Shown here in pieces: positions 1 to 64,000 of a stretch of DNA of 64,000 nucleotides. The stretch covers positions 64,001 through 128,000 of the forward strand of contig CAWJQC010000004.1 in assembly GCA_963844965.1 (NCBI GenBank), read 5' to 3'. The notes beneath the pieces were generated by a model. The model did not search any database and had not been told where the DNA came from. It worked only from the letters and a program-made list of their open reading frames with translations. The DNA comes from an uncultured bacterium. GTDB taxonomy: Bacteria; Patescibacteriota; Minisyncoccia; UBA6257; 2-01-FULL-56-20. The position numbers were made by a program, and so were the translations under genes. Each line of letters starts with the position of its first letter. The first letter of the stretch is position 1.

Positions 1-1172
1 ATATTCAGGACCTGGACGCCGGTAAAGCGCTGGATGACGAGCGGCAAAACCGCGATCAAACCCAGAAACGCTGCGCCGAAAAACGTGATGCGGTTAACGA
101 TACCGGAAAAGAATTGGGTGGTCGCCTCGCCGGGCCGGATACCCGGAACGAATCCGCCACCCTTCTGGAGATTTTTGGCGACCTCTTCCGGATTGAACGT
201 AATGGCGGTGTAGAAATATGTGAAAATGAAAACCAGGGCGAAGTAGAAAATTCCGTAAAAAATCTGATTGTTCAAAAACGCCGTCACGAAGCCGTTTATT
301 TTAAGCGCGAGACTCGGAGAAAAAATGGTCGCGGCCTGAGCGATGAACTGCGGGAACAGAAGGACCGAGATCGCGAATATCAAGGGAATCATTCCGGCCT
401 GGTTCACCTTGAGCGGTAGATAGCTTTGCGCGCCGCCATACATTTTCATGCCGCGAACCCGCCGCGCGTAGGCGACGGGAATTTTCCGTTCTCCCTCGTT
501 CAGATAAACCACGCCGGCGATAAGCAAGACGGCCACTACAACGAAACCGATATACGTCGGCAAAAGCGCCGGCTGATACGAAAGAAGCGCGAGTCCGAAA
601 GACGAAGGCAGACGGCTCACGATACCCGCTAAAATTATGAGCGATATGCCGTTCCCCACCTTCTCTTCGCTTATAAGTTCTCCGAGCCACAAGGCGAGCA
701 TGGAACCCGTAACGATTACCACGACGTTCCTTATCATACTGAAAGGATCCGGCCTGTCTATGACGTTCTGGGATATGAGGAGCGTCAAAAATCCGTAAGC
801 CGAAACGACGGCCAGCGGCACGGTTATGAAACGCGAGTAGCGGTTGAACTTCGCCTGGCCGCGGGCTCCTTCCTCGTAATACATCTGCTTAAACTTCGGG
901 AAAATAATCGTGAGAAGCTGCATGATGATCGTAGCCGTGATATATGGTCCAACGCCAAGCATGACAACGGACATGTTCACAAGTCCGCCGCCCGAGAAGA
1001 AATTCAAAAATCCTAAGAGCTGATTGGAGTTGAAATAATTCTGAAGTCTAAGCGCGTCCACCCCCGGAATAGGTATCGCGGCCAGGAGCCGGTAAGCGAT
1101 CAAAAACAGTGCGACCTTCAAAATTTTGTTGCGAAGGTCCTTGATTTTAAAAATTTGGAGGAATCTGTTCAT
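1..1172 (-). CDS. secY: Preprotein translocase SecY (5' portion; gene continues past the window start)
   Basis: Minus-strand translation from the ATG (rc of CAT 1170-1172) reads MNRFLQIFKIKDLRNKILKVALFLIAYRLLAAIPIPGVD...GPYITATIIMQLLT...: the typical SecY N-terminus and TM helices. It runs off the window edge, so it is absent from the ORF track. It sits downstream of rplO as in the canonical spc operon. Confidence 0.85.
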   Translation of the reverse strand, partial: MNRFLQIFKIKDLRNKILKVALFLIAYRLLAAIPIPGVDALRLQNYFNSNQLLGFLNFFSGGGLVNMSVVMLGVGPYITATIIMQLLTIIFPKFKQMYYEEGARGQAKFNRYSRFITVPLAVVSAYGFLTLLISQNVIDRPDPFSMIRNVVVIVTGSMLALWLGELISEEKVGNGISLIILAGIVSRLPSSFGLALLSYQPALLPTYIGFVVVAVLLIAGVVYLNEGERKIPVAYARRVRGMKMYGGAQSYLPLKVNQAGMIPLIFAISVLLFPQFIAQAATIFSPSLALKINGFVTAFLNNQIFYGIFYFALVFIFTYFYTAITFNPEEVAKNLQKGGGFVPGIRPGEATTQFFSGIVNRITFFGAAFLGLIAVLPLVIQRFTGVQVLN

Positions 1173-1264
1173 CTCAATAGTAAACCGCAGAATGCGACGT
1201 ATTTAATGGTTGCTTGATCGCGGTTGTGTCAAATCCGATCATTTTACATGTCGCGTTGTCCATT

Positions 1265-1705
1265 CTACTTTATTGTGCCGCCGGCTTTTTCAATCTTCTC
1301 CTTGGCGCTTTTTGATACCCCGATGCCTTCCACCGCAACCGGCACGGTAATTTCCCCGTCACCTAAGATTTTAACATCTCCCGGGTAATTCGCCTTCAAA
1401 AGTCCGCTTTGCGCCAAAAAATCCTTGTCCAGCAAAATTTGCTTCCCGCCGCTTCCGGCGACCTTCAGAACAAGCGACAAATCGTCAAGATTGAATATCG
1501 TAGGCTTGGAACTCTTCGGTTTGTTCCTAAAACCCCGGCGTTTGGGAATGCGCAAAATCAAGTCGCGCTCCGCTGGGCGAATCCTGTGGCCAGCCCTGGA
1601 TTTTTGACCCTTCTGTCCGCGTCCGGAAGTCGTGCCGCGCTTGCCGCCGCGGCCAATGCGCTGCGCCTTCTTGTGGCTTTTAACTTGTAGTTGATGCAGT
1701 TGCAT
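1265..1705 (-). CDS. rplO: 50S ribosomal protein L15
   Basis: 146 aa, Gly/Arg/Lys-rich N-terminus (GRGGKRGTTSGRGQKGQKSRAG), L15 family; position directly after rpsE. Confidence 0.85.
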   Translation of the reverse strand: MQLHQLQVKSHKKAQRIGRGGKRGTTSGRGQKGQKSRAGHRIRPAERDLILRIPKRRGFRNKPKSSKPTIFNLDDLSLVLKVAGSGGKQILLDKDFLAQSGLLKANYPGDVKILGDGEITVPVAVEGIGVSKSAKEKIEKAGGTIK

Positions 1706-2170
1706 TTAGGCTTTAAGTTTCTTCAACGCTTCTATGGTCGCCAGGGCATTAGTCAGTTTATTTGGCGTTCTGCCGAGACATTTTGCCGTCGCGTCCTTTA
1801 CGCCGGCCAAAGACAGCACAAATCTTACCGCCCCGCCCGCCCTAAGACCGTGCCCGGCCACGGCCGGTTTGAGCAATACCTCAGCCGCGCTGAACTTCGC
1901 CGTTACTTCGTGGGCTATCGTGCGGCCGTCCTTCAGATTCACTTTCAAAATATTTTTCTTCGCCGCCGACTTTGATTTGGCGATTGCCTGCTGGACATCC
2001 GCGCCCTTGGCAACCCCTATCCCGACTCTGCCCTTCTCGTCACCAATGACCAAAGTCGCCCGGAAACGGAATCTTTTGCCTCCGGCGACAACGCGCGTCA
2101 CGCGGCGAAGGTCCAGAACCTTCTCCTTGAATTCCTCCCTTTTTGCGATTGTTTCTCTACGCTTGAACAT
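1706..2170 (-). CDS. rpsE: 30S ribosomal protein S5
   Basis: 154 aa; S5 motifs VTRVVAGGKRFRFRATLVIGDEKGRVGIGVAKG. It is followed directly by rplO with no rpmD (L30) between them. Confidence 0.9.
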   Translation of the reverse strand: MFKRRETIAKREEFKEKVLDLRRVTRVVAGGKRFRFRATLVIGDEKGRVGIGVAKGADVQQAIAKSKSAAKKNILKVNLKDGRTIAHEVTAKFSAAEVLLKPAVAGHGLRAGGAVRFVLSLAGVKDATAKCLGRTPNKLTNALATIEALKKLKA

Positions 2171-2315
2171 GTTGGCGTTAAATTTCTAATATCTAATTTC
2201 TAATTTCTAAACAATATTTGAAATTCCAATGACAAAAACTTAAAATGGTCTGTTTTCAATTTGGGACTTAGAAATTGGGGTTTGTTTAGGATTTAGAAAT
2301 TAGGAATTAGGGCTT

Positions 2316-2678
2316 TTATATCCTAAGTCCGCCCTTTCTGGCTCCTTCGGCCAGCGCTTTGACGCGACCATGGTACTTATACGCGCGGCGGTCCAACACC
2401 GCCTCCTTGACGCCCAACTCCACCGCTCTTTTCGCGATGAGTTCGCCGACCATCAGAGCTTCTTCGCTTTTGGATTTCTTCGCAGCCTTAATTTCGCGCG
2501 ACGACGCCTGGGCAAGAGTGTGCGATTTGCCATCATCGATCAGCTGAGCGTAAATGGAACGACTGCTCCGCGAAACCGCAAGACGCGGCTTCGTGGCCGT
2601 GCCAAAAATCCTGGCTCTGTTACGCGCCGTCCGCCGCACCCTTTTTTCGTTTAACAGTTTTTTCGGATTCATATCCAA
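2316..2678 (-). CDS. rplR: 50S ribosomal protein L18
   Basis: 120 aa; [29 protein letters not shown], typical L18. Confidence 0.9.
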
Positions 2679-2682
2679 AGCA

Positions 2683-3246
2683 TTATGCCGGGGCCGTTGT
2701 CGCCGCTCCGGCTTTTTTGCCGACTTTTCGCTTTATTACCTCGCCGCGATAGTGTATCCCCTTTCCCTTATATGGTTCGGGCTTCTTCAGCGCCCTGATA
2801 TTCGCGGCCACCTTGCCGACCAGATCTTTATCAATGCCGGAAATCTTTATCGCGTTCTTCTCTACCACTACGGCAATGCCTTCCGGAATTTTCAGGCGAA
2901 CCGGTTGCGCGTACCCCAAGAAAAGAACAAGCTCGTTCTTTTCGGTTTGAGCGCGATAGCCAACGCCCTCAATTTCCAGATTCTTCTCAAAGCCATTTGT
3001 GACTCCCTCAACGGAATTTTTAACCAGAGACCAAGCCGTGCCAGCAAGCGCCCGAGCGCGTCCCTCGTTGTCAGTTCCTTCGATCCGGATATCCTCACCC
3101 TCTACCTTAACACGAATTCCCGGATTGACGGCAATCTTTATTTCCCCGCGAGGTCCCTTAAAGATCAAAAAGGAACCCTCGTTTTTCACGGTAACGCCCG
3201 GCGGTAATTTGACTGGTTTTTTGATTAAACGGCTCATTGATAACAA
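2683..3246 (-). CDS. rplF: 50S ribosomal protein L6
   Basis: 187 aa; two-domain L6 pattern ([12 protein letters not shown] ... [14 protein letters not shown]). Confidence 0.9.
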
Positions 3247-3344
3247 ATGGAAAATGTAAATATCAAAATGTAAAATGACAACCCAAAATGCAAAAATTTT
3301 TAATTCTGAATTGTAATTTTGATTTTTGCATTTTAAATTTTACG

Positions 3345-3725
3345 TTACCATATTTGAAATAAATATTCCCCGCCGACTTTGTTTTTCCTGGCGGTTTTGT
3401 TACTCATTATGCCTTTAGGCGTGGAAATAATACCGACGCCGTAGCCGTGTTTTACCGGCTTCAGGCTTCTGTAATCCGCATAGATGCGCCGGCTCGGCTT
3501 GCTTAATATTTTGAAATCGTTTATGGCCGGTTTTTTACCGCCACCGGCAAGTTTAATTTCTATCGCGCCGCGCACACCGGCACTTTTCTTTTCAACGGCT
3601 TTCACGTAGCCCTCTTCGGCCAAAACTTTGGCGACGGCAAAATCAAACTTTGAGAGGGGGGTGGTGATTTTTTCTTTCCCCGAACGCTCGGCGTTTTTTA
3701 TTTTTACCAGCAGATCGTAGTACAT
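3345..3725 (-). CDS. rpsH: 30S ribosomal protein S8 (start trimmed to the internal Met MYYDLLVKIKNAERSGKEK)
   Basis: ORF track 3345..3851 overreaches into rpsZ. S8 consensus begins at MYYD.. (CAT at 3723-3725). The C-terminus GYGVGIISTPKGIMSNKTARKNKVGGEYLFQIW is S8-like. Confidence 0.85.
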   Translation of the reverse strand: MYYDLLVKIKNAERSGKEKITTPLSKFDFAVAKVLAEEGYVKAVEKKSAGVRGAIEIKLAGGGKKPAINDFKILSKPSRRIYADYRSLKPVKHGYGVGIISTPKGIMSNKTARKNKVGGEYLFQIW

Positions 3726-3733
3726 AAATTTTA

Positions 3734-3919
3734 TTACCAAGACGCCTTTTTGACCCCGGGTATTTCCTGCTGCGTTGCCATTTCCCTGAAGCAAATCCTG
3801 CAAAGATTGAATTTCCTTATGTAGCCGCGTTTTCTGCCGCAACGAAAACACCGCCGCACAATTCGCGTGGAATATTTTGGCGTTTTTTTGCTTCTTGCGA
3901 TGACAGATTCTTTGGCCAT
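3734..3919 (-). CDS. rpsZ: 30S ribosomal protein S14 type Z (zinc-binding)
   Basis: 61 aa; [20 protein letters not shown] Cys4 motif, canonical S14-Z. Confidence 0.9.
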
Positions 3920-4000
3920 GATTATAAATAAATTTTCAATTTTTAATTTTCAATTTTAAAATGTTTGGAAATTGTAAAATTGAGAATTATAAAATTGTTT

Positions 4001-4519
4001 TCATTTCTTCTTTAGCGGCAATCCTAACTCCCTAAATTTCTCTATCGCCCATTGCCGATCTTTCTTGCGCGGAACGATGCTCACTCCCAACGAAAAAGAG
4101 AGTGGCGATTCTTCCGGCTTCACTTCAGGAAAAACAAATTGTTCTTTAAAGCCGACGTTCAGAACGCCTCCGCGATCAACCGCGCCAAGATCTACCCCCC
4201 TGAAATCTCGGACCCTTGGCCATACTATCTTAACCAAGCGCTCAAAAAAATCAACCATTTTTCCGCGCCTTAATGTAGCTTTCAAGCCGACGATCTGGCC
4301 TTCGCGCACCTTGAAGCCGGATATCGATTTTTTGGCGCGCCTTACCTGAGGCTTCTGGCCCGCAATGAGCGCGATGTCGCGCGATACCTGCGGCAGCCCC
4401 CTTTCCTCAAAGTTGGGGTTTTGAGCTGCGCGACCCACGCCGGCGTCAATGACGATCTTCTCTAAAAACTGTGTTACACGCCGACTGTTCTCGGATTGTT
4501 TTGGCTGTTCGTATTTCAT
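4001..4519 (-). CDS. rplE: 50S ribosomal protein L5 (start at MKYEQPKQSE)
   Basis: L5 motifs KIVIDAGVGRA ... VGFKEQFVFPE. The ORF-track upstream extension overlaps rplX and is unlikely to be real. Confidence 0.85.
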   Translation of the reverse strand: MKYEQPKQSENSRRVTQFLEKIVIDAGVGRAAQNPNFEERGLPQVSRDIALIAGQKPQVRRAKKSISGFKVREGQIVGLKATLRRGKMVDFFERLVKIVWPRVRDFRGVDLGAVDRGGVLNVGFKEQFVFPEVKPEESPLSFSLGVSIVPRKKDRQWAIEKFRELGLPLKKK

Positions 4520-4520
4520 T

Positions 4521-4826
4521 TTATGTTGTGGCATTACATTTCTTGCAATATCGGACTTTTCGCCCAGATTCAAAACGGTAACCAACGCGCGTCGCTTTCT
4601 TGCAACCTGAACATACCAGCATCACCTTGGATGCCGGCATCGGACGCGGAACCATGACCGTTTCGCCTTTCTGCCCCTGTCTCTTCGGACGCACGCGCTT
4701 CTTATAGAGATTTAGTCCTTCAACGGTAGCGCGTCCATCGTCTGGAAAAACATTCAAAACGGTGCCGCTTTTGCCGCGATCTTTGCCGGATAATATTTTA
4801 ACTTGGTCGCCTTTCTTTATGTGCAT
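4521..4826 (-). CDS. rplX: 50S ribosomal protein L24 (with Cys4 motif)
   Basis: 101 aa; KOW-type N-terminus GDQVKILSGKDRGKSGTV; C-terminus VCSGCKK...RYCKKC. Confidence 0.85.
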   Translation of the reverse strand: MHIKKGDQVKILSGKDRGKSGTVLNVFPDDGRATVEGLNLYKKRVRPKRQGQKGETVMVPRPMPASKVMLVCSGCKKATRVGYRFESGRKVRYCKKCNATT

Positions 4827-4837
4827 GATTGAAGTTC

Positions 4838-5207
4838 TTATACAATTTCTTCGGCCATCGTCATTAATTTTTCAAAACCTTTTTCCTTGAGCTCGCGCGG
4901 TAAAGGACCGAAGATCCTGGTCGCTATCGGTTCCTTCTTGGCGTCAATCAGCACAACCGCGTTCTCGTCAAAACGCACGTAAGAACCATCCAAACGCCTT
5001 ATGGGACTCTTTCGTGCGCACGATGAGCACCCGGACGATGTCCTTTTTCTTCACGGTTTTTCTGGGCTCGGCGACCTGAACGGAGGTCACGATAACGTCA
5101 CCCACACCTCCATATCTCCTGCGCGTTGCTCCCAAAATTCTAAAGCAACGGACGATTTTCGCGCCGGAATTATCAGCAACCTTTAAAATACTCCTTTCTT
5201 GTATCAT
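4838..5207 (-). CDS. rplN: 50S ribosomal protein L14, interrupted by a 1-nt frameshift near 5010-5012
   Basis: N-terminus [28 protein letters not shown] is in the ORF-track frame. The C-terminus [56 protein letters not shown] lies in another frame ending at TAA (4838-4840). The junction is at an A3/T3 run. Confidence 0.8.
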
Positions 5208-5276
5208 TGCTTTGTAAAATGTTTACTGCGACATGTGAAATGTTTTATTTATATGATCTTTCCATGTCGCTTGTCG

Positions 5277-5537
5277 CTATTCTACTTTTGCCACGATTCT
5301 CCATCTTTTCTCTTTTGATGTCGGCCTTGTTTCCTCTATGACAACCTTATCGCCAACGCGATATTCGTTTTTCTCGTCATGCACTTTAAACCGCGCGGTG
5401 ACCCTATAGTACTTTTGGTACTTGGGATGCTTTTTAAACCTTTCTATTTCAATTACCCTCGTCTTCTGCATCTTGTCGCTTACCACCACGCCCTCAAGCT
5501 TCCTATGATTTAATTTTGCGTTGGATTTTTCCGCCAT
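5277..5537 (-). CDS. rpsQ: 30S ribosomal protein S17
   Basis: 86 aa; GVVVSDKMQKTRVIEIERFKKHPKYQKY, S17. Confidence 0.9.
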   Translation of the reverse strand: MAEKSNAKLNHRKLEGVVVSDKMQKTRVIEIERFKKHPKYQKYYRVTARFKVHDEKNEYRVGDKVVIEETRPTSKEKRWRIVAKVE

Positions 5538-5542
5538 GATAA

Positions 5543-5752
5543 TTATTTGTTGCCGTTATTTTCGGCCTCGCGCATGAAGGTAAGCACCCTCGCGATATCT
5601 CTGCGCAGTTTTCTTAATTCTTCCACGTTCTTGACCTTGCCGGCTGCCAAATCAAACTTCAAAACTCTTAGGCGCTCTCTCCACTCCTTGAGGAGTTTCG
5701 CAAGTTCCGGCATCGGCTTGGTTTTTAATTCTTGGATCTCTTTACGTTTCAT
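5543..5752 (-). CDS. rpmC: 50S ribosomal protein L29
   Basis: 69 aa helical; ELKTKPMPELAKLLKEWRERLRVLKF pattern of L29. Confidence 0.85.
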   Translation of the reverse strand: MKRKEIQELKTKPMPELAKLLKEWRERLRVLKFDLAAGKVKNVEELRKLRRDIARVLTFMREAENNGNK

Positions 5753-5756
5753 ATCG

Positions 5757-6168
5757 TTATTTACTAATGACCTTGCTTTTGAACGGCAGTTTATATCCGG
5801 CGAGGCGCAGGGCTTCCTTTGCCATATCCCCGTCCACGCCGTCTATTTCAAATATAACCCGACCGGGCTTCACGGGGAATACGTAGTGGTCAACGCTTCC
5901 TTTCCCGCCGCCCATGGTGGTTTCCGGCGGCCGCATGGTGACCGGCTTATCCGGGAAAACGCGTATCCAGAGCCGGCCGCTGCGCTTCAAGTGATTCGTA
6001 ATGGTTTTCCTCGCAGCTTCAATCTGCTTGGAATTCAACCACGACGGCTCAAGCGCCTTCAGACCGTACTCGCCGTAATTCAACCCCAAACCGCGCGTTT
6101 CCACCGGCGCGCTTGCGCGACCTGCCCTTTTGCCACTTCCTATGTTTTACTTTTTTGGGAATCAACAT
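5757..6168 (-). CDS. rplP: 50S ribosomal protein L16, interrupted by a frameshift near 6100-6125
   Basis: The canonical N-terminus [22 protein letters not shown] is encoded from ATG (rc of 6166-6168) in a different frame from the ORF-track body (V)[18 protein letters not shown]...[22 protein letters not shown]. Confidence 0.8.
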
Positions 6169-6253
6169 GGTTTTATAAATTCGAAACTTAAAAATCAAAA
6201 GGCAAAAGTGGGATTAAAAAGTTTTAAATTTTGACCTTTGATTTTGTTATTTG

Positions 6254-6937
6254 CTACTTTTTGTTTTCTGTTTTGTCTTTTTGGAATATCTCTCCTTTAT
6301 ATATCCAAACCTTGACTCCCACCGTTCCATACGTGGTGTAGGCGACGGCGTGGCCGTAATCTATATTGGCGCGGAGGGTGTGGAGCGGCAAAGAACCGCC
6401 CTGCGCCGCAAGCCACTCGCGCCTCGCAATCTCGTTGCCGTCAAGCCGGCCGGAAAGAAGCACTTTTGCGCCTTTCACTTCCTTGTTTTGTTTGACGCCT
6501 TCAAGATATTTTTTCATCGTCCTGCGGTAAGGCATGCGTTTTTCCAGATCCCAGGCGATCTGCTGCGCAACGTATTGTGCAGAAATTTCGGACCTTTTCA
6601 GTTCCTCAACGTTCACACTCAAGTTCCCGGTCAATTTCTTGACTCCCTTGAGCTTCCTTACTGCCGCCTCAATCGCCTTGTTCAGTTCTTCTATGCCTTT
6701 GCCGCCCCTGCCGATTATGAAACCCGGCCTTGCGGCTTTTATCCAAATCTTGATATTTCCGCCGGTGCGTTCTATCTCCACGGCAGCGATGCCCGCCTGC
6801 CCGATTTTATCCGTAATCACCCTTCTAACTGCTTCATCCTCTTCCAGAAATTTTGCGTAATTCTTGGAAAACCAGCGCACTGGCCAATTCTTGGTAACAC
6901 CAAGCCGATATGATAACGGATTTATTTTTTGTCCCAT
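6254..6937 (-). CDS. rpsC: 30S ribosomal protein S3
   Basis: 227 aa; MGQKINPLSYRLGVTKNW... KH domain GIAAVEIERTGG, S3. Confidence 0.9.
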   Translation of the reverse strand: MGQKINPLSYRLGVTKNWPVRWFSKNYAKFLEEDEAVRRVITDKIGQAGIAAVEIERTGGNIKIWIKAARPGFIIGRGGKGIEELNKAIEAAVRKLKGVKKLTGNLSVNVEELKRSEISAQYVAQQIAWDLEKRMPYRRTMKKYLEGVKQNKEVKGAKVLLSGRLDGNEIARREWLAAQGGSLPLHTLRANIDYGHAVAYTTYGTVGVKVWIYKGEIFQKDKTENKK

Positions 6938-6945
6938 GATTTTAT

Positions 6946-7461
6946 TTATTTGGCGAATCCAGCCTTTCTGCTGAAAATTCTCCTGAAGAAACCGGGTCTT
7001 TTCTTCGGCTCGGCGACTTCTTTTTTGGCCTTTTCAACTCTTTTCTTTTTCGCCGGTTTTTCCTCTCCCGGCGGCAACTTAACTTTTTTAGGAACAACTA
7101 TCTTGAACCGCGGCGAAGCCAGATCCGGTTTCTCCGCTAAAATCATAGTAACGTGGCTCATTTTTCTCTGTATCGGCGTGGCTGTGCCGCGCGCGCGGGG
7201 CAGATATCTTTTGAGCATGGGGCCCTGGTCAACGCGCACACTCTCAACGAGAAATCTTTCTTCGGCTAAGCGCTTATTGTTCTTGATATCGGCGACGGCG
7301 GAACGCAAAAGCTTCAAAAGCGGTACGGCGGCTCGGCGCCTTATGGACATAAGCTGCGCTTCCGCTTCGTGGATAGGCAGTCCTTTAAGCAGATCGGCAA
7401 TGGCGCGCACCTTGCGCGGAGTCATTCTAAGATAATTCAGTTTTACTGTTTGCTTATTCAT
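6946..7461 (-). CDS. rplV: 50S ribosomal protein L22 with Lys-rich C-terminal extension
   Basis: L22 core (RMTPRKVRAIADLLKG...RARGTATPIQRKMSHVTMIL) plus a ~50-aa KKVKLPPGEEKPAKKKRVEKAKK tail. Confidence 0.85.
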   Translation of the reverse strand: MNKQTVKLNYLRMTPRKVRAIADLLKGLPIHEAEAQLMSIRRRAAVPLLKLLRSAVADIKNNKRLAEERFLVESVRVDQGPMLKRYLPRARGTATPIQRKMSHVTMILAEKPDLASPRFKIVVPKKVKLPPGEEKPAKKKRVEKAKKEVAEPKKRPGFFRRIFSRKAGFAK

Positions 7462-7473
7462 GCGTAATTTTTA

Positions 7474-7806
7474 TTATTTCTTGACCTCCTTTGCCGGCGC
7501 GGCAGCCGGTGCTCCAGCGACAGCGGCGCTCGCCTCCAACTCACGCTGCATCTTGCCGCCGTGCCGCGTGAACTTCCTCGTCGGCGCGAATTCTCCCAAG
7601 CGATGGCCGACCATTTCTTCGCTCACTTTAACCTCAATGAAGATCTTGCCGTTGTGAACGCCGAAAGTGAATCCCACCATTTCCGGTGAAATCTCCGAAG
7701 CCCGCGACCATGTCTTAACAACCACCTTGTCGTCGGGCCTGAGTTTGGAAACCTTCTTAAGAAGTTTCGGGTCAACATAAGGACCTTTCTTTAGCGAGCG
7801 GCTCAT
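7474..7806 (-). CDS. rpsS: 30S ribosomal protein S19 with Ala-rich C-terminal tail
   Basis: [19 protein letters not shown]...[19 protein letters not shown]19. Confidence 0.9.
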
Positions 7807-7882
7807 AATGATAAATTTTCAATTTCCAATTTTCCAATTTCCAAACGTTTGGAAATTCTGAACTTGGAATTATTTTCTCCGT

Positions 7883-8695
7883 TTAATTATAAGTTTTGCT
7901 CGACCATTTTTTCTTATTGCGGGTCTTGTGCCCGCCGGTAACCTTACCCCACAACGTTTTTGGTTTTCTCGTGCCGCGCGGCTGTCTGCCCTCGCCGCCG
8001 CCGTAGGGATGATCAACCGGATTCATGGCTGTGCCGCGGACGGTCGGCCTCACGCCAAGCCAGCGCGAGCGGCCGGCTTTTCCTATTGTAACCAAATTAT
8101 GCTCGGGATTGGAAAGTTGTCCGATGGAAGCGAAGGAGTTCCAGGAAACCCTTCGTATCTCGCCGGAGGACAACTTCAGGTCCGTATAGCCATCGGCGTT
8201 CGCGAGGACCTCCACGTAAGAACCGGCGGAACGGGCCAGCTTCCCGCCCACGCCCGGCTTCAATTCTATATTATGTACTTGGTAGCCAACTGGAATATTC
8301 TTCAATCTTAACCTATTTCCGATTTTAAGAGGCGCGGTATCGGACGTCACGATGGTATCCCCGACCGCGAGCCCCTGAGCCGCGAGAACGTAGCGGCGCT
8401 CGCCATTGGCGTATAAAACCCTGGCGATGAATGTGGTTCTGTAAGGATCATATTCCAAAGTTTCAACCTTGGCCGGCATATCCGGGAATTCGCTCTGCAC
8501 GAAATCTACCATCCTGTACAGCTTTTTGTGACCGCCGCCCTGATGGCGCACCGTGATTCTTCCCTGCGAGTTCCTGCCCGCGTGGTCCTGAAGGCGCCTA
8601 AGCAGCGGCTTATACGGTTCTGTTTTTGTAAGCGCACCATAATCGGGTACCGTCATCTGCCTGCGTCCCGGAGTTGTTGGCTTGTAAGCTTTCAT
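7883..8695 (-). CDS. rplB: 50S ribosomal protein L2
   Basis: 270 aa; GRNSQGRITVRHQGGGHKKLYR ... MNPVDHPYGGGEGR, unmistakable L2. Confidence 0.95.
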   Translation of the reverse strand: MKAYKPTTPGRRQMTVPDYGALTKTEPYKPLLRRLQDHAGRNSQGRITVRHQGGGHKKLYRMVDFVQSEFPDMPAKVETLEYDPYRTTFIARVLYANGERRYVLAAQGLAVGDTIVTSDTAPLKIGNRLRLKNIPVGYQVHNIELKPGVGGKLARSAGSYVEVLANADGYTDLKLSSGEIRRVSWNSFASIGQLSNPEHNLVTIGKAGRSRWLGVRPTVRGTAMNPVDHPYGGGEGRQPRGTRKPKTLWGKVTGGHKTRNKKKWSSKTYN

Positions 8696-8702
8696 CGGAA
8701 AA

Positions 8703-8978
8703 TTATTGTATGTCTATTTTTTGTCCGGCCTTAAGCGTCACAATCGCTTTTTTGTATCCAGATTGTTTGCCGCGCAGGGCGCCGACGCGCTTATGCTTGG
8801 CCGGGCGATTGACGATATTGACTGCGACCGCATCGGCTTTGTAAATTTCTTTCACCGCTTTTTTGATCTCCGGCTTGGTGGCGTCATTCCTCACGAGAAA
8901 AACGTATTTGCCGAACTTGGACAAGTCGGTCGCTCTCTCTGTCACCCACGGTTTTTTTATCAAAAATACGCTGCTCAT
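8703..8978 (-). CDS. rplW: 50S ribosomal protein L23
   Basis: 91 aa; position between rplD and rplB; KYVFLVRNDATKPEIKKAVKEIY. Confidence 0.85.
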   Translation of the reverse strand: MSSVFLIKKPWVTERATDLSKFGKYVFLVRNDATKPEIKKAVKEIYKADAVAVNIVNRPAKHKRVGALRGKQSGYKKAIVTLKAGQKIDIQ

Positions 8979-9619
8979 GATTTGTAACGTTTACCCATAA
9001 TTTCAACGGCTTTTCTGTCCATGAAAATATTCTTATAGTTCAAAATGTCGTAGAGATTCAGCGACTCCGGAGGAACAGTTTTTGTCTTGACCAAATTCCG
9101 CGAGGCGCGCGCCAAATTTTTGTTTTCTTTGTTCGCGACAAGAAGTAGATCAAATTTTTTATCCTTCTTTTTCAAGTTCAAAACCGGCGCGAGCGCCGCG
9201 GCAAGAACCTTGGTTTTCGGCCGCTCCACGTTCAAATCTTCAAAAATCCTCACGTCATTGTCTTTGAGTTTGCGCGAGAGCGCGCTCACGAGAGCCAGAC
9301 GCTTCATTTTCTTGTTTATCTTCTGCGAATAATCGCGCAACTTGGAAGGTCCGTGCGCCTTGCCGCCGCCAACCCACAACGGCGAGCGGATAGAGCCATG
9401 CCTCGCGCGCCCCGTTCCCTTCTGCCGCCACGGCTTTCTGCCGCCGCCTCGGACTTCGGCGCGGGTCTTTGCGTGCGCCCACGGGCGTCTGGCGTTCGCA
9501 AGCTGGGCAACCAAAACCTGTTGCACAAGCTCCGGATTCCACTTCACGCCAAAAATCTTGTCGGGTAGTTCAATCTCGCCGACCACCTCGTTTTTTAAAT
9601 TATAAACCGCGGCTTTCAT
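8975..9619 (-). CDS. rplD: 50S ribosomal protein L4
   Basis: 214 aa; RRPWAHAKTRAEVRGGGRKPWRQKGTGRARHGSIRSPLWVGGG, L4. Confidence 0.9.
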   Translation of the reverse strand: MKAAVYNLKNEVVGEIELPDKIFGVKWNPELVQQVLVAQLANARRPWAHAKTRAEVRGGGRKPWRQKGTGRARHGSIRSPLWVGGGKAHGPSKLRDYSQKINKKMKRLALVSALSRKLKDNDVRIFEDLNVERPKTKVLAAALAPVLNLKKKDKKFDLLLVANKENKNLARASRNLVKTKTVPPESLNLYDILNYKNIFMDRKAVEIMGKRYKS

Positions 9620-9620
9620 T

Positions 9621-10172
9621 CTATTTTCTATTTTCTATTTTCTGTACTTCCAAAATCCCTCCCCTCGCTCCGGGAACCGCTCCCTTTATAAAAAGCAATC
9701 CGTTCTCTTTATCAACGCCGGCGACCTTCAAATTTTTTACCGTCACGCGCTCGTCGCCCATGTGGCCGGCCATGCGGTGGCCCGGCGTAACCCGCTGGGG
9801 CGCGGTGCTGCCGATGGAACCGCCGGCGCGGAAACGGTTTTTCTGTCCGTGTGTTTTCGGTCCGCCGGCGAAACCATGGCGCTTGACGACACCAGCAAAG
9901 CCACGTCCCTTCATCGTGCCCGACACGCGCACCACATCACCTTCCTTGAAAGCATCAACCTCTATTGCGTCACCAACTTTAAATTTCTCGCTTTCGGTTC
10001 TGAATTCCCGCTTTTGCTTTCCGAGAGCGAGCTGAACGGCTTCATATCCGTCCCGTTCGTTAGTGCGAACAAAAGTTACCTTATTCGGCTGCGCGCGAAG
10101 CACCGTCACGGGCACGACGGTTTTGTCCTTCCAAATCTGGGTCATCTTCAATTTTTTCGCCAGGATAAACAT
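9621..10172 (-). CDS. rplC: 50S ribosomal protein L3
   Basis: 183 aa; GTMKGRGFAGVVKRHGFAGGPKTHGQKNRFRAGGSIG, L3. Confidence 0.9.
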   Translation of the reverse strand: MFILAKKLKMTQIWKDKTVVPVTVLRAQPNKVTFVRTNERDGYEAVQLALGKQKREFRTESEKFKVGDAIEVDAFKEGDVVRVSGTMKGRGFAGVVKRHGFAGGPKTHGQKNRFRAGGSIGSTAPQRVTPGHRMAGHMGDERVTVKNLKVAGVDKENGLLFIKGAVPGARGGILEVQKIENRK

Positions 10173-10407
10173 AACTTAATAAAAATCCGCCCAAGCACAC
10201 CCGGGCGGTCCGGCTGTCCTTGTGAAAACGTTCTTAATTATTGTCCAGAACGTCCATTAAAGAGACAAGCTAATACTACGCCGGAATGCCTGGAACGTCA
10301 ATAGCACCCCCTCCACAAGCAAAATCGGCCTGATTTTGCCGCCTTGCCTTCTAAAATGTCGGTAAAATAAAAAGCCGGGCCGTTAGAACTTCAGCCCGGC
10401 AACTTGC

Positions 10408-11511
10408 TCACCGAAGAATGAAACGTCCCGGTTTGCTTGAGTAATCAGAGAAGAAATTCGCATACGGGAAACGCAGAACACCATAGCCGTGCGTCACGCT
10501 TTTTGAGACGAACGCGGGCCTTTCTCGTTTCCATCGCTCATACTCTTCTTCCTTGAACAGCACGACGCGTAGCGGATTGCGCGATTCATCAATAACGGCA
10601 GGAAGAGCAAACTCCCAAAACGCCATGTCGTCCTGTTCGTCGCGCGTGAAGAGCGAACGAACGTCGGCGATATCGCCTTCGGCCCAGAACGCGAATCCGC
10701 CGCAGGAAGTCAAATATATTCTCTCCAACTCTTTCGGCCGAATACCCTCCAACTTCAACAAATCAAATCTGTTACAAACAGCCAAAGGCTTTAACCGAGA
10801 ATAGTAAAAAAGTTGTCGCGCTTCCTTTCTTACACATTTGGCAAATATGTCCTCGATGTAGGCGGCGAGGAACGGGAGCTCGTGACTAATGTCGGCATCA
10901 AAACAGTTGACCGAATGTTCAACCGGCAGGGCGTATTTCCAAATGCTCGGAATCGTTTCTTGGAGAATGGCAAGTGTGTCCGGCACCGACCCGCCGATAG
11001 TACTGAGAGAATTGAGGCCGGGAACCGTTTCGCCGTGTATGAAGTGCCGGTGGCAAACCGACACATACCGGAGATATATACCCATGCCGTCGCTGTGCAT
11101 GAATTCCAGAAGACGCAGGGTTTTTTCCGGCGCGAACATAACGAGCACGCATTTCTTCGTTTTCTCAATCGGCACCGTTTCGCCGGGCAGTACGTGCCCT
11201 TTATCCCCGAGCGCGCGGAGAAGTTCTTCGGCGGCTTCATCGCAACCGTCACGCCGGAGCTGGGCATAAAAATCGGCGAGAACGCGCGCATCGCTGAAAA
11301 GTCCGTTAAGTTCGTTCAAAAACGCGGTTGGGGTGTCGGCTTTATCGGCGATATTTGCCAACGTTTCCGTCATAAATCCGAGTTTGCCGCGCCTTCGCCC
11401 AAACACTTTATGGCCGGCGAGTTTCTGAAATAACCGGTCAAATTGCTGTCCACGAAGAACCGTCTTTCCTTCAGGCACCTGTTTCATGGGAACCTCCTTG
11501 TTCCGAAACAC
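10408..11511 (-). CDS. Hypothetical protein (367 aa), no recognisable family
   Basis: Long ORF with many overlapping spurious ORFs on both strands. It sits inside the ribosomal superoperon between rplC and rpsJ. Confidence 0.5.
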   Translation of the reverse strand: MFRNKEVPMKQVPEGKTVLRGQQFDRLFQKLAGHKVFGRRRGKLGFMTETLANIADKADTPTAFLNELNGLFSDARVLADFYAQLRRDGCDEAAEELLRALGDKGHVLPGETVPIEKTKKCVLVMFAPEKTLRLLEFMHSDGMGIYLRYVSVCHRHFIHGETVPGLNSLSTIGGSVPDTLAILQETIPSIWKYALPVEHSVNCFDADISHELPFLAAYIEDIFAKCVRKEARQLFYYSRLKPLAVCNRFDLLKLEGIRPKELERIYLTSCGGFAFWAEGDIADVRSLFTRDEQDDMAFWEFALPAVIDESRNPLRVVLFKEEEYERWKRERPAFVSKSVTHGYGVLRFPYANFFSDYSSKPGRFILR

Positions 11512-11690
11512 ATCTGAAGCAACACTTCCTGGGAAATGCCTATTCGTCTGCCTTTCAGCAGACCGTCTCCTGGGAAACGTGGATTAGCGCATTTTCAAAG
11601 AACATGCACCGAACAAATCATAAGCAATGCGGACTTCTAAGTCAAGCGCATCGTAGATGCGGCCGACACCGAAAATCTTCCGTTCCCAAT

Positions 11691-12608
11691 TTACTGTGCC
11701 ACCATAAGCGTCCTCCTTATTGAGTCAAACTGATTAAGCAATGCCGTGCGGTCAAATTCATGGACAACGCCAGGCGGATAGTTATAAATATCCGTGGAGT
11801 GTATGAGATAGCGCACCGCGAGGCAGGGATTTGTGCCGGGAACGGCCCAGACTTGTTCTTCGTAAAAATTGCCCGCCGCCCCTTCGGTCGTCGTAGCAAC
11901 GGAATACTCCGCGCCGCCGTCGGTCACATTCTCTGCGACCAGATTTTGCCGGTCAAGAAAAGGAAGCGCGCTGCAATCCTTTATGTTCGGAGTTTCTTCA
12001 ACCGACACGCCCGTGTCGTAGTGTGAAAGATTGGTACCGGTCGCCATCGCGGCGGGAATAACAAATTTGACGCCGCTGATATCCTTGCCCGGGCCGAGTT
12101 CCTGATACTTATACGAAGCGTCAACGGAGTAGCCCACGGGATAACGTATGGAAAAACCCGCCGTTCCGCTTGCGTAAGTTTGCGGCAAACCGCCCGAGTC
12201 TGGCGCAAGCACAATACAGCCAACGTAATTTTTCTCTTCGTTATTCTCAAAAACGAGCGCGCCGTTGCCCTTGCCCCAGAAAACGAACGACTCGTCACTG
12301 TTGGCGTAACGTATTCCGTCCGCCGATATTGTTTGCGGCAAAGTGAATCTGCGCCCGTCGCTTAAAACCAAGGCAACGCTCCCACCGGGAACCGGCGGCT
12401 CGCCGGGCTTTACGGGCGGCGGAGTTCCCTTGTAAAAACTTGCGTCAATCGTCTTTCCGCCATTGCACAGATAGGTAACTTCATTGATAGGCGCGGGCGC
12501 CGCGGACTTTTCCGGCGCGCCGCGGCGGGCGTACCAAAACCACACGCCAAAAAACACCAAGATGACCGCGAGCACCGCAAACAATATTTTAATATTCCTA
12601 AATTCCAT
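11691..12608 (-). CDS. Membrane-anchored secreted protein with MliC-like (lysozyme-inhibitor-type) domain
   Basis: Likely start MEFRNIKILFAVLAVILVFFGVWFW (signal anchor). Segment YLCNGGKTIDASFYKG...VALVLSDGRRFTLPQTISADGIRYANSDESFVFWGKGNGALV resembles MliC/DUF306 beta-barrel domains. Confidence 0.45.
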   Translation of the reverse strand: MEFRNIKILFAVLAVILVFFGVWFWYARRGAPEKSAAPAPINEVTYLCNGGKTIDASFYKGTPPPVKPGEPPVPGGSVALVLSDGRRFTLPQTISADGIRYANSDESFVFWGKGNGALVFENNEEKNYVGCIVLAPDSGGLPQTYASGTAGFSIRYPVGYSVDASYKYQELGPGKDISGVKFVIPAAMATGTNLSHYDTGVSVEETPNIKDCSALPFLDRQNLVAENVTDGGAEYSVATTTEGAAGNFYEEQVWAVPGTNPCLAVRYLIHSTDIYNYPPGVVHEFDRTALLNQFDSIRRTLMVAQ

Positions 12609-12706
12609 GATTTTAGTTTTTAGAAACGCCCGATCCGATAAGCACAGGTGGCACTCTGTGGAGATAGCGAGAGGCACCAGTTGCAACTTCGCCAAACCAA
12701 CCGCCG

Positions 12707-13018
12707 TCAGCTGTAAGCCAAAATGATAAACACAATCGCGACGATTACGACGAGGAACGTAATGGTTGCCGCAACAAGATTTATCGCTTCCCTTTTTTTG
12801 CCGTTAAAGTACCAAAGAATCGGCCGGCCGAAGATAACAATGCCCATTACAGCCGCGGAAATCACAAAAACAAGAAGAAACGCCGAGACGACCAGCACCC
12901 CGCCCCCGGGACCGAAAACGTGGTTCGCGTTTGAAATCAAAAGAGCGACGAGCCCCACGTAGGCCGCGGCGGCAAGCGCGTTAAGCAAGCCGTAGCCGAT
13001 TATTCGTTTTGTTTTCAT
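12707..13018 (-). CDS. Small integral membrane protein (3 TM), function unknown
   Basis: 103 aa, highly hydrophobic. Confidence 0.5.
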   Translation of the reverse strand: MKTKRIIGYGLLNALAAAAYVGLVALLISNANHVFGPGGGVLVVSAFLLVFVISAAVMGIVIFGRPILWYFNGKKREAINLVAATITFLVVIVAIVFIILAYS

Positions 13019-13030
13019 TGTATAGAAATA

Positions 13031-14422
13031 TTACTGCTGGCATGCCTGGCCCGTCAGCCACGGTCCACTCGTGGCGTTGGGATCGTATGGCACGAGCGGC
13101 ACTACGCACGACCAGGAAAGGCCAGTGGATTTGAGCACGATTTTGCTATCGCTTCGGTCCGTTATTACGCTACGCAGTCCGATGGTAATTGTCGGGTCAA
13201 CGCCGGAAATGCCCATGCGGTGCACCCCCAATATTTCAATCGGGAGCATTCTCTGGGTGGTTGGTCCTAATGGGAAGGAAAACGGAACGTTAATGTTCTC
13301 TCCGCTGTGCGTGAAGGGAATAGATGGGTCAGCCGCCAGATTTTCCAGGTGATAATCGGTTGACGGATCATCAGCTACGCGCAAAACCAGCGGCGAATCG
13401 GCGACATTCAAAGCCGTGTAAGAAATATCAACGTTTAGTCCGGTAATCGTAATCTGGTTGGAATCTATATTGTTGAAAACAAGACCACCATTGTCCGTAC
13501 TTTCCTGAAGCACGGTGCTCATGGCCGACGGCGAAGTGACGATCAGTTGGCCGGGGTCGGTCGTAAAGGAAAAATTTTTGGACTGAACCCGCTGGTCGTT
13601 TCCGGAAGTCTGAGCCAAACCGATGGCACAAGCGTATGAAGTTCTCACATCGAACATCGGATTTTGGTCGGTATCGTCGGAAGACGGGATATTCGGCGGC
13701 GGATTGCAGGAGAACGAAACGAAAAAACGCGGCACCGAACCGCTGCCGCCGATGGAAGTTTCGTCCAAACCCCATATTACACTGCTTTTTGTGCCTGCGA
13801 ACGTGGTAAATTTTGCTTCGTATGGGCCGTCAAACCGTTCGTTCAAAGAAAGCGTGGTGGCGTCCAAAAACGTCCGCGCCGTAATTACCGCCGGGACGGA
13901 AGCGGCGGCTGTTGTCGGGGTCGTAGCGGATTTTGCCTGCGCTCCGGCCTTTTTACTTGTAGTTTTCCCACCGGACTGGGTGGTCGCGGCGGCCGTCGTG
14001 GCGGTCGTTGTGGAAAACGGCACATCCACGCTTGGCAATAGTCCCGCCACAATCTCCGTCTGTGCATCCAAACTCGCGACGCTTGAGGTGGCAACGCTTG
14101 AAGTAGCCGTGGAAGTTGAGAACGCAATAACACTTTGCATCATGGCAATCTCTTTCGGGACGCCTACTGCCATGCCCAGGCGTGCCTGCATGCCCATAAC
14201 TTCAATCGTCTGTTTATAGGAAACAATTTCCGTCAAAGTTTTCGCCGCGAAAACTCCTCCGAAGAGGATTGCCGCGAGCCCGACAAGAAAAGGAACTCTC
14301 GTGCTGAACAACTTCAAGATTTTTCCGGAGATATTTCCGCCGCCCAAAAAAATGGCCTTGAAGCCGCCGGGTCTGGCGGGCTTTTCACGGCGCACAATAT
14401 CTTGTACGCGCCTGTTATTCAT
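13031..14422 (-). CDS. Membrane-anchored extracellular protein with Ser/Thr-rich linker
   Basis: 463 aa; N-terminal TM (VPFLVGLAAILFGGVFAA), long low-complexity T/S/A linker, then a C-terminal globular domain. Confidence 0.5.
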   Translation of the reverse strand: MNNRRVQDIVRREKPARPGGFKAIFLGGGNISGKILKLFSTRVPFLVGLAAILFGGVFAAKTLTEIVSYKQTIEVMGMQARLGMAVGVPKEIAMMQSVIAFSTSTATSSVATSSVASLDAQTEIVAGLLPSVDVPFSTTTATTAAATTQSGGKTTSKKAGAQAKSATTPTTAAASVPAVITARTFLDATTLSLNERFDGPYEAKFTTFAGTKSSVIWGLDETSIGGSGSVPRFFVSFSCNPPPNIPSSDDTDQNPMFDVRTSYACAIGLAQTSGNDQRVQSKNFSFTTDPGQLIVTSPSAMSTVLQESTDNGGLVFNNIDSNQITITGLNVDISYTALNVADSPLVLRVADDPSTDYHLENLAADPSIPFTHSGENINVPFSFPLGPTTQRMLPIEILGVHRMGISGVDPTITIGLRSVITDRSDSKIVLKSTGLSWSCVVPLVPYDPNATSGPWLTGQACQQ

Positions 14423-14649
14423 TTGACGTATTGTTATATATTACCTCAGGACGCGTGGGGATTCAAACGTAGGCAAAATCGCAGTTTTGTTGCGGCAGGG
14501 CAAATCACCCGGAGCGCTGAAGGATTAAAAAACAAAGCCGCAACCACGACTGTTCACTTTTTATGAACAATCATTTTATCGCTTGTTAAAAATTGAAACT
14601 GCCGACCGTGGATACAAAAATCTTTCAAAAGCCCGAAAAGAAAACACCC

Positions 14650-14700
14650 CGAAAACGAATTGGCTTTCGGGGCGACTTGTTAGAAAAAAACAGGAGTCAG
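14650..14700 (-). terminator. Rho-independent terminator (CCCCGAAA...TTTCGGGG followed by a T-rich run on the minus strand)
   Basis: Perfect 8-bp stem plus T-tract immediately downstream of the minus-strand ORF ending at 14718. Confidence 0.5.
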
Positions 14701-14717
14701 GATTCTATTCTCTGGTT

Positions 14718-15162
14718 TCAATTGAGGCCCGTTGCGGCAAGAAGTGTGCGGCGAATCACCGAATCGTGTCCCATCTCATTGTATGTGGCCGCCTCTATAC
14801 GCCTCTCCAAAACAGCAGGAAGCCCAAGTATTTCTTTCTTGACCTCCCGTTCGGCAGAGCTCGCCACACCTTCCGTAATCATCGCGTATACCGCAGTCAA
14901 CGGATAGTAGTCATTTTCCGCGGTGATGATGACACCGAGCGGCGTCAGCTTCCATCGGTGGGGTCTTTGCGCAGATACTCAAGAATACGCTGTAGTCGTA
15001 GATATCGCGCCCCAACAGTGCGCCGAAGAACAGCAACAAAACACCCTGAATTCCTACGACCACGTGATGACCTTGTATTTGATCTTTTGAAAAAAGAGCG
15101 AAAGCGGTGCATATTCCACCAAACACCAGCAGCACGACAAGCGATGGCTTAGCGCCCTTCAT
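14718..15162 (-). CDS. Hypothetical membrane protein, probably frameshifted (two ORF-track pieces 14911..15162 and 14718..14900)
   Basis: Two adjacent same-strand ORFs: a TM-rich N-terminal piece and a soluble C-terminal piece. Merging them is speculative. Confidence 0.25.
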
Positions 15163-15434
15163 ATACCCCCCCTTCCTCTTTTTTATCTTTGGCCTATCCA
15201 GCTGGCCTCAACCTAACACAGCGAAAGTTATTAGTCAAATGCGGCGGCTTTTTATAACTTGCGCGCTGATCACGGCAAAAATCTGCCGCCGGCCGGGAAT
15301 GCGGGGGTTTAAACGAGGTCCAGCTGGTCCTCGGCCACAGGGTTTTAGAAAACCAATTCAAAACTGCCCTTTCCTGCGCTTCGCCGAAGGCTTCGGCAAG
15401 GCGAGCGGGCGGTGGTGAAAAAAATTACCTAGTT

Positions 15435-15782
15435 CTATTTGCCGTCGGCGCTGCTGGCCGGAAACTCGGAAGACGCGTCTCCGTCGTTCATCCATTGCCA
15501 AATTTCGGCTCGGCGCTTTTCGGCGCCGGGAAACACGTCATCGGGTATGGCAATACGCCGCAATTCTTCTTCGGTCAAGCTGCTGAGGTTAACCGACGAG
15601 GGGTCTTTGCCTAAAAGAGATTTGAGCGTTTTAAGGCTCGCTTTTATCCGTTTCGGGGCGAGAGCGTCCTTATTCCACAACTCTGAATCTTTTCTAATTG
15701 CGTCCAAATTTTCGTGCGCCAGGGCGATCCTGTCGTTCCTGGAGAGTTCGTTCCCGCCAATCTTATCTGCAGGTTCTGGCAT
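15435..15782 (-). CDS. Hypothetical protein (115 aa)
   Basis: ORF only. Confidence 0.4.
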   Translation of the reverse strand: MPEPADKIGGNELSRNDRIALAHENLDAIRKDSELWNKDALAPKRIKASLKTLKSLLGKDPSSVNLSSLTEEELRRIAIPDDVFPGAEKRRAEIWQWMNDGDASSEFPASSADGK

Positions 15783-15896
15783 AAATTTATATTACAACAA
15801 TTTAATTTCTAAGTCCAAGCCCTGAATTAACAGAGAAATTCAAAACCGCCTTTTCGGGCGGCTTTGTTTCTGCGTAATTCCGCGTAGTTCCGCGCT

Positions 15897-16226
15897 TAGA
15901 CCATTTTGATTTCCACATCTACGCCAGCCGGTAAATTCAGATTGCTCAGCGATTCCACGATTTTCTGACTGGGATTCAGTATTTCCACGAGGCGCTTGTG
16001 GACGCGGAGCTCAAACTGCTCGCGCGAGTCCTTGTGGACGAATGTTGAACGATTTACGGTGTAGCGCTTAATCTCGGTCGGCAGCGGAATCGGCCCTACG
16101 ATGCGCGCGTCCTGCCTCTCGGCGGCTTCAATAATTTGCCGCGCCGAATTATCAATCAGCTTGTGATCTGTATGACTTGATTCTCAGCCTGATTTTTTGC
16201 GGAAGGTCCGCTACTTTTTTGGCCAT
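15897..16226 (-). CDS. rpsJ: 30S ribosomal protein S10, interrupted by a 1-nt frameshift near 16165-16172
   Basis: Not in the ORF track. Minus-strand reading gives [19 protein letters not shown], then a frame change, then [90 protein letters not shown]. Textbook S10. Confidence 0.85.
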
Positions 16227-16537
16227 TATTTTTTCCTATTGAGGGAATTCATCCGGATGTTCGTCCTCGTATTTTTCAAGAAGTCCGTTGTACAGATTTA
16301 TATCCCTTTCGAGTTTGGAGCAGGATTCAAGCTCCCAGTGCCCGATATCCCCTTGACGGGACGCCGCTGGCTCGCCACTTCCGCAAATTGGCTCTCTAAT
16401 CGCTTAACCAGGGCTTTCAGTTTTTCGTAGTCCTCGTGATTTTGAGGCGGATTTTTCAACCAGCTCCTGTTGTCAAAGTTAGTTTCTTTTTCCTCACCAA
16501 GCTAATTTTGGATTCACTGCGATTTTTTTCACCCATA

Positions 16538-17740
16538 TTATTTCAGTATCTTAGTCACCGCTCCTGCGCCGACCGTCTTGCCGCCTTCGCGGATGGCAAA
16601 ACGCTGTTTTTCTTCAAGCGCGACCGGGAAATGAGTTTCACGGTGAGTTTAACGGTGTCGCCCGGCATGACCATTTCCATGCCTGCCGGCAAGGGTCACT
16701 TCGCCCGTAACATCGGTCGTCCTGATATAGAACTGCGGCTTGTAGCCGTTGAAGAACGGCGAGTGGCGGCCGCCTTCCTCTTTTGAAAGCACGTAAACCT
16801 CGCGCTCGAATTCCGTGTGCGGCGTGACGCTGCCCGGCTTCGCGACAACCTGCCCGCGCTCCACGTCTTCTTTCTTCAGGCCGCGGAGCAGAACGCCGAC
16901 GTTGTCGCCCGCCATGCCTTCGTCCAAGAGTCTTATTGAACATTTCAATGCCCGTGACGACGGTCTTCTGCCGTCGGCCTGCAGGCCGACGATCTCCACT
17001 TCTTCGTTCACTTTCACCTTGCCGCGCTCCACGCGGCCGGTCACGACCGTGCCGCGTCCTTCAATCGAGAAGATGTCTTCGATCGGCATAAGGAACGGCT
17101 TGTCGAAGTCGCGGACCGGATCGGGAATGAATGTCATCCACCGCTTTGATAAGGTCCAAGATCGGTTTCGCGTCCGGGTCGTCGGCGATTTCGCGGCCAA
17201 CGCTTTCAAAGCCGAACCGCGGATGATCGGAGTCGTGTCGCCCGGGAATTCGTATTTCTTCAAAAGCTCGCGGACTTCGGACTCAACGAGATCAATGAGT
17301 TCCGGATCGTCCACCTGATCGCACTTATTAAGAAACACGACGATGGTCGGCACGCCGACCTGGCGGGCAAGCAAAATGTGCTCGCGCGTCTGCGGCATCG
17401 GGCCGTCGGTCGCGGCGACGACCAAAATCGCGCCGTCCATCTGCGCGGCGCCCGTGATCATGTTCTTGATATAGTCGGCGTGTCCCGGCGCGTCAATGTG
17501 CGCGTAGTGGCGCTTCTCGGATTCGTACTCCGAATGGTGCAGGGCGATCGTGATGCCGCGCGCCTTTTCCTCCGGAGCGTTGTCAATTTGGTCCACTCTC
17601 TCTTCTTTCTTCGTCAGACCCTTCAAATGCAAAACGTGCATAATCGCGGCGGTCAGGGTCGTCTTGCCGTGGTCAACGTGGCCGATCGTGCCGATGTTCA
17701 TGTGCGGCTTGGCCCGGTAGAATTTTTCTTTTTCAGCCAT
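16538..17740 (-). CDS. tuf: Elongation factor Tu, carrying about four single-base frameshifts
   Basis: N-terminus [26 protein letters not shown] all intact. The stretch [23 protein letters not shown] reads in another frame as [23 protein letters not shown]. The C-terminus ...[23 protein letters not shown] / [29 protein letters not shown] is recovered in alternate frames. Confidence 0.85.
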
Positions 17741-18049
17741 GGTTTTATTATTTTATTTTTATTTATTTTTTTAGTGAGAACCTGGCCTGATGGATATCGC
17801 GTATGAAAAGCCCCAAACCAATCGACCGGGGCCGCGAACACATCATCGGACCTTATAATGCTAGATTATATACCATTCCCCCAACTGCTGTCAATTGCCA
17901 TTGTGGAATGATTGTGGACGGCGAAAGGGGGCAGGATTTGGACAAATCATAGATAGATAGCATGAATTAATTTATTACTTATTAACGGATTAACGAATTG
18001 CGAATTGAATCCGATGCGTTAATACGTTAATTCGTTAATTTTAATAGAA

Positions 18050-18095
18050 TAAAAAACCCGCCGACGCTTACACCTAACGCGCGGCGGGCTCGTTC
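18050..18095 (-). terminator. Rho-independent terminator downstream of the 18101..18904 gene
   Basis: Minus-strand CCCGCCGCGCG-loop-CGGCGGG followed by TTTTTT. Confidence 0.6.
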
Positions 18096-18100
18096 AAGAC

Positions 18101-18904
18101 TCATTTCCCTAGAGCGGAAAACGCCTCGTTGCCGGGATACTTTCTATGAAGGTAATCGTGGATATTAGCTTTGTCATCTGCGGTATATTGGCAGGCGTTT
18201 TTCTTGTCCGTGATTATCTTCAAAATCACGAACCAAACGTCGTCGGCGTACATACCGCCGTCCAGAGCCACCGATTCGAATATTAATTCCCGGCCGCGAT
18301 AGTCGTTGTTCGGAATGCCGAACAGTGTTGTCACCACGGGATGCGACGACGCCCTATAGTTCGTAAGGCCGAGAAGGAATTTCGCGCCACGGTACTTTGA
18401 GGCGGAAGCGACGGCAACGGCGGACTGCAAGGTGTTTTTTGCCGCCCACCACGAGCCGCAGCCATACAACAGAACTGCCTTGGTATATAGAAGATTCGCC
18501 TCTACATACTGATAAAAATCAATCTGCTTGCCGTTTCCTATTTTCTTATCAGCCTTGTTGATGCCCACATCAAGCAGCTTGAAAAAATCCGCGCGCGGGC
18601 CGTCCTCCAATTTAGGCGCGTCCTTTTTTTGTTCGTGCCGAAGCCGGAAAAGCCAGCTCAAAGATAGCCGCAGTTCACCGACGGGATCGTCCGGCTCCAT
18701 TTCCGCGTATTTTCTGAACTTGGCGTCGGCGCAGTTATAATCGCTGTTGTAAAAACAATTCAGGCCCGCCTCAAGCACAGCACGGCTCTCGGGCCTCATC
18801 TCACGGTCCGAGATAGAATCCGCAGAAAAAACCGGGGCAGCCGAACCCGAGAAGAGACACACCGACATAAAAAAGATGAGCATCCTCGTTCTCTTCGCGC
18901 CCAT
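18101..18904 (-). CDS. Secreted hypothetical protein (signal peptide MLIFFMSVCLFSGSAAPVFSA)
   Basis: 267 aa ORF with a Sec-type signal. Confidence 0.5.
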   Translation of the reverse strand: MGAKRTRMLIFFMSVCLFSGSAAPVFSADSISDREMRPESRAVLEAGLNCFYNSDYNCADAKFRKYAEMEPDDPVGELRLSLSWLFRLRHEQKKDAPKLEDGPRADFFKLLDVGINKADKKIGNGKQIDFYQYVEANLLYTKAVLLYGCGSWWAAKNTLQSAVAVASASKYRGAKFLLGLTNYRASSHPVVTTLFGIPNNDYRGRELIFESVALDGGMYADDVWFVILKIITDKKNACQYTADDKANIHDYLHRKYPGNEAFSALGK

Positions 18905-19044
18905 TTTTCTCCTTTCAACGGCAAAATTTCAACGCAAGCCCATCAGCTACGAAGCATTATACGGAAATACTTCATAAAAGTCAAACAAATTGCCAAATTG
19001 CCCCGAGGGCGCAAGAGAACGCGACCAGGATCTCCGGCAAAAAA

Positions 19045-21149
19045 TTACCGTTTTTTGCCTTCGATAATCAACTGCGCAATGTTCTGCGGCACTGGCTCAT
19101 AATGGTCAAATTCCATCGTGAACGCTCCCCTGCCTTGCGTCATGGAACGCAACTCGGTCGCGTAGCCGAACATTTCCGCGAGCGGAACTTTGGCGTCAAT
19201 CACTTTCACGTTGGGCCGGTCGGAAATTTCCTCAATCCTGCCGCGCTTGGAGTTCAAGTTGCCGCTCACCTCGCCCAAAAATTCTATCGGGATGATAACC
19301 TGAAGCTTCATTATCGGCTCCAATATGACCGGCTTCGCGCGCTTCGCCGCTTCCTGCAGGGCGATGGAGCCAGCAATTTTGAAAGCCGCCTCCGACGAGT
19401 CAACTTCATGGAAAGAGCCGTCATAGAGCGAAACTTCAAGGTCGGTCATCGGGTAGTGGGCAACGACCCCCTTACTCAATGCTTCCACCACACCTTTTTC
19501 CACCGCCGGGATGAATTCGTTCGGAATGATCCCTCCCTGATATCGTCTATGAAAACAAATCCCTTGCCGCGCTCCAAGGACTTCACGCGCAGCCAGACAT
19601 GTCCGTATTGTCCGCGGCCGCCGGATTGCCTGATATATTTGCCTTCCGCCTCCGCTTCGCCCATAATCGTTTCTTTATAGGCAACCTGCGGCCGCCCCAC
19701 CGAACCCTCAACACCGAACTCCCGCTTCATCCTGTCAACAATAATTTCCAGGTGCAACTCGCCCATGCCAGAAATAATCGTCTCGCCAGTTTCCAGGTCG
19801 CCCGCCACGCGGAAAGTCGGGTCTTCTTCCGCCAAGCGGTGCAGGGCAATGCTCATTTTTTCCTGGTCGGCTTTCGTCTTCGGCTCAATGCGAATGCCGA
19901 TCACCGGCTCGGGGAATATGATCTTCTCAAGCACTATCGGCGCGTCGGGACTGCAAAGCGTGTCGCCGGTCGTCGTATTCTTCAAACCGACGATCGCCGC
20001 GATATCTCCGGCATGCACTTCCTCCATTTCTTCGCGGTGGTTGGCGTGCATCCGCACCACGCGGCCGACACGTTCCTGCTGGTCCTTCTTGGAATTCAAA
20101 ACGTACGTGCCGCGCTTCAAAACGCCGGAATAATTCCGGAAATAGGTTAAAGTGCCGACGTACGGGTCTGTCGCAACCTTGAAAGCCAGCGCCGAGAACG
20201 GCTCTTCGTCCTTGGGGTGCCGCACGATATCGGCGCCGCTCTTCGGGTCAATGCCCTTAACCGGAGGAAGGTCCGTCGGCGCGGGCAAATATTCCACAAC
20301 CGAGTCAAGCATAAATTGCACGCCTTTGTTTTTCAGGGCCGAACCGCAAAGCACCGGCACAATTTTGTTGGCAATAACGGCTTTGCGCAAAACGCGGCGC
20401 AAATCTTCAATGTCAAGCTCAGTACCATCCAAATACTTGGTCATCAAGGCATCGTCATTGTCCACAATGCGTTCCACAAGTTCATGCCGCGCCTTCTTCA
20501 CGTGCACTTTCATATTTTCCGGCATCGGAATTTCTGTAATCTTTTCGCCATGTTCACCCTCCGAGCCGTACGCCTTTTCGGTTAAGAGGTCTATCATTCC
20601 CACGAATTCACCCTCAAGGCCGATGTTCAACTGCAAAGGCAGTGCGTTCGGCGTGAGCCGTTCTTTGATTGACTGCAAACTTTTTTCAAAGCTCGCACCC
20701 AAGCGGTCAAGTTTGTTAATAAAGCAAATCCGCGGCACGTGGTACTCATCGGCATAGCGCCAGTTCGTTTCCGACTGCGGCTCAACACCTGCGACGCCAT
20801 CAAAGACGACAACCGCGCCGTCCAAAACGCGGAGCGAACGCTTCACCTCCACCGTAAAGTCAATGTGCCCCGGCGTGTCAATCAAATTTATCATATGCTC
20901 AAATTTTTTGTCGCCCTTGCGGTAAGTCGGAATCCAGAACGCCGTCGTTGCGGCGGAAGTAATCGTAATTCCCCTCTCACGTTCCTGCTCCATCCAATCC
21001 ATCACCGTGTCGCCCGTGTGCACCTCGCCGATTTTGTGACTGACGCCCGTATAAAAAAGCACCCGTTCGCTCACGGTGGTTTTGCCGGCATCTATATGGG
21101 CGATGATGCCGATGTTACGGACCTTCTCGACAGGATACATTCTAGGCAT
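19045..21149 (-). CDS. fusA: Elongation factor G, split by a 1-nt deletion in a G-run near 19531-19540
   Basis: ORF-track pieces 19476..21149 (AHIDAGKTT...[10 protein letters not shown]) and 19045..19503 ([18 protein letters not shown]...) are contiguous EF-G. The correct join is ...[20 protein letters not shown]... Confidence 0.9.
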
Positions 21150-21303
21150 TGAATTTGAATAAACTTATTTTAATTCTCGCGCATATTGATGCGGGAAAGG
21201 GGTCGGGAAAACGGGAGTTTTCCCGTATAGGAAAAAGGCCGGAGGCCGAGTTAAAAACCGAGAGGTTTTTAAGGAGCGGGTTGCTGTATAGCGACTCGCG
21301 ACC

Positions 21304-21363
21304 GTCTATATGCGCGATTATTCCTATATTTCTTACTTTTTCTACTGGATATTGTCGCGGCAT
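21304..21363 (-). pseudogene. Displaced duplicate of the fusA 5' end (codons 1-20, [20 protein letters not shown]), codon-divergent from the functional copy
   Basis: ORF 21142..21363 begins with a 20-aa peptide identical (1 substitution) to the fusA N-terminus but with different synonymous codons. It then reads through a 150-bp hairpin-containing insert. Confidence 0.6.
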
Positions 21364-21371
21364 AAAATAAA

Positions 21372-21758
21372 TTATTTATCTTCTTCAACTTCCGGCAAAC
21401 CTGTTCCGCCTCTCACCCCTTGGCCGCCGCTCTCCACGTAAGACATGGTGACATCGAATGCGTTCCGGAGATAAGGAATTTTGGCGGGACTGCTGTTGCC
21501 TTCCTCTATCTCCGACCAGCTAATTTTGCCTTTTTCCAAAAGAGCGCTCAGAACTTCTATTTTTGATTTGGTGCCGAAATCCAAAACCGTTTCCGGTGGT
21601 GCATAAGCGATGTTTTTACCCTGCCGAAGCGCTTCCAATTCGTGGCGTTTCGCTCGTTCCTTATATTCTTCCAATTTTAATCGCAATTGCTTTACGCGCC
21701 GTCCGTCAGTAGGCAAAACTATCTCTAAACCACTTTTTTCGGCTTCCGGACCTTTCAT
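21372..21758 (-). CDS. Hypothetical protein (128 aa) between rpsG and fusA
   Basis: ORF only; charged and helical. Confidence 0.4.
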   Translation of the reverse strand: MKGPEAEKSGLEIVLPTDGRRVKQLRLKLEEYKERAKRHELEALRQGKNIAYAPPETVLDFGTKSKIEVLSALLEKGKISWSEIEEGNSSPAKIPYLRNAFDVTMSYVESGGQGVRGGTGLPEVEEDK

Positions 21759-21886
21759 CGTGGCAAATAATTACCGGGCGAAGTGCGCGAATGCCCTGTT
21801 CGCTTCCGCCCCCGCACCAAAGCTACGCTTGGTACGGGACTCCGCCTCTTCTAAATATCTTAAATTAAGGTGGCTACGCATTCTGT

Positions 21887-22354
21887 TTATCTGGCAAAGT
21901 GTGCAAAGGCACGATTAGCCTCAGCCATCCGGTGCATATCTAACTTCTTTTTGATTGCCGCGCCTTCATTCTTGGAAGCGGCAATGATTTCTTCCGCCAA
22001 TTTGTCGGCCATGGGCTTGCCTTTGCGGCTGCGCGCAGTGCCGATTATCCAGCGGATTGCCAAAATAAACCTGCGTTCGGGGCGCACTTCAATCGGCACT
22101 TGATAGTTCGCGCCGCCGACCCGCCGCGATTTCACCTCCAATAAAGGCGAGGCGTTTTCAACGGCTTTCTCAAAAACCTTCAGGGAATCTTCTTTCGTGA
22201 TTTCTTTCACTTTATCAAACGCGTCATAGACAATTTTTTCGGCAATTGATTTCTTGCCGTCGCGCATCACGTAATTAATAAAACGCTCCACGTCTATGCG
22301 CTCATGCTTTATGTCCGGCTTGTGATATTTTTTGTAAACTCGTTTTTTGCGCAT
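21887..22354 (-). CDS. rpsG: 30S ribosomal protein S7
   Basis: 155 aa; [22 protein letters not shown] ... [18 protein letters not shown]7. Confidence 0.9.
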
Positions 22355-22437
22355 TGTTACATATGGTTGTCATTCCGAGCTTTGCGAGGAATCTCATGAG
22401 ATCCTTCACTTCGCTCAGGATGATGCTCTGCGGAGCG

Positions 22438-22848
22438 TCATTTCGGCCGCTTTACACCGTATTTACTGCGCTGCTGTTTCCTGTTATCCACTCCGGTCGT
22501 GTCCAAAATTCCGCGGATAACGTGGTAGCGCACGCCCGGCAAGTCCTTCACGCGGCCGCCGCGCACGAGAACGATGGAGTGCTCCTGCAGGGTGTGGCCT
22601 TCGCCGGGAATATAAGCCGTGATTTCCATGCCGTTCGTGAGACGGACGCGCGCGACTTTGCGCAGAGCCGAGTTCGGTTTCTTCGGCGTTGTCGTGAAAA
22701 CCTTGAGGCAAACGCCGCGCTTGAACGGTGAGCCGGAATCCACCGGCCGATTCTTCAGCGTGTTGAAATAATAAGACAGCGCCGGCGCCTTGGTCTTTGC
22801 TTTAAGCGGCTTCCTTCCTTTTTTAATTAGTTGACGGATTGTCGGCAT
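22438..22848 (-). CDS. rpsL: 30S ribosomal protein S12
   Basis: [12 protein letters not shown]...[31 protein letters not shown]12. Confidence 0.95.
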
Positions 22849-23018
22849 CCTTAGATAATCTCCAATTTACAATACCCAATTTCCAACTAAATTTCCAGAT
22901 TAACAAAATTAGCAGCCAGCCACAGCCGCTACATTAGGAAAGTGTACAGTAAACGGCGGCCAGTGTCAAACCCACCACGCTTACCCACCGCGCCTAAGAG
23001 AGATAAAAAAAAGCCGCT

Positions 23019-23729
23019 TCAAAATCCGAAAGACTGCCCCGTGATGAGCGTGAAAAGAAACTGAATGATGGGCGCTATGAGCTGAAATCCGAAGAATACG
23101 AAAATGAGAACGAGAATCATGCCGTAGCGCTCCAGGAAATATGCCGCGCGGTAGCTCGCTTCGGTTTTCGGCAAAACGGCGAATAAAACCTTGGAGCCGT
23201 CAAGCGGCGGAATGGGAACAAGGTTGAATACGGCGAGCAGAATGTTAATAAGAGTTATCACAAAAAAAGCATATAAAATCATAGCAACTGGCGAAGTTAG
23301 TAAAGTTAAAACTAGGTCCGTTCTGCCAGAAAGCACGGCTATAGCCATATTATTTCGCAACATTTCGGATACTGGCAAAAACCGACTAGCAATTCCAAAA
23401 AAAATTGCTATTAACAAGTTTGAAGCTGGCCCAGCAACGGCGATTTTTCCAGCTCCAGAAAGAGGATCGCGCAGATTATTCGGGTTGTATGGCACGGGCT
23501 TCGCCCAACCGAAGACCATGCTGCCTCCGGTCAAAAAATAAAGAGAAACCGGCAGCAGAAACGAGCCGAAGAAATCCAGATGTTTTATGGGATTCAAAGT
23601 CAGCCGCCCGGCGAGCCGCGCCGTGGGGTCGCCCAAGTGCTCGGCGACGACGCCGTGCGAAACCTCGTGGATTACGGCGGACATTATGAGTATCGCGAGC
23701 CAAAATAAAAAAGCGATTGTGGATGTCAT
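23019..23729 (-). CDS. Site-2 protease family (peptidase M50) membrane metalloprotease
   Basis: HEVSHG zinc motif in a TM helix, a further hydrophobic core, LDGSKV motif. Start trimmed to MTSTIAFLFWLAIL. Confidence 0.7.
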   Translation of the reverse strand: MTSTIAFLFWLAILIMSAVIHEVSHGVVAEHLGDPTARLAGRLTLNPIKHLDFFGSFLLPVSLYFLTGGSMVFGWAKPVPYNPNNLRDPLSGAGKIAVAGPASNLLIAIFFGIASRFLPVSEMLRNNMAIAVLSGRTDLVLTLLTSPVAMILYAFFVITLINILLAVFNLVPIPPLDGSKVLFAVLPKTEASYRAAYFLERYGMILVLIFVFFGFQLIAPIIQFLFTLITGQSFGF

Positions 23730-23829
23730 ATCAACAATAATATCCGAAAACCGCGGTCTTTGCCAATTAAGAAAAAACAAATTAAAATGAGCATGTCGCC
23801 CTCGTGGTGAAACTTGCCCTCCCACCTTT

Positions 23830-23902
23830 GTCCCTGTAGCTCAACGGATAGAGCGTGTGGCTTCGAACCACAAGGTTGCAGGTTCAAATCCTGCCAGGGA
23901 CG
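23830..23902 (+). tRNA. tRNA-Arg (anticodon TCG)
   Basis: Hand-folded cloverleaf: acceptor GTCCCTG/CAGGGAC, D-arm GCTC-AACGGATA-GAGC, anticodon arm TGTGG-CTTCGAA-CCACA, T-arm GCAGG-TTCAAAT-CCTGC, discriminator G, no encoded CCA. It is flanked by the inverted repeat CCCACCTTTG / CAAAGGTGGG. Confidence 0.85.
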
Positions 23903-23924
23903 CAAAGGTGGGAGGGTGAAGATA

Positions 23925-23990
23925 TCATATGTGGCTTCGAACCACAGGTTCCAGGTTCGAGTCCTGGCGAGGGCACACACAACATTTCGT
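23925..23990 (+). other. Partial tRNA-Arg(TCG)-like fragment (anticodon arm plus T-arm, no 5' acceptor or D-arm)
   Basis: GTGGC-TTCGAAC-CACAG plus CCAGG-TTCGAGT-CCTGG plus CGAGGGCAC, with no complementary 5' acceptor strand upstream. Confidence 0.5.
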
Positions 23991-24072
23991 ATCGCGGCAT
24001 CGTGGGGGCCGACGCTCTAGCGCGACCCCGAGAGGCCTACCGATACGGAATATCGTCCTCCTTATTTCTCTA

Positions 24073-24324
24073 TTAAGAGCCGGCAAAAATACTTTTGATA
24101 AGGCTTGTAATGCCGCCTGCTATCAGCACGATCACAAAACCGACTGCCGCATACGTAAGGGTCTTCTTCCCTTTCGAAAATTTTTCAGGATCGCCAGCCG
24201 CCGTCATCATTTGAAACCCGCCGACAAGCACCATTATACTTGTGAGCGGCGCTGCAATATCGTAAAAAAGAAATCCCGCCACACTATTCGCGACGGACAC
24301 CAAGCTGCCCCCCCATTCGTACAA
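24073..24324 (-). CDS. Small two-TM membrane protein, TrbC/VirB2 pilin-like (tentative)
   Basis: 83 aa with two hydrophobic helices and a short charged loop; next to the serine recombinase. Confidence 0.3.
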   Translation of the reverse strand: MYEWGGSLVSVANSVAGFLFYDIAAPLTSIMVLVGGFQMMTAAGDPEKFSKGKKTLTYAAVGFVIVLIAGGITSLIKSIFAGS

Positions 24325-24491
24325 TTTGGATCGAACGGATTAAAAAGTTGGTTGGGAGGGCACGCGGCAAAAGCTAACTTCGCGACGGTTAAGGCGCTGA
24401 CTGTTATTAAAATCTTTGTTGTGCGGCGGATAATATGCATATGGATTATTATAGCATACGAGATAGCGTGGCAGAAGCCCATTTTGTTTAG

Positions 24492-25886
24492 CTATTTCTG
24501 CAAGCTCAGAATTTTATTCCTGAACGTCAACTTACTCTTGAAGCAAGATAGCAATTCGCGTTTCTCGACCGTGCTGCCCTTTTTGAGAAGATATTTTGCG
24601 TACGTTTTAAGGTCAATTTCTTTAGTGGCCGCTTTCGATCCTTCTCCCAAGACATCGTTCGCGAATTTGCGATATCGTTCCATCTCGTCTTCGAATTTCT
24701 TCTGCATCCCAATCTCACTGATATCCATCTCGTCAATGATAGCGAGAAGTTGAGCGATCAATTCCTCTTCGCGAATGTATCCGCACTTGCAATCCTTATC
24801 TTTCGAGCGTGAGCATCCATAGTACACGTACCGCGCCGTCGTTCCATCCTTGTGCGCCTTATATTTCTCGCACGCACTGATGCCCGATCCGCATAGGCCG
24901 CACGAGATCAGTTTCGTAAACGAAAATTCCTTTATCTCCGACCTGATGACAAAATCTCGGTGCAGCTGCTCCTGTACTTTATCGAACAGCTCCCGCGAAA
25001 TGATTGCTTCGTGCTTGCCGCTGTACCAGTTACCGCTCTTCAGTGGATACTCAAAGATGCCGCAGTAAAATGGATTTTTGAGGATGATATAAATATTGGA
25101 TAACGAAAGCACTTTCCCATTCTTTGTTCTGAATTTGATTTCCGACTTCAGCCAATGATAAAGCTTCCGGCCCGACCATTGTTCGTCGGCGACTTTCTGG
25201 AGCATTTGCTTGATGACGGGCGCTCGCAGGGGATCAATGATAACTTCACAAGGACGGTCGGTGCTCTTCTCGTTAAGATACCCTGTCGGTGCGATAGACG
25301 GACGCAAACCTTGTTCGCACCGCATCCGTAATCCGCGCTTCACGTTTTCCGATTTGTTATCATTCTCAAGTTTCGCTTGGCTGCACAAAATCATCAACAT
25401 GAATTTCTCGCTCGGCGAGTTCGTGAATTTCTGGCTGAAGGTTCTGATCTCGATAAGTAATTTTTGATCCATCAAGTCCACCAAGCCGCCAAGGTCGCCC
25501 GCGTTGCGGCTCAAGCGATCCGGCGCCCATGTAAGGATACCGTTGAATTCGCCGGAACGAATATCAATAAGCAACTCGTTAAAAATTTTTCGCTGGCCGA
25601 CAGCTTTTGCGGAATGGCTTTCCTTTCTAACTTCGGCGATCTCAAGGTTATCGCGCTCGGCGATTTTCAGCATCTCCTTTATCTGACTATCAATGGAAAG
25701 CACTTGCTGTTCCTCGCTCTCCGTACTTTTCCTCGCATAGAGGCAGTATTTTATTTTTATCGCTTCGGCCTTTGTCGCAGAAACGCCCGACTGATCCCAG
25801 CCCTTTGGTATATTTGTTATTTTCTCCATACCTAAGGGATGCCGCAACGGCGGAAGGAGTCCAGAGCATCCTTGTCGGTAACTCAA
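24492..25886 (-). mobile_element. Large serine recombinase (resolvase catalytic domain, recombinase domain, zinc ribbon)
   Basis: YCLYARKSTESEEQQVLSIDSQ catalytic-Ser motif, large-recombinase middle domain, C-terminal Cys cluster CGLCGSG...YGCSRSKDKDCKCGY. About 590 bp from tRNA-Arg. Confidence 0.8.
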
Positions 25887-26951
25887 AACTCGATATCAGG
25901 CGACGAAGGGGCAAAGAAGGCAAGCAGAGTGATTTCCCCAGCCACCCTCTTTAAGACCATTTATAAACGAGCTATAATAATTCTAATGTTCAGTACCAAT
26001 GCGCGACGGGTAATGTGTGTCGTTGCAGGTTTGATTTTGACTTCGCTCGCTTGGATCGGATGCGCGAATTATTTCAACTGGTACGCCGACACAATCGGTC
26101 CCGTGGCCTGGTTTGGCACCCTGTTCCTATTTGCCGCAGCAGGAGTCGGCGCCGGTCTGCTCTTCGAAAAATCGACCAGGGCTCATTATCAGTCTGCAAT
26201 GACGGCAAATCCCCAACTTAAGGAACGAATGGAAACTACTCTCGGAAGGCGCCTCAAGTTTGGCTACGTGCTTGCCGGGCTTTATGTCGCCTATAGGCTT
26301 TTCGGATATTATCTGTTTTTTGTTCTCGGCTTCTCTTTATCTCCAGCGGCCCATCTTCAACTGATTCTTTCGGCGGTCGTTGAGGCGGTTGTCGCCTTAG
26401 TGTGTTTGTTGCTTTATTGGGAGCGCGGAGAAGATGCCAGTACGGCGAATATAAAAAAGCATTTGCTTGTCTATGTTATTTTCTTCTTCGTTCTCGCAGT
26501 GGTTGACGGTGTCGCACTGCTTGTCTTGAAGCCCGCTTCGGCGGTAGTTCAAACACCCGCAACTCTCGAATCCGCGCTCGAAGCATTTTCCGCCGAGGAA
26601 TTTTCCGGGGCAGCAGCAAAAGGGGCGCAAGCGCTACAAGTAAAAGATATGGTCGGGATAGCTTCGGCGCTCCAGAAGATCAATGCTCATTTTAACCAAT
26701 CATTAACCAGCGCGGATCTTTATGACATGCGGTACACCATTAATTGGGGCTTGAATGAAGCAATTGCATATTACCAATTCGAGGCCGACGATCAATCCAT
26801 TTACGCTCTTCAGCTTACCGAAAATCTTGCGACCAGCAATATTGCCGAGAGTTATTATTCGTTTCCGGCAGGTAGCACCTCCGCTCTAACCGGACAGAGG
26901 TATCTCTTCGTGGCAAACGGATTCAAACGCGGCCGAAACTTTGTTCCTTGA
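25839..26951 (+). CDS. Polytopic membrane protein, hypothetical (likely true start near 25989 MFSTNARRV...)
   Basis: Multiple TM helices; it may continue by frameshift into 27131..27526. Confidence 0.4.
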   Translation: MPQRRKESRASLSVTQNSISGDEGAKKASRVISPATLFKTIYKRAIIILMFSTNARRVMCVVAGLILTSLAWIGCANYFNWYADTIGPVAWFGTLFLFAAAGVGAGLLFEKSTRAHYQSAMTANPQLKERMETTLGRRLKFGYVLAGLYVAYRLFGYYLFFVLGFSLSPAAHLQLILSAVVEAVVALVCLLLYWERGEDASTANIKKHLLVYVIFFFVLAVVDGVALLVLKPASAVVQTPATLESALEAFSAEEFSGAAAKGAQALQVKDMVGIASALQKINAHFNQSLTSADLYDMRYTINWGLNEAIAYYQFEADDQSIYALQLTENLATSNIAESYYSFPAGSTSALTGQRYLFVANGFKRGRNFVP

Positions 26952-27130
26952 TACTGCAGGTGCTTATCTCAACCTACCTATGCAATCTCCGATTATGAAC
27001 GAAGACCTTTATTATCCTTTAACGGCATCTGCTCCTTCGTGGACAGTGTCCGTCCTCTTTACGAGCACTACGGAGGAGGGACAACAGCAAGTTCACGCTC
27101 TATAATACCTTTGACGCGAATACCGAGCGG

Positions 27131-27526
27131 GTGACGACGAGTACTTACGTTCCCTCCGGAAACTATTTGCCCTTGTCACCACAATCGCCATCCGTGTCGA
27201 TGAACGTTGCTCCGCCTCCCTCAAATTCCTCCCTGAAAATAATTTCTCCTGCCAACGGACAGAAATTGAAGCAGGGGTCAACATACACGATTAGCTGGCA
27301 GTCGTCTGGTGATTTCAATTTTGTCGTCGGGAATATCGTCGCTCCCGTTCCGGGCGAAGGGGGTGTAGGAATATTCCAAGCCCCCGCGACTTCAAGCCGC
27401 TATAGCTGGACCGTGCCGACCGGCTTCCCACCTGGGATGTATAAACTGGGGCTTGCGGGCAGCGATCAAGATTTTGTGAATCATAATTTTGCCTCGTCCA
27501 GTGTTTCAATCTACATCATTCCGTAG
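27131..27526 (+). CDS. Hypothetical extracellular beta-rich domain protein (possibly the C-terminal part of the preceding gene)
   Basis: 131 aa, Ig-like-looking composition (ISPANGQKLKQGSTYTISWQSSGDFNFVV). Confidence 0.3.
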   Translation: MTTSTYVPSGNYLPLSPQSPSVSMNVAPPPSNSSLKIISPANGQKLKQGSTYTISWQSSGDFNFVVGNIVAPVPGEGGVGIFQAPATSSRYSWTVPTGFPPGMYKLGLAGSDQDFVNHNFASSSVSIYIIP

Positions 27527-27599
27527 TAAAACTTATTTAAGATGAGACGCGGCCTTGGGACACCCTTTTAGTGCCTCATTTGTCTCATTTGCATAAAAA

Positions 27600-28140
27600 A
27601 GCCTTATTTTATGGGCATCGATTTTTCGGAATGAGACACTGCTTTGTATAAATCGGACACGTCCAGAATGGCATTTCTGTGTCCGATTTGTCCGATTTGC
27701 CTCCAAAATGTTACACACCACAAAGTGCAAAAGTTGTGTAACATTTGTAACATTTTGAGGAAAAGCGGGGGGTTGGAACATGGGAATGGGACACGAAAAA
27801 TCGACCTCTTGTGTCCCATTTGTTCCATTTTGTAGAAATGAGCCCTGCTGCGTTACGTTTGCCGCGTTACATTCCGAACGCTCAGAAATCTTTGATTTAT
27901 CTACCTAACAGGACAGCTCCCCAAAAAAGTGCCGCCCTCTCAACTTTTCACATCGCGTTACATTTGTTACATGTTACATTTGATCCCTCCGAAAACCGCG
28001 ACCGTGAGCCTTCCAAGGGAAATTTGGGGTCGTCCTCAAAAACCCTTATACTGATTGCACAGGGAAAGTCCGCATCCGCGAGGGGGCACAACAAAACTAT
28101 ATCTTTTTAGTTACCGCACGGTTGTCGTCGAGACGCGTGA
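27600..28140. repeat. AT-rich non-coding region with iteron-like direct repeats (GT[A/T]ACATTTG) and hairpins
   Basis: Motifs tgtaacatttgtaacatttt, gtgtccgatttgtccgatttg, gtcccatttgttccattttg, cgttacatttgttacatgttacatttg; palindrome TGTTACACACC...GTTGTGTAACA. Confidence 0.5.
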
Positions 28141-28141
28141 A

Positions 28142-28178
28142 AAACAAAAAAGGAGCTTGCAGAGCTCCTCTATCTAAC
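28142..28178 (-). terminator. Rho-independent terminator (GGAGCTCTGCAAGCTCC plus T-run on the minus strand)
   Basis: Perfect hairpin followed by TTTTTTGTTTTT just downstream of the gene ending at 28189. Confidence 0.6.
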
Positions 28179-28188
28179 TCAACCTAAC

Positions 28189-28908
28189 TCAACGGGATGC
28201 GGCGGAAACATGGGACAGCACGTCCGCAATGGCGTTCACGAGAACTCTTAATCCGTCTCTCCGGTAGAAAATTTCCTCACCGTCTGCCGGTCCGAAGCGA
28301 TCAATGTGGCGGTGAGATTTTTTCCTTATGAAACGACTGTTCGAAAGAGCGTGTAAGTTTACCCTTATGTTCTCAATCATTTTCTCGTGATAAGGGTTCT
28401 CCCTGCCATGCCATTGCTCACAAAGGGCAATCTCGCCTTCGGCGGTCGTAAAAAACAACGACCGAAGGAAGTAATTAAAGTGACGCTCAACGGCAGTCTC
28501 AACCAATCTTTGCAACTCCGGCCCGCTTTTCGCGCTTCCCAAGACCGGTATCGCCGAGATATCGTTACCATACTTCTTTTTGGCCAAGTGGTCCCAGGCA
28601 TAACCAAGAGCGATGAGCCAACGTTTGCCGTGGACGGTGGCAAGGAACACGTCGCCGTACTTCATATATAACCTTTCCGAATTATTGCCGTTGACGGCAT
28701 GGTCGTCAACGATCGCGTAGACAGATGACGGAATGGGCAACTCGATTTTCCTACGGGGACGCAATCTATAATCATCCCAAAGTCCGTGAAATACCCCGTA
28801 GGTAAGTTCCTCAGGCGTAATCAACCGCCTGAACGGATGGACAATAGAACGAAGAGCACCGTGCTTTCCTTCCAGCACTTCCTTCAGGCGTTTTCTAAAA
28901 ATTTTCAT
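28189..28908 (-). CDS. Hypothetical protein (start trimmed to MKIFRKRLKE)
   Basis: ORF 28189..29013 with many antisense ORFs; no recognisable motif. Confidence 0.4.
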   Translation of the reverse strand: MKIFRKRLKEVLEGKHGALRSIVHPFRRLITPEELTYGVFHGLWDDYRLRPRRKIELPIPSSVYAIVDDHAVNGNNSERLYMKYGDVFLATVHGKRWLIALGYAWDHLAKKKYGNDISAIPVLGSAKSGPELQRLVETAVERHFNYFLRSLFFTTAEGEIALCEQWHGRENPYHEKMIENIRVNLHALSNSRFIRKKSHRHIDRFGPADGEEIFYRRDGLRVLVNAIADVLSHVSAASR

Positions 28909-29236
28909 CCGACCCCCAATCAAAAGATTTTCACTCAAACAACTGCAAGCAGTATAACGAAATTTTTTGAATTTGGCAAATTTGATATTTTTCGCCGCAG
29001 AAGCCAACGCCACTTCTCGGCCATAAAAATATCCGCAAACGGCAACCGTTTGCGGATTTCAACTTATCGCGACGCACTCTCAACGCACCTCACGCACAAA
29101 ACACGCACCTGCCGCCAAGGAATCTCGCCCTCAGCGGCGAGAAGAAAATCTCCGGCCAATATAAAGCCCATGGATTCAAGAATTCGCGCGCGGCATTTGC
29201 AACAATTCACTTTCACGCCGACCTTCCTTAGAATTT

Positions 29237-30256
29237 TCAATCGCGCCTCTTCAAAACAGGCGGCTGCTCCTCGCCCTTATTACCTTTATTCTCGCCGCCC
29301 TGCTGTGTCTGGTCGGTCGGCTCGCGCTTCTTAAGCGTCGGCTTTCCTTCGGTTACTTTCCTTCTGCTCGTCACAATTTGCAGCCGATCTTTCACGTCAT
29401 CAAACTCGGATGTAGACACGAGATACTGGTCCTTTTTCGGAAGAATTTCCTTAATCTCCTTCTCTATTTTTATAATCCTGTCACCAGTTGGCGGATGGTC
29501 GGCAAAAACGTTTGGCACGCTTCCGGGTATTCGCCTTTCTTCTTCAATAACCTTGGAAAACATACCTACGTAGGACTCCGGGTCGTAGCCCGCCTTATAC
29601 ATGTACTGCAATCCCAGATAGTCCGCCTCGGCCTCGTCGTTGCGGCTGAATTTTAAAAACGCAATAGGTATGCCAAAGTTCATGGCCTCCATAGTCGCAA
29701 TGTAAACAGGATAAGACATGGGTACGAAGATAAGAGGAATTGTGGCGTATTGGAGGAGCGTGGCTTTTGTCATCTGCGACGCCCAATGCCGGCACGCAAC
29801 GTGCGCAATCTCGTGCGCCATCACTCCGGCAACCTGACTTTCTCCATCGGCAACAAGAAGCAGGCCAGAATTAATATACAAGAACCCGCCAGGGAGAGCG
29901 AAGGCGTTGATTCCGGGCGCATCTATAACTTTCACCGTAAGAGGAACTTTCAGGTCCGAATTCCGCGCAATGTTCTGAGCGACGCGGTTGACATACTCGC
30001 CCACCACAGGGTCGGTCAAAAGTTTCGCCGATTTCTCAACTTCGGTGGAGTATTGTTTCCCGATGGCAATCTCTTTTTCAATGGAAATTATTGACTTGTG
30101 CGCGACCTTGCGGTTGCCGATTTCTTCGGGGTTGTCTTTGCTCTTCTGTCCGTCCGCCGAAGCGCCATAAGCCCTGGGAGGGCACGCCATAATGGCCAAA
30201 AGGATAGCAAGAATAATTACAAGAATCAGGTATCGTTTCTTGACCGTACCGCTCAT
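29237..30256 (-). CDS. Secreted peptidase M48 family (Zn metalloprotease, BepA/YfgC-like)
   Basis: Signal peptide; MAHEIAHVACRH HExxH motif; EAEADYLGLQYM downstream glutamate motif. Confidence 0.7.
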   Translation of the reverse strand: MSGTVKKRYLILVIILAILLAIMACPPRAYGASADGQKSKDNPEEIGNRKVAHKSIISIEKEIAIGKQYSTEVEKSAKLLTDPVVGEYVNRVAQNIARNSDLKVPLTVKVIDAPGINAFALPGGFLYINSGLLLVADGESQVAGVMAHEIAHVACRHWASQMTKATLLQYATIPLIFVPMSYPVYIATMEAMNFGIPIAFLKFSRNDEAEADYLGLQYMYKAGYDPESYVGMFSKVIEEERRIPGSVPNVFADHPPTGDRIIKIEKEIKEILPKKDQYLVSTSEFDDVKDRLQIVTSRRKVTEGKPTLKKREPTDQTQQGGENKGNKGEEQPPVLKRRD

Positions 30257-30488
30257 AAGCCACCTCCTTTTCCAGATTCAACCAACTGCTTCCACTCTAC
30301 CAAAAAGCGGGAAAAAATCCAGAACCTGTCCAAGTCGTTGCGGAAAGACGTTTTTGGATATAAAATAATAAAACCGGCCGCGAAGCCCGACATAATCAGC
30401 GCCATTCGGCTTAATAAAAATCCGCCCATAGCTCCCACCTTCGCCGAGGCTTCGGCGGGCAAGCAACTGGCCCCGCACCAAAATTTAT

Positions 30489-30561
30489 CCGCGCGTAGCT
30501 CAACTGGCAGAGCAGCTCCCTCTTAAGGAGACGGTTGCAGGTTCGACTCCTGCCGCGCGGA
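30489..30561 (+). tRNA. tRNA-Lys (anticodon CTT)
   Basis: Acceptor CCGCGCG/CGCGCGG, D-arm GCTC-AACTGGC-AGAGC, anticodon loop CTCTTAA (stem with one G.A mismatch), T-arm GCAGG-TTCGACT-CCTGC, discriminator A. Confidence 0.75.
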
Positions 30562-31231
30562 CTGGAAAAATTAAGGATAAATTTGGTGCGGGTTAGACGC
30601 CGCAGCTCTCCTCTTACAACCGCGTAGCGAGGCGAGGATAAAAATCGCCAATTTTTATTTTCGCCGAGCGAGCGGGTGGCGAAACAGGTTTTCGCAGGAA
30701 AAGGTTCCAGGTTCAAGTCCCTGCTTGCCAGCAGGCAGGCAGGTGGGCGGACACAGAATCGAGGATCTCCGGCAGCTCACCTCTTTTTTATTGACAACAC
30801 ACACGTTATTTTTTAATCTAAACAGTAGCGTCTGTTAAAAATTAAAAATCGGGAGCGGCAATGTATAGTCTGTTTGGAAGATTCGAGCGGATAGGCGAAG
30901 CGAAATATTCCGCCGAGGAAATCTGTCTTTTCCGGTTAATCGACCTTCTATTACATCGCGGATGGAGATTCCTGGGATGCCTGTGGAACGGCAAAAAATA
31001 TAAGATAAAAATAAAAAATCTCCGCACCGGCAAAAAACGCTCTTTCAAATCAGGACGCCCATATTGGCTCTCAAGCGATGCCGACGGAAATTTATTCTAA
31101 CCCCACCGAATGAACAGGTGGGTTTTTGTTTTGGGGTAAATTTGGTATAATATGTGCGCGATGTGCTTGGCTCATATTGGGAAAACGTGGCGCCGGACAC
31201 CGAACAAATTCCGTTCTATGTATAAATCATT

Positions 31232-33913
31232 ATGAGTGGGATAAAAATAAATCTTTCTCTCAGCGAAATCCCAGGCATCGGCCCGCGTTTTCTGGAACGG
31301 CTGGGAAAACTCGGCATAAAAACCGTCCGTGATCTCATTTATCATTTTCCGGCCCGCTACGAGGATTTCTCCCAGATATACAAAATTTCCGACGTTGAGC
31401 CGGGGGAACAGGTAACAATACGTGGCGTTGTTGAAGACACCAAACTGCGGCGGACTTGGAGAAAACACATGACAATCGCCGAAGCCCTGATCCGCGACGA
31501 TTCCGGAACGATACGCGCCATCTGGTTCAACCAACCATATGTTTTGAACACTCTGCGGGTCGGGCGCACGGCGAATTTCGCAGGCAAAATATCCATATCG
31601 GACGAGGACGAAATTTATTTGAGCCACCCGGCTTATGAAATCGTCGGCAGTCGGGAGTCGGGAACGGAGAAGCAAGAAACAAAACATACAGCGCGGCTCG
31701 TCCCCATTTATCCCGAAACGCGCGGCCTCACATCCAAGGGGTTGAGATATCTGATCCAGCCAATTCTGAAAAACAGCGAACAGCTGGAGGAATGGCTGCC
31801 GCCGGAAGTTCTGCGCGAAAATAATTTTCCCGAAATAAACCTTGCGCTCAGATCCATACACTTCCCCGAAAAAACCGAGGATGCTCTTGTCGCGAAAAAA
31901 CGCTTCACTTTTGAAAACCTGTTCCTGCTGCAACTCGCCAATCTTGAACAAAAATTGAAACTCGCGCGCGAAAAAGCGCCAGTGATCAAAACCGACATAG
32001 AACACCTGAAAAAAATGATCTCGGAACTGCCATACGAACTCACGTTTTCGCAAAAGAAATCATTGTGGGAAATCATCCAGGACCTCGCCAAAAAACAGCC
32101 GATGAACCGCCTGCTCCAGGGCGACGTGGGCTCCGGCAAGACGGTTGTCGCGGCGCTCGCCGCGGTAATTACCGCGGAAAACGGGCTGCAGACCGCGTTT
32201 ATGGCGCCAACCGAGGTTCTCGCGAGACAGCATTTTGAAACATTGAAAAAATTATTCGCCGGAATTCCCTCGATCCATCAACCCGTAGTTGGGCTTCTCA
32301 CGTCAAGCGAAGCAAAAATCCTCTACGCGACAGACCTTGAATCAAAAATCAAAAAACCGGAGTTGCAGGAAAAAATAAAAAACGGCGAGGTAAAAATAGC
32401 CATCGGCACGCACGCTTTGATACAAAAAGACGTGGCGTTCGGCAATCTTGCCTTTATCATCATTGACGAACAGCATAGATTCGGCGTCTCACAACGAGCT
32501 GCGCTCGTTCGCGGACAGACGCAGAATGATAATACGCGGACAGACGCTGAACAACTACTATACGAAAAAACGACGTTTGAGATAAGAAAAAGTCTGTTTG
32601 AGGTGAGAAAACAACTGGGCCTTGGTCATAAAGAAGTGGTGTATCAGAAAGCATTGGAGGAGGAGTTCAAGAAATCCGGTGTAATATTTGAGAAAGAAAA
32701 GAAAATTCCTGTCGTTTATAACAAGAAAAAGATTGGCGTTTATCAACCGGATTTTGTCATAGATAATGAAGTAATTTTGGAACTTAAGGCTCTTCCCTTT
32801 ATCGGCGGCATCGAAAAAAAACAGCTGTGGAATTATTTGAGGGGTTCGGATTACAAACTCGCGCTTATGGCAAACTTTGGACCGGAAAGATTATCCATAG
32901 AGCGGGTAGTATACGATATTGCGCGGAGTCGGCGGCTGTCAGCGTCCGGTCAGCAACTGTCCGCGCCTATCCCCCACCTCCTCTCAATGTCCGCCACGCC
33001 AATCCCACGCACGCTCATGCTCACCGTCTTCGGCGATTTGGATATATCGCTCATCACCGAACTTCCCGCCGGCAGAAAAAATATCGTAACAAAAATAATC
33101 CCCCCACGGGGCAGGAGCGAAGCCTATGAATTCATCCGCGGCGAAGTGAGGGCCAGCCGGCAGGTTTTTGTCATCTGCCCCCGCATTGACAAACCGCAGA
33201 CAGGCGCAGACCACACGCAGACAAACGCAGACAAGACACAGACAGACGCAGACAATTTTCAGCGGCTGTCTGCGTCAAGTCAGCGACTGTCCGCGTTAAG
33301 TCCACGTAAGTCCGCGTTAGTGTGGGAAGTAAGATCCGTGAAAGAAGAATTTGAAAAATTATCCAAGAAAATTTTTCCGGATTTGCGCGTCGCCATGCTC
33401 CACGGCCAGCTCAAGCCAAAAGAAAAAGCGGGTATCATGAAGGACTTCCGCAACTACAAAATAGATATTCTCGTTTCAACTTCCGTCGTGGAAGTTGGCG
33501 TGGACGTGCCGAACGCAACAATAATGATGATTGAAGGCGCCGATCGCTTCGGGCTGGCTCAGATCTACCAATTCCGCGGACGCGTGGGGCGCGGCGAACA
33601 CCAATCCTATTGCTTCCTGTTCACGGATTCGTCCGCCAAAACTACGCGCGAGCGGCTGCAGGCCGTCCTTGAAGCCAAGAACGGCTTTGAGCTCGCCGAG
33701 AAGGACCTGAAGATCCGCGGTCCCGGCGAATTCCTCGGCACGGCGCAGACCGGCTTTCCCGACACGGCGATGAGCGGCCTCATGAACCCGGAGCTCGTGA
33801 AAGCAAGCCGCGAAGCGGCGGCAAAAATCGTCCAAAAAGATCCGCTTTTCAAAAATTATCCGCTCCTGAAAACCAAATTAAACGAGTTCCGGAAGGAAAT
33901 CCACTTGGAGTAG
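31232..33913 (+). CDS. recG: ATP-dependent DNA helicase RecG carrying an inserted GxxExxY/PD-(D/E)XK nuclease-like domain (about 32500-32990) and a second short repeat-encoded insert (33180-33310)
   Basis: Wedge/OB N-terminus; helicase motifs GDVGSGKT, DEQHRFG, QxxGRxGR (YQFRGRVGRGEHQSY). Internal segment GHKEVVYQKALEEEF...YQPDFVIDNEVILELKA matches GxxExxY plus D-x(n)-ExK. Confidence 0.85.
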   Translation: MSGIKINLSLSEIPGIGPRFLERLGKLGIKTVRDLIYHFPARYEDFSQIYKISDVEPGEQVTIRGVVEDTKLRRTWRKHMTIAEALIRDDSGTIRAIWFNQPYVLNTLRVGRTANFAGKISISDEDEIYLSHPAYEIVGSRESGTEKQETKHTARLVPIYPETRGLTSKGLRYLIQPILKNSEQLEEWLPPEVLRENNFPEINLALRSIHFPEKTEDALVAKKRFTFENLFLLQLANLEQKLKLAREKAPVIKTDIEHLKKMISELPYELTFSQKKSLWEIIQDLAKKQPMNRLLQGDVGSGKTVVAALAAVITAENGLQTAFMAPTEVLARQHFETLKKLFAGIPSIHQPVVGLLTSSEAKILYATDLESKIKKPELQEKIKNGEVKIAIGTHALIQKDVAFGNLAFIIIDEQHRFGVSQRAALVRGQTQNDNTRTDAEQLLYEKTTFEIRKSLFEVRKQLGLGHKEVVYQKALEEEFKKSGVIFEKEKKIPVVYNKKKIGVYQPDFVIDNEVILELKALPFIGGIEKKQLWNYLRGSDYKLALMANFGPERLSIERVVYDIARSRRLSASGQQLSAPIPHLLSMSATPIPRTLMLTVFGDLDISLITELPAGRKNIVTKIIPPRGRSEAYEFIRGEVRASRQVFVICPRIDKPQTGADHTQTNADKTQTDADNFQRLSASSQRLSALSPRKSALVWEVRSVKEEFEKLSKKIFPDLRVAMLHGQLKPKEKAGIMKDFRNYKIDILVSTSVVEVGVDVPNATIMMIEGADRFGLAQIYQFRGRVGRGEHQSYCFLFTDSSAKTTRERLQAVLEAKNGFELAEKDLKIRGPGEFLGTAQTGFPDTAMSGLMNPELVKASREAAAKIVQKDPLFKNYPLLKTKLNEFRKEIHLE

Positions 33914-34179
33914 TGCCTTCGGTAAAAATGCTTTTCGGTAAAACTCGTTTTCAAACGACCGTCCGCTCATTCCGACAATCAATAGGCGGTAGCAGTGCCG
34001 CAAACGCCGTTCAGATAATTTTGAAGCGTTGCTTCCCAAGCATAATCGTTGCCAGCGGCGCAGAAGTGGGACAAGTGGCTCCACTTGTTACCTATTTCAC
34101 ATAAGCCTGCGTTTCCTTCCGATGCTCTGCCGGATTCTTTTGATCGGCTCTCGCTATTTTCGTGGAACTTGTTATGTCA

Positions 34180-36625
34180 CTACTGCTCCATATGACCGAC
34201 AAGGGTGCATGTATAAAAGTTACCAGTGCATTGGGATGAATTAGTAACATCCCAACAAGTTGAATAAGTCTCCAGCGCGCCACTACAAGGAGTGGTATTA
34301 GCGCATGAACTGTTGTAGTAACGAATATAAGTCATATACTGCGGGCAGAAGTAAATCGGCGTCCCGCCTGTAACTTTAAGAGTGCCGGGAATGATGACGT
34401 TGCCGTTTGCTAGAACCTGTATAGCTGCTCCGGTTGTAGTAGCTGTACCAGTATTCGGCATACTGCCGCCAATACCGACGTTGCCGGCATAGTTGATGAC
34501 TAATTTATTTGATTCTGCCGCACTAGGATAATTTCCCACCATAAGCATGGCGCCCTGATTAACATCGCCCACATCGAGCAGCACCGCATCCGCATTGGTC
34601 GTAGCCGCGGTGCCGTAGAACGTGCCGGTATTGGTATCCCTGTTCTGCTCGAACTGGGTGCCGTAATCACCGGTGTTATACAAGAACGAATAGGTGGGAT
34701 TACTAAAATCGCTGTACATCTCAAGGCCGGGGCCGGTACCGGCAGTATTTGAATATGCATAAAATTGATAGTTGGCGGGCGCCGCCGCTCCCACCCCGAT
34801 TCCGGAGGTGAATAAACCTCCTCCAGTTACCGTCAGTTTCTGGGTCGGCGCCGTATTCCCGATGCCGACGTTGCCGGAGGAATTCCAAATACCGGTGCCA
34901 GGCATCGTAACGTTGCCAGTAAAGGTCGGGCTCGCTAAAAGCGCCGCTCCGGTAACCTGCGCTACCCCGTAGTCACCAGATGCCGCCACCACGGCTCCGG
35001 TTCCGCCAAATACCGAGGTGACGCCGCCGCTCGGCCAAGCCGTGATGCAATTCGCCCCGGAGATGCAATATTGAGTGGCGTTTGCGGTAACCGTTGACGT
35101 ACAGAGCGTACCCTCCGCCTGAGTTTGTGAAATACCCACCGTAGCCGCCGGAGTTGGTGGCTAATCCATAAACTCCTACGCCGTTACCTGCCGCTGACTG
35201 TCCGGCAACCCCTACCCAGTAAGAAGCGCCGACCTGTCCGCCGAGAATCCCATTCGTTGTGGCGTTGCTATTATTTCCCGTTACCGAGCCGACCCATGAT
35301 GAATTGACGGCGCTCGTGAAACTGCCTACGCCAGCAACAACCAACGGATATGCCGGCGTCGTCGTCCCGATGCCGACGTTGCCGTTCGTGATGGAGAAAT
35401 ATGGACCACCCCCCATCCCAGTGCCAAGCGCCAAATTGAGGCCATAAGATTGTGACGTCAAATCAGCGTATGTAAATGCTCCGTTGCTGGTGGTGAACTT
35501 TATCCAATCTACGTTTGACCCGTTTGTATTGTCTAGCCGTAAGGTAGACGTACTTCCACTCTGAATATCAAGTTTTGCGACCGGCGCCGTGTTCCCGATG
35601 CCGACGTTGCCGTTGTTATTTATAAACAAGGCGGGTGACGCGCCGGATGAGTCAGAACCCTGAGTCAAAAAGGCCATTGGAGAACCGTTACTGCCGATCC
35701 GGGCCCAGTTCGCAACTGCTGCCGGTCCAAGCTGTAGCAAGGCATCGGTACCGTTAGATGTCAAGTCAAACTTGGCGAATTTTGACCCGTTCACGACATG
35801 CAACGTCGTTGCCGGCGACGCCGTCCCGATGCCGACGTTGCCGCCATATGCAAGCGTCATTATTTGGGAGTACCAACTGCTGGGGTTCTGATACCCAATC
35901 GTCAAGACCGAATTATCTGACGCTGGTGCAAAAACATACCCATTATTACTGCCAGCCATATCGCGGAGCTTGAAGGCTCCAAAGACATCAAGTGTATTTT
36001 GTGGTGACGGCGTCCCGATGCCGACCGAGCCCGAGAAATACCCGCCGCCGTAGACGGAGAGGGCCTGCGGCAAGTTGCTGGCGGAGGATGTGGTAACGCC
36101 CAGAGCGGAAGAAACAAACACACTGTGGGGGAACCCGTAGGGAACGCCGGAATCGGCCTCTAGAGAATTGAACACCGCGGGCGTGACATAGCCGGCGTTG
36201 ACGGTCCCGTTAAAATTGCCGTGGATCGTGCCGTTCACGTCAAGCTGGTAGCCAGGCGACGCCGTCCCGATGCCGACAGAACCGTCATTGCGCACGACAA
36301 GTATGGGCGACGAATTCGGATAAAGGATCTTCAATGTGTAATTCGCGGCATCAGCGGACGAAGAAGCAACGATGAGGAGTTTGGTTTCCGGCAGAGGCGT
36401 GGGCGTACCAACGCCCAGATTCCCAGCCGCATTAGTGCTTACCGCTCCCGAACCGAAACCGGGGGTGGGAGGAGGAGAGGCAAACGCGTAGTAGGTAGTA
36501 GGTAGTAGGTAGTAGGTAGTAGCGAGAATGACGAAAAACAAAACGTGCGGCGCAAAACTCGGACGCACACCGTAAAACTTGCGGCGGAGCTTTTGCTGTT
36601 TTTGGAACAAATCTGCGTCCATCAT
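34180..36625 (-). CDS. Giant Sec-secreted fibre-like surface protein 1 (about 815 aa; frameshift near 35100-35160 joins ORF-track pieces 34973..36625 and 34180..35139)
   Basis: Signal peptide MMDADLFQKQQKLRRKFYG...VLFFVILATTYYLLPTTYYAFA; dozens of GNVGIGT(A/T)xP repeats; Cys-rich C-terminal domain; N-terminus and a ~150-aa internal block identical to the 40555..43680 paralog. Confidence 0.7.
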
Positions 36626-36859
36626 AATAATTTACTACCTACTACCTACTACCTACCGCTTTTAATTGTTTCGGGGCGACAATCTCATAGCTTTATTATA
36701 TAAGAACAGGGAAAGATATGTAGAAAGGGGTGTGCATAGGCGCGAAAACTGCCCGAGCGGCGGCCGCAAATTTCCCGGCCATCCGGGATATAAAAAAGGC
36801 TCTCGCGAGGAATTGCGAATTGCGAATCCTCACGAGAGCCAAACATACCGGAGGGGAAT

Positions 36860-37567
36860 CTAGTGGCCGACGATGGGTGGAAGACCGGCCTGGTAGCGGC
36901 GGTAATTCCCCATGTACCGGTCCGCCACCTGAATATTCCGCACGCCGTACCAAACGTGAACCGTGCTAAGGTAACCGGCAAAGCCGATGCTTGCGAGACG
37001 CTCGGCCCTCACCATTCTCCTGCCCCACTTATGTCCCCCCCATTTATGCTCTGTCCAGCGAGGGATAGCCGAAGAAAAGTAGGAAAAAACGACATCGAAC
37101 GCCGAGGCGCTCCCTAACACCCCAGCAATATTGCGATTGCCAAATTGGGTATATAGGGAGTCCGTCTCACGGGGGCCCTGCTGGCTAGCATAACGCAAAC
37201 CGTTGCTAGCGACGTACTCTGGAATAAAGGGTGGCGTAGAGAGGGAACGGAACGTGGTTATGTTGTCAAACGCAAATGGCCCGCGCTCAACACCCCACAT
37301 CCAAGCCTGTGTCCTCTCAAGCTTGCTCTGGTCCCGGTTTAACTTGCCGCCAGGCCAAGCCATAACCCTAAACACCTTATCAAAGGTTGATGGCTCAACC
37401 GGTGCCGCCGAACGCAAGGGCGAGATAGCGGGTGCGAGTGCCGGTGCAGACGCGGCGGATGCCGCCACGGGCGTTGACGCTAAGGGCAGTTCGGTAAGAC
37501 CGTCTGCCGGAAACGCGCGAACCGAAATGATTGTCAAGATTGTCAACAAAAGCACCAGTCGCTTCAT
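36860..37567 (-). CDS. Secreted hypothetical protein (start at MKRLVLLLTILTIISVRAFPA)
   Basis: Signal peptide plus Ala/Pro-rich linker; the ORF-track upstream extension overlaps a palindrome. Confidence 0.45.
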   Translation of the reverse strand: MKRLVLLLTILTIISVRAFPADGLTELPLASTPVAASAASAPALAPAISPLRSAAPVEPSTFDKVFRVMAWPGGKLNRDQSKLERTQAWMWGVERGPFAFDNITTFRSLSTPPFIPEYVASNGLRYASQQGPRETDSLYTQFGNRNIAGVLGSASAFDVVFSYFSSAIPRWTEHKWGGHKWGRRMVRAERLASIGFAGYLSTVHVWYGVRNIQVADRYMGNYRRYQAGLPPIVGH

Positions 37568-38045
37568 AACGACCTCCTCAAAAAGATTTAATTTAATTGC
37601 GCAAAGCAATTTGGCTACTCCCAAGAATAACCAAATCGCTTTGCGCAAGCAATATATTCATTTTTCAAGATACTTGCCTATCTATGCTAATTATAGCACA
37701 AATAAACAACCTGTCAACCCCCACCTTTTTCCGAAAAGGTGGGGGTCAAGTGGCCGCGGCGGCTGACCCGCTGAAGCGACGATACCCTACAACTCATAAA
37801 TCTCATCTCGCTTGCCTATTTTGAGTATATAAATTGCGCCATTTCTAACGTCAAATACCAACCTATAATCGCCCACGCGAAATCTGAACTCCCCGCCGCG
37901 GTTGTCAGCCAAACGCTTGGCAAACCTCAACGGATTATCCTCTGACGCATAAATGCGCATCTTCTTTGCTTTGCGATGCGCACTTGAACTTCTCTCGGCA
38001 GGGATTCCAACTGCTTAGCCGCCCGCTTGGCATAGAAAATCTTCG

Positions 38046-38222
38046 TTACAATCCCAACTTCTTAAACAGCTTATCCTGCGATATAGTTTTTTTTGCCTTG
38101 ATTTCTTTTCTCGCTTCGCGGACATCCAAAATATGCGCGAGGTAGCCAAGCAGGGCGCCGAAGCGAGCATCCGTTTTCCTCAAACGCTCGTATTCTTGTT
38201 TTGGTATAGTAACCGTGGTCAT
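38046..38222 (-). CDS. Antitoxin-like small protein (58 aa, MTTVTIPKQEYERLRKTDARFGALLGYLAHILDVREARKEIKAKK...), copy 1; its partner toxin is decayed
   Basis: Identical to the antitoxin at 40066..40242. The downstream RelE-like ORF in this copy has lost its ATG (CGT) and carries a 5-nt insertion. Confidence 0.5.
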   Translation of the reverse strand: MTTVTIPKQEYERLRKTDARFGALLGYLAHILDVREARKEIKAKKTISQDKLFKKLGL

Positions 38223-38345
38223 ATAAGTGCATTATAGTAAACCGGCGGCGGATATCAACCCCCACACCAAACGAGGACTTTCCGGGTCCCGCGCCGAAGG
38301 CGCATGTCCTCGTTAGGATTCTCGATAGGAATTGCCGGTGCGACA

Positions 38346-38564
38346 TTACAACAGAGAAACAAACTGCTCCGGTGCAAGTTCGGCATCACGTAGTATTTTG
38401 CGAAGCAGAGAAACATCCACTGCCTTATAGTTCGGCACCGTTACGGATTTCTTGCCGGGACAGGACAAACGAATATGGCTGCCGCGCTGGCGAACTTCGC
38501 GATAACCGAACTTTGCCAAAGCAGAAATAATCTTGCGGCCGGAGATAACAGGCAGTTTAGACAT
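38346..38564 (-). CDS. hicA: HicA-family toxin (mRNA interferase)
   Basis: 72 aa; REVRQRGSHIRLSCPGKKSVTVPNY, the HicA GSH motif. Confidence 0.65.
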   Translation of the reverse strand: MSKLPVISGRKIISALAKFGYREVRQRGSHIRLSCPGKKSVTVPNYKAVDVSLLRKILRDAELAPEQFVSLL

Positions 38565-38570
38565 GACGAG

Positions 38571-38840
38571 CTATACGGCAATTGTATGTAAGCTGATTTC
38601 CTGCGGCTTGTAATCCTGCAAAATTTGCCTGGACTGCTTTTCTTCCAAAATAAGCATTATAACCTCTCGGATATTGCGGAGCGCCTCGTCAATCGTCTTG
38701 CCCTGCGCATAACATCCTTCAAAAACAGGGCATTCAACAACATAAAACCCGCTCTCTCCTTTTTCGGCGAGGAGCGGCAATTGCCGGCCGCGGCCTATAA
38801 ATTTTGCTCTTGTTCTTGCCATAGTGAAATAATACCACAA
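38571..38840 (-). CDS. hicB: HicB-family antitoxin (UPF0150)
   Basis: GFYVVECPVFEGCYAQGKTIDEALRNIREVIMLILEE, HicB N-terminal RNase-H-like fold signature. Confidence 0.6.
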   Translation of the reverse strand: MWYYFTMARTRAKFIGRGRQLPLLAEKGESGFYVVECPVFEGCYAQGKTIDEALRNIREVIMLILEEKQSRQILQDYKPQEISLHTIAV

Positions 38841-39101
38841 CCCTTTAGGCGGTCAAGTGAAATTGGTAGCCAAAATCGCCCTGCCACACTAAAACCCCTT
38901 TAAATTCTTCCAGCAAGCAAACTGCCCGCGCTTTTCCGCGCGGGCTTTTTTTAAATCCCCGCTGAATACCCAGCCGAGACGTGGCGGAGACGAAACAGTG
39001 AGATATCTTTCTTTCCTCGCTTCGCAAGAAATCTTGCCGTTCCTCCGCGAGCCAATATCTACGGCCCCCGGCTGGAGGGATGAAATGAAATGGACGCTCA
39101 A

Positions 39102-39296
39102 CTATTTCTGTTTAATCTCTCTAATACCGAGGTCCCGGCAGATTTTCTTTGCCAAAAATTCATTGATTTCGCTATGGCGGGGCACCGTAGACGAACGTCT
39201 GACTTTGGGGTTAAAAAAGACGCTGTGCTTGGCGCCTTCCCGAACAAAAACACACCCCTCATGCTCAATGTGGCAAATTAAAACAACTCGCTTCAT
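39102..39296 (-). CDS. HicA-like toxin, second copy (divergent)
   Basis: 64 aa; ...STVPRHSEINEFLAKKICRDLGI resembles the HicA C-terminus; paired with the upstream HicB-like gene. Confidence 0.45.
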   Translation of the reverse strand: MKRVVLICHIEHEGCVFVREGAKHSVFFNPKVRRSSTVPRHSEINEFLAKKICRDLGIREIKQK

Positions 39297-39299
39297 TCA

Positions 39300-39545
39300 T
39301 CAAACTGTAAGCAGCTGCCGCGTCAACTTCTGTTTGCCGGCCTCGGCATCAGCCAGCGCCCGGTTGGTTTCCAAAATTAGCCGAAGCGCTTCTTTAAGAT
39401 TTTCTTTTACTTCCTTCACGCTTTTCCCTTGAGTATTTACCCCGGGCACTTCCTCTATCCAGCCGACATACCATTTACCGCTTTTTTTAAACACGGCTGT
39501 AAATTTGTATTTCATGACTGCCATACATTTAAGATAATCCCAAAG
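39300..39545 (-). CDS. HicB-like antitoxin, second copy (start MAVMKYKFTAVFKKSGKWYVGWIEEVPGVNTQGKSVKEVKENLKEALRLILE)
   Basis: UPF0150/HicB signature; trimmed from ORF 39300..39626. Confidence 0.55.
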   Translation of the reverse strand, partial: LWDYLKCMAVMKYKFTAVFKKSGKWYVGWIEEVPGVNTQGKSVKEVKENLKEALRLILETNRALADAEAGKQKLTRQLLTV

Positions 39546-39811
39546 CATGTAGCTGTCAACTCCTCTCAACTCCCGAGAAAACCCAGATGGCGAGCTTCTC
39601 CCTGCCTCGATAGGGTAGAAAAACAACTCAAACAGCCCAACGAAATTCGTTGGGCTGGATTTTTTTAACCAATGGCGTCACCCGCCGTTGAATTCCTTAA
39701 TATCTTTTGGCGAACACCGTTTAAACTACCTGTCAACCCCCACCTTTTTTCCGAAAAGGCGGGGGTCAAGCGGCCGCGGCGGCTGACCCGCTGAGCTGAA
39801 GCGACGATACC

Positions 39812-40066
39812 CTACAACTCATAAATCTCATCTCGCTTGCCTATTTTGAGTATATAAATTGCGCCATTTCTAACGTCAAATACCAACCTATAATCGCCCA
39901 CGCGAAATCTGAACTCCCCGCCGCGGTTATCAGCCAAACGCTTGGCAAACCTCAACGGATTATCCTCTGACGCATAAAAGCGCATCTTCTTCGCGATGCG
40001 CATTTGAACTTCTCTCGGCAGGGATTCCAACCGCTTAGCCGCCCGCTTGGCATAGAAAATCTTCAT
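39812..40066 (-). CDS. RelE/ParE-family toxin
   Basis: 84 aa; FYAKRAAKRLESLPREVQMRIAKKM...EFRFRVGDYRLVFDVRNGAIYILKIGKRDEIY, typical RelE/ParE. Confidence 0.7.
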   Translation of the reverse strand: MKIFYAKRAAKRLESLPREVQMRIAKKMRFYASEDNPLRFAKRLADNRGGEFRFRVGDYRLVFDVRNGAIYILKIGKRDEIYEL

Positions 40067-40242
40067 TACAATCCCAACTTCTTAAACAGCTTATCCTGCG
40101 ATATAGTTTTTTTTGCCTTGATTTCTTTTCTCGCTTCGCGGACATCCAAAATATGCGCGAGGTAGCCAAGCAGGGCGCCGAAGCGAGCATCCGTTTTCCT
40201 CAAACGCTCGTATTCTTGTTTTGGTATAGTAACCGTGGTCAT
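40066..40242 (-). CDS. Antitoxin partner of the RelE/ParE toxin (58 aa; stop overlaps the toxin ATG as TAATG)
   Basis: Not in the ORF track (under 60 aa). MTTVTIPKQEYERLRKTDARF...; translationally coupled to the toxin. Confidence 0.55.
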   Translation of the reverse strand: MTTVTIPKQEYERLRKTDARFGALLGYLAHILDVREARKEIKAKKTISQDKLFKKLGL

Positions 40243-40554
40243 ATTAAGTGCATTATAGCAAACCGGCGGCGGATGTCAACCCCCACACCAAACGAGGACG
40301 CGCGCCTTCGGCGCAGGACCCGGAAAGTCCTCGTTTGGTGTGGGGGTAAATTATGCCGAAAAAGCCGGAAGGAAAGATGCGATCTATGTTTCTCCCGCAA
40401 GAATACCCCCGCCGCAGGCGGGGGATGAATTGCGGTTCGAGAAACATAAACCCCGCCGATGGCGGGGTGAACTACCACCTAACATGCTGCATGTGCTAAG
40501 TATTTCGTGCGCAGCACGGCAGTTGAGATACCACCGCTGTGAGGCGGTGGTAGT

Positions 40555-43500
40555 TCATTTCAGAAGAGCGTCAACTTTTTCTTGGAGCGCGGCGTTCTGC
40601 GCCTGAAGAGCGCTGATCTCTTGTTGCTGCTCCTTGATGGATTCTATCATCGGCGCGATAAGCCCAGTATAATCCAGACCAAGGGTTCCGCTCGCGTCAG
40701 TTTCCACCAACTGCGGGAAAACCGTCTGTACATTCTGCGCGGTTAAACCGAGCTGCTCTCCACTGCCCATCAGTTTTGTATCTTTCCATTCAAAGGAAAC
40801 CGGCGTCAGTAACTCAAGCTCCGCAAGCGAACCCGACAGTGGAACTATATTCTTCTTCAAACGCTCGTCGGAGCTATTTATCCACTGCCCAGCATTGTTT
40901 GTATACTCGCCGTGGGCTCCCTGAAAGTCATACGTACTGCCGGAACCATAGACGCCGATTGCAGCAGTTGAAAACACCCCATACCCTGCGGGATTACCGA
41001 AGTATCCAGCGGAACCGTTCGCGCCCGCGGTATCCGAATATCCTTCCACCCCAACCCCAGTACCAGCGTTGTAGCCATAGACGGCGGGAAGACCATTACC
41101 AGTACCGTAGCCATAGACCCCATACCCAGTCGCACCAGCAGTGCCATAGACACCATACATAGAGCCGGTGCCATAAATCCCTGCCCCAGCTTGCCCGGCG
41201 CCACCGACGCTTAATGTTGACGCCGGTGCCGTCGTCCCGATGCCGACGTTGCCGTTCGTGATGGAGAAATATGGACCACCCCCCATCCCAGTGCCAAGCG
41301 CCAAATTGAGGCCATAAGATTGTGACGTCAAATCAGCGTATGTAAATGCTCCGTTGCTGGTGGTGAACTTTATCCAATCTACGTTTGACCCGTTTGTTTT
41401 GTCTAGCCGTAAGGTAGACGTACTTCCACTCTGAATATCAAGTTTTGCGACCGGCGCCGTGTTCCCGATGCCGACGTTGCCGTTCGTGATGGAGAAATAT
41501 GGACCACCCCCCATCCCAGTGCCAAGCGCCAAATTGAGGCCATAAGATTGTGACGTCAAATCAGCGTATGTAAATGCTCCGTTGCTGGTGGTGAACTTTA
41601 TCCAATCTACGTTTGACCCGTTTGTATTGTCTAGCCGTAAGGTAGACGTACTTCCACTCTGAATATCAAGTTTTGCGACCGGCGCCGTGTTCCCGATGCC
41701 GACGTTGCCGTTGTTATTTATAAACAAGGCGGGTGACGCGCCGGATGAGTCAGAACCCTGAGTCAAAAAGGCCATTGGAGAACCGTTACTGCCGATCCGG
41801 GCCCAGTTCGCAACTGCTGCCGGTCCAAGCTGTAGCAAGGCATCGGTACCGTTAGATGTCAAGTCAAACTTGGCGAATTTTGACCCGTTCACGACATGCA
41901 ACGTCGTTGCCGGCGACGCCGTCCCGATGCCGACGTTGCCGGAACCTAAAATTGTCACGAGATCCGTTTTCGAAGAAGCGCCCGTTTTTTCACTAAACTG
42001 GAAAGCGGTGGTGGGATTGTTATAAACATTATAAAAATCAACTTCTGCATTTCCTCCCGTATAATTCCAACCGACGGCCAGACCACCAAGGCCATCACTC
42101 ACCGGTAAAGATTGCGTGTTATATGAAGTTTTCAGGAACCCACCCTCAACATCGAGCTTGTAACCTGGTGCCGCCGTCCCGATGCCGACCGAGCCCGTGA
42201 AATATCCGCCGCCGTAGACGGAAAGCGCCTGCGGACCTACGGCACTGCCCGAAGTGGCAACCGCCAACGAAGAGGAAACGACGACGCTGGCCGGGAAAAG
42301 ATAATTGCCCGTGCTGACAACGTTTGAACCGAAATACCCGGCCGCCACGTTGCTGGCGTTCACGGTGCCACCCGAAGAAGCGCAGTCGGAACCGGTGCCA
42401 GAAACAACGCCCGCAGCGCTTACGTGCAAACACTGGATAGAACCGCTGATTCCAGAAACAGTAAGGGTGTTGGCACTTGCGCCACTGCTGAAAGTTTGAA
42501 GCGCGGTCCAGGTGTTCGCATGTCCAAGATTCAATGCGGCGGACACGGCGCCCGCGGTTGGAGATATCGTTAGAGTTCCGACGCCGCTGTCGCTGACCGA
42601 GGTTACGCTGCCGCCTGCCGCAGACCAAGAAAGCGTGCCAGCGCCGTTGTTCGTGAGCACAGTACTTGCACCGCCTTGCGCGGCCGGCCAGGAATAAGTG
42701 ATACTGTTGATTTTCGCGATGTTGCCGTTATTGTCAACCTGGAATTGACTGCTCGCGCCGACGCTAAAAAGCGACGCTGGCCCCGTCGTCCCGATGCCGA
42801 CGTTGCCGCCCGCAGTTATCCTCATTCTCTCAGCAGCTCCAGCTGAAGTGTCAACCCTAAATATAAGACCATTCGTCGCAGCGCTCGCCTTGACATCTAT
42901 AAACCCTCCCCCAGAAGAATCACTACTGAAAAGTCTCATGCCGTTAACACCGACGCTCGTATCACCTCCAAAGAATAGGTTGCCGTTGACGTTGCCTGCT
43001 GCCATAGGCAAAAGCATATTTGACGTAAGCTGAAGCTGTTGAGTTGGGTTCGCCGTCCCGATGCCGACGTTGCCGCTGAAATACCCGCCGCCGTAGACGG
43101 AGAGGGCCTGCGGCAGATTGCTCGCGGTTGTCGTTGTGATTCCAAGACCGGAAGTGATAAACACGCTGTGGGGAAACCCGTAGGGAACGCCGGAATCGAG
43201 TTGGAGAGAGTTAAACACCCCGGGCGAGATGTTGCCGGCGCTTACGAGACCGCTCACGCTGCCATAAATGGACATGCCGCTGGCGAGATTCACACTGCCG
43301 GCATTAGTAAGATTTGAAGTGCCGATACCGACGGTGCCATCGTTGCGCACGACGAGAAGCGGAACAGCAGAGCCGGGCTGGACAACCTGCAGAGCGAAAT
43401 TTGAGCTGTCGGTTGACGAAGCCACAATCAGAAGCCTCACGTTGGCGGAGGGTGTTGACGTTCCAATGCCCAGATTGCCCGCGGCGTTAACGCTTATCGC

Positions 43501-43680
43501 TCCCGAACCGTAACCGGGAGTGGGAGGAGGAGAAGCAAACGCATAGTAGGTAGTAGGTAGTAGGTAGTAGGTAGTAGCGAGAATGACGAAAAACAAAACG
43601 CGCGGCGCAAAACTCGGACACGCACCGTAAAACTTGCGGCGGAGCTTTTGCTGTTTTTGGAACAAACCTGCGTCCATCAT
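40555..43680 (-). CDS. Giant Sec-secreted fibre-like surface protein 2 (1041 aa) with peptidase-S74-type C-terminal intramolecular chaperone domain
   Basis: Same signal peptide as protein 1; GNVGIGT repeats; in-frame tandem 237-bp (79-aa) duplication at about 41237-41710; C-terminus NSSDERLKKNIVPLSG...GLDYTGLIAPMIESIKEQQQEISALQAQNAALQEKV, the S74 autoproteolysis motif SDxRLK plus a coiled coil. Confidence 0.75.
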   Translation of the reverse strand: MMDAGLFQKQQKLRRKFYGACPSFAPRVLFFVILATTYYLLPTTYYAFASPPPTPGYGSGAISVNAAGNLGIGTSTPSANVRLLIVASSTDSSNFALQVVQPGSAVPLLVVRNDGTVGIGTSNLTNAGSVNLASGMSIYGSVSGLVSAGNISPGVFNSLQLDSGVPYGFPHSVFITSGLGITTTTASNLPQALSVYGGGYFSGNVGIGTANPTQQLQLTSNMLLPMAAGNVNGNLFFGGDTSVGVNGMRLFSSDSSGGGFIDVKASAATNGLIFRVDTSAGAAERMRITAGGNVGIGTTGPASLFSVGASSQFQVDNNGNIAKINSITYSWPAAQGGASTVLTNNGAGTLSWSAAGGSVTSVSDSGVGTLTISPTAGAVSAALNLGHANTWTALQTFSSGASANTLTVSGISGSIQCLHVSAAGVVSGTGSDCASSGGTVNASNVAAGYFGSNVVSTGNYLFPASVVVSSSLAVATSGSAVGPQALSVYGGGYFTGSVGIGTAAPGYKLDVEGGFLKTSYNTQSLPVSDGLGGLAVGWNYTGGNAEVDFYNVYNNPTTAFQFSEKTGASSKTDLVTILGSGNVGIGTASPATTLHVVNGSKFAKFDLTSNGTDALLQLGPAAVANWARIGSNGSPMAFLTQGSDSSGASPALFINNNGNVGIGNTAPVAKLDIQSGSTSTLRLDNTNGSNVDWIKFTTSNGAFTYADLTSQSYGLNLALGTGMGGGPYFSITNGNVGIGNTAPVAKLDIQSGSTSTLRLDKTNGSNVDWIKFTTSNGAFTYADLTSQSYGLNLALGTGMGGGPYFSITNGNVGIGTTAPASTLSVGGAGQAGAGIYGTGSMYGVYGTAGATGYGVYGYGTGNGLPAVYGYNAGTGVGVEGYSDTAGANGSAGYFGNPAGYGVFSTAAIGVYGSGSTYDFQGAHGEYTNNAGQWINSSDERLKKNIVPLSGSLAELELLTPVSFEWKDTKLMGSGEQLGLTAQNVQTVFPQLVETDASGTLGLDYTGLIAPMIESIKEQQQEISALQAQNAALQEKVDALLK

Positions 43681-43735
43681 AATAATTTACTATCTACTAC
43701 TTACTACCTACCACCTACTACCTACTACCTACTAC

Positions 43736-44200
43736 TTACTGCTTCGCAGGCGGTCCCTGGATGGTGCCGCTTGCCACTTGCGAAGGAAGCTGCTGCGAAG
43801 GAAGTTGCTGTCCCGATGACTGAAGCGAAGAAGGGTTGGCGAATGCCTGCACAAGCTGACTGTCGTTGCGCAGGCTCGTCCAGAAAATCACCTGCTTGGC
43901 GTTCAAATGGACCTCGTCAACCGGGCCCCAGAAAGCGTTCTTGAGGGCGGAGAGTCCGAGCTGTGCCTGATTCTGCTGATTGACGCTCCTCTGCAGGAAC
44001 CAGACGTTTGTCAGACGCAGGGACGGGAACCAGCTCAGTTTGCCGAAATAGATATCACCGGTCGTAAGATAGACCGCCGAATACTCGGAAGGGCCAGCCG
44101 GATTTTTGGGAGACATGAGTTTCAAGCCGAGCCACAGGCCGAAAATCAGGACGACGAGCACAATGAGAACCAGGACAGCGATTAATTTTTTGGGCAACAT
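43736..44200 (-). CDS. Membrane-anchored hypothetical protein with Gln-rich C-terminus
   Basis: N-terminal TM LIAVLVLIVLVVLIFGLWLGL; SSGQQLPSQQLPSQ tail. Confidence 0.45.
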   Translation of the reverse strand: MLPKKLIAVLVLIVLVVLIFGLWLGLKLMSPKNPAGPSEYSAVYLTTGDIYFGKLSWFPSLRLTNVWFLQRSVNQQNQAQLGLSALKNAFWGPVDEVHLNAKQVIFWTSLRNDSQLVQAFANPSSLQSSGQQLPSQQLPSQVASGTIQGPPAKQ

Positions 44201-44319
44201 GAACTATGATACTAATATACAAATTGTACTAATGATACGAATGAATACAAATTCGTATCATTTGTATCATTAGCATGATTAGTATATTGGTATCGCAATT
44301 ACTTGTGTTTACGACTTTT

Positions 44320-44853
44320 TTATTGTTTTGGGGCGACAACGAGGTAACCGATGGGACCTTTTTCCGGACCGCCGCAGGAAGCGCAGTAAAAGGTAAACTT
44401 GCCTTCAAGATAGGCCTGGAACTGGAACGTTTTGCTTGTCCCCTTTGGGGCAGAGAGATTCAGACCGTAATCGGGCTGGGTAAGGTCATAATTTCCGTCA
44501 ACCGCGTTCACGGTCAGGTTTATGACATCAAACTTGCGGACGATGATGGTGTCCGGTGTAAAGGCGTTGGCTTCAATCTTTATGGAAAAGTCGCGGTTGC
44601 TCGCGCTTGAGACCTGGCTCGCGGGGCTCACGGTCTGCGGAATGGCAACACCCTGCGGGACATTCTGGGAGTTCTGGTTGGGCACGACGATGTTCTGAGG
44701 CGCCACTTCGCGGGTCGCGGTAGCGTTGGGCTTGGCGTTGCCGCCGGCCTGAATGGCCGAGGTTCCGGGCTGGCGTTCTACGAGAAGGAAGATGCCCACA
44801 AAGACCACGACCACGACAACCGCCACAATGGCAATTATTTTGTTTTTGCTCAT
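44320..44853 (-). CDS. Membrane-anchored cupredoxin-like domain protein (start MSKNKIIAIVAVVVVVV)
   Basis: TM anchor, Pro/Gln-rich linker, C-terminal ~90-aa beta domain (FTPDTIIVRKFDVINLTVNAVDG...KFTFYCASCGG) that reads as cupredoxin-like; tentative. Confidence 0.35.
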   Translation of the reverse strand: MSKNKIIAIVAVVVVVVFVGIFLLVERQPGTSAIQAGGNAKPNATATREVAPQNIVVPNQNSQNVPQGVAIPQTVSPASQVSSASNRDFSIKIEANAFTPDTIIVRKFDVINLTVNAVDGNYDLTQPDYGLNLSAPKGTSKTFQFQAYLEGKFTFYCASCGGPEKGPIGYLVVAPKQ

Positions 44854-44933
44854 AGCTTTATTATATAAGAACAGGGAAAGACATGTAAAAGGGGGGTGTG
44901 CATAAGTGCGGAAACCGCGGCGGGGGCTACTGC

Positions 44934-45797
44934 TTAGGTACAAGAAACGCTTGAAGTCGCAATCATGCCGCTGCCCGTAATATAAAGCCGATAGCAGGAA
45001 GCACCATTCTTCAGGATTATGCCGGACGCGCTATTGCTTATATATATATCTCCCCCGGCGACCTGAAGCGCCTGCGTCGGCTGCGAACCCATGTTCACGC
45101 CGGCGTAGCCGGTAAAATAAACATTATTTGAGCCGGGTAAGCCGAAATTGAGCACGCCGTTGACGTTACTCCAGTATTGCGTGGCAGTTCCAAGCGGCAG
45201 GCCGGTGGTTGACGATGGAAACACACCGGTATCAAAAGTCGCCGCATTCACGCGCGCAATCGCCGTCTGCAGTGCCTCCGAAAATTGCTGTGTCGCGTTC
45301 TGCGTATTGTTGGCCACAACGAATGAAACGCTCACGGAGTCGTGCCCCGGCGCGTTGGAACGCTTTATAAAAGTGAGGGAAGTAACGTTCACCCTCGGAG
45401 TTGTAAGCGGCTGCGGCGTGCCGGTAGCGGTCTGTTGCAAATATACCGTGCCAGGCGTACCGGAAGACAGATAAATGTAGGTCGGGTCCAACGAACTGGC
45501 TGCCATCCGCAACTTTAGGGTGCTCGTAGCGATATCCTGGTTTAACTCAACAAGACTTGAGCGTTCTATGTAATATTGGATCTGCTGCAACAGGAACTGG
45601 CTTTCTTGGTTCACCTCGGCGGCAGCCGACTGGCGGGATTGGATACGTATGACGGCGACCATCATCGTTATAAACGCAACCATGACTATTGCGAAGATCG
45701 CCGAAAAAGCAAGAAGTTCAATGATGGTGAAACCCTTCTTTGAACGGTAGGTGTAGTAAGTGGTAGGTGGTAAGTGGTAGGTGGTAAATTTCTTCAT
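44934..45797 (-). CDS. Type IV pilin-like / pseudopilin protein with extended heptamer-encoded leader
   Basis: KKGFTIIELLAFSAIFAIVMVAF is the class III signal (G-F-T-x-x-E) plus hydrophobic helix. It is preceded by TTYHLPPTTYYTYRS encoded by a (GGTAGTA)-type heptamer tract. Confidence 0.7.
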   Translation of the reverse strand: MKKFTTYHLPPTTYYTYRSKKGFTIIELLAFSAIFAIVMVAFITMMVAVIRIQSRQSAAAEVNQESQFLLQQIQYYIERSSLVELNQDIATSTLKLRMAASSLDPTYIYLSSGTPGTVYLQQTATGTPQPLTTPRVNVTSLTFIKRSNAPGHDSVSVSFVVANNTQNATQQFSEALQTAIARVNAATFDTGVFPSSTTGLPLGTATQYWSNVNGVLNFGLPGSNNVYFTGYAGVNMGSQPTQALQVAGGDIYISNSASGIILKNGASCYRLYITGSGMIATSSVSCT

Positions 45798-45806
45798 ATT
45801 AACTAA

Positions 45807-46187
45807 TTATAACACTTGGGCGCCTAATGCGCTTATTGCCTTATTTATCATCCACATGATTTCATCTAAATCTTCGGCCAATTTCCTGTATGTTTCGGGG
45901 TTCAAATATTTTAATTCATAGACAATCTCTAACTGAGTTTCCAGCTCTGCGCCGGAACTATATGCGTTTCTCAAAAATTGTAATTTTTCTTTTTTGGAAC
46001 TTCTCCGAAAACCCTCGGCAATATTAGACGGCATAGAAATCGCCGCTCGCCGCATTTGACTTGTTAGACCATATAGTTCCGACGGTGGAAATTTTTCGGT
46101 AACTCCGTATATCAGAACCGCATACGATTTTGTGCGTTTCCAAATGTTCAAATCTCTGTAAGATTTAATGGCTGAATTTTCCGCCAT
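45807..46187 (-). CDS. Four-helix-bundle protein (TIGR02436-like)
   Basis: 126 aa; ...YGLTSQMRRAAISMPSNIAEGFRRSSKKEKLQFLRNAYSSGAELETQLEI..., characteristic of that family. Confidence 0.6.
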   Translation of the reverse strand: MAENSAIKSYRDLNIWKRTKSYAVLIYGVTEKFPPSELYGLTSQMRRAAISMPSNIAEGFRRSSKKEKLQFLRNAYSSGAELETQLEIVYELKYLNPETYRKLAEDLDEIMWMINKAISALGAQVL

Positions 46188-46331
46188 GTCTAAATTCTAC
46201 TATATCATACTACCTACCACCTACTACATACTACTTACCGTGTCCGACCACCTCTCGCGTTTTCGGCGTTACCCAAAAGCGTCGCTCGCCTACGCTCGCT
46301 CCCTCACAACCTCTCGGTTTTGAGTAATTTC

Positions 46332-48005
46332 CTACACGGGAAAACTCCCGTTTTCCCGACCCCTTTCCCTGATTTTGGGCGTCACCCAAAATCCCAACCG
46401 CCATTTCCCTCCCAACATCAATCTGGTCTGCGCTTCAAGACCTGGCAACGCGCCAAAGATTATGAGCGTCAGCGGTATAAAAATCCACTGAAGAAAATAA
46501 ATGAGGTAGTGCCGCGCGCGGAACCAGCGCGGGCGCGGAGGCAAGAGCAGAATACCTAAAATCGCCGAACTTGCGATGCCTATCATGGAAAGCGAGACGA
46601 TGAAACGCGCGACTTGCGGCAGACTGTAAGAAAGGAGCGTGTAGTTGAAACGCCTGCCGCCGATGAACACCGGCAGCCACCCCAACGCGAAGATCATGAG
46701 GGAATTCGTCGCCCAAGAATGGAAACCTTCAAGGATATTGAAGGACCAATACCATTTTTTTCTTTTCGGAATTTCCGGGTCGCGCCGGAAGCCGTCCAGA
46801 AGATACGGAATATTTTCCGCGCCCCATCCCCAGCGCCGCTGTTGCCTGTAGATATTTTTCATCGTGGCCCAGAAAGTCGGCGCCGCGGGCGCGTCCATGG
46901 AAACCGGGTAAAGAAGGGGCTCAACGCGAAAATCGCCGTGATAGTGGAGATAGCACTGCCAAAAAATCCTTGAGTCCTCGGAGACAACGTCCTTATGCCA
47001 AAAACCGACGTCAATCAGCGTTTTCAGGGGAATTGACTGCGAAGAAAAAGAGGTCAGACGTTCCGGGCGCGACTGCTGCATCATCTGCCAGAAGGTTGAC
47101 GAAAAAGAAACGACGCGCGCCAAAGCCGGCGTCTCGTAAACGTTGTTCATGAAAAGCGGCACCGGCTGGTAAATCGCACGCTCGCGATCCTCCGAAGACA
47201 AAAAAACGTAGGCAAGCCGCCCGAAATATTCCGGGAAAACCTGCGTGTCAATGTCAAAAACCGACACTAAGATATTTTCATATCTTAACGCGGACTTACG
47301 CGGACTTAACGCGGAACTACGCGGAAAAACTTCTGCATTAGTCTGCACTTGCCCGCCTAAATTTCCTTCGGAAACTTTGGCGGGTAAATCTGCGTTAGTC
47401 TGCGCATTGACCAATGGGTCAATTATTAATTCTTTGGCGTGTGCCGCCGCCCACGCCTCATTGGAACCTTTGCCGGGAATTTCACCGGCTAAATTCCGCG
47501 GATGGACAGTGACAAGAAACCTGAAAAATTTATCGGCGAATTCTTTTTTTATTTTTTCGGCGACCGCTCTGGCGTCTTCCCCACCCGCTTCCTCCGTCGC
47601 CAGCACGACCAAAAGCTTATCCAGCGGATAATTCACGCGAACCAAGCTCTCAAAACTTCCGCGAACCACTTCATAGGGCTCTTTGTACATCGGAAGAATA
47701 ATAAGGTGATACACTTCCGACCATGACAATGACTTATGACGATGACCGCTCAAATTATTGTTATCGTTATTGTCATTTGTCATAGTCCGCAATTTTTCCA
47801 GCCAATCCACTCTCAGGTTTTTCCTCATCGCCGAAAAAGTTGAGCGCAAGTGCAGAGAGAGATAAATCGTTTTCAGGAGCCAGTAGATGTCAAAGAGTAT
47901 GATAAAAACCGCGACGGCGGCGGGCAGCTTCCACGACAGAAAGACCATCAAAAATAAAGTGAGCCAGGCAAGACCTCCGGGAAGAATTTCAAAAAAACGG
48001 TGCAT
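46332..48005 (-). CDS. Membrane glycosyltransferase family 2 (processive-type, QxxRW motif) with an in-frame repeat-element insert at about 47270-47420
   Basis: N-terminal TMs; LVVLATEEAGGED, FDIDTQ (DxD-like), QQRRWGWG, C-terminal TMs. The insert encodes QTNADLPAKVSEGNLGGQVQTNAEVFPRSSALSPRKSAL. Confidence 0.65.
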   Translation of the reverse strand: MHRFFEILPGGLAWLTLFLMVFLSWKLPAAVAVFIILFDIYWLLKTIYLSLHLRSTFSAMRKNLRVDWLEKLRTMTNDNNDNNNLSGHRHKSLSWSEVYHLIILPMYKEPYEVVRGSFESLVRVNYPLDKLLVVLATEEAGGEDARAVAEKIKKEFADKFFRFLVTVHPRNLAGEIPGKGSNEAWAAAHAKELIIDPLVNAQTNADLPAKVSEGNLGGQVQTNAEVFPRSSALSPRKSALRYENILVSVFDIDTQVFPEYFGRLAYVFLSSEDRERAIYQPVPLFMNNVYETPALARVVSFSSTFWQMMQQSRPERLTSFSSQSIPLKTLIDVGFWHKDVVSEDSRIFWQCYLHYHGDFRVEPLLYPVSMDAPAAPTFWATMKNIYRQQRRWGWGAENIPYLLDGFRRDPEIPKRKKWYWSFNILEGFHSWATNSLMIFALGWLPVFIGGRRFNYTLLSYSLPQVARFIVSLSMIGIASSAILGILLLPPRPRWFRARHYLIYFLQWIFIPLTLIIFGALPGLEAQTRLMLGGKWRLGFWVTPKIRERGRENGSFPV

Positions 48006-48101
48006 GCAAAAGTCAATTAAAAAAATTTTAGTGTTACCTATCTATTATACACCTGCAACCGCTTTTGACTTTTAGGGTTTAGTTTTTTATCTTACTTATA
48101 A

Positions 48102-48176
48102 GGCCCTGTCGTCTAGTCTGGCCTAGGACACAGGCTTTTCAAGCCTGGTACACGGGTTCGAATCCCGTCGGGGCTG
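48102..48176 (+). tRNA. tRNA-Glu (anticodon TTC)
   Basis: Near-collinear with E. coli tRNA-Glu: TCGTCTAG-TCTGGCCTAGGAC D-arm, CAGGC-TTTTCAA-GCCTG anticodon arm, ACGGG-TTCGAAT-CCCGT T-arm. The acceptor has two G.U pairs (a possible indel). Confidence 0.75.
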
Positions 48177-48265
48177 CCGTGAAATAAAAACTCCGGGCGT
48201 TGTAGCGCGCCGCGGAGTTTCGGTTCCGCCCGAAAATCGGCCCGGCTCTGCCGTGATGCATGAGA

Positions 48266-48712
48266 TCAATTGACTCTGTCTTTATGTCCTTCTCGCTGTA
48301 GTTCCCCATACGACAGTTCTCCCTCGCCCTCAAAGTCCGGTGACGCTTCGCAACCCGCGCGCGAATAGGCCTCGTAAGCCATCACAAGCTGGCGCGCCCG
48401 CAAAAATACATCCCACAATCTCGCGCCGCTTACTGCACGCGCCTCAATAATCCCCCTCAAAACATTGTTCTGACAATCTTCGGGTAGTCGCCTGAATGCC
48501 AAACATAGGTCTCTCATCTCATCCAGCGTCACGATAAGTTCGGCACCGCAGAATTGACGTACGCTCTCCGTGTAAACATTCATGGTTGCCAGACTGACGA
48601 GGTATTCGCTTTCCACCTCGCGCTCTTGTCTGCGTCGGCGTCTTTGCCGCCGCAAGAATCTTTTCCAATCGCCATGACGGTTTTCAACCGCCACCTTATC
48701 TTCTTTTCTCAT
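48266..48712 (-). CDS. Hypothetical protein (148 aa), Arg-rich N-terminus
   Basis: ORF only. Confidence 0.35.
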   Translation of the reverse strand: MRKEDKVAVENRHGDWKRFLRRQRRRRRQEREVESEYLVSLATMNVYTESVRQFCGAELIVTLDEMRDLCLAFRRLPEDCQNNVLRGIIEARAVSGARLWDVFLRARQLVMAYEAYSRAGCEASPDFEGEGELSYGELQREGHKDRVN

Positions 48713-48862
48713 CCTTCACCAACCCGTTCCTTGACAAAAATTTCTATTAGAATCATATAACACAACATTGCCTCCCACAACCGGAGGCAACGGCTCCATA
48801 AACTACGAGGTGAGACAAGAATAAAAAATCCCGCTTGCCAATCAGGCAACGGGATGAACAAC

Positions 48863-50158
48863 TCAGGCAGGCCGGATCAACACCCGCGCGTAATTTTTCG
48901 TGAAATATTTGTTGGCAACATCGCGCAATCTTTTCAATTTCAGACCTTTCATGCGCTTCTCAAAGTCGTGCAACCGCACAAGCTCTTCGTCGCCGTTCGA
49001 GGCGGCCATAACAATCGTATCGGCCAGACAATCGGGCAATCTGTGGAACATTTCATAGTACTCATCGAGCATTCTTTCCCTTGTGTCCGCAAATTGTCGT
49101 TCGTCCACCAGATCCGTTTTCAGTTTCCCAATCTCTTCAAGTGTGGCCCTTTCACCGTACGCAGCGAAGTCGCTACTTGCCGTGGCAAAACCCACGTAAA
49201 TCATGCCGTTAACAAAAGTCCGCGGTGTCTCAACGGAAACCCTGTACACGCCGCCATTGAAGTCGGTATTCTCATTCCGTAGGCGGCGATAGAGCCGCCG
49301 CTCTAGAATCCTTGCCAATACGTCAATCGTTTCAGCATCCGGACTAAGATAGGACTCCGTCGGAAAACCAATGCCGCAATAAAACAACTTGATGTCCCGG
49401 ACGATCTCCAGCGGCCTTATTTCATTGAGAACCGGCAAGTCGTCTAAATGGTCATAGTCCAGCTCGGGCGGTTCCGTGGCGCAATTCCAATCGCCGAAAT
49501 ATCTCTCGGCAATTTCCTTAACTCCCTGAAATGGCGGGCCGAGAATAATCAGAAACACGTTCTTCGGCACATAGTACCGATTCACGAATTTTCTCATAGC
49601 GTACGGAGTAATCTTGCGCAGAAGTTCCGGCTCGCAATCAATGCGGTAGCGGACAGGATTCTTCTCGTACATAAGCGCGTATACGGAATCTCGGAGAAGT
49701 TCTTTCATATCTTCAACGCCATACTCAAGATATTCCTTATACGCCGCCGCCATTTCAGACAGAGAAATCTTTCCCTGGTCAATAAGGCGATGGTCCTGAT
49801 GGACAAAGCTCGTCAGAATATCAAAAACTTCTTTCATGTATCTTTCCCGCCGGATGCTCGCGTGTCCGTAAAATGTGCACGTTCTCGTGGTGAATATGTT
49901 CCAGTCGCCGCTGTAATCGCCCAGATATCTCCAAAACTTGGACTCAACATCGTCGGCGCTATATTTGCGCGACTTGGTACAAATGACGTGTTCGGTGAAA
50001 TGCGCCATGCCGCCGTTCATGTGTATCGCTCCAACCTTCACGCCGACCCCGGAAAGCCAGGTCGTATGGGACGAATCATACTGCCCATAATAACGCATCC
50101 CGTTGCCGAGGACGTCGGTCTTGACCTTCAGTGATTCTCTCATCGGCGATTTCTCCAT
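48863..50158 (-). CDS. Peptidase M16 (insulinase/pitrilysin) family protein
   Basis: Inverted zinc motif HFTEH (HxxEH) near the N-terminus; length and composition fit M16. Confidence 0.6.
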   Translation of the reverse strand: MEKSPMRESLKVKTDVLGNGMRYYGQYDSSHTTWLSGVGVKVGAIHMNGGMAHFTEHVICTKSRKYSADDVESKFWRYLGDYSGDWNIFTTRTCTFYGHASIRRERYMKEVFDILTSFVHQDHRLIDQGKISLSEMAAAYKEYLEYGVEDMKELLRDSVYALMYEKNPVRYRIDCEPELLRKITPYAMRKFVNRYYVPKNVFLIILGPPFQGVKEIAERYFGDWNCATEPPELDYDHLDDLPVLNEIRPLEIVRDIKLFYCGIGFPTESYLSPDAETIDVLARILERRLYRRLRNENTDFNGGVYRVSVETPRTFVNGMIYVGFATASSDFAAYGERATLEEIGKLKTDLVDERQFADTRERMLDEYYEMFHRLPDCLADTIVMAASNGDEELVRLHDFEKRMKGLKLKRLRDVANKYFTKNYARVLIRPA

Positions 50159-50278
50159 CGTGATGTAAAAAACTAAAAGTATCCTAAGTCAAATATGTAA
50201 AAAGTCAAATAATTCGGCGGGGATATTTCTCGCGATTTTTTCAGAACAAAACGGAGCGGCCAAGCCGCTCCGACACAC

Positions 50279-51970
50279 CTAATTTCCCGCCTTTTCTCGC
50301 AACGCAAGTTCTTTCTTCATCAAGCTGACTGGAATTGAGCCGAAGGAAAGGATCAGATCGTGGAACTCTTTAAGAGTCATGCCCTTCGCCAGACATTCCT
50401 CGCGCCATTTCAGTATCTCGCGCCTGCCCAGGAGATAACACATCGGATAGCCGGGTATCTCAGTATACATGCAAATTTCCCGCTTGGCGCGTTGCGGACT
50501 CCAACCAAGTTCGTCTATATAAATCTTCTGAGCTTCCTCGGGACTAATCTTCTTTGTGTGCAAACCGATGTCTATAATTACCCGGTATGACCTCCAGAGC
50601 TGGTCAACAAGATTCTGCATCTTAAGATACGGGTCGGTTATCAAGCCGACTTCTTCGGCGAGCTGTTCCACGTAAAACCCCCACCCCTCAATAAAGATGG
50701 TGAACGCGTTCAGCCGGCGTACGATACTCGGGTGTTTATGTGCAAGTGTCATCTGCAAATGGTGACCAGGATACGTTTCGTGGCAAGCGACCGGCACTAG
50801 TCCGAAGTGATCCTTGTATTGTTCCTGCTTCCGACGTTCGTCCGAATATCTGTCACCGGCAGGGTCCGAAACAAGGAAAAACGCCCATTTTTCTCTCTCA
50901 AAAGGTCCGCAAGGCCAATAGGCAGCTGTCGGTATAAGCGTCCGCCAAAAGCACGGGGTTGGCACAACGTCAACGCCTTCTTCTATCTTCGGCACCACCG
51001 AACCACGGTTGAAAAATCTTTCAACCTGAGCCGCGGCTTCCTTGTACAGTCGCATAAGATTTGACTCGTCAAAGCCGTGCGATTCAATCCGCCGCAGATA
51101 CAGTTCTCGCCATGTCTTGGATGGATCTATGCTCTTCGCAAGCTCTCCCAGTTTCGCCTTAGTTTCTCCAACGGCCTGCCAAGCAATTTCTTCAAGCTCC
51201 TCAAGGGAATACGGCAGGAAATGCCATTCGCGGACGATCTCCTGAAGCACTTCCCTGCCGGCGGCAAAATCTCCATTGGCGAGCGGTTTTATTTTGGCGA
51301 GCCACACTTCGTACACGTCAAGCGCGCGGCGCGCCTTCCGAATCGCTTCCCTGAAACAGTTACGCAGCCTCGGATAAAGAGCCGAAAATTTTCCCTCAAA
51401 CTCGTCAAAGAAACGCCGCGCGTTCTGAACTTCGTCTTCGGCCATTTCAACCCAAATGAGCGGCGGGTTAGCGATGGTCCGGCGGGCGCTTCGCAACACG
51501 GCGGGGATATGTCTCACGCGCCAGAGTATGCACCGCGCAACCAATTTTTGCGTACGGCGGGTCATAGTCACGAGCGGCACGTAGGTTGCGAAAACTGACC
51601 ACTCCAGGGGTATCACTGGATCCTTATCGTGAAACTTCTTGTCAACCAGCCAGCGATACAAGTTCAAGCAATGTTTCTGTTCCGCGACGGCAATTTCATA
51701 ATCCACCGTGCCCGTCGGAGAGAAAGCGGCCGGGGGAAGATATTCCCCAACAAGCTCCAAAAACCTGAGGCGGGCTTTATATGCCTTTAACCAAAACTTG
51801 TTTGACCCAACGGATTGTTGGGAGAGCATGTGGTCGTAATCGTGTATGCCGTAGCACGTTGCCAATTCGGGCTCCAGCGGCAGATCATGTAAAAACCAGG
51901 AATAATAGTGCCGATAAAATTCATCCTCAAACCGAGACGCCGACTCCGGAATTCTGACCATCCACTTCAT
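50279..51970 (-). CDS. DUF885-type putative metallopeptidase
   Basis: 563 aa; CHETYPGHHLQ motif (HExxPGHH), as in DUF885 family proteins. Confidence 0.5.
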   Translation of the reverse strand: MKWMVRIPESASRFEDEFYRHYYSWFLHDLPLEPELATCYGIHDYDHMLSQQSVGSNKFWLKAYKARLRFLELVGEYLPPAAFSPTGTVDYEIAVAEQKHCLNLYRWLVDKKFHDKDPVIPLEWSVFATYVPLVTMTRRTQKLVARCILWRVRHIPAVLRSARRTIANPPLIWVEMAEDEVQNARRFFDEFEGKFSALYPRLRNCFREAIRKARRALDVYEVWLAKIKPLANGDFAAGREVLQEIVREWHFLPYSLEELEEIAWQAVGETKAKLGELAKSIDPSKTWRELYLRRIESHGFDESNLMRLYKEAAAQVERFFNRGSVVPKIEEGVDVVPTPCFWRTLIPTAAYWPCGPFEREKWAFFLVSDPAGDRYSDERRKQEQYKDHFGLVPVACHETYPGHHLQMTLAHKHPSIVRRLNAFTIFIEGWGFYVEQLAEEVGLITDPYLKMQNLVDQLWRSYRVIIDIGLHTKKISPEEAQKIYIDELGWSPQRAKREICMYTEIPGYPMCYLLGRREILKWREECLAKGMTLKEFHDLILSFGSIPVSLMKKELALREKAGN

Positions 51971-52317
51971 CTGTTCTCGCCTCCTCTTTTCAAATAACCA
52001 CTGGATTAGAGTTTACACAAAAAAGAGAATTTGGCAATAGAAAAGGATTTTAGAAGATTCCGCAAAAATGAGCCGCCCATCAGCGGCGATTTACAACCGC
52101 GTCGTATTTTCCTATCATAAGCACCATGATTATCCTGGGAATTGAAACGAGCTGCGAGGGCTACGATTTTCCTTTTCGAGGGACGGCTCGCTTCGCTCCA
52201 GCGGCGAAGCGGCGCTGTATCTCAATGCAGCGGTCGCCTTCGGCGAACCAAGCCCGCCGCATTTCCGATAACCCCTCAAAAAAGAAAATCTCCGCTTAAG
52301 AAAAATTAACTAATTCA

Positions 52318-53361
52318 ATGAAGATATTAGCTATAGAAACCAGCTGTGATGAAACCGGGCTTGCCATTGTTGAGGCAAGCGGTGGTTTGCGCTCACCGCG
52401 GTTCAAGGTTTTGAAAAACCTGGTTGCTTCGCAAATCAAAATCCATCGTCCTTTTGGCGGCGTCGTTCCCAATCTCGCCAAGCGAGAACATCTGAAAAAT
52501 CTGCCGATCCTTTACAAGAAAATTGAAAATTCTAAGTTGAAAATTGAAAATTGTGACCTGGTCGTGGTAACTGTCGGTCCCGGACTGGAACCAGCCCTTT
52601 GGACCGGGATAGAATTTGCGAAAAACTTACCTGCCACCTGCCACCCACCACCCACCAAACTTGTCGGCACCAGTCACTTGGAGGGACATCTCTACAGTTT
52701 TTTGCTGCCCACGAAATCCACGAGCGGCTACGCTTCGGCACTCCTGCCGAAAGCCGTTTTTCCAGCTATAGCACTCATCGTCTCGGGCGGACACACTATA
52801 CTCTTATACATGGAATCGTTCTCCAAGTGGAAGCGGCTCGGCGAAACGCGCGATGACGCCGCGGGCGAGGCGTTTGACAAGGTCGCGCGCCTTCTTGAGC
52901 TTCCTTACCCCGGCGGGCCGGAGATAGAAAAGCTCGCAGCGAGAGGAAATCCATTCGCCATCACGTTCCCGCGCCCGATGCTTGACCAGAAAAATTACGA
53001 CTTCAGTTTCTCGGGGCTCAAAACTTCCGTCCTATACTACCTGAGAGACAATCCTCGCGCGAACAAAGCCGACGTTGCCGCGGGATTTGAGCAGGCGGTC
53101 GTTGATGTTCTCGTCGCGAAAGCCAAACGTGCCGCGCAGGAATACGGCGCCGAATCCATACTCCTCTCCGGCGGCGTCGCAGCGAACAAGCACTTGCGCA
53201 GGGCGCTCGCGCGCGCGGCTGAACTCATCGGCGCCAATTTCTTCGTTCCCGATTTCAAATACAACGCGGACAACGCCGTGATGATTGCGGCCGCCGGATA
53301 TATGGCGTATTTACGTAAGAAAAAATATAAACTTGAAGCACGGGGAAATTTAGAGATATAA
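52318..53361 (+). CDS. tsaD: tRNA N6-adenosine threonylcarbamoyltransferase TsaD (Kae1/Gcp family) with a short repeat-encoded insert
   Basis: MKILAIETSCDETGLAIVE... HLEGHLYS ... VSGGHTIL ... GGVAANKHLR. Insert LPATCHPPPT is encoded by ACCTGCC/ACCCACC heptamer-like repeats at 52621-52650. Confidence 0.8.
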   Translation: MKILAIETSCDETGLAIVEASGGLRSPRFKVLKNLVASQIKIHRPFGGVVPNLAKREHLKNLPILYKKIENSKLKIENCDLVVVTVGPGLEPALWTGIEFAKNLPATCHPPPTKLVGTSHLEGHLYSFLLPTKSTSGYASALLPKAVFPAIALIVSGGHTILLYMESFSKWKRLGETRDDAAGEAFDKVARLLELPYPGGPEIEKLAARGNPFAITFPRPMLDQKNYDFSFSGLKTSVLYYLRDNPRANKADVAAGFEQAVVDVLVAKAKRAAQEYGAESILLSGGVAANKHLRRALARAAELIGANFFVPDFKYNADNAVMIAAAGYMAYLRKKKYKLEARGNLEI

Positions 53362-53375
53362 ATAAAGAACCCAAA

Positions 53376-53648
53376 TTAATGGGTTCGGTTTTGCGTAGCT
53401 CCAAGCTTCAAAAGATAGGTGTCCTGCATTGAAGGATAGAACTTGCAACGTTCACAGTAAGAACTGAATCCCGCTGGGCGGACCACAACTTGGAGTGGTT
53501 CATCGCATTCCGCGCAATACAATATCGATTCCACGTTCGTTATGTTGCTTCTTTTACACTCTGGGCAGTATATTCCTCTGCCATTTGTCATCTGTAAAAG
53601 TTGGCAGCATTTAGCGCAGTACAACATGTACAACCGTCCTTTGGTCAC
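53376..53648 (-). CDS. Cys-rich zinc-ribbon small protein
   Basis: 90 aa with CAKCC, CPEC, CAEC, CERC pairs. Confidence 0.4.
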   Translation of the reverse strand: MTKGRLYMLYCAKCCQLLQMTNGRGIYCPECKRSNITNVESILYCAECDEPLQVVVRPAGFSSYCERCKFYPSMQDTYLLKLGATQNRTH

Positions 53649-53755
53649 ATAAACCAGGATCCATGTTCCCCCCCTCCTAAAAAACTGATTTGATTGTATG
53701 AAAAGAACTTAATTTAGTCAAACAATAGCTGGAGGCGCAAGGAGTATCTAAGAAT

Positions 53756-54220
53756 TTAAATAAAAAAACAATTGGGTTGGAGCGCGCGCTCCAACCCATT
53801 AGAAATAACCACGACAATGTCGGGATGCAAACTTTCACGGTCCGCTCCCTTGAAAAAGCCGCCGTTGATGAGCACGTATCGGAAAATATCGCCGTCGTTT
53901 GGGTCGCAAAATGTGGCTACGTGCTCTTCTTCCCCGGTCCAACCGACGGCAAACGTCTTGCCGTCGCGCACAAGGTTTGTTTGTATTCCTAAACTGCAAA
54001 CAAACCTGCCGCTCTTCGGGTTCCAACGGAAAGAACCGAAGTGCCAATTACCGTCGTTCACGTTCTCCCACTCGCTAGAATTCACTTCGGCAAGCACCAT
54101 GCCGCCCCTCATCAACCTTAACGTGACCGGCGTCCTAACAATATTGAAAAACCAATCATTGATCTTCCGATAAAGCTTCCTCAGCATAAACATAAGCTCC
54201 TCCCAAATCATACTTAACAA
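53756..54220 (-). CDS. Hypothetical protein (154 aa)
   Basis: ORF only. Confidence 0.35.
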   Translation of the reverse strand: MLSMIWEELMFMLRKLYRKINDWFFNIVRTPVTLRLMRGGMVLAEVNSSEWENVNDGNWHFGSFRWNPKSGRFVCSLGIQTNLVRDGKTFAVGWTGEEEHVATFCDPNDGDIFRYVLINGGFFKGADRESLHPDIVVVISNGLERALQPNCFFI

Positions 54221-54306
54221 ATAAAAACTAACTAAATCTTACTCGGCCGGGATATTGATGTCAAGTTTTTGTGGAAAAAATTCGGAAAATGGCATAGAAT
54301 AACTTC

Positions 54307-57104
54307 ATGCCCGAAGAATTTCCTACGCGCTACGACATAAAGGAAGTTGAAACGAAAATCTACGACCTATGGGAAAAGTCTGGGTTTTTCAATCCCGATG
54401 TTTGCGTTGAAAAAGGCGCGACGAAACCGGACGCCGAACCTTTTTCCATCGTCCTGCCGCCGCCGAACGTAACCGGCACCTTGCACATCGGCCACGCCTT
54501 TGAGGACGCGATCCAAGACACCGTTGTCCGCTACGAGCGCATGCGCGGCAAGCGGACGCTCTGGGTTCCCGGGACCGACCACGCCGCCATCGCCACGCAG
54601 GCGAAAGTGGAGGAACTTCTGCGCAAGGAAGGGAAAACGAAATACGACCTCGGCCGGGAGGAATTCCTGCGGCGCGTGAACGAGTTCGCCAAAAATTCTC
54701 ATGACATCATAATCCGCCAGATAAAACGGCTCGGCGCTTCGCTTGATTGGGGCCGCGAGGCATATACGCTTGATGAAAAACGAAATCTCGCCGTCCGCAC
54801 CGCCTTTAAAAAAATGTACGACCTCGGCCTCATTTACCGCGGCGATCGTATCGTGAACTGGGACCCGAAGCTACAGACCACCGTCTCCGACGACGAGGTG
54901 GAATGGATAGACGAAACGACGCCTTTCTACTATCTGAAATATGGGCCGTTCGTCATCGGCACGGCAAGACCGGAAACGAAGTTTGGCGACAAATACGTCG
55001 TCATGCATCCGGACGACGAACGCTATAAAAAATATAAACACGGCGAAAAGATAGAACTTGAATGGATAAACGGGTCGGTCACGGCAACAATTATCAAGGA
55101 TAAGGTCATTGACGTGAATTTCGGCACGGGCGTGATGACAATCACACCATGGCACGACATGACGGACTTTGACATCGCGGAAAGGCATCGCCTGGATAGG
55201 GAGCAGATAATCGACCTGCGCGGCAAACTGCTGCCCATCGCCGGCGAATTCGCCGGAACGCCTATCGCCAAGGCCCGGCCGCTCATTATTGAAAAACTAA
55301 GAACAAAGGGTCTCGTGGAAAAGATTGACGAACATTACGCCCATCGCGTCGCCACGAACAGCCGCGGCGGCGGCCTCATCGAACCGCAGATCCTCAAACA
55401 ATGGTTCGTCAAGGTAAACTCCAAGTTCCAAATCCCAATTTCCAACCTAAAAGGGATAAAAAGCGGCCAAGAGGTGACGCTCAAGGAACTTATGAAAAAA
55501 GTCGTGGAGTCGGGGCAAATAAAAATCATACCCGGACAGTTTGAAAAAATTTACTATCATTGGATAGACAACCTGCGCGACTGGTGCATCTCGCGCCAGC
55601 TTTGGTTCGGGCACAGAATTCCGGTGTGGTATTGCCTCGCCTGCGGCGAGCCGCAAGTTGAACCGAAAATAAAATCGCGATGGTTCCTGGTGCGGCACGG
55701 AGAAACAGACTGGATCAAAGAGGGGCGGCACATGGGACATAAAGAGGTTCCCATGAATGAAACCGGCAAGCAGCAAGCGATGGTAGCCGGCGAACGGCTC
55801 GCAAACGAAAAAATTGATCTGATAATTTCTTCCACCACCATGCGCTGCAAAGAAACCGCCGAAATTATCGCGAAAAAACTGGGTGTCAAAATTATTTTTG
55901 ACGAACGTCTGCGCGAGCGCGGCAGTGGCGAATGGGAAGGACTGCTGCATGCGGAAATCAGGGAAAAATACAAACCTCTGGAGCAAAAATATGGACCGAG
56001 GAGTGGAACAAGCGCGCGCGCTATGAATTCAAACCGCCGGGAGGAGAAAATTGGCTGGAACTTGAAAAGCGCGTAATTCAATCGTTCAAAGAGCACAAAC
56101 TTCGATACGCCGACAAAAATATCGCGATTGTCACCCACGCCGGTCCGATCAGGATCCTGGAAAAAAATCTTAAAAACAAATCATTTGAAGAAGTGGTGGG
56201 ATTAATACCCGAGAATGCCGAGATTGCTAAGCTTTCAATCGCAACTGCTTCCTGTAAAAAATGTGGCAGTGATACTTACGAGCAGGATCCCGATACTCTG
56301 GATACCTGGTTCTCCTCCGCTATGTGGACGTTCTCAACTCTCGGCTGGCCTGAAAAAACCTCCGACCTCAGAACCTACCATCCAACCTCTTTGATGGCGC
56401 CGGGGTATGAAATCCTTTTCTTCTGGGTGGCGCGGATGATACTCATGAGCGGCTGTCTTTTGGGAGAAATCCCCTTCCGCACGGTTTATCTCCACGGCAT
56501 TGTGCGCGACAAGCAGGGCAAGAAATTCAGCAAATCCAGCGGTCACGCGCTTGACCCCCTGGAACTAGCCGACAAATACGGAGCGGACGCCCTGCGCATG
56601 GCTTTAATTGCCGGAGCGGCGCCGGGAAACGACGTGCAATTTGACGAGAATAGGGTCAAGGGCTACAGGAATTTTTCAACCAAGATATGGAACGTAGCGC
56701 GGTTTGTTTTACTAAACAAACCGCCGCAGACAGACGCTGACAAGACGCGGACAGCCGCGGACATTGCTGGCCGACCAGAGATAAAGGAGTTTGAGGCAAT
56801 TAAATCGGAAATAACGAAACATCTTGATGAATACGAACTGCATCTCGCAAGCGAAAAGATTTACCACTACTTCTGGCACACTTTCGCCGACAAAATAATT
56901 GAACAGGAAAAAGCCAACCTGCGGACAGCCGCCGACAAGACGCAGACAGACGCAGACATTGCGAGACGGGCAGAATCCTATGCCCTACTGGGATACATTC
57001 TCGTCGGTTCGCTTAAACTACTCCACCCTTTCATGCCGTTCGTAACAGAAGAGATTTATCAAAAATTTGAACTAAATAAGCTTCTCTTGACCGAAAAATG
57101 GTAA
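54307..57104 (+). CDS. valS: Valyl-tRNA synthetase with an inserted histidine-phosphatase (PGAM-like) domain; 1-nt deletion in an A6 run near 55987-55993 splits it into two ORF-track pieces
   Basis: PPPNVTGTLHIGHA (HIGH), GKKFSKSSGH (KMSKS), VLDTWFSS. Between WYCLACGE and CKKCGSD lies a ~190-aa block: FLVRHGETDW...SSTTMRCKETA...GSGEWEG...AIVTHAGPIRIL, the RHG histidine-phosphatase signature. Frame repair CAAAAATATGG to CAAAAAATATGG restores ...KPLEQKIWTEEW... Confidence 0.85.
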
Positions 57105-57167
57105 ACGTTGACAAATTATGAATAGTGTGCTAGCATTGCATTAGCTTGCCACAAGGAGGGCTTTGCA

Positions 57168-57509
57168 ATGCAAATCTGGAAATGGAACAAAGAAGGGACG
57201 GGGTTGGTGAAATCGCGGTTCATGGCTTTCCCGCCGAGGAGAACTACTCTTCAAGAATTACTTCTCGGTCACCTCAAGAAAAATGATGGCAGGGGACAAT
57301 ATTGGATTGTATTCACAGAAAAAGAGGAGGGTGCAATCCGCAAGATGATATCTCCGTTTTTCCCCAAAACAATCCCGACCAGCGAAATACTTAACGCGCT
57401 TCTGTCTCCCGTGAGGAAAATATGGGCTGGCCCGCTTACCGCAACATATATTACCAAGAGTGGTATATTGGACGGCACACCTACTTTCCTAGCGATCATG
57501 ATTGACTAG
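57168..57509 (+). CDS. Hypothetical protein (113 aa)
   Basis: ORF only. Confidence 0.35.
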   Translation: MQIWKWNKEGTGLVKSRFMAFPPRRTTLQELLLGHLKKNDGRGQYWIVFTEKEEGAIRKMISPFFPKTIPTSEILNALLSPVRKIWAGPLTATYITKSGILDGTPTFLAIMID

Positions 57510-57619
57510 CACATCATGCATTCTGCTGTGTAATACACAGACGGCACAGGGCCCGAGCGCGTTCTCACTCTTGGGCCCTTTTACTTTAAAAATCTTCCAA
57601 TTATATATAAAATGATTAT

Positions 57620-58297
57620 GTGAGTATTCTGACACTCATCCTCGCTCTTCTTCCCGGCTTCGCCTGGCTTCTTTTTTATCTGGAAGAAGACCTTCATCCG
57701 GAGCCGAAGCGGCTCATCGCCTACACATTTGTGATAGGAATGGCCTCGGCTTTTTTCGCGCTCGCCATAGAAATATTTTTCAAGTCTATTTTCAATAACG
57801 CGGGCGTCGCGGAACTTTCCCTGCTCCCGCTGCTCGTCTTCGCCTTTGTGGAAGAGATCATCAAATTCGGGGCAGCTTACCTGGCCGTTCACAAAAATCC
57901 TGCTTTTGACGAACCGGTGGACGCCATGATCTACTGCGTGGTCGCGGCCCTTGGATTCGCCACCGTGGAAAACATCGGTGCCTTGACCGGCGGTTATTCA
58001 GCGCAAACGGCGCTTTTAAGCCAGGTCTTCGCCGCGACCTCAACCCGATTCGTAGGCGCCACGCTTCTACATTCTCTCGCCTCGGCACTGGTCGGCTATT
58101 ATTGGGCGGTCGGCATCAGGGATATGCGGGTCAAAAAATATGTTCTATGGGGATTGCTCATCGCCACCGTCTTGCACGCCATTTTCAACTATCTTATAAT
58201 TATCTATGGAAACGTGGCCTACGTAGCTGTGTTTCTTTTAGTAATAGGTTTCTTTGTTCTCAGCGATTTTGAGAAATTAAAAAGAAGGTCGATATAA
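57620..58297 (+). CDS. PrsW-family intramembrane metalloprotease
   Basis: Conserved EExxK (VEEIIKFG), FATVEN and HAIFN motifs in TM helices. Confidence 0.65.
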   Translation: MSILTLILALLPGFAWLLFYLEEDLHPEPKRLIAYTFVIGMASAFFALAIEIFFKSIFNNAGVAELSLLPLLVFAFVEEIIKFGAAYLAVHKNPAFDEPVDAMIYCVVAALGFATVENIGALTGGYSAQTALLSQVFAATSTRFVGATLLHSLASALVGYYWAVGIRDMRVKKYVLWGLLIATVLHAIFNYLIIIYGNVAYVAVFLLVIGFFVLSDFEKLKRRSI

Positions 58298-58398
58298 TAA
58301 AAAATTAAAAATTTAAAAATCAAAAATAAAAATGACTGAGTTCGCGAAGCGAACATCTGCATTTTACATTTTGATGTTTACATTTTAAATTTCCTATC

Positions 58399-58884
58399 AT
58401 GGACGACGAAAAGTTTTTTGAAGAATTAGCCAGCGGAAAATCCGCGGCCGACGAAGAATACAAGGTTGAACTCGCAAAGGCCGAATCCGTTCCCGCAAAA
58501 AAAATGCAAAAAGAACTAAAAGAGTCAAAGAACGAGGTGCCGGACAGCGAATCCGAGGGACAGCTCACAATTGACGTCTATCAAACACCGTCGGACATAG
58601 TGGTGGAGTCGGCGATAGCCGGAGTCAATCCCGACGACATAGACATAGACGTAACCAACGATTCCATCACCATAAAGGGCTCGCGTCATAGGGATAAAGA
58701 AGTTAAGGATGAAGATTATTTCTACCAAGAATGTTACTGGGGAAGATTTTCCCGCTCTGTGATACTGCCACAGGAGGTTGACCCTGAAAGCGCGGACGTA
58801 AAATTCAAAAACGGGATTCTCACGGTGCGCCTGCCGAAGCTGATCAAACAGAAATCCAAGAAACTAAAGGTCAAGGTGGAATAG
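58399..58884 (+). CDS. Small heat-shock protein (Hsp20/alpha-crystallin family)
   Basis: alpha-crystallin domain: LTIDVYQTPSDIVVESAIAGVNPDDIDIDVTNDSITIKGSR...GILTVRLPK. Confidence 0.75.
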   Translation: MDDEKFFEELASGKSAADEEYKVELAKAESVPAKKMQKELKESKNEVPDSESEGQLTIDVYQTPSDIVVESAIAGVNPDDIDIDVTNDSITIKGSRHRDKEVKDEDYFYQECYWGRFSRSVILPQEVDPESADVKFKNGILTVRLPKLIKQKSKKLKVKVE

Positions 58885-58980
58885 GAACGGCCGCCGGGTA
58901 TTGCAAATTTCGGCGAACGATGCTAATATACGCGTTGTTAGCGGGAGTTTAATGTTACCTGCCGGCAGGCAGATTCACAA

Positions 58981-59178
58981 ATGTTTCCCATGAGACAATG
59001 CTCCATTTGCGGCAAGGGTTCGCAAATCGGAGGAAAAAGGATCCTTCTCCGCGGACACTACAATCCGACCAACAAATCCAGAAAATATCCCAATCTTCAG
59101 TGGGCGCGTGTTGAGGGCGTCCGGAAACTTATCTGCACGAATTGCCTGAAGACATTGCATAAAAATATCTCAAAATAA
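58981..59178 (+). CDS. rpmB: 50S ribosomal protein L28
   Basis: 65 aa; CSICGKGSQIGGKRILLRGHYNPTNKSRKYPNLQWARV...CTNCLK, L28 Zn-ribbon form. Confidence 0.8.
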   Translation: MFPMRQCSICGKGSQIGGKRILLRGHYNPTNKSRKYPNLQWARVEGVRKLICTNCLKTLHKNISK

Positions 59179-60014
59179 TGGCCTACCGCCCAGAACTTGT
59201 AAAATTGGTTTCGGAACGGGAAACCGAGGAGAAAGTGAAAAAACTCAGAAAGTTCATAGAAAACGCCGCAGCCGCGGATCGAAAAGAGGGTGTCCCAGTC
59301 GACACGGAGGGGCGGGTTGACATGCGGGCATTTCGCGGCCTGTATGCCGACGTTGAAAAAGACCGGGCAAACGTGCAAATGTGGTTTAAAGAAGAATTCT
59401 CCAAGAAACAGCCCGGTCAATCAGAAGGCCAATTTACGCGCGACGGAGAAAAATTGGAGCTGCTTATCCACGCCATTCTGTATAAAAATCTCCGCTCGGA
59501 ATACATCGTCGCGCGTTCAGCGCTTTTTGACGATATACATGGGGGTATAGATAACGGTCTTTTTGATAAAGAAACCGGCAGTCCGATTTGCGTGTTTGAC
59601 GATGTTGGCGATACTAACGATGAAAGATACAGGGACAAACAAAGTGGCGTTAAGAAACTCAACCTTGAAAAAGGGGGTGCCGACCTGAAATATGGGCTGA
59701 GGATGGAGAACGTGGGTGGTAAGAAAAAAATCGTGCCAAGCGCCGTTAGCAATATTCCTATTTTCTACATTGCCCTCCCCAAGGTTATGATCGATAGGGG
59801 CTTGAAGGAATTTGCTCCGTCACCAACAGAACAATCGGAATTTGAGAAAAAATTATTTGAATATATCTTGAAAGCTATGATGATTCAAATCAAAGATCTT
59901 GAAGTGTATATGCACAGCGGACGTCTCAATCAAAATCTGAGCGACAGGATCGCCGCCTTCAAAAAGACAATCATATCTCTCCAGGCCGCGAAAAGTTATC
60001 AGGCCGCGGCATAA
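59178..60014 (+). CDS. Hypothetical protein (278 aa)
   Basis: ORF only; start overlaps the rpmB stop. Confidence 0.4.
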   Translation: MAYRPELVKLVSERETEEKVKKLRKFIENAAAADRKEGVPVDTEGRVDMRAFRGLYADVEKDRANVQMWFKEEFSKKQPGQSEGQFTRDGEKLELLIHAILYKNLRSEYIVARSALFDDIHGGIDNGLFDKETGSPICVFDDVGDTNDERYRDKQSGVKKLNLEKGGADLKYGLRMENVGGKKKIVPSAVSNIPIFYIALPKVMIDRGLKEFAPSPTEQSEFEKKLFEYILKAMMIQIKDLEVYMHSGRLNQNLSDRIAAFKKTIISLQAAKSYQAAA

Positions 60015-60085
60015 CGGCGGTCAAAAACGGAGTATCGTATAATGGTAGTGCCTGCCGGCAGGCAGGCACATGCATGGCCCAGCAC

Positions 60086-60154
60086 TAAAATTTTCGGGCT
60101 GTAGTATAGCGGCAGTACGCACCCTTGGGGTGGGTGTAGACCGGGTTCGACTCC
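60086..60154 (+). tRNA. tRNA-Pro (anticodon GGG)
   Basis: Acceptor GGGCTGT/GCAGCCC, anticodon arm CACCC-TTGGGGT-GGGTG, T-arm CCGGG-TTCGACT-CCCGG (one nucleotide short, possibly an indel), discriminator G. Its last two nucleotides overlap the start of a 159-bp inverted repeat. Confidence 0.7.
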
Positions 60155-60311
60155 CGGCAGCCCGACATAACGGAACTTGCATCAACTTTTTCAAAATCAA
60201 CGCGCTCGCTTCGCTCGCTGTCTTTATGCACGAGGGGCAAATGGAGAAGCAAATCCGTAACTACTTTCCATTCGTCTTTCCAATCCCAAAAAATTTCCCT
60301 GTCCCGCAGGC

Positions 60312-61686
60312 GGCGGTTCGTTCCGATTTTCCCCGCAAAGGATTTTATGGCGTCGAATTCTTCGGACGAAGCCAGTTTTGCCGCGTGAAACGCGGATATA
60401 ATCCATTCCCGCAATGGTTCGATCCAATAGTTTCCCCTCCGCCCGCAATCATCATTCTGCTTGGACAAGGAAACTTTAGTTTTGATAAGCTCGTCCTTTT
60501 TGGCAAGATAGATTTCTTTTTCAATTGAGCCGTCCAAAAAGGCGTTCACGAGCTTGTCTAATTTCTGCTCGGTTTCCTTGAGTTGGGTTTCGAGATTGCG
60601 GGCGGAATTCTCCGAAGATTGGATGCCTTCTTTTTCCCACGCTTCCACTTGAACCAGCATTTTCTCTTTCCAATCTTCGGGGATGGCGACCTCCGAGATT
60701 TTCTCTTTGAGCTGTTGCACGAGTAAATCTTCGCGCAGATAGCTTTGTGAACACGGGCCAAGCCGTTTCGTACAGCGATAATACTTGTAGAGGCCGCCGT
60801 TCCCTTTCGCGTATTGGGCGGTGATGGCCGCGCCGCACTCGCCGCAGGTGAGCAATCCGGTGAACGGGAAATAATGACGCTTCTTGGAGTGGCGCGGCTT
60901 GGCTTTGTTCCTCAAAACCTCCTGCACTTTCTTGAAGGTCGCCTCGGGAACTATCGGCAGGAAATTGCCGACATAGCTCTCGCCGTTGTGTTTTATCACT
61001 CCGAGATAGGCGGAGTTCGTGAGCATCCGTTGGAGCGTGGCCTTCGGCATGGGATTTCCCGTACCGCTCACGATGCCGAAAAACTGGAAGCGGGCGGCGA
61101 GCGTCTTTAGGGTGTGCCTCCCTTCGGCGTATTCCTCAAAAACTTTTCTGATGATTCTCGCCCGCACGGGGTCGGGTTCGATGTTCCGCGTCTTGGGATT
61201 GTTGAGGTAACCGAAGGGGGCTTTGGTCGGCCACTCGCCGCGCCGCAATTTCTGCCGGATGCCGCGCTTCACGTTCTCGGAAAGGTTATCGCTGTAATAC
61301 TTGGACTGGCCGAAGGCGACCTGCAACATGAAAAGTCCCTGCGGGGTCGGCTCAAACCAGAACGTCGGGAACTTCAGCGAGGCAATCTTCTGGGTATCGA
61401 TGAGGTAGATGATTTGGCCGCCGTCTATGGAGTTGCGAGCCAATCGGTCGGGATGCCACGCCAATATGCCGACGGGTTCTTTGCTCTCGTGAATTTTCTT
61501 GATAAGGTCGCCGAACACTTCCCTGCCCGGACTTTTCGCGCTCTTGCTCTCGATGAAGGTCTCGATAATCTTTATATGTTCCCGTTTAGCGAACTCGGCA
61601 AGCTCCGCGAGTTGGGCTTCAATGCTCATCACCTGCCGTTCCTCGTCCTCGGTGGACTTGCGGGCATAGAGGAAATATGGGGTCAT
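60312..61686 (-). CDS. Large serine recombinase (body; the C-terminus continues into the left IR, and the annotated tail beyond 60153 is read-through antisense to tRNA-Pro)
   Basis: YARKSTEDEERQVMSIEAQ catalytic motif, recombinase domain, zinc ribbon CGECGAAITAQY...YYRCTKR, coiled-coil C-terminus. Confidence 0.8.
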
Positions 61687-61759
61687 ATCAATATTATAGC
61701 GTCATCACGCCATATAGCGCAATAGTGCCCTGCCTGATACGATATTCATAAGAATACTC

Positions 61760-61963
61760 ATGGATATAGCGGCTAAATTCGGACAGAAGATAAAGAGGTT
61801 GCGATTGAGCGGAAAGATGTCTCAAGGTGGCCTCGCCAAGAAGCTCGGCGTTGGTGCTTCCTATGTCAGCAAGATAGAGCGTGGCATACAAAACGTATCT
61901 CTTAAGGGCGTGGAGAAATTAGCCGATGCGTTGGGCGTACCACCCGACCGCCTCTTGAAATAA
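61760..61963 (+). CDS. XRE-family helix-turn-helix transcriptional regulator
   Basis: 67 aa; IKRLRLSGKMSQGGLAKKLGVGASYVSKIERGIQNVSLKGVEKLADALGV, a classic HTH_3 domain. Confidence 0.7.
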   Translation: MDIAAKFGQKIKRLRLSGKMSQGGLAKKLGVGASYVSKIERGIQNVSLKGVEKLADALGVPPDRLLK

Positions 61964-62719
61964 CTGGCCTCGTCCGAAAGTTTCGGATAGATAAAATCCG
62001 CAAGGGAAAAATCGGGACAAAGATTCTTTCTTGTCGCAATTCACTTGCGACGAACCGCCGCCTGCGGGACAGGGAAATTTTTTGGGATTGGAAAGACGAA
62101 TGGAAAGTAGTTACGGATTTGCTTCTCCATTTGCCCCTCGTGCATAAAGACAGCGAGCGAAGCGAGCGCGTTGATTTTGAAAAAGTTGATGCAAGTTCCG
62201 TTATGTCGCAGTTGCTGAACGCTGTACGAACCTATTTTATCGAAAATCCGAGGGATTAGCCACCGGATTTACCCCTTCATTCACCCCTTCATTCGGGTAT
62301 GCTCGGAATGAAGGGGTAGCAAGTCCTGATTGCCCTGAAAACGCTGGGCTTTTTGACTCTCGCCGGACAAAACCAGAAGTCCTACTTCACTCCGGTTTGC
62401 CTAGTCAATCACCCCGTCAATCACGATTGACTACCCTGACGGCCATTCCGCCCTTACGAGACCTCGCTTTTCTCAAAAATCCTGACCCCCGACAATACCC
62501 CTAAACGGGTCTGTGCTCAGCCCCTCAGCCGCTCACTGTTGTTCGGGCTTCGGGGCTTCGCGTATGGCGCGCCCAAATTCCTCCCCCAACCCCTCCTTTG
62601 GGGCGCGCCGAGGGCGGTTGCGGCAACCCTTGGAACAGGGTATGGTTGAGATATCCACGCATAGGCGATGAAGCTCGCCGCAACCGCCCTTAGGGGCTGA
62701 TAGCTTCTATCTCAAAAAG

Positions 62720-62923
62720 ATGGAAGTTTTTTATTTATTGCTCATCATAGGATTAATCTTCGGCTCGCTCGGTGCGCTCATGGCCTACCTCATCACCTAC
62801 AAGGAATGGATGCATCATTACACATCGCCGAAGATTCCCCGACGTATAGCTCTTGAGACGGCGGTGTTCACACTCGTCTTTTTCATTGTGGTCGCCATGC
62901 TCGTCGGGGCATTCGTCAAATAG
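62720..62923 (+). CDS. Small two-TM membrane protein
   Basis: 67 aa, hydrophobic. Confidence 0.35.
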   Translation: MEVFYLLLIIGLIFGSLGALMAYLITYKEWMHHYTSPKIPRRIALETAVFTLVFFIVVAMLVGAFVK

Positions 62924-62959
62924 CGGTTTCTTGCCTCCAGCCCCCCGATACGCTACGAC

Positions 62960-63919
62960 TTACAATATCGCGTTGAATAGATAGCCCGTAAAGACAATCC
63001 CTAACGCTACGATGCCAGCGAAAATGAGTATGAGTTTCGGCTTCATCACCTTTTTCAAAATCATGAACTCCGGCAGGGATAGCGCGGTAACGGACATCAT
63101 AAAAGCAAGTGTGGTGCCCATCGCCACGCCTTTTTCGGTTAATGCGCTCACGAGCGGAATAACGCCTGCGGCGTTGGAATAAAGCGGAATACCGATAAGG
63201 ACGGCGAGCGGCACGGCATACCACGTTCCGCCTCCTGCGTAGCGGGCGATGAGTGAGGCGGGGACGTATCCGTGAATCCACGCACCCACGCCGATGCCGA
63301 CAACGACGTACAACCAGACCCTTTTCAAAATATTCAGAACGTAATCCTTGGCGTAGACGACCCGCTCCTTCCTCGTCATGTGGGGCGAATCAAAGTTCCC
63401 ATTCGCGGCATTTTGATAGATAAACGGCTCGACCAGATTCTCCATTTTCATTTTGCCAATGATTGCTCCCGAAAGCATGGCGATGACAAGACCGCTCGTT
63501 ATATAGATTGCCGCTATCTTCCAACCGAAAAGACCAAGGAGCATCACGAGCGCAACCTCGTTAATCATCGGCGAGGCGACGAGGAAAGAGAAAGTTGTTC
63601 CTAAGGGCACGCCCGCCTGCACGAATCCCAAAAACAACGGGATGGCCGAGCAGGAGCAGAACGGCGTGACGATGCCGAGGAGCGAAGCAAGCACGTTTCC
63701 GACGTACTGTTTTTTATGCGCCAAGACCGCACGCACTTTCTCCGGCGGCAAATAGGAACGGACGATGGACACGGCGAAGATGATGACCGCAAGGAGTAGA
63801 AATATCTTCGTCGTATCAAGGATAAAGAAATCTACCGCGCTTCCAAGGAGTGTGTTCGGCGCGATGCGGAACAGGCCATAAGTCATCCAGTCGGCCAATA
63901 ACTGGAGGGGGTAAAACAT
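62960..63919 (-). CDS. Predicted permease (DUF318/ArsP-like family, CSCS motif)
   Basis: 319 aa, about 8 TM; TPFCSCSAIP motif typical of the UPF0718/ArsP permease family. Confidence 0.55.
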   Translation of the reverse strand: MFYPLQLLADWMTYGLFRIAPNTLLGSAVDFFILDTTKIFLLLAVIIFAVSIVRSYLPPEKVRAVLAHKKQYVGNVLASLLGIVTPFCSCSAIPLFLGFVQAGVPLGTTFSFLVASPMINEVALVMLLGLFGWKIAAIYITSGLVIAMLSGAIIGKMKMENLVEPFIYQNAANGNFDSPHMTRKERVVYAKDYVLNILKRVWLYVVVGIGVGAWIHGYVPASLIARYAGGGTWYAVPLAVLIGIPLYSNAAGVIPLVSALTEKGVAMGTTLAFMMSVTALSLPEFMILKKVMKPKLILIFAGIVALGIVFTGYLFNAIL

Positions 63920-64000
63920 CGTTATTTTATATTTTGGGAGATTATCTGCCTTATCTTGTCTTTGTCGGGAACCGACCCGACCAATACCGCCTTGCCATCC

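What the first reader, a model, noticed from the sequence alone, without database searches (positions are those of the whole stretch)
46240..46365. Second copy of the fusA-associated hairpin element, in inverted orientation, between the GT2 and four-helix-bundle genes
46318-46360 (CTACACGGGAAAACTCCCGTTTTCCCGACCCCTTTCCC, preceded by CCTCTCGGTTTTGA) is the reverse complement of 21187-21235 upstream of fusA, with one substitution in the core. The locus also carries the hairpin TTTTGGGCGTCACCCAAAA and a near-copy TTTTCGGCGTTACCCAAAAG. A structured element about 80 nt long that is dispersed and can sit in either orientation suggests a small mobile repeat or a structured-RNA gene family.
Basis: seen in the sequence. 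Interest (0 to 1): 0.5.

Follow-up and report, generated by a model that had tools for sequence, protein, structure and literature searches.

The report
Protein-less structured integrative element, Patescibacteria-wide
The repeat is one copy of a small non-coding mobile element, found across the ultra-small Patescibacteria, that inserts into conserved parts of genes such as tRNAs, EF-G and sigma-70, brings a spare copy of the gene end it displaces, and has a conserved fold closed by a stem matching its target.

Summary
46328-46369(-) matches 21193-21234(+) at 41 of 42 nt, a second block also matches, and the window has only these two copies. It is not fusA-specific.

An exact 25-mer from the core occurs in more than 119 stretches of species-representative genomes, almost all Patescibacteria. 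Rfam 15, two viral-contig scans and four literature searches found nothing.

The core is about 110 nt and folds as a four-way junction:
- P2 is invariant in these hits and covaries in diverged members.
- P3 covaries strongly.
- P4 is variable.
- P1 closes the fold and is made from target sequence.

Both window copies are insertions, because one related genome has both sites empty. Each insertion is flanked by a direct duplicate of the target. The copy joined to the gene body is foreign from the crossover onward, differing mainly at synonymous sites. The native gene end is displaced beyond the core.

Targets are tRNA or tmRNA T-loops (67 of 112 evaluable instances), the AHID codons of fusA and lepA, rpoD region 4.2, and the GFWVTPK codons of this GT2.

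The 5' strand of P1 complements the intact target better than the element's own 3' end does, so it looks like a guide. No recombinase is linked. The enzyme is unknown, and whether the fold works as RNA or ssDNA is unresolved.

The parts
46378..46391 (-). Copy 2, U: target copy TTTTGGGTGACGCC attached to the GT2 body (codons F-W-V-T-P)
   Evidence: Sequence. Aligns with the empty site GGGATTCTGGGTCACGCC of the relative L125.
46370..46379 (-). Copy 2, P1 5' strand (CCCAAAATCA).
46359..46369 (-). Copy 2, junction J1 GGGAAAGGGGU (conserved)
   Evidence: Nearly invariant columns in alignments A3 and A4.
46337..46358 (-). Copy 2, P2 hairpin CGGGAAAAC-GGGA-GUUUUCCCG
   Evidence: It covaries in diverged members.
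46325..46336 (-). Copy 2, junction J2 UGUAGGAAAUUA
   Evidence: One J2 column covaries with the last nucleotide of the P3 loop.
46303..46324 (-). Copy 2, P3 hairpin CUCAAAACC-GAGA-GGUUGUGAG
46284..46299 (-). Copy 2, P4 hairpin GCGAGC-GUAG-GCGAGC with tandem G.A
46279..46283 (-). Copy 2, 3' end of the core (GACGC)
46231..46278 (-). Copy 2, D: displaced native 3' end of GT2 (TTTTGGGTAACGCCGAAAACGCGAG..., encoding FWVTPKTREVVGHGK*). Its first bases form the P1 3' strand.
   Evidence: Matches the empty site of L125 through CCGAAAACGCGAG. GT2 homologues end ...GFWVTPKxR....
21088..21149 (+). Copy 1, U: reverse complement of fusA codons 1-21, joined to the fusA body. The part near the start codon is foreign.
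   Evidence: For nt 1-45, U is 69% identical to the empty site and D is 84%. The 40 nt upstream of U are only 35% identical to the empty site.
21150..21175 (+). Copy 1, spacer brought in with the element. It now serves as the 5' leader of fusA.
21176..21192 (+). Copy 1, P1 5' strand CTCGCGCATATTGATGC (complement of the AHID-codon target)
21193..21203 (+). Copy 1, J1 GGGAAAGGGGU
21204..21225 (+). Copy 1, P2 hairpin
21226..21250 (+). Copy 1, J2 plus an extra inserted hairpin GGCC-GGA-GGCC (21237-21247)
21251..21272 (+). Copy 1, P3 hairpin UUAAAAACC-GAGA-GGUUUUUAA
21276..21302 (+). Copy 1, P4 hairpin (21276-21299) followed by GAC
21303..21363 (+). Copy 1, D: displaced native 5' end of fusA (reverse complement of [20 protein letters not shown]). 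Its first bases form the P1 3' strand.
   Evidence: The flank upstream of this fragment's ATG is 95% identical over 40 nt to the empty site of L121. The first 17 nt of the fragment are identical to L121.

Best explanation
Both window copies belong to a Patescibacteria-wide family of small, non-coding, non-autonomous integrative elements.

Shown: each element has a conserved core of about 110 nt that folds, in the strand reading GGGAAAGG..., into a four-way junction with helices P1, P2, P3 and P4.

Shown: the element sits inside a conserved sequence of a host gene. The gene stays intact because the element carries its own copy of the segment from the insertion point to the gene end (T_e). The native end (D) is pushed to the far side of the core.

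Inferred: integration is a conservative exchange within a short stretch shared by element and target, about 5-8 nt into P1. The free form is probably a small circle or nicked circle ordered core, T_e, spacer, P1 5' strand.

Inferred: the P1 5' strand works as a guide. It is perfectly complementary to the intact target on both sides of the crossover, but pairs imperfectly with the element's own 3' end (for example a tandem G.A made by GUGAGAAU in place of GUUCGAAU).

Inferred: this lets one conserved core be retargeted to tRNA T-loops, GTPase G1 codons, rpoD region 4.2 or the GT2 GFWVTPK codons.

Unknown: the recombining enzyme is supplied in trans and has not been identified. Whether the fold acts as RNA or as single-stranded DNA is not settled.
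For: - Family size: an exact 25-mer occurs in more than 119 stretches, almost all in Patescibacteria MAGs. Diverged members are found with the model.
- Structure, P3: 4 pairs change on both sides in 129 cells, 95.6% of cells are paired, 0 of 500 shuffles reach this, and slid controls reach at most 63%.
- Structure, P2: it covaries in diverged copies, for example GGGAGGAAG/CUUCCUCCC and GGGGAGAA/UUCUCCCC.
- Structure, P1: 74% paired against 46% +/- 2% when partners are permuted. The arms differ by target class.
- Structure, P4 region: mean z of -2.4 against shuffles.
- Structure, strand: the sense strand folds more stably than the antisense in 61 of 67 cases.
- Insertion: a relative's 412-kb contig has both sites empty.
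- Insertion, fusA site: the flank next to D is 95% identical to the empty site and the flank next to U is 35%. For nt 1-45, D is 84% identical and U is 69%. For nt 46-63, U is 89% and D is 72%. This places the crossover at the AHID codons.
- Replacement ends: U and D differ mainly at third codon positions in the window, L004, L057 and L083.
- Targets: 67 of 112 evaluable copies follow a tRNA (17 identities) or tmRNA, in the same orientation, at a median of 57 nt. About 75 of 123 have a direct repeat of at least 13 nt. Other targets are rpoD in L050 and GTPases.
- Targets, GT2: the same GT2 site is occupied in three other species.
- Guide: the reverse complement of the P1 5' strand matches U better than D in 33 loci against 5. 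It matches 12 of 12 in 18 loci. For the inner 7 nt the means are 5.8 against 4.0, Wilcoxon p = 1.4e-4.
- No protein: ORF clustering over 119 loci found no gene recurring at a fixed position relative to the core and nothing recognisable as an integrase, reverse transcriptase or TnpB. Representatives were read by eye, not scanned against Pfam.
Against: - No enzyme, free form or transcript has been seen.
- G.U pairs are no commoner than A.C mismatches: P3 has 2 against 5 among about 560 cells, P1 has 45 against 37, and P4 has 19 of 440 in sense against 21 of 413 in antisense. The usual signature of an RNA-level helix is therefore missing, and the fold could act as ssDNA.
- The family was ascertained with an exact 25-mer, which overstates conservation of P2.
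- In L070, L071, L093 and L127 the downstream duplicate also carries a copy of the P1 5' strand without a core. The simple model does not predict this.
- About 45 of 112 copies have no tRNA upstream, and not all of their targets were identified.
- How a new target and its reverse complement are acquired together is unexplained.
Confidence: 0.68

Rival explanations
1. Minimal derivatives or scars of conventional integrase-driven islands. The core would be the arm region of an attP site, bound by a tyrosine integrase encoded elsewhere, and the target duplication would be the usual attL/attR identity block.
For: - Duplicated tRNA 3' ends starting in the T-loop, and replacement gene ends with synonymous differences, are the classical signature of integrase-type elements. 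Examples from my own knowledge are tRNA-integrating islands and e14 or phage 21 in icd.
- L067 has 3.3 kb of cargo between the upstream target copy and the core.
- The window itself carries two large serine recombinases next to tRNA genes.
Against: - No integrase lies next to any of 119 loci. The L067 cargo has HNH, GIY-YIG and NYN genes but no integrase.
- One conserved core serves many unrelated target sequences, which protein-only site recognition does not explain.
- P3, P4 and P1 keep their pairing while their sequences change. That is not expected of double-stranded protein-binding arms.
- The sequence next to the crossover on the element side (GTGAGAAT) differs from the target (GTTCGAAT). 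Such heterology would hinder a tyrosine recombinase.
- Serine recombinases leave only a 2-bp duplication (my own knowledge).
Confidence: 0.15
2. A family of small structured RNA genes or cis-regulatory leaders with a cellular function. The flanking duplications would be incidental.
For: - Conserved purine-rich junctions, GNRA-like loops, tandem G.A motifs, covariation, and the sense strand more stable than the antisense.
- A candidate tertiary pair between J2 and the P3 loop: C-G 43, U-A 18, A-U 2.
- Frequent position just downstream of tRNA genes.
Against: - Presence or absence differs between close relatives at two independent sites.
- Copies lie inside coding sequence, in either orientation relative to the host gene.
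- Target duplications with foreign replacement ends are a property of insertion, not of a resident gene.
- There is no common neighbouring gene and no Rfam match.
- A cellular function for the RNA in addition to mobility is not excluded.
Confidence: 0.1
3. An ordinary MITE or REP-type repeat moved by a transposase that recognises terminal inverted repeats and makes a fixed target-site duplication.
For: The element is small, non-coding and dispersed, lies in either orientation, and its core is flanked by inverted repeats (the two P1 strands) and by direct repeats.
Against: - The inverted repeats are target-specific, not element-specific.
- The direct repeats range from 13 to 98 nt and can differ at synonymous sites, so they are not made at insertion.
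- No transposase is linked.
Confidence: 0.03
4. A chance duplication within this genome.
For: None beyond there being only two copies in the window.
Against: 0 expected in shuffles, more than 119 stretches in other genomes, and covariation.
Confidence: 0

Closest known systems
Integrative elements that carry a replacement gene end (tRNA-integrating islands; e14 and phage 21 in icd). From my own knowledge.
   Same: They insert inside a conserved gene. The gene is kept intact by an element-borne copy of its terminal segment, which differs at synonymous sites. The native end is displaced. tRNA T-loops are favoured.
   Different: Those elements are kilobases long and encode their own integrase. 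Here the whole insertion is about 115-250 nt and has no gene. Its only conserved part is a folded core of about 110 nt.
Folded single-stranded recombination substrates: integron attC sites and the CTX-phage attP hairpin (XerCD). From my own knowledge.
   Same: An inverted copy of the target, a loop, then the target form a stem in which exchange takes place. After integration the stem is a hybrid of element and target sequence. Structure is conserved more than stem sequence.
   Different: In attC the loop is variable and the stem carries the conserved R and L boxes. Here the loop is the conserved part and the stem varies with the target. No intI, attI or cassette arrays were seen in the loci. 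In CTX the stem always mimics dif. Here it mimics many different targets.
Guide RNAs encoded by mobile elements: IS110 bridge or seek RNAs, IS200/IS605 omega/reRNAs. From my own knowledge.
   Same: A non-coding structured module in a mobile element contains a short stretch complementary to the insertion target. Target choice can change without changing the scaffold.
   Different: Those RNAs sit beside the recombinase or nuclease gene they serve. They have bipartite loop guides (IS110) or a guide taken directly from the flank (TnpB, IscB), and leave little or no duplication. Here no protein gene is linked, the guide is one strand of the closing stem, and long gene-end duplicates are present.
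MITEs
   Same: Small, non-autonomous, dispersed, structured.
   Different: MITEs have constant terminal inverted repeats and a fixed-length duplication of the target site. See the membership test.

Membership tests
Any Rfam 15 family | Match to a curated covariance model | tested here: not met
   No hit at either locus at gathering score. With E up to 10 on 21100-21400, only chance hits below 14 bits appear.
MITE | Terminal inverted repeats that are constant for the family | tested here: not met
   The P1 arms are GGATTCGAAC at tRNAs, GCACATAGACGC at fusA, ATGCGCTCGC at rpoD and CCCAAAA at GT2, each complementary to its own target.
MITE | Target-site duplication of fixed length made at insertion | tested here: not met
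   Direct repeats range from 13 to 98 nt. The two copies differ at third codon positions.
Integrase-type integrative element at a tRNA or protein gene | Direct repeat of the gene end at both junctions, with the gene restored | tested here: met
Integrase-type integrative element at a tRNA or protein gene | Integrase gene within the element | tested here: not met
   The inserted DNA is about 115-250 nt. ORF clustering over 119 loci finds no recombinase. L067 has cargo but no integrase.
Integron cassette / attC | Conserved R''/R' core sites (RYYYAAC / GTTRRRY) at the base of the hairpin | tested here: not met
   AAC...GTT is seen only where the target is a T-loop. Other stems begin GAC/GTC, CGC/GCG or TCA/GCT.
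Integron cassette / attC | Arrays of cassettes next to intI and attI | tested here: not met
   Copies are single or at most two in tandem (L100, L029). No intI-like ORF cluster was found.
IS110-type bridge RNA | Encoded next to a DEDD/IS110 recombinase, with two internal loops carrying bipartite guides | tested here: not met
   No linked ORF. The only part that varies with the target is the closing stem P1. The internal-loop criterion was judged by eye from the alignments.
IS200/IS605 omega/reRNA or PATE | Next to tnpB or iscB; insertion 3' of a short motif without duplication | tested here: not met
   No linked ORF. Long duplications are present.
Group I or group II intron | Catalytic core (Rfam models); precise removal from the host RNA | tested here: not met
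   No Rfam hit. The core is only about 110 nt. At fusA the element is antisense to the gene. Splicing itself was not tested. The group I introns reported in Patescibacteria tRNA genes lie in the anticodon loop (PMC13011429).
Ribosomal-operon or fusA leader (cis-regulator) | Conserved position upstream of the regulated gene in relatives | tested here: not met
   The relative L121 has fusA directly after the upstream gene with no element. Most copies are elsewhere.
tRNA / tmRNA | Recognised by ARAGORN or the Rfam tRNA and tmRNA models | tested here: not met
   The elements lie downstream of complete tRNA genes.

The most novel reading that the evidence does not exclude
The core is a self-contained, programmable integration module. 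It would be an RNA or single-stranded DNA scaffold whose closing-stem strand guides recombination into any sequence it matches. The catalyst would be a widely conserved host or trans-acting enzyme, or the fold itself. This would make it a guide-directed mobile element that encodes no protein.
Probability: 0.3. Interest if true: 0.92.

Novelty: categorically new. Interest (0 to 1): 0.8.

Why it matters
If the reading holds, the smallest known bacterial genomes carry a mobile element reduced to a folded nucleic acid of about 110 nt plus a target-matching stem. It is able to enter essential, highly conserved genes (tRNAs, tmRNA, EF-G, LepA, sigma-70) without inactivating them, and it crosses species carrying pieces of those genes.

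That would matter in three ways:
- It would be a new route of horizontal exchange within core genes.
- It would be a source of annotation artefacts: split or extended ORFs, contig breaks inside the core, and odd C-termini such as ...RERGRENGSFPV.
- It would be a candidate for a compact, retargetable insertion system, once the partner enzyme is identified.

Tried and rejected
- Rfam at gathering and at permissive thresholds gave nothing.
- Two viral-contig scans, one with the exact 25-mer and one with a degenerate pattern, gave 0 hits.
- Four literature searches, including the sequence itself, gave no description. The group I introns of Patescibacteria tRNA genes (PMC13011429) lie in the anticodon loop and are a different thing.
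- ORF clustering around 119 loci, to find a partner protein, found none. A GIY-YIG ORF appears in 8 loci only, and not at a fixed position.
- I first argued from GC3 and from 86% identity to L016 that the copy beyond the core (D) was foreign and the copy on fusA (U) native. The empty site in L121 showed the opposite, and I withdrew that argument.
- A look-up of the exact 128-aa neighbour returned only the same sequence, on a contig that breaks inside the core (L120).
- The test for RNA against DNA, by counting G.U against A.C, was inconclusive.
- MAFFT could not align the 3' half. P1 and P4 were therefore analysed in register with scripts, and the covariance model covers only J1 to P3.
- I considered a tmRNA-like or minihelix mimic and a primer-binding-site reading. 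I dropped both because the fusA, rpoD and GT2 targets do not fit.
- Promoter and terminator scans near both copies were no better than shuffles.
Full report
**1. The observation**

The sequences are as described, with coordinates about 10 nt off. 21193-21234(+) and 46328-46369(-) are 42 nt and 98% complementary. A second block, 21254-21278 with 46297-46321, is 25 nt and 88% complementary (sequences). The 34-nt core occurs twice in the window, against 0 expected. The hairpin TTTTGGGCGTCACCCAAAA is at 46373-46391 and its near copy is at 46260-46278.

An alignment of the two loci shows one 13-nt indel (an extra hairpin at 21237-21247) and different sequences in two of the hairpins. A covariance model built later finds only these two copies in the 64 kb (77.4 and 62.0 bits; the next hit is 12 bits).

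**2. Not a local oddity**

Nearly all are Patescibacteria/CPR MAGs: Parcubacteria/Paceibacteria, Jorgensen-, Morani-, Colwell-, Wolfe-, Niyogi-, Harrison-, Falkow- and Berkelbacteria, plus bins labelled Saccharibacteria. Several MAGs have hits on up to three contigs. A few bins carry other labels (Bathyarchaeia, Syntrophaceae, Bdellovibrionales); I take these as probable mis-binning, which I did not test.

Rfam 15 has no matching family at gathering or permissive thresholds. Two scans of viral contigs gave nothing. Four literature searches, one with the sequence itself, found no description.

**3. Anatomy**

Read in the orientation GGGAAAGG..., every complete copy has these parts in order:
- a 5' arm that varies between loci;
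- J1, GGGAAAGGGGUC;
- P2, CGGGAAAAC-GGGA-GUUUUCCCG;
- J2, GUGGCGGAA with minor variants;
- sometimes one or two extra hairpins;
- P3, with ..AACC-GNNN-GGUU.. at its tip;
- P4, a variable hairpin that often has GCGA...GAGC tandem G.A pairs;
- usually GAC;
- a 3' arm complementary to the 5' arm.

Minimum-free-energy folds give a four-way junction closed by P1.

Evidence for the helices:
- P3: on a 76-sequence alignment, 4 pairs change on both sides in 129 cells, 95.6% of cells are paired, 0 of 500 shuffles reach the observed values, and slid controls fall to 63% or less.
- P2: it is invariant in that set because of how the set was collected. It covaries in diverged members found with the model, for example GGGAGGAAG/CUUCCUCCC, GGGGAGAA/UUCUCCCC and GGGAAAC/GUUUCCC.
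- P1: counted in register, it is 74% paired against 46% +/- 2% when partners are permuted.
- P4 region: it folds better than shuffles, with mean z of -2.4.
- A J2 position covaries with the last nucleotide of the P3 loop (C-G 43, U-A 18, A-U 2, other 13). This is a candidate tertiary pair.

On which strand and which nucleic acid folds:
- The sense strand folds more stably than the antisense in 61 of 67 cases. The conserved single-stranded parts are purine-rich.
- G.U pairs are no commoner than A.C mismatches in any helix.
- I therefore cannot say whether the fold works as RNA or as single-stranded DNA.

**4. The flanks**

In about 75 of 123 instances, a direct repeat of at least 13 nt links the DNA 0-80 nt upstream of the core with the DNA that begins at the 3' arm.

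In 67 of 112 evaluable instances, a complete tRNA (17 amino-acid identities) or a tmRNA ends a median of 57 nt upstream, in the same orientation. In these the repeat starts at the 3' strand of the T-stem and runs to the 3' end of the tRNA.

Other repeats cover:
- the first roughly 20 codons of fusA or lepA, up to the AHID G1 motif (window copy 1, L004, L016, L057, L083, L100);
- the last 28 codons of rpoD, from region 4.2 to the stop codon (L050);
- a tRNA end plus the start of a neighbouring gene (L090);
- the GFWVTPK codons near the end of this GT2 (window copy 2).

So the general layout is: gene body, target copy U, spacer of 0-60 nt (often the terminator that follows a tRNA), P1 5' strand, core, target copy D, downstream DNA.

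**5. Both window copies are insertions**

A 412-kb metagenome contig from a relative carries the orthologues of both loci with neither element. The neighbouring 128-aa protein is 80% identical and the GT2 is 75% identical.

At fusA (for the sequence, for the numbers):
- The relative goes straight from the upstream gene to ATGCCGCGACAATATCC...ATAGATGCCGGC.
- The 40 nt upstream of the window's D fragment are 95% identical to the relative. Those upstream of U are 35% identical.
- Over fusA nt 1-45, D is 84% identical and U is 69%.
- Over nt 46-63, U is 89% identical and D is 72%.
- The gene body is 79% identical.

Hence D (21303-21363) is the displaced native 5' end. The inserted DNA runs from the crossover at the AHID codons, about 21091-21098, to about 21302. 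It comprises most of U, the 26-nt spacer, the P1 5' strand and the core.

At GT2:
- The relative reads GGGATTCTGGGTCACGCCGAAAACGCGAGGCCAATGA.
- The window reads GGGATTTTGGGTGACGCC, then CAAAATCA, the core and GACGC, then TTTTGGGTAACGCCGAAAACGCGAG....
- The GT2 ORF now runs into the core and ends ...KIRERGRENGSFPV*. The displaced end would have given ...KTREVVGHGK*, like the short tails of homologues.

**6. The replacement ends come from other lineages**

U and D differ mainly at third codon positions in the window, L004, L057 and L083. For example, [20 protein letters not shown] against [20 protein letters not shown] is encoded with only 68% nucleotide identity. Both copies have therefore evolved as coding sequence. 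The element travels between genomes carrying the gene end of an earlier host.

The same GT2 site is occupied in other species. Homologues P0005, P0010, P0011, P0033 and P0045 end in translations of the core. The DNA of three of them (L126, L127, L128) shows diverged cores at the same codons, with 15-24-nt duplications.

**7. The stem as a guide (inference)**

I compared the reverse complement of the 12 nt before J1 with the first 12 nt of U and of D:
- It matches U better in 33 loci and D better in 5. Most of those 5 look like one-base register errors.
- It matches U at 12 of 12 positions in 18 loci.
- For the inner 7 nt the means are 5.8 against 4.0, p = 1.4e-4.

In tRNA-targeting copies, D often differs from the native T-loop only by TC to GA (GTTCGAAT becomes GTGAGAAT). 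This puts a tandem A.G/G.A into P1.

The inner bases of U belong to the host side of the crossover and never become part of the element. Their perfect complementarity to the P1 5' strand, including host-specific codon choices at AHID (ATTGAC in L057 and L083, GATGC in the window), is therefore not a by-product of the element carrying a homologous T_e. It is what a target-recognition strand would show.

**8. No linked protein**

Clustering of all ORFs of at least 90 aa in 119 loci gave no family at a fixed position. Nothing recognisable as an integrase, reverse transcriptase or TnpB appeared, although cluster representatives were read by eye and not scanned against Pfam. One locus (L067) has 3.3 kb between U and the core, with HNH, GIY-YIG and NYN genes but no recombinase. 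The window has two large serine recombinases elsewhere. They are not near either copy, and that enzyme class leaves a 2-bp duplication (my own knowledge).

**9. Most likely mechanism**

Shown:
- site-specific insertion into conserved sequences;
- restoration of the gene end by an element-borne copy;
- a conserved fold abutting the crossover;
- a stem strand that matches the target.

Inferred:
- The free form is ordered core, T_e, spacer, P1 5' strand, and is probably circular. Tandem units with a 190-nt period in L100 fit integration of a circle.
- Integration is a conservative exchange 5-8 nt into P1, between the element's own junction and the target.
- A trans-acting enzyme recognises the core.
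- The P1 5' strand selects the target by pairing.

Not explained:
- how a new target and its reverse complement are acquired together;
- why L070, L071, L093 and L127 have a second P1 5' strand without a core downstream of D.

**10. Comparison with known systems**

The strategy of restoring the gene end is that of integrase-type islands. The geometry of inverted target, loop, target recalls integron attC and the CTX attP hairpin. The target-matching strand recalls the guide RNAs of IS110 and IS605 elements. The membership tests for each of these, and for MITEs, introns, leaders and Rfam families, fail on at least one defining feature. I therefore file it under none of them.

**11. Verdict**

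The finding is real and is much more than a two-copy repeat. It is a member of a large, apparently undescribed family of protein-less, structured, site-specific integrative elements in Patescibacteria. Confidence is high for 'mobile, structured, target-duplicating family'. It is moderate for the guide reading, and low for any specific chemistry.

Noticed in passing
window 60085-62208: A large serine recombinase gene (533 aa; Resolvase, Recombinase and Zn_ribbon_recom domains) overlaps tRNA-Pro at 60095-60166. It is bracketed by a perfect 159-nt inverted repeat, 60163-60321 with 62050-62208.
   Followed up: partly
window 23830-25829: A second large serine recombinase (445 aa, 24492-25829, minus strand) lies next to tRNA-Arg (23830-23903) and a tRNA fragment (23915-23967).
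   Followed up: partly
window 19045-21149: fusA is split into two overlapping ORFs (557 aa and 152 aa) that together cover all EF-G domains. This is a frameshift in domain IV. Whether it is a sequencing error or a pseudogene was not resolved.
   Followed up: partly
window 31232-33913; also L057 and GT2 homologues P0006, P0014, P0016: RecG carries an in-frame PD-(D/E)XK 'GxxExxY' domain (PF13366, aa 447-558). The same domain is inserted in a LepA (L057) and in many GT2 homologues. It looks like a second kind of selfish insert in conserved genes of these bacteria.
   Followed up: no
window 36488-36522, 43544-43577, 43694-43746, 46208-46238, 52625-52655; 33187-33254, 56717-56958: Tandem 7-nt repeats occur in intergenic DNA (TACTACC type and GCAGACA type). 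The relative L125 has GACTAAC heptamers at the position equivalent to 46208-46238.
   Followed up: no
window 45807-46187: The 'four-helix-bundle' gene downstream of copy 2 is a 23S_rRNA_IVP / Avd-like protein (PF05635, E 1.8e-36). It did not recur among the ORF clusters around the other loci.
   Followed up: partly
L070, L071, L093, L127 (downstream of D): The duplicated segment after the core also contains the spacer and a second copy of the P1 5' strand. In L070 and L127 it also contains GGGAAAA. No second core follows. The simple insertion model does not explain this.
   Followed up: partly
L029 and L081 (downstream of the first element); L062 2783-3879: There are tandem or neighbouring, much more diverged family members (25-35 bits), each again just downstream of a tRNA gene. 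The family is therefore broader than the exact 25-mer.
   Followed up: partly
L120 (Logan ERR10755942): An independent assembly of the same sequence ends inside the core. The element breaks short-read assemblies.
   Followed up: yes
L002, L007, L009, L021, L031, L043, L078, L098, L099, L116: A sub-family has a conserved upstream CTCCCTTAGGAGGGAG hairpin and an extra AAAGGC/GCCTTT hairpin before J1. It sits among other short hairpin repeats (GGCGAC...GTCGCC, GGGGTGGAT). Its target was not identified.
   Followed up: partly
window 62655-62716: A fluoride riboswitch (Rfam RF01734, 47.8 bits).
   Followed up: no

What the first reader, a model, noticed from the sequence alone, without database searches (positions are those of the whole stretch)
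47265..47425. Same repeat element (both arms plus central hairpin) inserted in-frame in the GT2 glycosyltransferase, oriented with the gene
On the plus strand: CTTAACGCGGACTTACGCGGACTTAACGCGGAACTACGCGGA ... CCCGCC-TAAATTTCCTTCGGAAACTTT-GGCGGG ... TCTGCGTTAGTCTGCGC. Read in the gene's minus-strand frame this gives QTNADLPAKVSEGNLGGQVQTNAEVFPRSSALSPRKSAL. The right-arm peptide ALSPRKSAL is identical to that in recG, although the two host genes lie on opposite strands. So the element is always in the same orientation and frame relative to its host ORF, which implies selection for translatability or a frame-aware insertion mechanism.
Basis: seen in the sequence. Interest (0 to 1): 0.75.

Follow-up and report, generated by a model that had tools for sequence, protein, structure and literature searches.

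The report
In-frame palindromic repeat inside a glycosyltransferase
A 123-base palindromic repeat sits in-frame in a disordered loop of a Patescibacteria glycosyltransferase. It is the empty relic of a mobile cassette that in related genomes carries a small nuclease gene at the same spot, and its reading frame reflects survival of translatable copies rather than a frame-sensing insertion machine.

Summary
The sequence, the translation and the shared ALSPRKSAL peptide are all real. The insert (47283-47411, minus strand) consists of four CGCAGAC-type heptamers followed by four GTCCGCG-type heptamers, spaced alternately 10 and 11 nt (21 nt = 7 codons).

Of 120 GT2 orthologs, 87 have only three residues at this site. 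Five carry a complete GxxExxY/PDDEXK_3 nuclease domain between the same two arm peptides, eight carry cargo-less versions, and twenty carry other repeat flavours. AlphaFold places the insert in a low-confidence loop.

The same arms flank an in-frame GxxExxY domain in this window's recG, and in LepA and other recG genes elsewhere. They also flank free-standing GxxExxY genes in Desulfobacterota and in viral contigs.

The rule "always the same frame" fails:
- A gene-call-independent DNA scan found all three reading phases inside real genes (26 canonical, 6 mirror and 4 third-phase ORFs).
- Intergenic copies exist, including one in this window.
- This copy has only 2 of 6 frames open, and full-length cargo copies have only 1 of 6.

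Selection for read-through explains the bias; frame-aware insertion is not supported. The "central hairpin" is unique to this copy and lies inside one arm. The closest known analogue is the Rickettsia palindromic element. I found no paper describing the nuclease-carrying in-frame form.

The parts
47283..47411 (-). The inserted block relative to empty orthologs. It is 43 codons (VNAQTNAD...KSALR) in place of 3 codons (such as GLD). This is the cargo-less palindromic heptamer-array element.
   Evidence: Sequence and translation. Ortholog alignments. Only 2 of 6 frames are open. RNA fold z = -6.2 sense and -8.1 antisense.
47289..47326 (-). The 3' arm on the host sense strand. It has four GTCCGCG/TTCCGCG heptamers (CGCGGAC x2 and CGCGGAA x2 on the plus strand), spaced 10/11/10 nt, and encodes PRSSALSPRKSAL.
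   Evidence: Heptamer scan. 97% complementary over 30 nt to the recG arm at 33290-33319 (I22).
47331..47347 (-). Inner two units of the 5' arm (TGCAGAC, TGCAGAA on the sense strand), encoding VQTNAE.
47352..47384 (-). Nested hairpin CCCGCC-(21 nt)-GGCGGG, inserted between units 2 and 3 of the 5' arm. It encodes (L)PAKVSEGNLGG. No second copy was found in the window.
   Evidence: Searches found no other copy. One search shows ortholog L125 with a different palindromic piece at the same position.
47388..47404 (-). Outer two units of the 5' arm (CGCAGAC, CGCAGAT on the sense strand), encoding AQTNAD.
47406..47423 (-). Left junction palindrome ATTGAC-CCATTG-GTCAAT (I D P L | V N). The first 6 nt of the insert are the inverted copy of the host codons for Ile-Asp.
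   Evidence: Conserved in L004, L126, L127 and L001; absent from the empty site in L003.
47268..47287 (-). Right junction palindrome TAAGATAT-GAAA-ATATCTTA (L R Y E | N I L). One half is conserved host coding sequence.
   Evidence: Identical in L004 and L126. L001 has the variant AAAATAT-GAAA-ATATTTT, which keeps the pairing.
46332..48005 (-). The host gene, a conserved Patescibacteria membrane GT2-like glycosyltransferase of 557 aa. Orthologs without inserts are about 490-500 aa.
   Evidence: Pfam PF13632; 5537 homologs; AF2 model with pLDDT 85.8 and pTM 0.87.
47730..47790 (-). A second small palindrome of a different flavour (ATGAC / GTCAT, peptide NDNNDNN..GHRHKSLS). It lies at GT2 hot spot 1, which in some orthologs holds a different GxxExxY cargo.
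   Evidence: pLDDT is 56 for residues 81-90.
33190..33321 (+). Sister cargo-less element in recG (132 nt). It has 6 CGCAGAC-type and 6 GTCNGCG-type units and encodes PQTGADHTQTNADKTQTDADNFQRLSASSQRLSALSPRKSAL.
32505..32968 (+). Full-length sister element in recG. CGCNGAC arms (32505-32556 and 32925-32968) flank an in-frame GxxExxY/PDDEXK_3 domain (32558-32914).
   Evidence: Pfam PF13366 E = 8.5e-28; TIGR04256 E = 2e-31; 1 of 6 frames open.
56722..56765 (+). Solo CGCNGAC array (4 units) in the ValRS anticodon-binding region, read in the canonical phase (PQTDADKTRTAADI).
56917..56960 (+). Second solo CGCNGAC array in ValRS, a direct repeat of the first 195 nt upstream (LRTAADKTQTDADI).
   Evidence: (D11).
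15866..15896 (-). Intergenic half array (CGCGGAA, CGCGGAA, CGCAGAA on the minus strand). It lies immediately 3' of the rpsJ stop codon and before a terminator-like hairpin.

Best explanation
The GT2 insert is a cargo-less, MITE-like derivative of a palindromic cassette family. The full form is an array of CGCNGAC heptamers, a GxxExxY (PD-(D/E)XK) nuclease open reading frame, and an inverted array of GTCNGCG heptamers.

In Patescibacteria these cassettes have lost their own start and stop codons. They live inside housekeeping genes as read-through insertions in permissive surface loops.

**Shown**
- Orthologs carry the nuclease at exactly this GT2 site between the same arm peptides.
- The site is empty in most orthologs.
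- The insert lies in a disordered loop.
- Full-length copies have one open frame and this copy has two.
- The 10+11-nt spacing gives a 21-nt, 7-codon period, so the heptamers are read only as (T)QT / (N)AD and (K)SA / S(L,P,Q)R.

**Inferred**
- A cargo-bearing copy entered this loop in an ancestor or was acquired by recombination.
- The nuclease ORF was then deleted between the arms. Palindromes are deletion-prone, and one ortholog keeps only the scar VNA|SAL.
- The remnant persists because it is translated as a harmless 40-residue hydrophilic linker.

The uniform frame seen in this window comes from purifying selection for read-through, and largely from inheritance of the phase fixed by the nuclease ORF. 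It does not come from a frame-sensing insertion step.

How the cassettes move is not known. My working guess is nuclease-driven homing or hairpin-mediated insertion, with the phased heptamer arrays serving as the nuclease's binding sites.
For: **Same site, same arms, with cargo**
- P0006, P0027, P0037, P0073 and P0114 read VNAQTxAD.TQTNAE-[GxxExxY]-YDTAR..RKSALSQRxSAL.
- DNA of L001 and L048 shows CGCAGAC x4 ... GTCNGCG x4 around the ORF.

**Other states of the site**
- Cargo-less relatives: L004, L125, L126, L127.
- A scar, VNASALS, in P0035.
- 87 of 120 orthologs are empty. States are intermixed among the nearest relatives of the query. On an NJ tree, parsimony needs 13 changes for the 13 carriers of this flavour.

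**Position in the protein**
- AF2 puts the insert in a low-confidence loop.

**Spread of the nuclease domain**
- The closest relatives of the window's recG nuclease domain are almost all embedded in long proteins: 27 of the 30 best hits are longer than 200 aa.
- The 20 checked by Pfam comprise RecG, Wzy_C, RtcB, GT2, GT4, LepA, GatB, LeuRS, AsnB and a GTPase.
- The catalytic GxxExxY...D...ExK motif is conserved in embedded copies. The fold is PD-(D/E)XK.

**Free-standing cassettes with the same arms**
- Desulfobacterales L029 and L074, and viral contig L251.

**Frames and spacing**
- Open-frame counts.
- Spacing is 10+11 in 14 of 14 Patescibacteria arrays against 6 of 112 in other non-actinobacterial loci and 0 of 39 in actinobacterial loci.
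- All three phases occur in real genes.
- Third-codon-position identity inside the element is 79%, against 55% gene-wide, between the window and L004. That suggests constraint on the DNA itself or a younger age (binomial p = 0.013).
Against: - No transposition or homing event has been observed. The GxxExxY family has no demonstrated activity (PMC3424549 lists its function as unknown).
- No target-site duplication was found.
- Loss of the cargo at this site is inferred from orthologs. It was not reconstructed on a robust phylogeny. The NJ tree is crude, and horizontal replacement of alleles would give the same patchiness.
- The ValRS copies are solo direct arrays without partner arms. That fits array expansion or decay better than MITE insertion.
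- The strong canonical bias (26 of 36 ORFs, p = 2e-6 against one third) could also contain a mechanistic component that I cannot exclude.
- Translation of the insert has not been shown. No proteome or transcriptome data were available.
Confidence: 0.7

Rival explanations
1. Site-specific or frame-aware insertion. The element, or its nuclease, recognises particular sequences and integrates only in one register relative to the codons, as a homing endonuclease gene does.
For: - The same flavour occurs at exactly the same GT2 codon in 13 non-sister orthologs.
- Occupied alleles share the flanking codons (R/S/K)YEN, whereas empty alleles have xYKK-like codons.
- Junction palindromes copy the host flank.
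- There is a strong canonical-phase bias, 26 of 36 ORFs.
Against: - All three phases occur in real genes, and one IscS ORF carries both a canonical and a mirror-phase copy.
- Intergenic copies exist.
- At least six unrelated repeat flavours occupy the same GT2 codon position. That points to a structurally permissive loop rather than to sequence targeting.
- Stop codons in the other frames suffice to explain survival in one frame.
Confidence: 0.12
2. The insert is removed after transcription or translation. Either the arms pair in the mRNA and are cut and religated, in the manner of an rRNA intervening sequence or intron, or the insert splices out of the protein like an intein. In either case the mature GT2 lacks it.
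For: - The arms form a long interrupted stem in RNA.
- The related 23S_rRNA_IVP cassettes are known from rRNA intervening sequences that are excised (PMC4990558, PMC11270868).
Against: - If the insert were excised, there would be no need to stay in frame and free of stops. Yet every Patescibacteria-type copy found inside a gene by DNA pattern alone is read through.
- No Rfam intron or ribozyme hit was found.
- No intein or Hint domain was found by Pfam.
- The 21-nt coding-compatible period is specific to Patescibacteria.
Confidence: 0.06
3. It is a host-domesticated feature. The loop peptide or the mRNA hairpin has a function for the GT2, such as regulating translation or providing an interaction linker, and is maintained for that reason.
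For: - Synonymous-site conservation is elevated in the element between the window and L004.
- The arm peptides are conserved across divergent orthologs.
- RPE-type insertions have been proposed as raw material for protein evolution (PMC10969869).
Against: - Most orthologs lack any insert (87 of 120).
- Presence and absence are patchy, and many unrelated flavours occupy the same site.
- The region is predicted to be disordered.
- The same element occurs in unrelated genes and in intergenic DNA.
Confidence: 0.08
4. It is not mobile at all. A local tandem or palindromic repeat expanded in a fast-evolving loop and converged on similar sequence in different genes.
For: - The ValRS copies are solo direct arrays that replace variable loop residues, with little net length change.
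- Unit number varies between orthologs.
Against: - Near-identical 30-nt arm segments occur in two unrelated genes.
- The same arms flank a conserved nuclease ORF in GT2, recG, LepA and free-standing cassettes across phyla.
- Cargo, cargo-less and empty states all occur at one site.
Confidence: 0.04

Closest known systems
Rickettsia palindromic elements (RPEs; Ogata et al. 2000 Science, 2002 Genome Res, as summarised in PMC10969869)
   Same: - Palindromic repeats of about 100-150 bp, inserted in-frame into unrelated housekeeping genes.
- Translated as extra peptide segments that are compatible with the host protein's fold.
- Also found in intergenic DNA, with several sequence families per genome.
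   Different: - A different phylum (Patescibacteria).
- The arms are built from phased 7-nt units with a 21-nt super-period.
- An autonomous-looking partner exists that carries a PD-(D/E)XK nuclease ORF translated in frame with the host. No such cargo has been reported for RPEs, to my knowledge.
- Sequence relatedness to the RPE families was not tested.
23S rRNA intervening sequences carrying a 23S_rRNA_IVP (S23p, PF05635) ORF (PMC4990558; in CPR rRNA genes, PMC11270868)
   Same: - A small ORF bracketed by inverted repeats that form a stem.
- Selfish, patchy distribution.
- The window has an IVP ORF flanked by inverted 7-nt arrays (45753-46238).
- IVP and GxxExxY ORFs alternate in the same intergenic slot downstream of this GT2.
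   Different: - IVS elements sit in rRNA and are cut out of the transcript by RNase III.
- This element sits in a protein-coding gene, stays in frame and appears to be translated.
- This copy has no ORF of its own.
[quoted passage not shown]
   Same: Small and non-coding by itself, with inverted terminal arms, multiple copies per genome, and a longer relative carrying an enzyme gene.
   Different: - No target-site duplication was seen.
- The partner's enzyme is an uncharacterised minimal nuclease, not a known transposase.
- The arms are periodic arrays rather than simple terminal inverted repeats.
Inteins and in-frame homing-endonuclease insertions
   Same: A selfish, nuclease-encoding insertion translated in frame with an essential host protein, recurring at the same site in many lineages.
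   Different: There is no Hint or splicing domain, so the insert presumably stays in the mature protein. The GT2 copy has lost the nuclease altogether.

Membership tests
Rickettsia palindromic elements (RPE) | Palindromic repeat of about 100-150 bp able to form a long hairpin | tested here: met
   The core is 123 nt. MFE is -50.8 (sense) and -58.0 (antisense) kcal/mol, with z = -6.2 and -8.1.
Rickettsia palindromic elements (RPE) | Inserted in-frame in unrelated protein-coding genes and read through | tested here: met
   In the window: GT2, recG and ValRS. In metagenomes: more than 30 other host genes.
Rickettsia palindromic elements (RPE) | Sequence similarity to RPE consensus families, and occurrence in Rickettsiales | not tested
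   No RPE consensus was available in the tools. The host here is Patescibacteria by the source names of the orthologs. It works like an RPE, but I do not claim membership.
MITE | Terminal inverted repeats | tested here: met
   The CGCNGAC and GTCNGCG arrays are inverted relative to each other.
MITE | Direct target-site duplication flanking the element | tested here: not met
   No direct duplication is visible at the GT2, recG or LepA junctions. Short inverted copies of the host flank are seen instead.
MITE | Derived from an autonomous element that encodes a transposase | tested here: inconclusive
   A longer form with a GxxExxY nuclease exists at the same site. Its enzyme has no demonstrated transposase activity (PMC3424549).
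Intein | Hint/splicing domain and conserved splice-junction residues | tested here: not met
   Pfam finds only Glyco_trans_2_3 in the GT2. In recG it finds only helicase domains plus PDDEXK_3.
Self-splicing intron or other described RNA family | Match to a curated covariance model | tested here: not met
   Rfam at gathering thresholds finds only tRNAs and a fluoride riboswitch in the window. A permissive scan of 47150-47550 gives only sub-threshold chance hits.
23S rRNA intervening sequence | Located in a 23S rRNA helix and excised by RNase III | tested here: not met
   The element lies in a protein-coding ORF. Excision cannot be tested here.
GxxExxY / PDDEXK_3 cassette (cargo-bearing form) | Contains a PF13366 / TIGR04256 domain between the arms | tested here: not met
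   The GT2 copy in the window has no such domain. Orthologous copies do (PF13366 in P0006, P0027, P0037, P0073, P0114), and so does the recG copy.
GT2 glycosyltransferase (host gene) | Pfam GT2 domain and a GT-A fold with membrane helices | tested here: met
   PF13632 scores 27.0 bits, exactly its cut-off. There are 5537 homologs, several named GT2. The AF2 model is confident, with pTM 0.87.

The most novel reading that the evidence does not exclude
The GT2 insert may be a relic of an undescribed class of selfish elements. These would be read-through PD-(D/E)XK (GxxExxY) nuclease cassettes bounded by helically phased heptamer arrays, which colonise loops of housekeeping proteins in Patescibacteria.

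- They would rely on host transcription and translation to express the nuclease as part of the host protein.
- They would have evolved a 21-nt array period so that their binding-site arrays can be translated.
- They would spread by nuclease-driven homing or hairpin-intermediate insertion, which leaves inverted copies of the target flank at the junctions.
Probability: 0.4. Interest if true: 0.85.

Novelty: new variant of a known kind. Interest (0 to 1): 0.7.

Why it matters
In-frame selfish palindromes have essentially one textbook example, in Rickettsia. This window shows a second, independent system in the reduced genomes of Patescibacteria, and it comes with something RPEs lack: a candidate autonomous partner.

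That partner is a minimal nuclease found embedded in RecG, LepA, RtcB, GatB, LeuRS, glycosyltransferases and other proteins.

If confirmed, three things follow:
- Many "GxxExxY protein" annotations of 600-900-residue proteins, and much of the length heterogeneity of CPR housekeeping proteins, would be explained.
- There would be a tractable test of what the very abundant but uncharacterised GxxExxY (PF13366) and 23S_rRNA_IVP (PF05635) families do.
- It would show how a mobile element's DNA signals can be reshaped so that they can be translated.

For annotation, these inserts should be masked when building protein alignments and trees for these phyla.

Tried and rejected
1. **RNA selected on the antisense strand.** The two window copies fold better on the antisense strand. 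Across 18 in-ORF elements there is no consistent asymmetry: 11 favour antisense and 7 favour sense, with a mean difference of 0.7 kcal/mol. Rejected.
2. **A shared central hairpin as part of the element.** No second copy was found in the window. Ortholog L125 has a different sequence at that position. Rejected as a family feature.
3. **Split genes with out-of-frame copies**, which would point to RNA excision. Four candidate ORF pairs flanking non-spanning copies turned out to be unrelated neighbouring genes. No support.
5. **Word-indexed protein search with the nuclease domain.** Only 3 hits. The exhaustive HMMER search was needed instead.
7. **PARCEL repeats (PMC2996958).** Considered and rejected. 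They are 25-residue tandem domains in proteins of unknown function, not insertions into housekeeping genes.
8. **Literature searches** for GxxExxY, PDDEXK_3, PF13366, PF05635 and in-frame insertions in CPR or Parcubacteria. No description of this phenomenon was found.
Full report
**1. What is there**

The quoted sequence lies at 47284-47405, inside a 557-aa minus-strand ORF (46332..48005). That ORF reads ...LIIDPL-VNAQTNADLPAKVSEGNLGGQVQTNAEVFPRSSALSPRKSALR-YENILVSVFD....

The ORF matches Pfam Glyco_trans_2_3 at its gathering score. It has 5537 homologs, and the source names on them are Patescibacteria (Liptonbacteria, Paceibacterota, Wolfebacteria) GT2 proteins.

On the gene's sense strand the insert reads as follows:
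- CGCAGAC-taa-CGCAGAT
- a 33-nt hairpin
- TGCAGAC-taa-TGCAGAA
- TTCCGCG-tag-TTCCGCG-ttaa-GTCCGCG-taa-GTCCGCG

That is four units of a CGCNGAC heptamer followed by four inverted units, with start-to-start spacing of 10/11/10/11/10 nt. It folds far better than shuffled controls on both strands.

The recG gene (31232..33913, plus strand) contains a 132-nt sister element. A 30-nt stretch of its arm is 97% complementary to the GT2 copy's arm on the plus strand, that is, nearly identical on the two sense strands, and it encodes the same ALSPRKSAL. No second copy of the CCCGCC...GGCGGG hairpin was found in the window, and it sits inside the 5' arm rather than at the centre.

**2. It is an insertion, at a hot spot, in a loop**

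In an alignment of 120 orthologs, the site between IIDPL and YxxILVS is occupied as follows:

| State of the site | Orthologs | Examples |
|---|---|---|
| Three residues only (for example GLD) | 87 | P0004, P0005 |
| Cargo-less inserts with the same arm peptides | 8 | P0001 (the query), P0002, P0003, P0008, P0036, P0043 |
| Full GxxExxY/PDDEXK_3 domain (157-163 residues) between the same VNAQTxAD.TQTNAE and RKSALSQRxSAL peptides | 5 | P0006, P0027, P0037, P0073, P0114 |
| Palindromic inserts of other sequence flavours | 20 | P0026, P0031, P0007 |

- One member of the cargo-less group, P0035, keeps only a 7-residue scar, VNASALS.
- DNA of the cargo-bearing loci shows CGCAGAC x4, the nuclease ORF without a start or stop codon, then GTCNGCG x4 (L001 and L048).
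- The query's nearest relatives include every state: empty P0004, short P0003, cargo P0006. Parsimony on an NJ tree needs 13 changes for the 13 carriers of this flavour.
- An AlphaFold model built on the 120-sequence alignment has pLDDT 85.8 and pTM 0.87. The insert (residues 201-240) has pLDDT 43-58, between helix 179-205 and strand 245-249, whose flanks score 95-97.
- Two further hot spots in the same protein behave the same way, one after WLxKL and one after ENIPYLL. The window's GT2 has a small ATGAC/GTCAT palindrome at the first of these.

**3. The family**

Copies in the window:
- In recG, the same arms flank an in-frame GxxExxY domain at 32505-32968 (PF13366 E = 8.5e-28; TIGR04256 E = 2e-31).
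- Two solo arrays occur in ValRS.
- One half array lies just downstream of the rpsJ stop codon, outside any ORF.

Copies elsewhere:
- CGCNGAC and GTCNGCG arms flank nuclease domains of this type in recG (L004, L229) and LepA (L121, L188).
- They also flank free-standing GxxExxY genes that have their own ribosome-binding site and start codon, in Desulfobacterales (L029, L074) and in a viral contig (L251).
- More distant GxxExxY cargos have other heptamer flavours: CCGAAT, GCGAAT, GCGAAA, GGTTCAT.

An exhaustive HMMER search with the recG domain found 6738 relatives. Of the 30 best, 27 are longer than 200 residues with the domain internal. All 20 checked by Pfam are housekeeping proteins with the domain inserted: RecG x8, Wzy_C x2, RtcB, GT2, GT4 x2, LepA x2, GatB, LeuRS, AsnB and an EF-Tu-type GTPase.

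**4. Frame and orientation**

Among low-GC contigs, 35 long ORFs are read straight through an array. One IscS ORF carries copies in two phases, so the counts below sum to 36.

| Phase | How the heptamers are read | ORFs | Hosts |
|---|---|---|---|
| Canonical | QT/AD and SA/SxR | 26 | Ten checked by Pfam, among them a class I aminoacyl-tRNA synthetase, a poly(A)-polymerase-family enzyme, SecD/SecF, the GyrA C-terminal domain, GAPDH, enolase and UvrC |
| Mirror | RG/QT and SLR/VC | 6 | IscS x2, TrmD, MnmA, UvrB, MgtC |
| Third | AD/RR and VC/SA | 4 | P-type ATPase, ATP synthase gamma, 6PGD, GatB |

- Pfam confirmed all the non-canonical hosts as real genes.
- Many other copies are intergenic. 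Four candidate "split genes" proved to be unrelated neighbours.
- The rule therefore fails, but the bias is strong: 26 of 36, p = 2e-6 against one third.

Three observations explain the bias without a frame-sensing mechanism:
- The GT2 and recG cargo-less copies are stop-free in only 2 of 6 frames.
- Five full-length cargo copies are stop-free in exactly 1 of 6, the nuclease's own frame. Any intragenic cargo-bearing copy that survives fixes the canonical phase for its descendants.
- Patescibacteria arrays always alternate 10 and 11 nt, giving 21 nt or 7 codons (14 of 14). Arrays in Desulfobacterota and other phyla are almost always 10+10 or 11+11. The Patescibacteria arrays therefore never fall into the Arg-Arg / Val-Cys phase. 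The frame awareness is built into the element's architecture by selection, not into the insertion step.

For cargo-less palindromes, orientation is close to undefined. The recG small element also reads in the canonical phase on its antisense strand.

**5. Mechanism**

Shown:
- The nature of the element.
- Its relationship to cargo-bearing copies at the same site.
- Its position in a loop.
- The open-frame constraint.

Inferred:
- Entry as a cargo-bearing cassette, or acquisition of an occupied allele by recombination.
- Loss of the nuclease ORF between the arms.
- Persistence as a tolerated linker.

How the cassettes move is unknown. Two hints are worth following. First, third-codon-position identity between the window and L004 is 79% inside the element against 55% gene-wide, which suggests constraint on the DNA or a younger age (binomial p = 0.013). 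Second, junctions are enriched for short perfect palindromes in which one half is host coding sequence:
- In GT2: ATTGAC-CCATTG-GTCAAT and TAAGATAT-GAAA-ATATCTTA. L001 has a variant that keeps the pairing.
- In LepA: 13-bp stems.
- Overall, stems of 7 bp or more occur in 18 of 92 junction windows against 42 of 1193 control windows.

This could be a footprint of a hairpin intermediate, or a preference for palindromic targets. Boundary calling was crude, so I leave it unexplained.

**6. Comparison and novelty**

- The cargo-less copy works like a Rickettsia palindromic element (PMC10969869).
- Its architecture resembles rRNA intervening sequences that carry 23S_rRNA_IVP ORFs (PMC4990558, PMC11270868). 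An IVP ORF flanked by inverted 7-nt arrays lies next to this GT2. In relatives the same slot is empty, or holds an IVP ORF, or holds a GxxExxY ORF.
- It is not an intein and not a described RNA family. It also lacks the target-site duplication of a classic MITE.
- Searches of 8 million papers for GxxExxY, PDDEXK_3, PF13366, PF05635 and related terms found no description of in-frame nuclease cassettes in these bacteria. That is absence in the library searched, not proof of novelty.

**Verdict**

The "frame-aware insertion" reading is not supported, and "selection for translatability" is supported. The element is a new variant of a known kind, the in-frame palindromic repeat. It leads to something more novel: a mobile nuclease domain embedded in many housekeeping proteins.

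Noticed in passing
window 32505-32968 (+), within recG 31232..33913: RecG carries a complete GxxExxY/PDDEXK_3 nuclease domain in frame between its two helicase lobes, bracketed by CGCNGAC and GTCNGCG arrays. Relatives such as L004, L229 and P0127 have it at the same place.
   Followed up: yes
window 54307..56076 and 55932..57104 (+): ValRS is split into two overlapping ORFs by a frameshift. It also contains a histidine-phosphatase (His_Phos_1) domain inserted into the synthetase core. The relative L004 has the same architecture as one intact 887-aa ORF, and the class I synthetase in L132 also carries His_Phos_1.
   Followed up: partly
window about 15897-16200 (-): The ribosomal protein S10 gene (rpsJ) is readable only across two frames, so it has a one-base frameshift. 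Together with the ValRS frameshift, this suggests indel errors in the assembly or real pseudogenisation.
   Followed up: no
window 45753-46238 (-): A 23S_rRNA_IVP / four-helix-bundle ORF (45807..46187) is flanked by inverted 7-nt tandem arrays (GTAGGTA / TACCTAC). The same intergenic slot downstream of the GT2 is empty in L004, holds an IVP ORF in L001 and L003, and holds a free-standing PDDEXK_3 ORF in L126.
   Followed up: partly
window 3238-3340, 3917-3996, 6177-6252, 7803-7857, 58293-58399: AT-rich arrays with a period of about 10 nt (ATTTTnAnTTT type), some of them inverted relative to each other. They occupy intergenic spacers of the ribosomal-protein operon (around S8, S3 and S19) and the region upstream of an HSP20 gene. 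They may be another flavour of the same kind of array, without cargo.
   Followed up: partly
window 60163-60321 and 62050-62208: Perfect 159-nt inverted repeats lie 1.7 kb apart around a large serine recombinase ORF (60085..61686, minus strand), next to tRNA-Pro. This could be an invertible segment or an integrated element.
   Followed up: partly
window 21193-21234 and 46328-46369: A 42-nt repeat, 98% complementary between the two sites, encodes the last 12 residues and the stop codon of the GT2. The other copy lies beside an unrelated gene. It is a separate small repeat family.
   Followed up: no
window 47406-47423 and 47268-47287; loci L121, L188, L200, L229, L162: Element junctions often carry a short perfect palindrome in which one half is conserved host coding sequence. 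Stems of 7 bp or more occur in 20% of junction windows against 3.5% of control windows.
   Followed up: partly
L004 19881-21590 (recG of the closest relative): At the position of the window's cargo-less recG element, the relative has a palindrome built from a different heptamer (ACxCGAA / TTCGGGT). The site is reused by different flavours, or the arms evolve in concert.
   Followed up: partly
window 34826-36657 and 40555-43746; 37718-38317 and 39738-40347: Two very large ORFs share long internal repeats with a CCCGATGCCGACGTTGCC motif recurring about every 228 nt. A block of about 0.6 kb is duplicated 2 kb apart at 91-98% identity.
   Followed up: no
L248-L252 (viral contigs): Free-standing GxxExxY ORFs in viral contigs are flanked by heptamer arrays of several flavours, including CGCAGAA / TTCTGCG in L251. 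Phages may carry these cassettes between hosts.
   Followed up: partly
window 62655-62716 (+): A fluoride riboswitch (Rfam RF01734, 47.8 bits).
   Followed up: no

What the first reader, a model, noticed from the sequence alone, without database searches (positions are those of the whole stretch)
56700..56970. Two further short left-arm-type repeat inserts in the valS C-terminal domain; fragment also found after rpsJ
valS 56725-56770 (CAGACAGACGCTGACAAGACGCGGACAGCCGCGGACA, encoding QTDADKTRTAADIA) and 56920-56965 (GCGGACAGCCGCCGACAAGACGCAGACAGACGCAGACA, encoding RTAADKTQTDADIA) add two ~14-aa inserts in the tRNA-binding helical arm. A right-arm-like fragment GCGTAATTCCGCGTAGTTCCGCGC lies in the intergenic DNA immediately after rpsJ (15868-15897). 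Together with recG (two copies) and GT2 (one), that makes at least six copies in 64 kb, so the family is abundant and active or recently active.
Basis: seen in the sequence. Interest (0 to 1): 0.6.

Follow-up and report, generated by a model that had tools for sequence, protein, structure and literature searches.

The report
Repeat-element arm fragments inside valS
Two short, translated stretches in the valine-tRNA synthetase gene of a Patescibacteria genome are one-armed fragments of a family of hairpin-forming repeat elements that also sits in other housekeeping genes and, in another organism, in 23S rRNA.

Summary
The two valS arrays are real and far beyond chance. Each has 3.5 units with core GCNGAC, spaced 10-11-10 nt (not 9), read in frame as QTDADKTRTAADIA and RTAADKTQTDADIA.

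They match the arms of complete hairpin elements in the same window (recG twice, a glycosyltransferase-like gene) and four hairpins inside a 23S rRNA gene of a metagenome contig. One recG copy carries an in-frame GxxExxY PD-(D/E)XK nuclease. Relatives carry the same cargo in RecG or LepA.

- Only array 2 is a clear net insert: +8 aa against the homologue median, a 12-aa gap against T. thermophilus ValRS.
- Array 1 fills a linker of normal length that also holds arrays in relatives.
- Both lie in the anticodon-binding helical bundle. This ValRS lacks the coiled-coil tRNA arm.
- Neither array has an inverted partner.
- "Recently active" is not shown: window copies are at most about 87% alike.

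Best reading: inert, translated solo-arm remnants of an RPE-like or IVS-like element family, probably undescribed. The mobility mechanism is inferred, not shown.

The parts
56726..56767 (+). valS array 1: four units (10-11-10-11 nt) with core GCNGAC, translated as QTDADKTRTAADIA. It has no inverted partner and fills the native variable linker after ARFVLLNKP.
56921..56962 (+). valS array 2: four units (10-11-10-11 nt), translated as RTAADKTQTDADIA. It is a net insertion of about 8 aa against close homologues and 12 aa against T. thermophilus ValRS, and has no inverted partner.
56699..56724 (+). 11-bp perfect hairpin GCGGTTTGTTT/AAACAAACCGC coding (A)RFVLLNKP, directly 5' of array 1. It is kept with two compensatory pairs in the three relatives that also carry arrays at this site.
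54307..57104 (+). valS host gene, in two overlapping ORFs (frameshift at 55932-56076), with a histidine-phosphatase domain inserted in the catalytic domain.
32511..32964 (+). recG element 1. Left arm about 32511-32552, in-frame GxxExxY PD-(D/E)XK ORF about 32573-32911, right arm about 32927-32964. This is the cargo-bearing member of the family.
33196..33315 (+). recG element 2: cargo-less hairpin with 5-6 units per arm, in frame. It is homologous to hairpins in the 23S rRNA gene of L146.
47290..47403 (-). In-frame hairpin element with a nested hairpin, in the glycosyltransferase-like gene 46332-48005.
15863..15893 (-). 2.7-unit array (GCGGAACTAC GCGGAATTAC GCAGAAACAAA) in the rpsJ 3' untranslated region, between the stop codon and a terminator-like hairpin.

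Best explanation
The two valS arrays are one-armed, translated remnants of a family of palindromic insertion elements that has multiplied in this Patescibacteria lineage.

A complete member is a hairpin. Each arm is a phased array of 10/11-nt units with core GCNGAC on one arm and GTCNGC on the other. Some members carry an in-frame GxxExxY PD-(D/E)XK nuclease gene between the arms. Most carry nothing.

The elements act at the DNA level. Copies survive in essential genes only where they keep the reading frame and land in tolerant surface linkers. In valS they occupy two inter-helix linkers of the anticodon-binding bundle. Site 1 is an old, repeatedly occupied linker, so there is no net length change. 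Site 2 is a gain of about 8 aa specific to this lineage.

Without a partner arm the valS copies cannot fold back. They are most likely inert: transcribed and translated as flexible hydrophilic loops.

Shown: family membership, arm architecture, cargo-bearing and rRNA-borne relatives, and presence or absence among orthologues. Inferred: spread by nuclease-assisted insertion or homing, loss of the second arm by deletion, and similarity to other copies maintained by gene conversion or re-insertion.
For: - The arrays are non-random.
- Every arm segmented in the window has unit lengths starting 10-11-10, except recG element 1's left arm (10-15-10) and the rpsJ fragment (10-10). The GT2 element's other arm did not segment into units.
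- The valS arrays share 12-14 of 18 non-core positions with the best-matching arms: recG element 2's inner left-arm and inner right-arm blocks, each other, and (array 1) the 23S rRNA hairpin of L146. Other arms score 6-12. About 4.5 is expected by chance. Array 2 is 83% complementary to the recG right arm over 36 nt (I18).
- Complete copies fold as long hairpins with z-scores of -6.0 and -7.0.
- recG element 1 carries GxxExxY (TIGR04256, E=1.5e-29) in frame between paired arms. By direct reading it has an intact GHKEVVY...PD...ELK motif.
- Relatives carry the same cargo with array peptides in LepA and RecG. Six of the 120 top RecG homologues have PF13366.
- Four hairpins lie inside an LSU rRNA gene (L146). 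Three of them are closely similar over about 150 nt, and recG element 2 aligns to them.
- At valS site 1, L002 has a full hairpin and L001 a left-only array read in another frame. L204-L206 have none.
- Left-only 10-11-10 arrays also occur in frame in atpG and thrS, a mostly left-arm array in grpE, and a full hairpin in secA of other metagenome organisms.
- Array density is 4.1 per 10 kb in the window against 0.6-0.9 in relatives.
- The AF2 model puts array 1 in a low-confidence loop. Array 2 is a loop plus the start of a helix.
Against: - The valS copies have no inverted partner, so hairpin membership is by arm homology only.
- No target-site duplications, identical copies or transposase were found. 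Mobility is inferred from distribution, not shown.
- Array 1 causes no net length change, so "insertion" there needs either replacement of an older array or an ancient event.
- Most of the 124 arrays matching the 10/11 GCNGACA pattern in the metagenome loci are solo, non-coding and heterogeneous. Phased GCNGACA arrays can therefore exist without any hairpin element.
- The elements are not significantly more stop-free in six frames than random windows.
Confidence: 0.6

Rival explanations
1. The arrays grew in place by replication slippage or template switching on a phased motif. They are microsatellite-like and were never part of a mobile element.
For: Both valS arrays are solo direct arrays. 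Their units are near-permutations of each other. The 21-nt super-period keeps the frame on expansion. The length of the array tract at the recG E2 site varies between close homologues. Many solo phased arrays exist in metagenomes.
Against: Adjacent units are not identical copies, as recent slippage would produce. The three-unit block [GCNGACAGNC][GCNGACAAGAC][GCNGACAGNC] recurs, with its distinct 11-nt middle unit, in other genes and in another organism's rRNA. Complete inverted-arm and cargo-bearing versions exist.
Confidence: 0.15
2. Array 2 is an intragenic copy of array 1, made by ectopic gene conversion or duplication within valS, and is not an independent insertion.
For: The two are 80% identical over 54 nt, including the shared ...GACATTGC end (D11). 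They have the same orientation and codon phase and lie 195 nt apart, a multiple of 3. Units 1 and 3 are exactly swapped.
Against: Array 1 and array 2 are no closer to each other (32/38) than to recG element 2 (32-33/38) or, for array 1, to the L146 rRNA element (32/38). Similarity beyond the array is weak, about 65% over 17 nt by direct reading.
Confidence: 0.1
3. The arrays are functional nucleic-acid signals: phased binding sites for a protein such as the GxxExxY or four-helix-bundle proteins, or part of an mRNA structure acting with the conserved hairpin just upstream of array 1.
For: The core is kept at the DNA level while the peptide changes between relatives. The 10.5-nt phasing puts the cores on one helix face. 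An 11-bp hairpin with two compensatory pairs adjoins site 1 in the four array-bearing valS genes only.
Against: GCNGACA is not enriched outside the arrays. Relatives do without arrays at both sites. The covariation support rests on seven sequences and is weak. No function was tested.
Confidence: 0.1
4. The arrays are protein-level adaptive linkers, hydrophilic heptad peptides selected for ValRS function.
For: They are in frame and hydrophilic, lie in surface linkers of the anticodon-binding domain, and have a 7-aa periodicity.
Against: The closest relative has the same DNA motif in another frame, giving the unrelated peptide ADLRRHERGLTQTTNAE. The same DNA occurs in rRNA and untranslated regions. 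Model confidence is low over array 1. Most homologues lack the arrays.
Confidence: 0.05

Closest known systems
Rickettsia palindromic elements (RPEs; Ogata et al. 2000/2002, as summarised in PMC10969869)
   Same: Short palindromic selfish repeats, present in many copies and inserted in frame into unrelated housekeeping genes. They are translated and are predicted to be compatible with the host protein's fold and function.
   Different: RPEs are about 150-bp elements in ten identified families, known from Rickettsia. They are not, to my knowledge, built from phased units or associated with a cargo gene. Here the arms are arrays of 10/11-nt units, some copies carry a nuclease ORF in frame, the host is Patescibacteria, and the two valS copies are single arms.
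23S rRNA intervening sequences and their ORF families (four-helix-bundle protein TIGR02436/PF05635; GxxExxY TIGR04256/PF13366)
   Same: These are hairpin-forming inverted repeats inserted in 23S rRNA. L146 carries four hairpins of this very family in its LSU rRNA gene. The window has a GxxExxY ORF and a four-helix-bundle ORF, each lying between inverted short-period arrays.
   Different: Classical IVSs are in rRNA and are removed by RNase III (my knowledge, not tested here). In this window the same kind of element sits in protein-coding genes, in frame and without stop codons. The valS copies cannot form the stem.
MITEs in general
   Same: Small, non-autonomous, multi-copy elements with terminal inverted repeats in the complete copies. 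They lie both between and within genes.
   Different: No target-site duplication and no related transposase-bearing IS were found. The only cargo seen is a PD-(D/E)XK nuclease of unknown function (PMC3424549).
[quoted passage not shown]
   Same: Coding repeats whose DNA has dyad symmetry and which appear to move within and between genomes.
   Different: PARCELs are tandem 25-residue domains in ORFs lacking assigned functions, many with membrane-targeting sequences. They are not short inserts in housekeeping enzymes.
Inteins and homing-endonuclease insertions
   Same: A nuclease ORF is inserted in frame at conserved positions of essential NTPases. The positions are between RecG motifs II and III and in the LepA G domain. 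The same site is used in different relatives.
   Different: No Hint or intein domain was detected in RecG. The insert is flanked by nucleotide-level inverted arrays. No splicing is implied.
Cyanobacterial STRR heptanucleotide repeats and small dispersed repeats (from memory: Mazel 1990; Elhai 2008; not read here)
   Same: Short-period tandem repeats that form hairpins and are dispersed through a genome. The window also holds many 7-nt inverted arrays.
   Different: Different taxa and unit sequences. An in-frame presence in housekeeping genes is not their hallmark.

Membership tests
Phased-arm palindromic element family of this window (recG / GT2-gene type) | Units with core GCNGAC spaced alternately 10 and 11 nt | tested here: met
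   Both valS arrays are 10-11-10 plus a fourth unit, matching most other arms. The pattern is far above chance.
Phased-arm palindromic element family of this window (recG / GT2-gene type) | Arm similarity beyond the core motif | tested here: met
   12-14 of 18 non-core positions are shared with the best-matching arms (recG element 2 inner blocks; for array 1 also the L146 rRNA element). Other arms score 6-12. Array 2 is 83% complementary to the recG right arm over 36 nt.
Phased-arm palindromic element family of this window (recG / GT2-gene type) | An inverted partner arm that forms a hairpin | tested here: not met
   There is no GTCNGC array near either valS array, and the fold of 56690-56990 does not pair them. 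They are arm-only copies.
MITE | Terminal inverted repeats | tested here: not met
   Absent from the valS copies. Present in recG element 2, the GT2-gene element and L002.
MITE | Target-site duplication | tested here: inconclusive
   No flanking direct repeats were seen by eye at recG element 2, the GT2-gene element or the L146 rRNA copies. The element ends are not defined precisely enough to exclude 2-3-bp duplications.
MITE | A parent IS with a transposase sharing the ends | not testable with these tools
   Only 64 kb of the genome is available, and no transposase with these ends was seen. The only cargo is GxxExxY.
Rickettsia palindromic elements | In-frame, translated insertion in housekeeping ORFs | tested here: met
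   The valS, recG and GT2-gene ORFs read through the elements.
Rickettsia palindromic elements | Membership of the RPE consensus families in Rickettsia | not tested
   No RPE consensus sequences were compared. The host is Patescibacteria and the unit architecture differs, so this is an analogue and is not claimed as a member.
23S rRNA intervening sequence | Located in a 23S rRNA helix | tested here: not met
   The valS copies are in a protein-coding gene. Homologous hairpins do lie in the LSU rRNA gene of L146.
23S rRNA intervening sequence | Excised from the transcript by RNase III | not testable with these tools
   This needs RNA-end mapping.
Intein | Hint splicing domain flanking the nuclease | tested here: not met
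   The NCBIfam scan of RecG shows RecG-type and GxxExxY hits among the 25 of 36 families shown, and no intein model among them.
Simple tandem repeat made by slippage | Head-to-tail near-identical units of one length | tested here: not met
   Unit lengths alternate 10/11, the middle unit is distinct, and TRF reports 83-84% matches.

The most novel reading that the evidence does not exclude
The valS arrays may be footprints of an undescribed class of Patescibacteria mobile elements. These would be hairpins whose arms are phased 10.5-nt recognition arrays, moved by the GxxExxY PD-(D/E)XK nuclease (and a parallel 7-nt-array family by four-helix-bundle proteins). They would colonise 23S rRNA and, in frame, essential protein genes alike. 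That would give a function to two very large families of unknown function and a common origin for rRNA intervening sequences and in-frame protein inserts.
Probability: 0.3. Interest if true: 0.8.

Novelty: new variant of a known kind. Interest (0 to 1): 0.55.

Why it matters
Three reasons, if the family reading holds:
- Streamlined Patescibacteria genomes would tolerate selfish palindromic DNA inside essential enzymes such as ValRS, RecG, LepA, SecA, ThrS and AtpG. This was known mainly from Rickettsia.
- These in-frame inserts would be tied physically to the hairpin insertions of 23S rRNA and to the GxxExxY and four-helix-bundle gene families, whose roles are unknown.
- In practice, such arrays inflate and scramble loop regions of marker proteins used for phylogeny and annotation. 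They also explain "odd" low-complexity peptides in CPR proteins.

The two valS copies themselves are probably inert remnants.

Tried and rejected
- **Chance or low-complexity bias:** rejected.
- **Hairpin between the two valS arrays:** rejected. They have the same orientation and the fold does not pair them.
- **Elements evolved to be stop-free in all six frames:** not significant against random windows.
- **Genome-contig scan for valS orthologues:** It served only as a negative control for the hairpin.
- **Metagenome pattern scan:** Most hits are solo non-coding arrays of other kinds, so no copy-number or taxonomic estimate can be drawn. Smith-Waterman partner detection failed because the arms pair only through their cores.
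- **Literature searches:** searches on Patescibacteria in-frame palindromes, GxxExxY, PF13366/PF05635 and heptanucleotide repeats found no description of this family. PF13366 is listed as function unknown.
- **DGR-type mutagenesis:** considered because of the Avd-like four-helix-bundle gene, and dropped. Only the N of GCNGAC varies, not all adenines. No search for a reverse transcriptase was made.
- **Intein:** no Hint domain.
- **Rfam:** no known RNA family at the arrays.
- **Genome-wide motif such as an uptake or Chi-like sequence:** GCNGACA is not enriched outside the arrays.
Full report
**1. The observation**

valS lies on the + strand as two overlapping ORFs, 54307-56076 and 55932-57104 (ValRS models).

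At 56726-56767 the sequence reads GCAGACAGAC GCTGACAAGAC GCGGACAGCC GCGGACATTGC. At 56921-56962 it reads GCGGACAGCC GCCGACAAGAC GCAGACAGAC GCAGACATTGC. Both are on the sense strand in the same codon phase, 195 nt apart. They translate as (P)QTDADKTRTAADIA and (L)RTAADKTQTDADIA.

The pattern GCNGACAN3GCNGACA occurs 5 times in the window against 0.01 expected. The N4-spaced version occurs twice against 0.01.

The period is 10/11 nt, giving a 21-nt or 7-codon super-period. It is not 9 nt.

**2. The family in the window**

The repeat finder links the valS arrays to recG and to a glycosyltransferase-like gene (D11, D13, I18, I22). Segmenting every arm at its cores gives unit lengths that start 10-11-10 in most arms. 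The exceptions are recG element 1's left arm (10-15-10) and the rpsJ fragment (10-10). The second arm of the GT2-gene element did not segment into units.

- **recG element 1 (32511-32964).** It has a left arm, an in-frame ORF matching GxxExxY (TIGR04256, E=1.5e-29, RecG residues 448-560) and a right arm that pairs with the left. By direct reading the ORF keeps GHKEVVY...PDFVID...ELK, the PD-(D/E)XK signature.
- **recG element 2 (33196-33315).** A cargo-less hairpin, -58.4 kcal/mol, z = -6.0.
- **The element in gene 46332-48005 (47290-47403).** A hairpin with a nested hairpin, z = -7.0.
- **The rpsJ fragment (15863-15893, rpsJ strand).** 2.7 units placed between the S10 stop codon and a terminator-like hairpin. 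It shares a 16-mer with the GT2-gene element.

Outside the invariant core, the valS arrays share 12-14 of 18 positions with their best matches. These are recG element 2's inner left-arm and inner right-arm blocks, each other, and (for array 1) the rRNA-borne element described in section 5. Other arms score 6-12. About 4.5 is expected by chance.

The valS arrays are therefore homologous to arms of this family. Neither has an inverted partner, and the local fold does not pair them.

**3. Are they inserts?**

The closest ValRS homologues are from Patescibacteria. I aligned 60 of them and measured linker spans in 108.

- **Site 1.** The span containing it is 56 aa against a median of 54, and 28% of homologues are at least as long. 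It aligns without a gap to the linker SREGFQAKEDTPTLAD of T. thermophilus ValRS (1GAX). Array 1 is not a net insertion.
- **Site 2.** The span containing it is 43 aa against a median of 35. Of the 108 homologues, 73 have exactly 35 and only 3 are at least as long as the window. There is a 12-aa gap in 1GAX. Array 2 is a real gain, replacing the usual DGTDAEK.

Both sites lie in the anticodon-binding helical bundle (PF08264). The protein stops at the equivalent of T. thermophilus residue 705 of 862, so it has no coiled-coil tRNA arm.

An AlphaFold2 model has mean pLDDT 86. It puts array 1 in a low-confidence loop between helices 49-71 and 92-109, with pLDDT below 50 at residues 78-84. Array 2 is a loop at 142-149 plus the start of helix 150-174. 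From the up-down helix order, both loops should lie at the same end of the bundle. This is an inference. No distances were measured.

**4. Relatives of valS**

DNA was obtained for six relatives.

- **L001** is the closest, at 60% protein identity. At site 1 it has a left-only array (GCGGACTTAC GCAGACATGAAC GCGGACTTAC ...). It is read in another frame and gives the unrelated peptide ADLRRHERGLTQTTNAE.
- **L002** has a complete hairpin at site 1: four GCGGAC-type units, a loop, and four GTCCGC-type units.
- **L003** has what looks like a decayed version.
- **L204-L206** (about 52-56% identity) have no recognisable array at either site.
- None of the six has an array at site 2.
- P0071 carries an AT-rich heptamer-type peptide at site 1.

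Site 1 is thus a repeatedly or anciently occupied, tolerant linker. The DNA motif is what persists there, not the peptide.

In the window, L001 and L002 the array starts 0-3 nt after a 9-11-bp hairpin coding RFVL(L/S)NKP. L003, whose array is decayed, keeps the hairpin with H in place of N. The inner pairs change in a compensatory way: TT/AA, TC/GA, GC/GC. The hairpin is absent from L204-L206 and from 80 other bacterial valS loci. The formal pair count gives 2 pairs with changes on both sides, which is weak support from seven sequences. I leave this unexplained.

**5. The family outside this genome**

- **Nuclease cargo.** A search with the recG-borne nuclease found GxxExxY inserted in frame in LepA (P0121, P0126) and in RecG at the same site as here (P0125). 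All are flanked by array-type peptides and, at the DNA level, by phased arms.
- **RecG polymorphism.** Six of the 120 best RecG homologues carry PF13366. The recG element 2 site is a variable linker. A subset of close homologues carry array peptides of differing length there, while more distant ones have ordinary acidic linkers.
- **Metagenome scan.** Most hits are heterogeneous, solo, non-coding arrays, so no census can be drawn.
- **In-frame examples in that scan.** It includes left-only 10-11-10 arrays in atpG and thrS, read in a different frame from valS. It also includes a mostly left-arm array in grpE and a full hairpin in secA.
- **An rRNA host.** Contig L146 carries four hairpins inside an LSU rRNA gene (Rfam 1361 bits). 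Three of them are closely similar over about 150 nt, including unique outer inverted repeats. recG element 2 of the window aligns to their core and loop. By my reading of the flanking rRNA sequence, one of these sits at the classical helix-45 IVS site. This rests on my knowledge and was not tested.
- **Density.** Period-7/10/11/21 arrays number 4.1 per 10 kb in the window, against 0.6 and 0.9 in two relatives' contigs.

**6. Interpretation**

That condition is not met. Inverted-arm and cargo-bearing copies exist, relatives lack the arrays, and the same DNA is read in several frames and also occurs in rRNA and a 3' untranslated region.

The best-supported reading is that the valS arrays are arm-only, translated remnants of an RPE-like or IVS-like palindromic element family (confidence 0.6).

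The following are inferred, not shown: the way the elements spread (nuclease-assisted insertion or homing), loss of the second arm, and maintenance by gene conversion.

"Recently active" is not supported. Window copies are at most about 87% alike, no target-site duplications or identical copies were seen, and site 1 is occupied across lineages that differ by 40-46% in ValRS.

The rivals are in-situ slippage (0.15), intragenic copying of array 1 into site 2 (0.10), a functional phased nucleic-acid signal (0.10) and protein-level selection (0.05).

**7. Comparison with known systems**

- **Rickettsia palindromic elements.** This is the closest analogue: in-frame, translated, palindromic and multi-copy (PMC10969869). 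The present family differs in its phased-unit arms, its occasional in-frame nuclease cargo, its presence in rRNA and its host phylum.
- **23S rRNA intervening sequences.** It shares hairpin form, rRNA location in L146 and ORF families (TIGR04256, TIGR02436) with them. In the window it is in protein genes.
- **MITE.** It does not meet the criteria that were testable. No target-site duplication or transposase partner was found.
- **Intein.** It has no Hint domain, so it is not an intein.

Searches of the held literature found no description of such elements in Patescibacteria. PF13366 is listed as function unknown. I class the family as a new variant of a known kind.

**8. Caveats**

- The assembly has frameshifts in essential genes: rpsJ and valS itself. 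Small indel errors are therefore likely. However, the ValRS C-terminal sequence, arrays included, recurs 100% identical in a separately assembled contig (P0001).
- Only 64 kb of the genome is available.

Noticed in passing
window 55670-56240 (valS), frameshift at 55932-56076: A histidine-phosphatase domain (PF00300) is inserted in the ValRS catalytic domain at Pfam tRNA-synt_1 profile position about 260. Many Patescibacteria homologues share this architecture. In the window the domain is split by a frameshift into two ORFs.
   Followed up: partly
window 15896-16210 (-) rpsJ: The S10 gene is broken by a frameshift near its N-terminus. EF-Tu (16649-17740) also looks irregular at its C-terminus. 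Together with valS, this suggests indel errors in the assembly, not pseudogenes.
   Followed up: partly
window 45746-46238: A four-helix-bundle protein gene (TIGR02436, the 23S-IVS/Avd-like family; 45807-46187, - strand) is flanked by inverted 7-nt arrays (GGTAGGT... at 45746-45787, TACTACC... at 46208-46238). This is a second cargo-between-phased-arms element with a different unit.
   Followed up: partly
window 36488-36656 and 43544-43740: Inverted (GTAGTAG)n/(TACTACC)n array pairs about 110 nt apart lie at the 5' ends of two large paralogous genes (34973-36625 and 40555-43680, - strand). Those genes themselves contain 228-nt tandem repeats.
   Followed up: no
window 2181-2311, 3245-3342, 3931-3998, 7814-7857, 58296-58392; tsaD 52518-52553 and 52625-52657; valS 55412-55446: AT-rich arrays of about 7-nt period, often in inverted pairs, lie in intergenic regions and also in frame in tsaD (ENSKLKIEN, PATCHPPPT) and valS (NSKFQIPISN). 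A ValRS homologue (P0071) carries the same peptide type at valS site 1.
   Followed up: partly
window 56699-56724: An 11-bp perfect hairpin coding RFVLLNKP lies immediately before array 1. It is kept with compensatory inner pairs only in the relatives that also carry arrays at this site. Its role is unknown.
   Followed up: partly
window 60085-62208: A large serine recombinase gene (60085-61686, - strand) lies next to a tRNA (60095-60165) and is bracketed by a 159-nt perfect inverted repeat (60163-60321 / 62050-62208). It may be an integrated element or invertible segment, or an assembly artefact.
   Followed up: no
window 37718-38278 and 39738-40299: A direct duplication of about 570 nt (91-98% identical by segment). 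Each copy contains a G+C-rich hairpin.
   Followed up: no
window 21193-21234 and 46328-46369: A 42-nt hairpin-containing sequence (GGGAAAGGGGTCGGGAAAACGGGAGTTTTCCCG...) is present twice in opposite orientation, 98% complementary. It is another small dispersed repeat, possibly a shared terminator.
   Followed up: no
window 62655-62716: Fluoride riboswitch (Rfam RF01734, 47.8 bits).
   Followed up: no
L207 1190-1235: In a relative's lepA, the GxxExxY element is followed by an in-frame TAG before the host sequence resumes in the same frame (…[20 protein letters not shown]). This could be a pseudogene or a sequencing error, or a hint that some copies are not simply read through.
   Followed up: no
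L146 10196-12100: Four hairpin elements of about 145 nt lie inside one 23S rRNA gene. Three are closely similar, including unique outer inverted repeats. One appears to sit at the classical helix-45 IVS position, by my reading only.
   Followed up: partly
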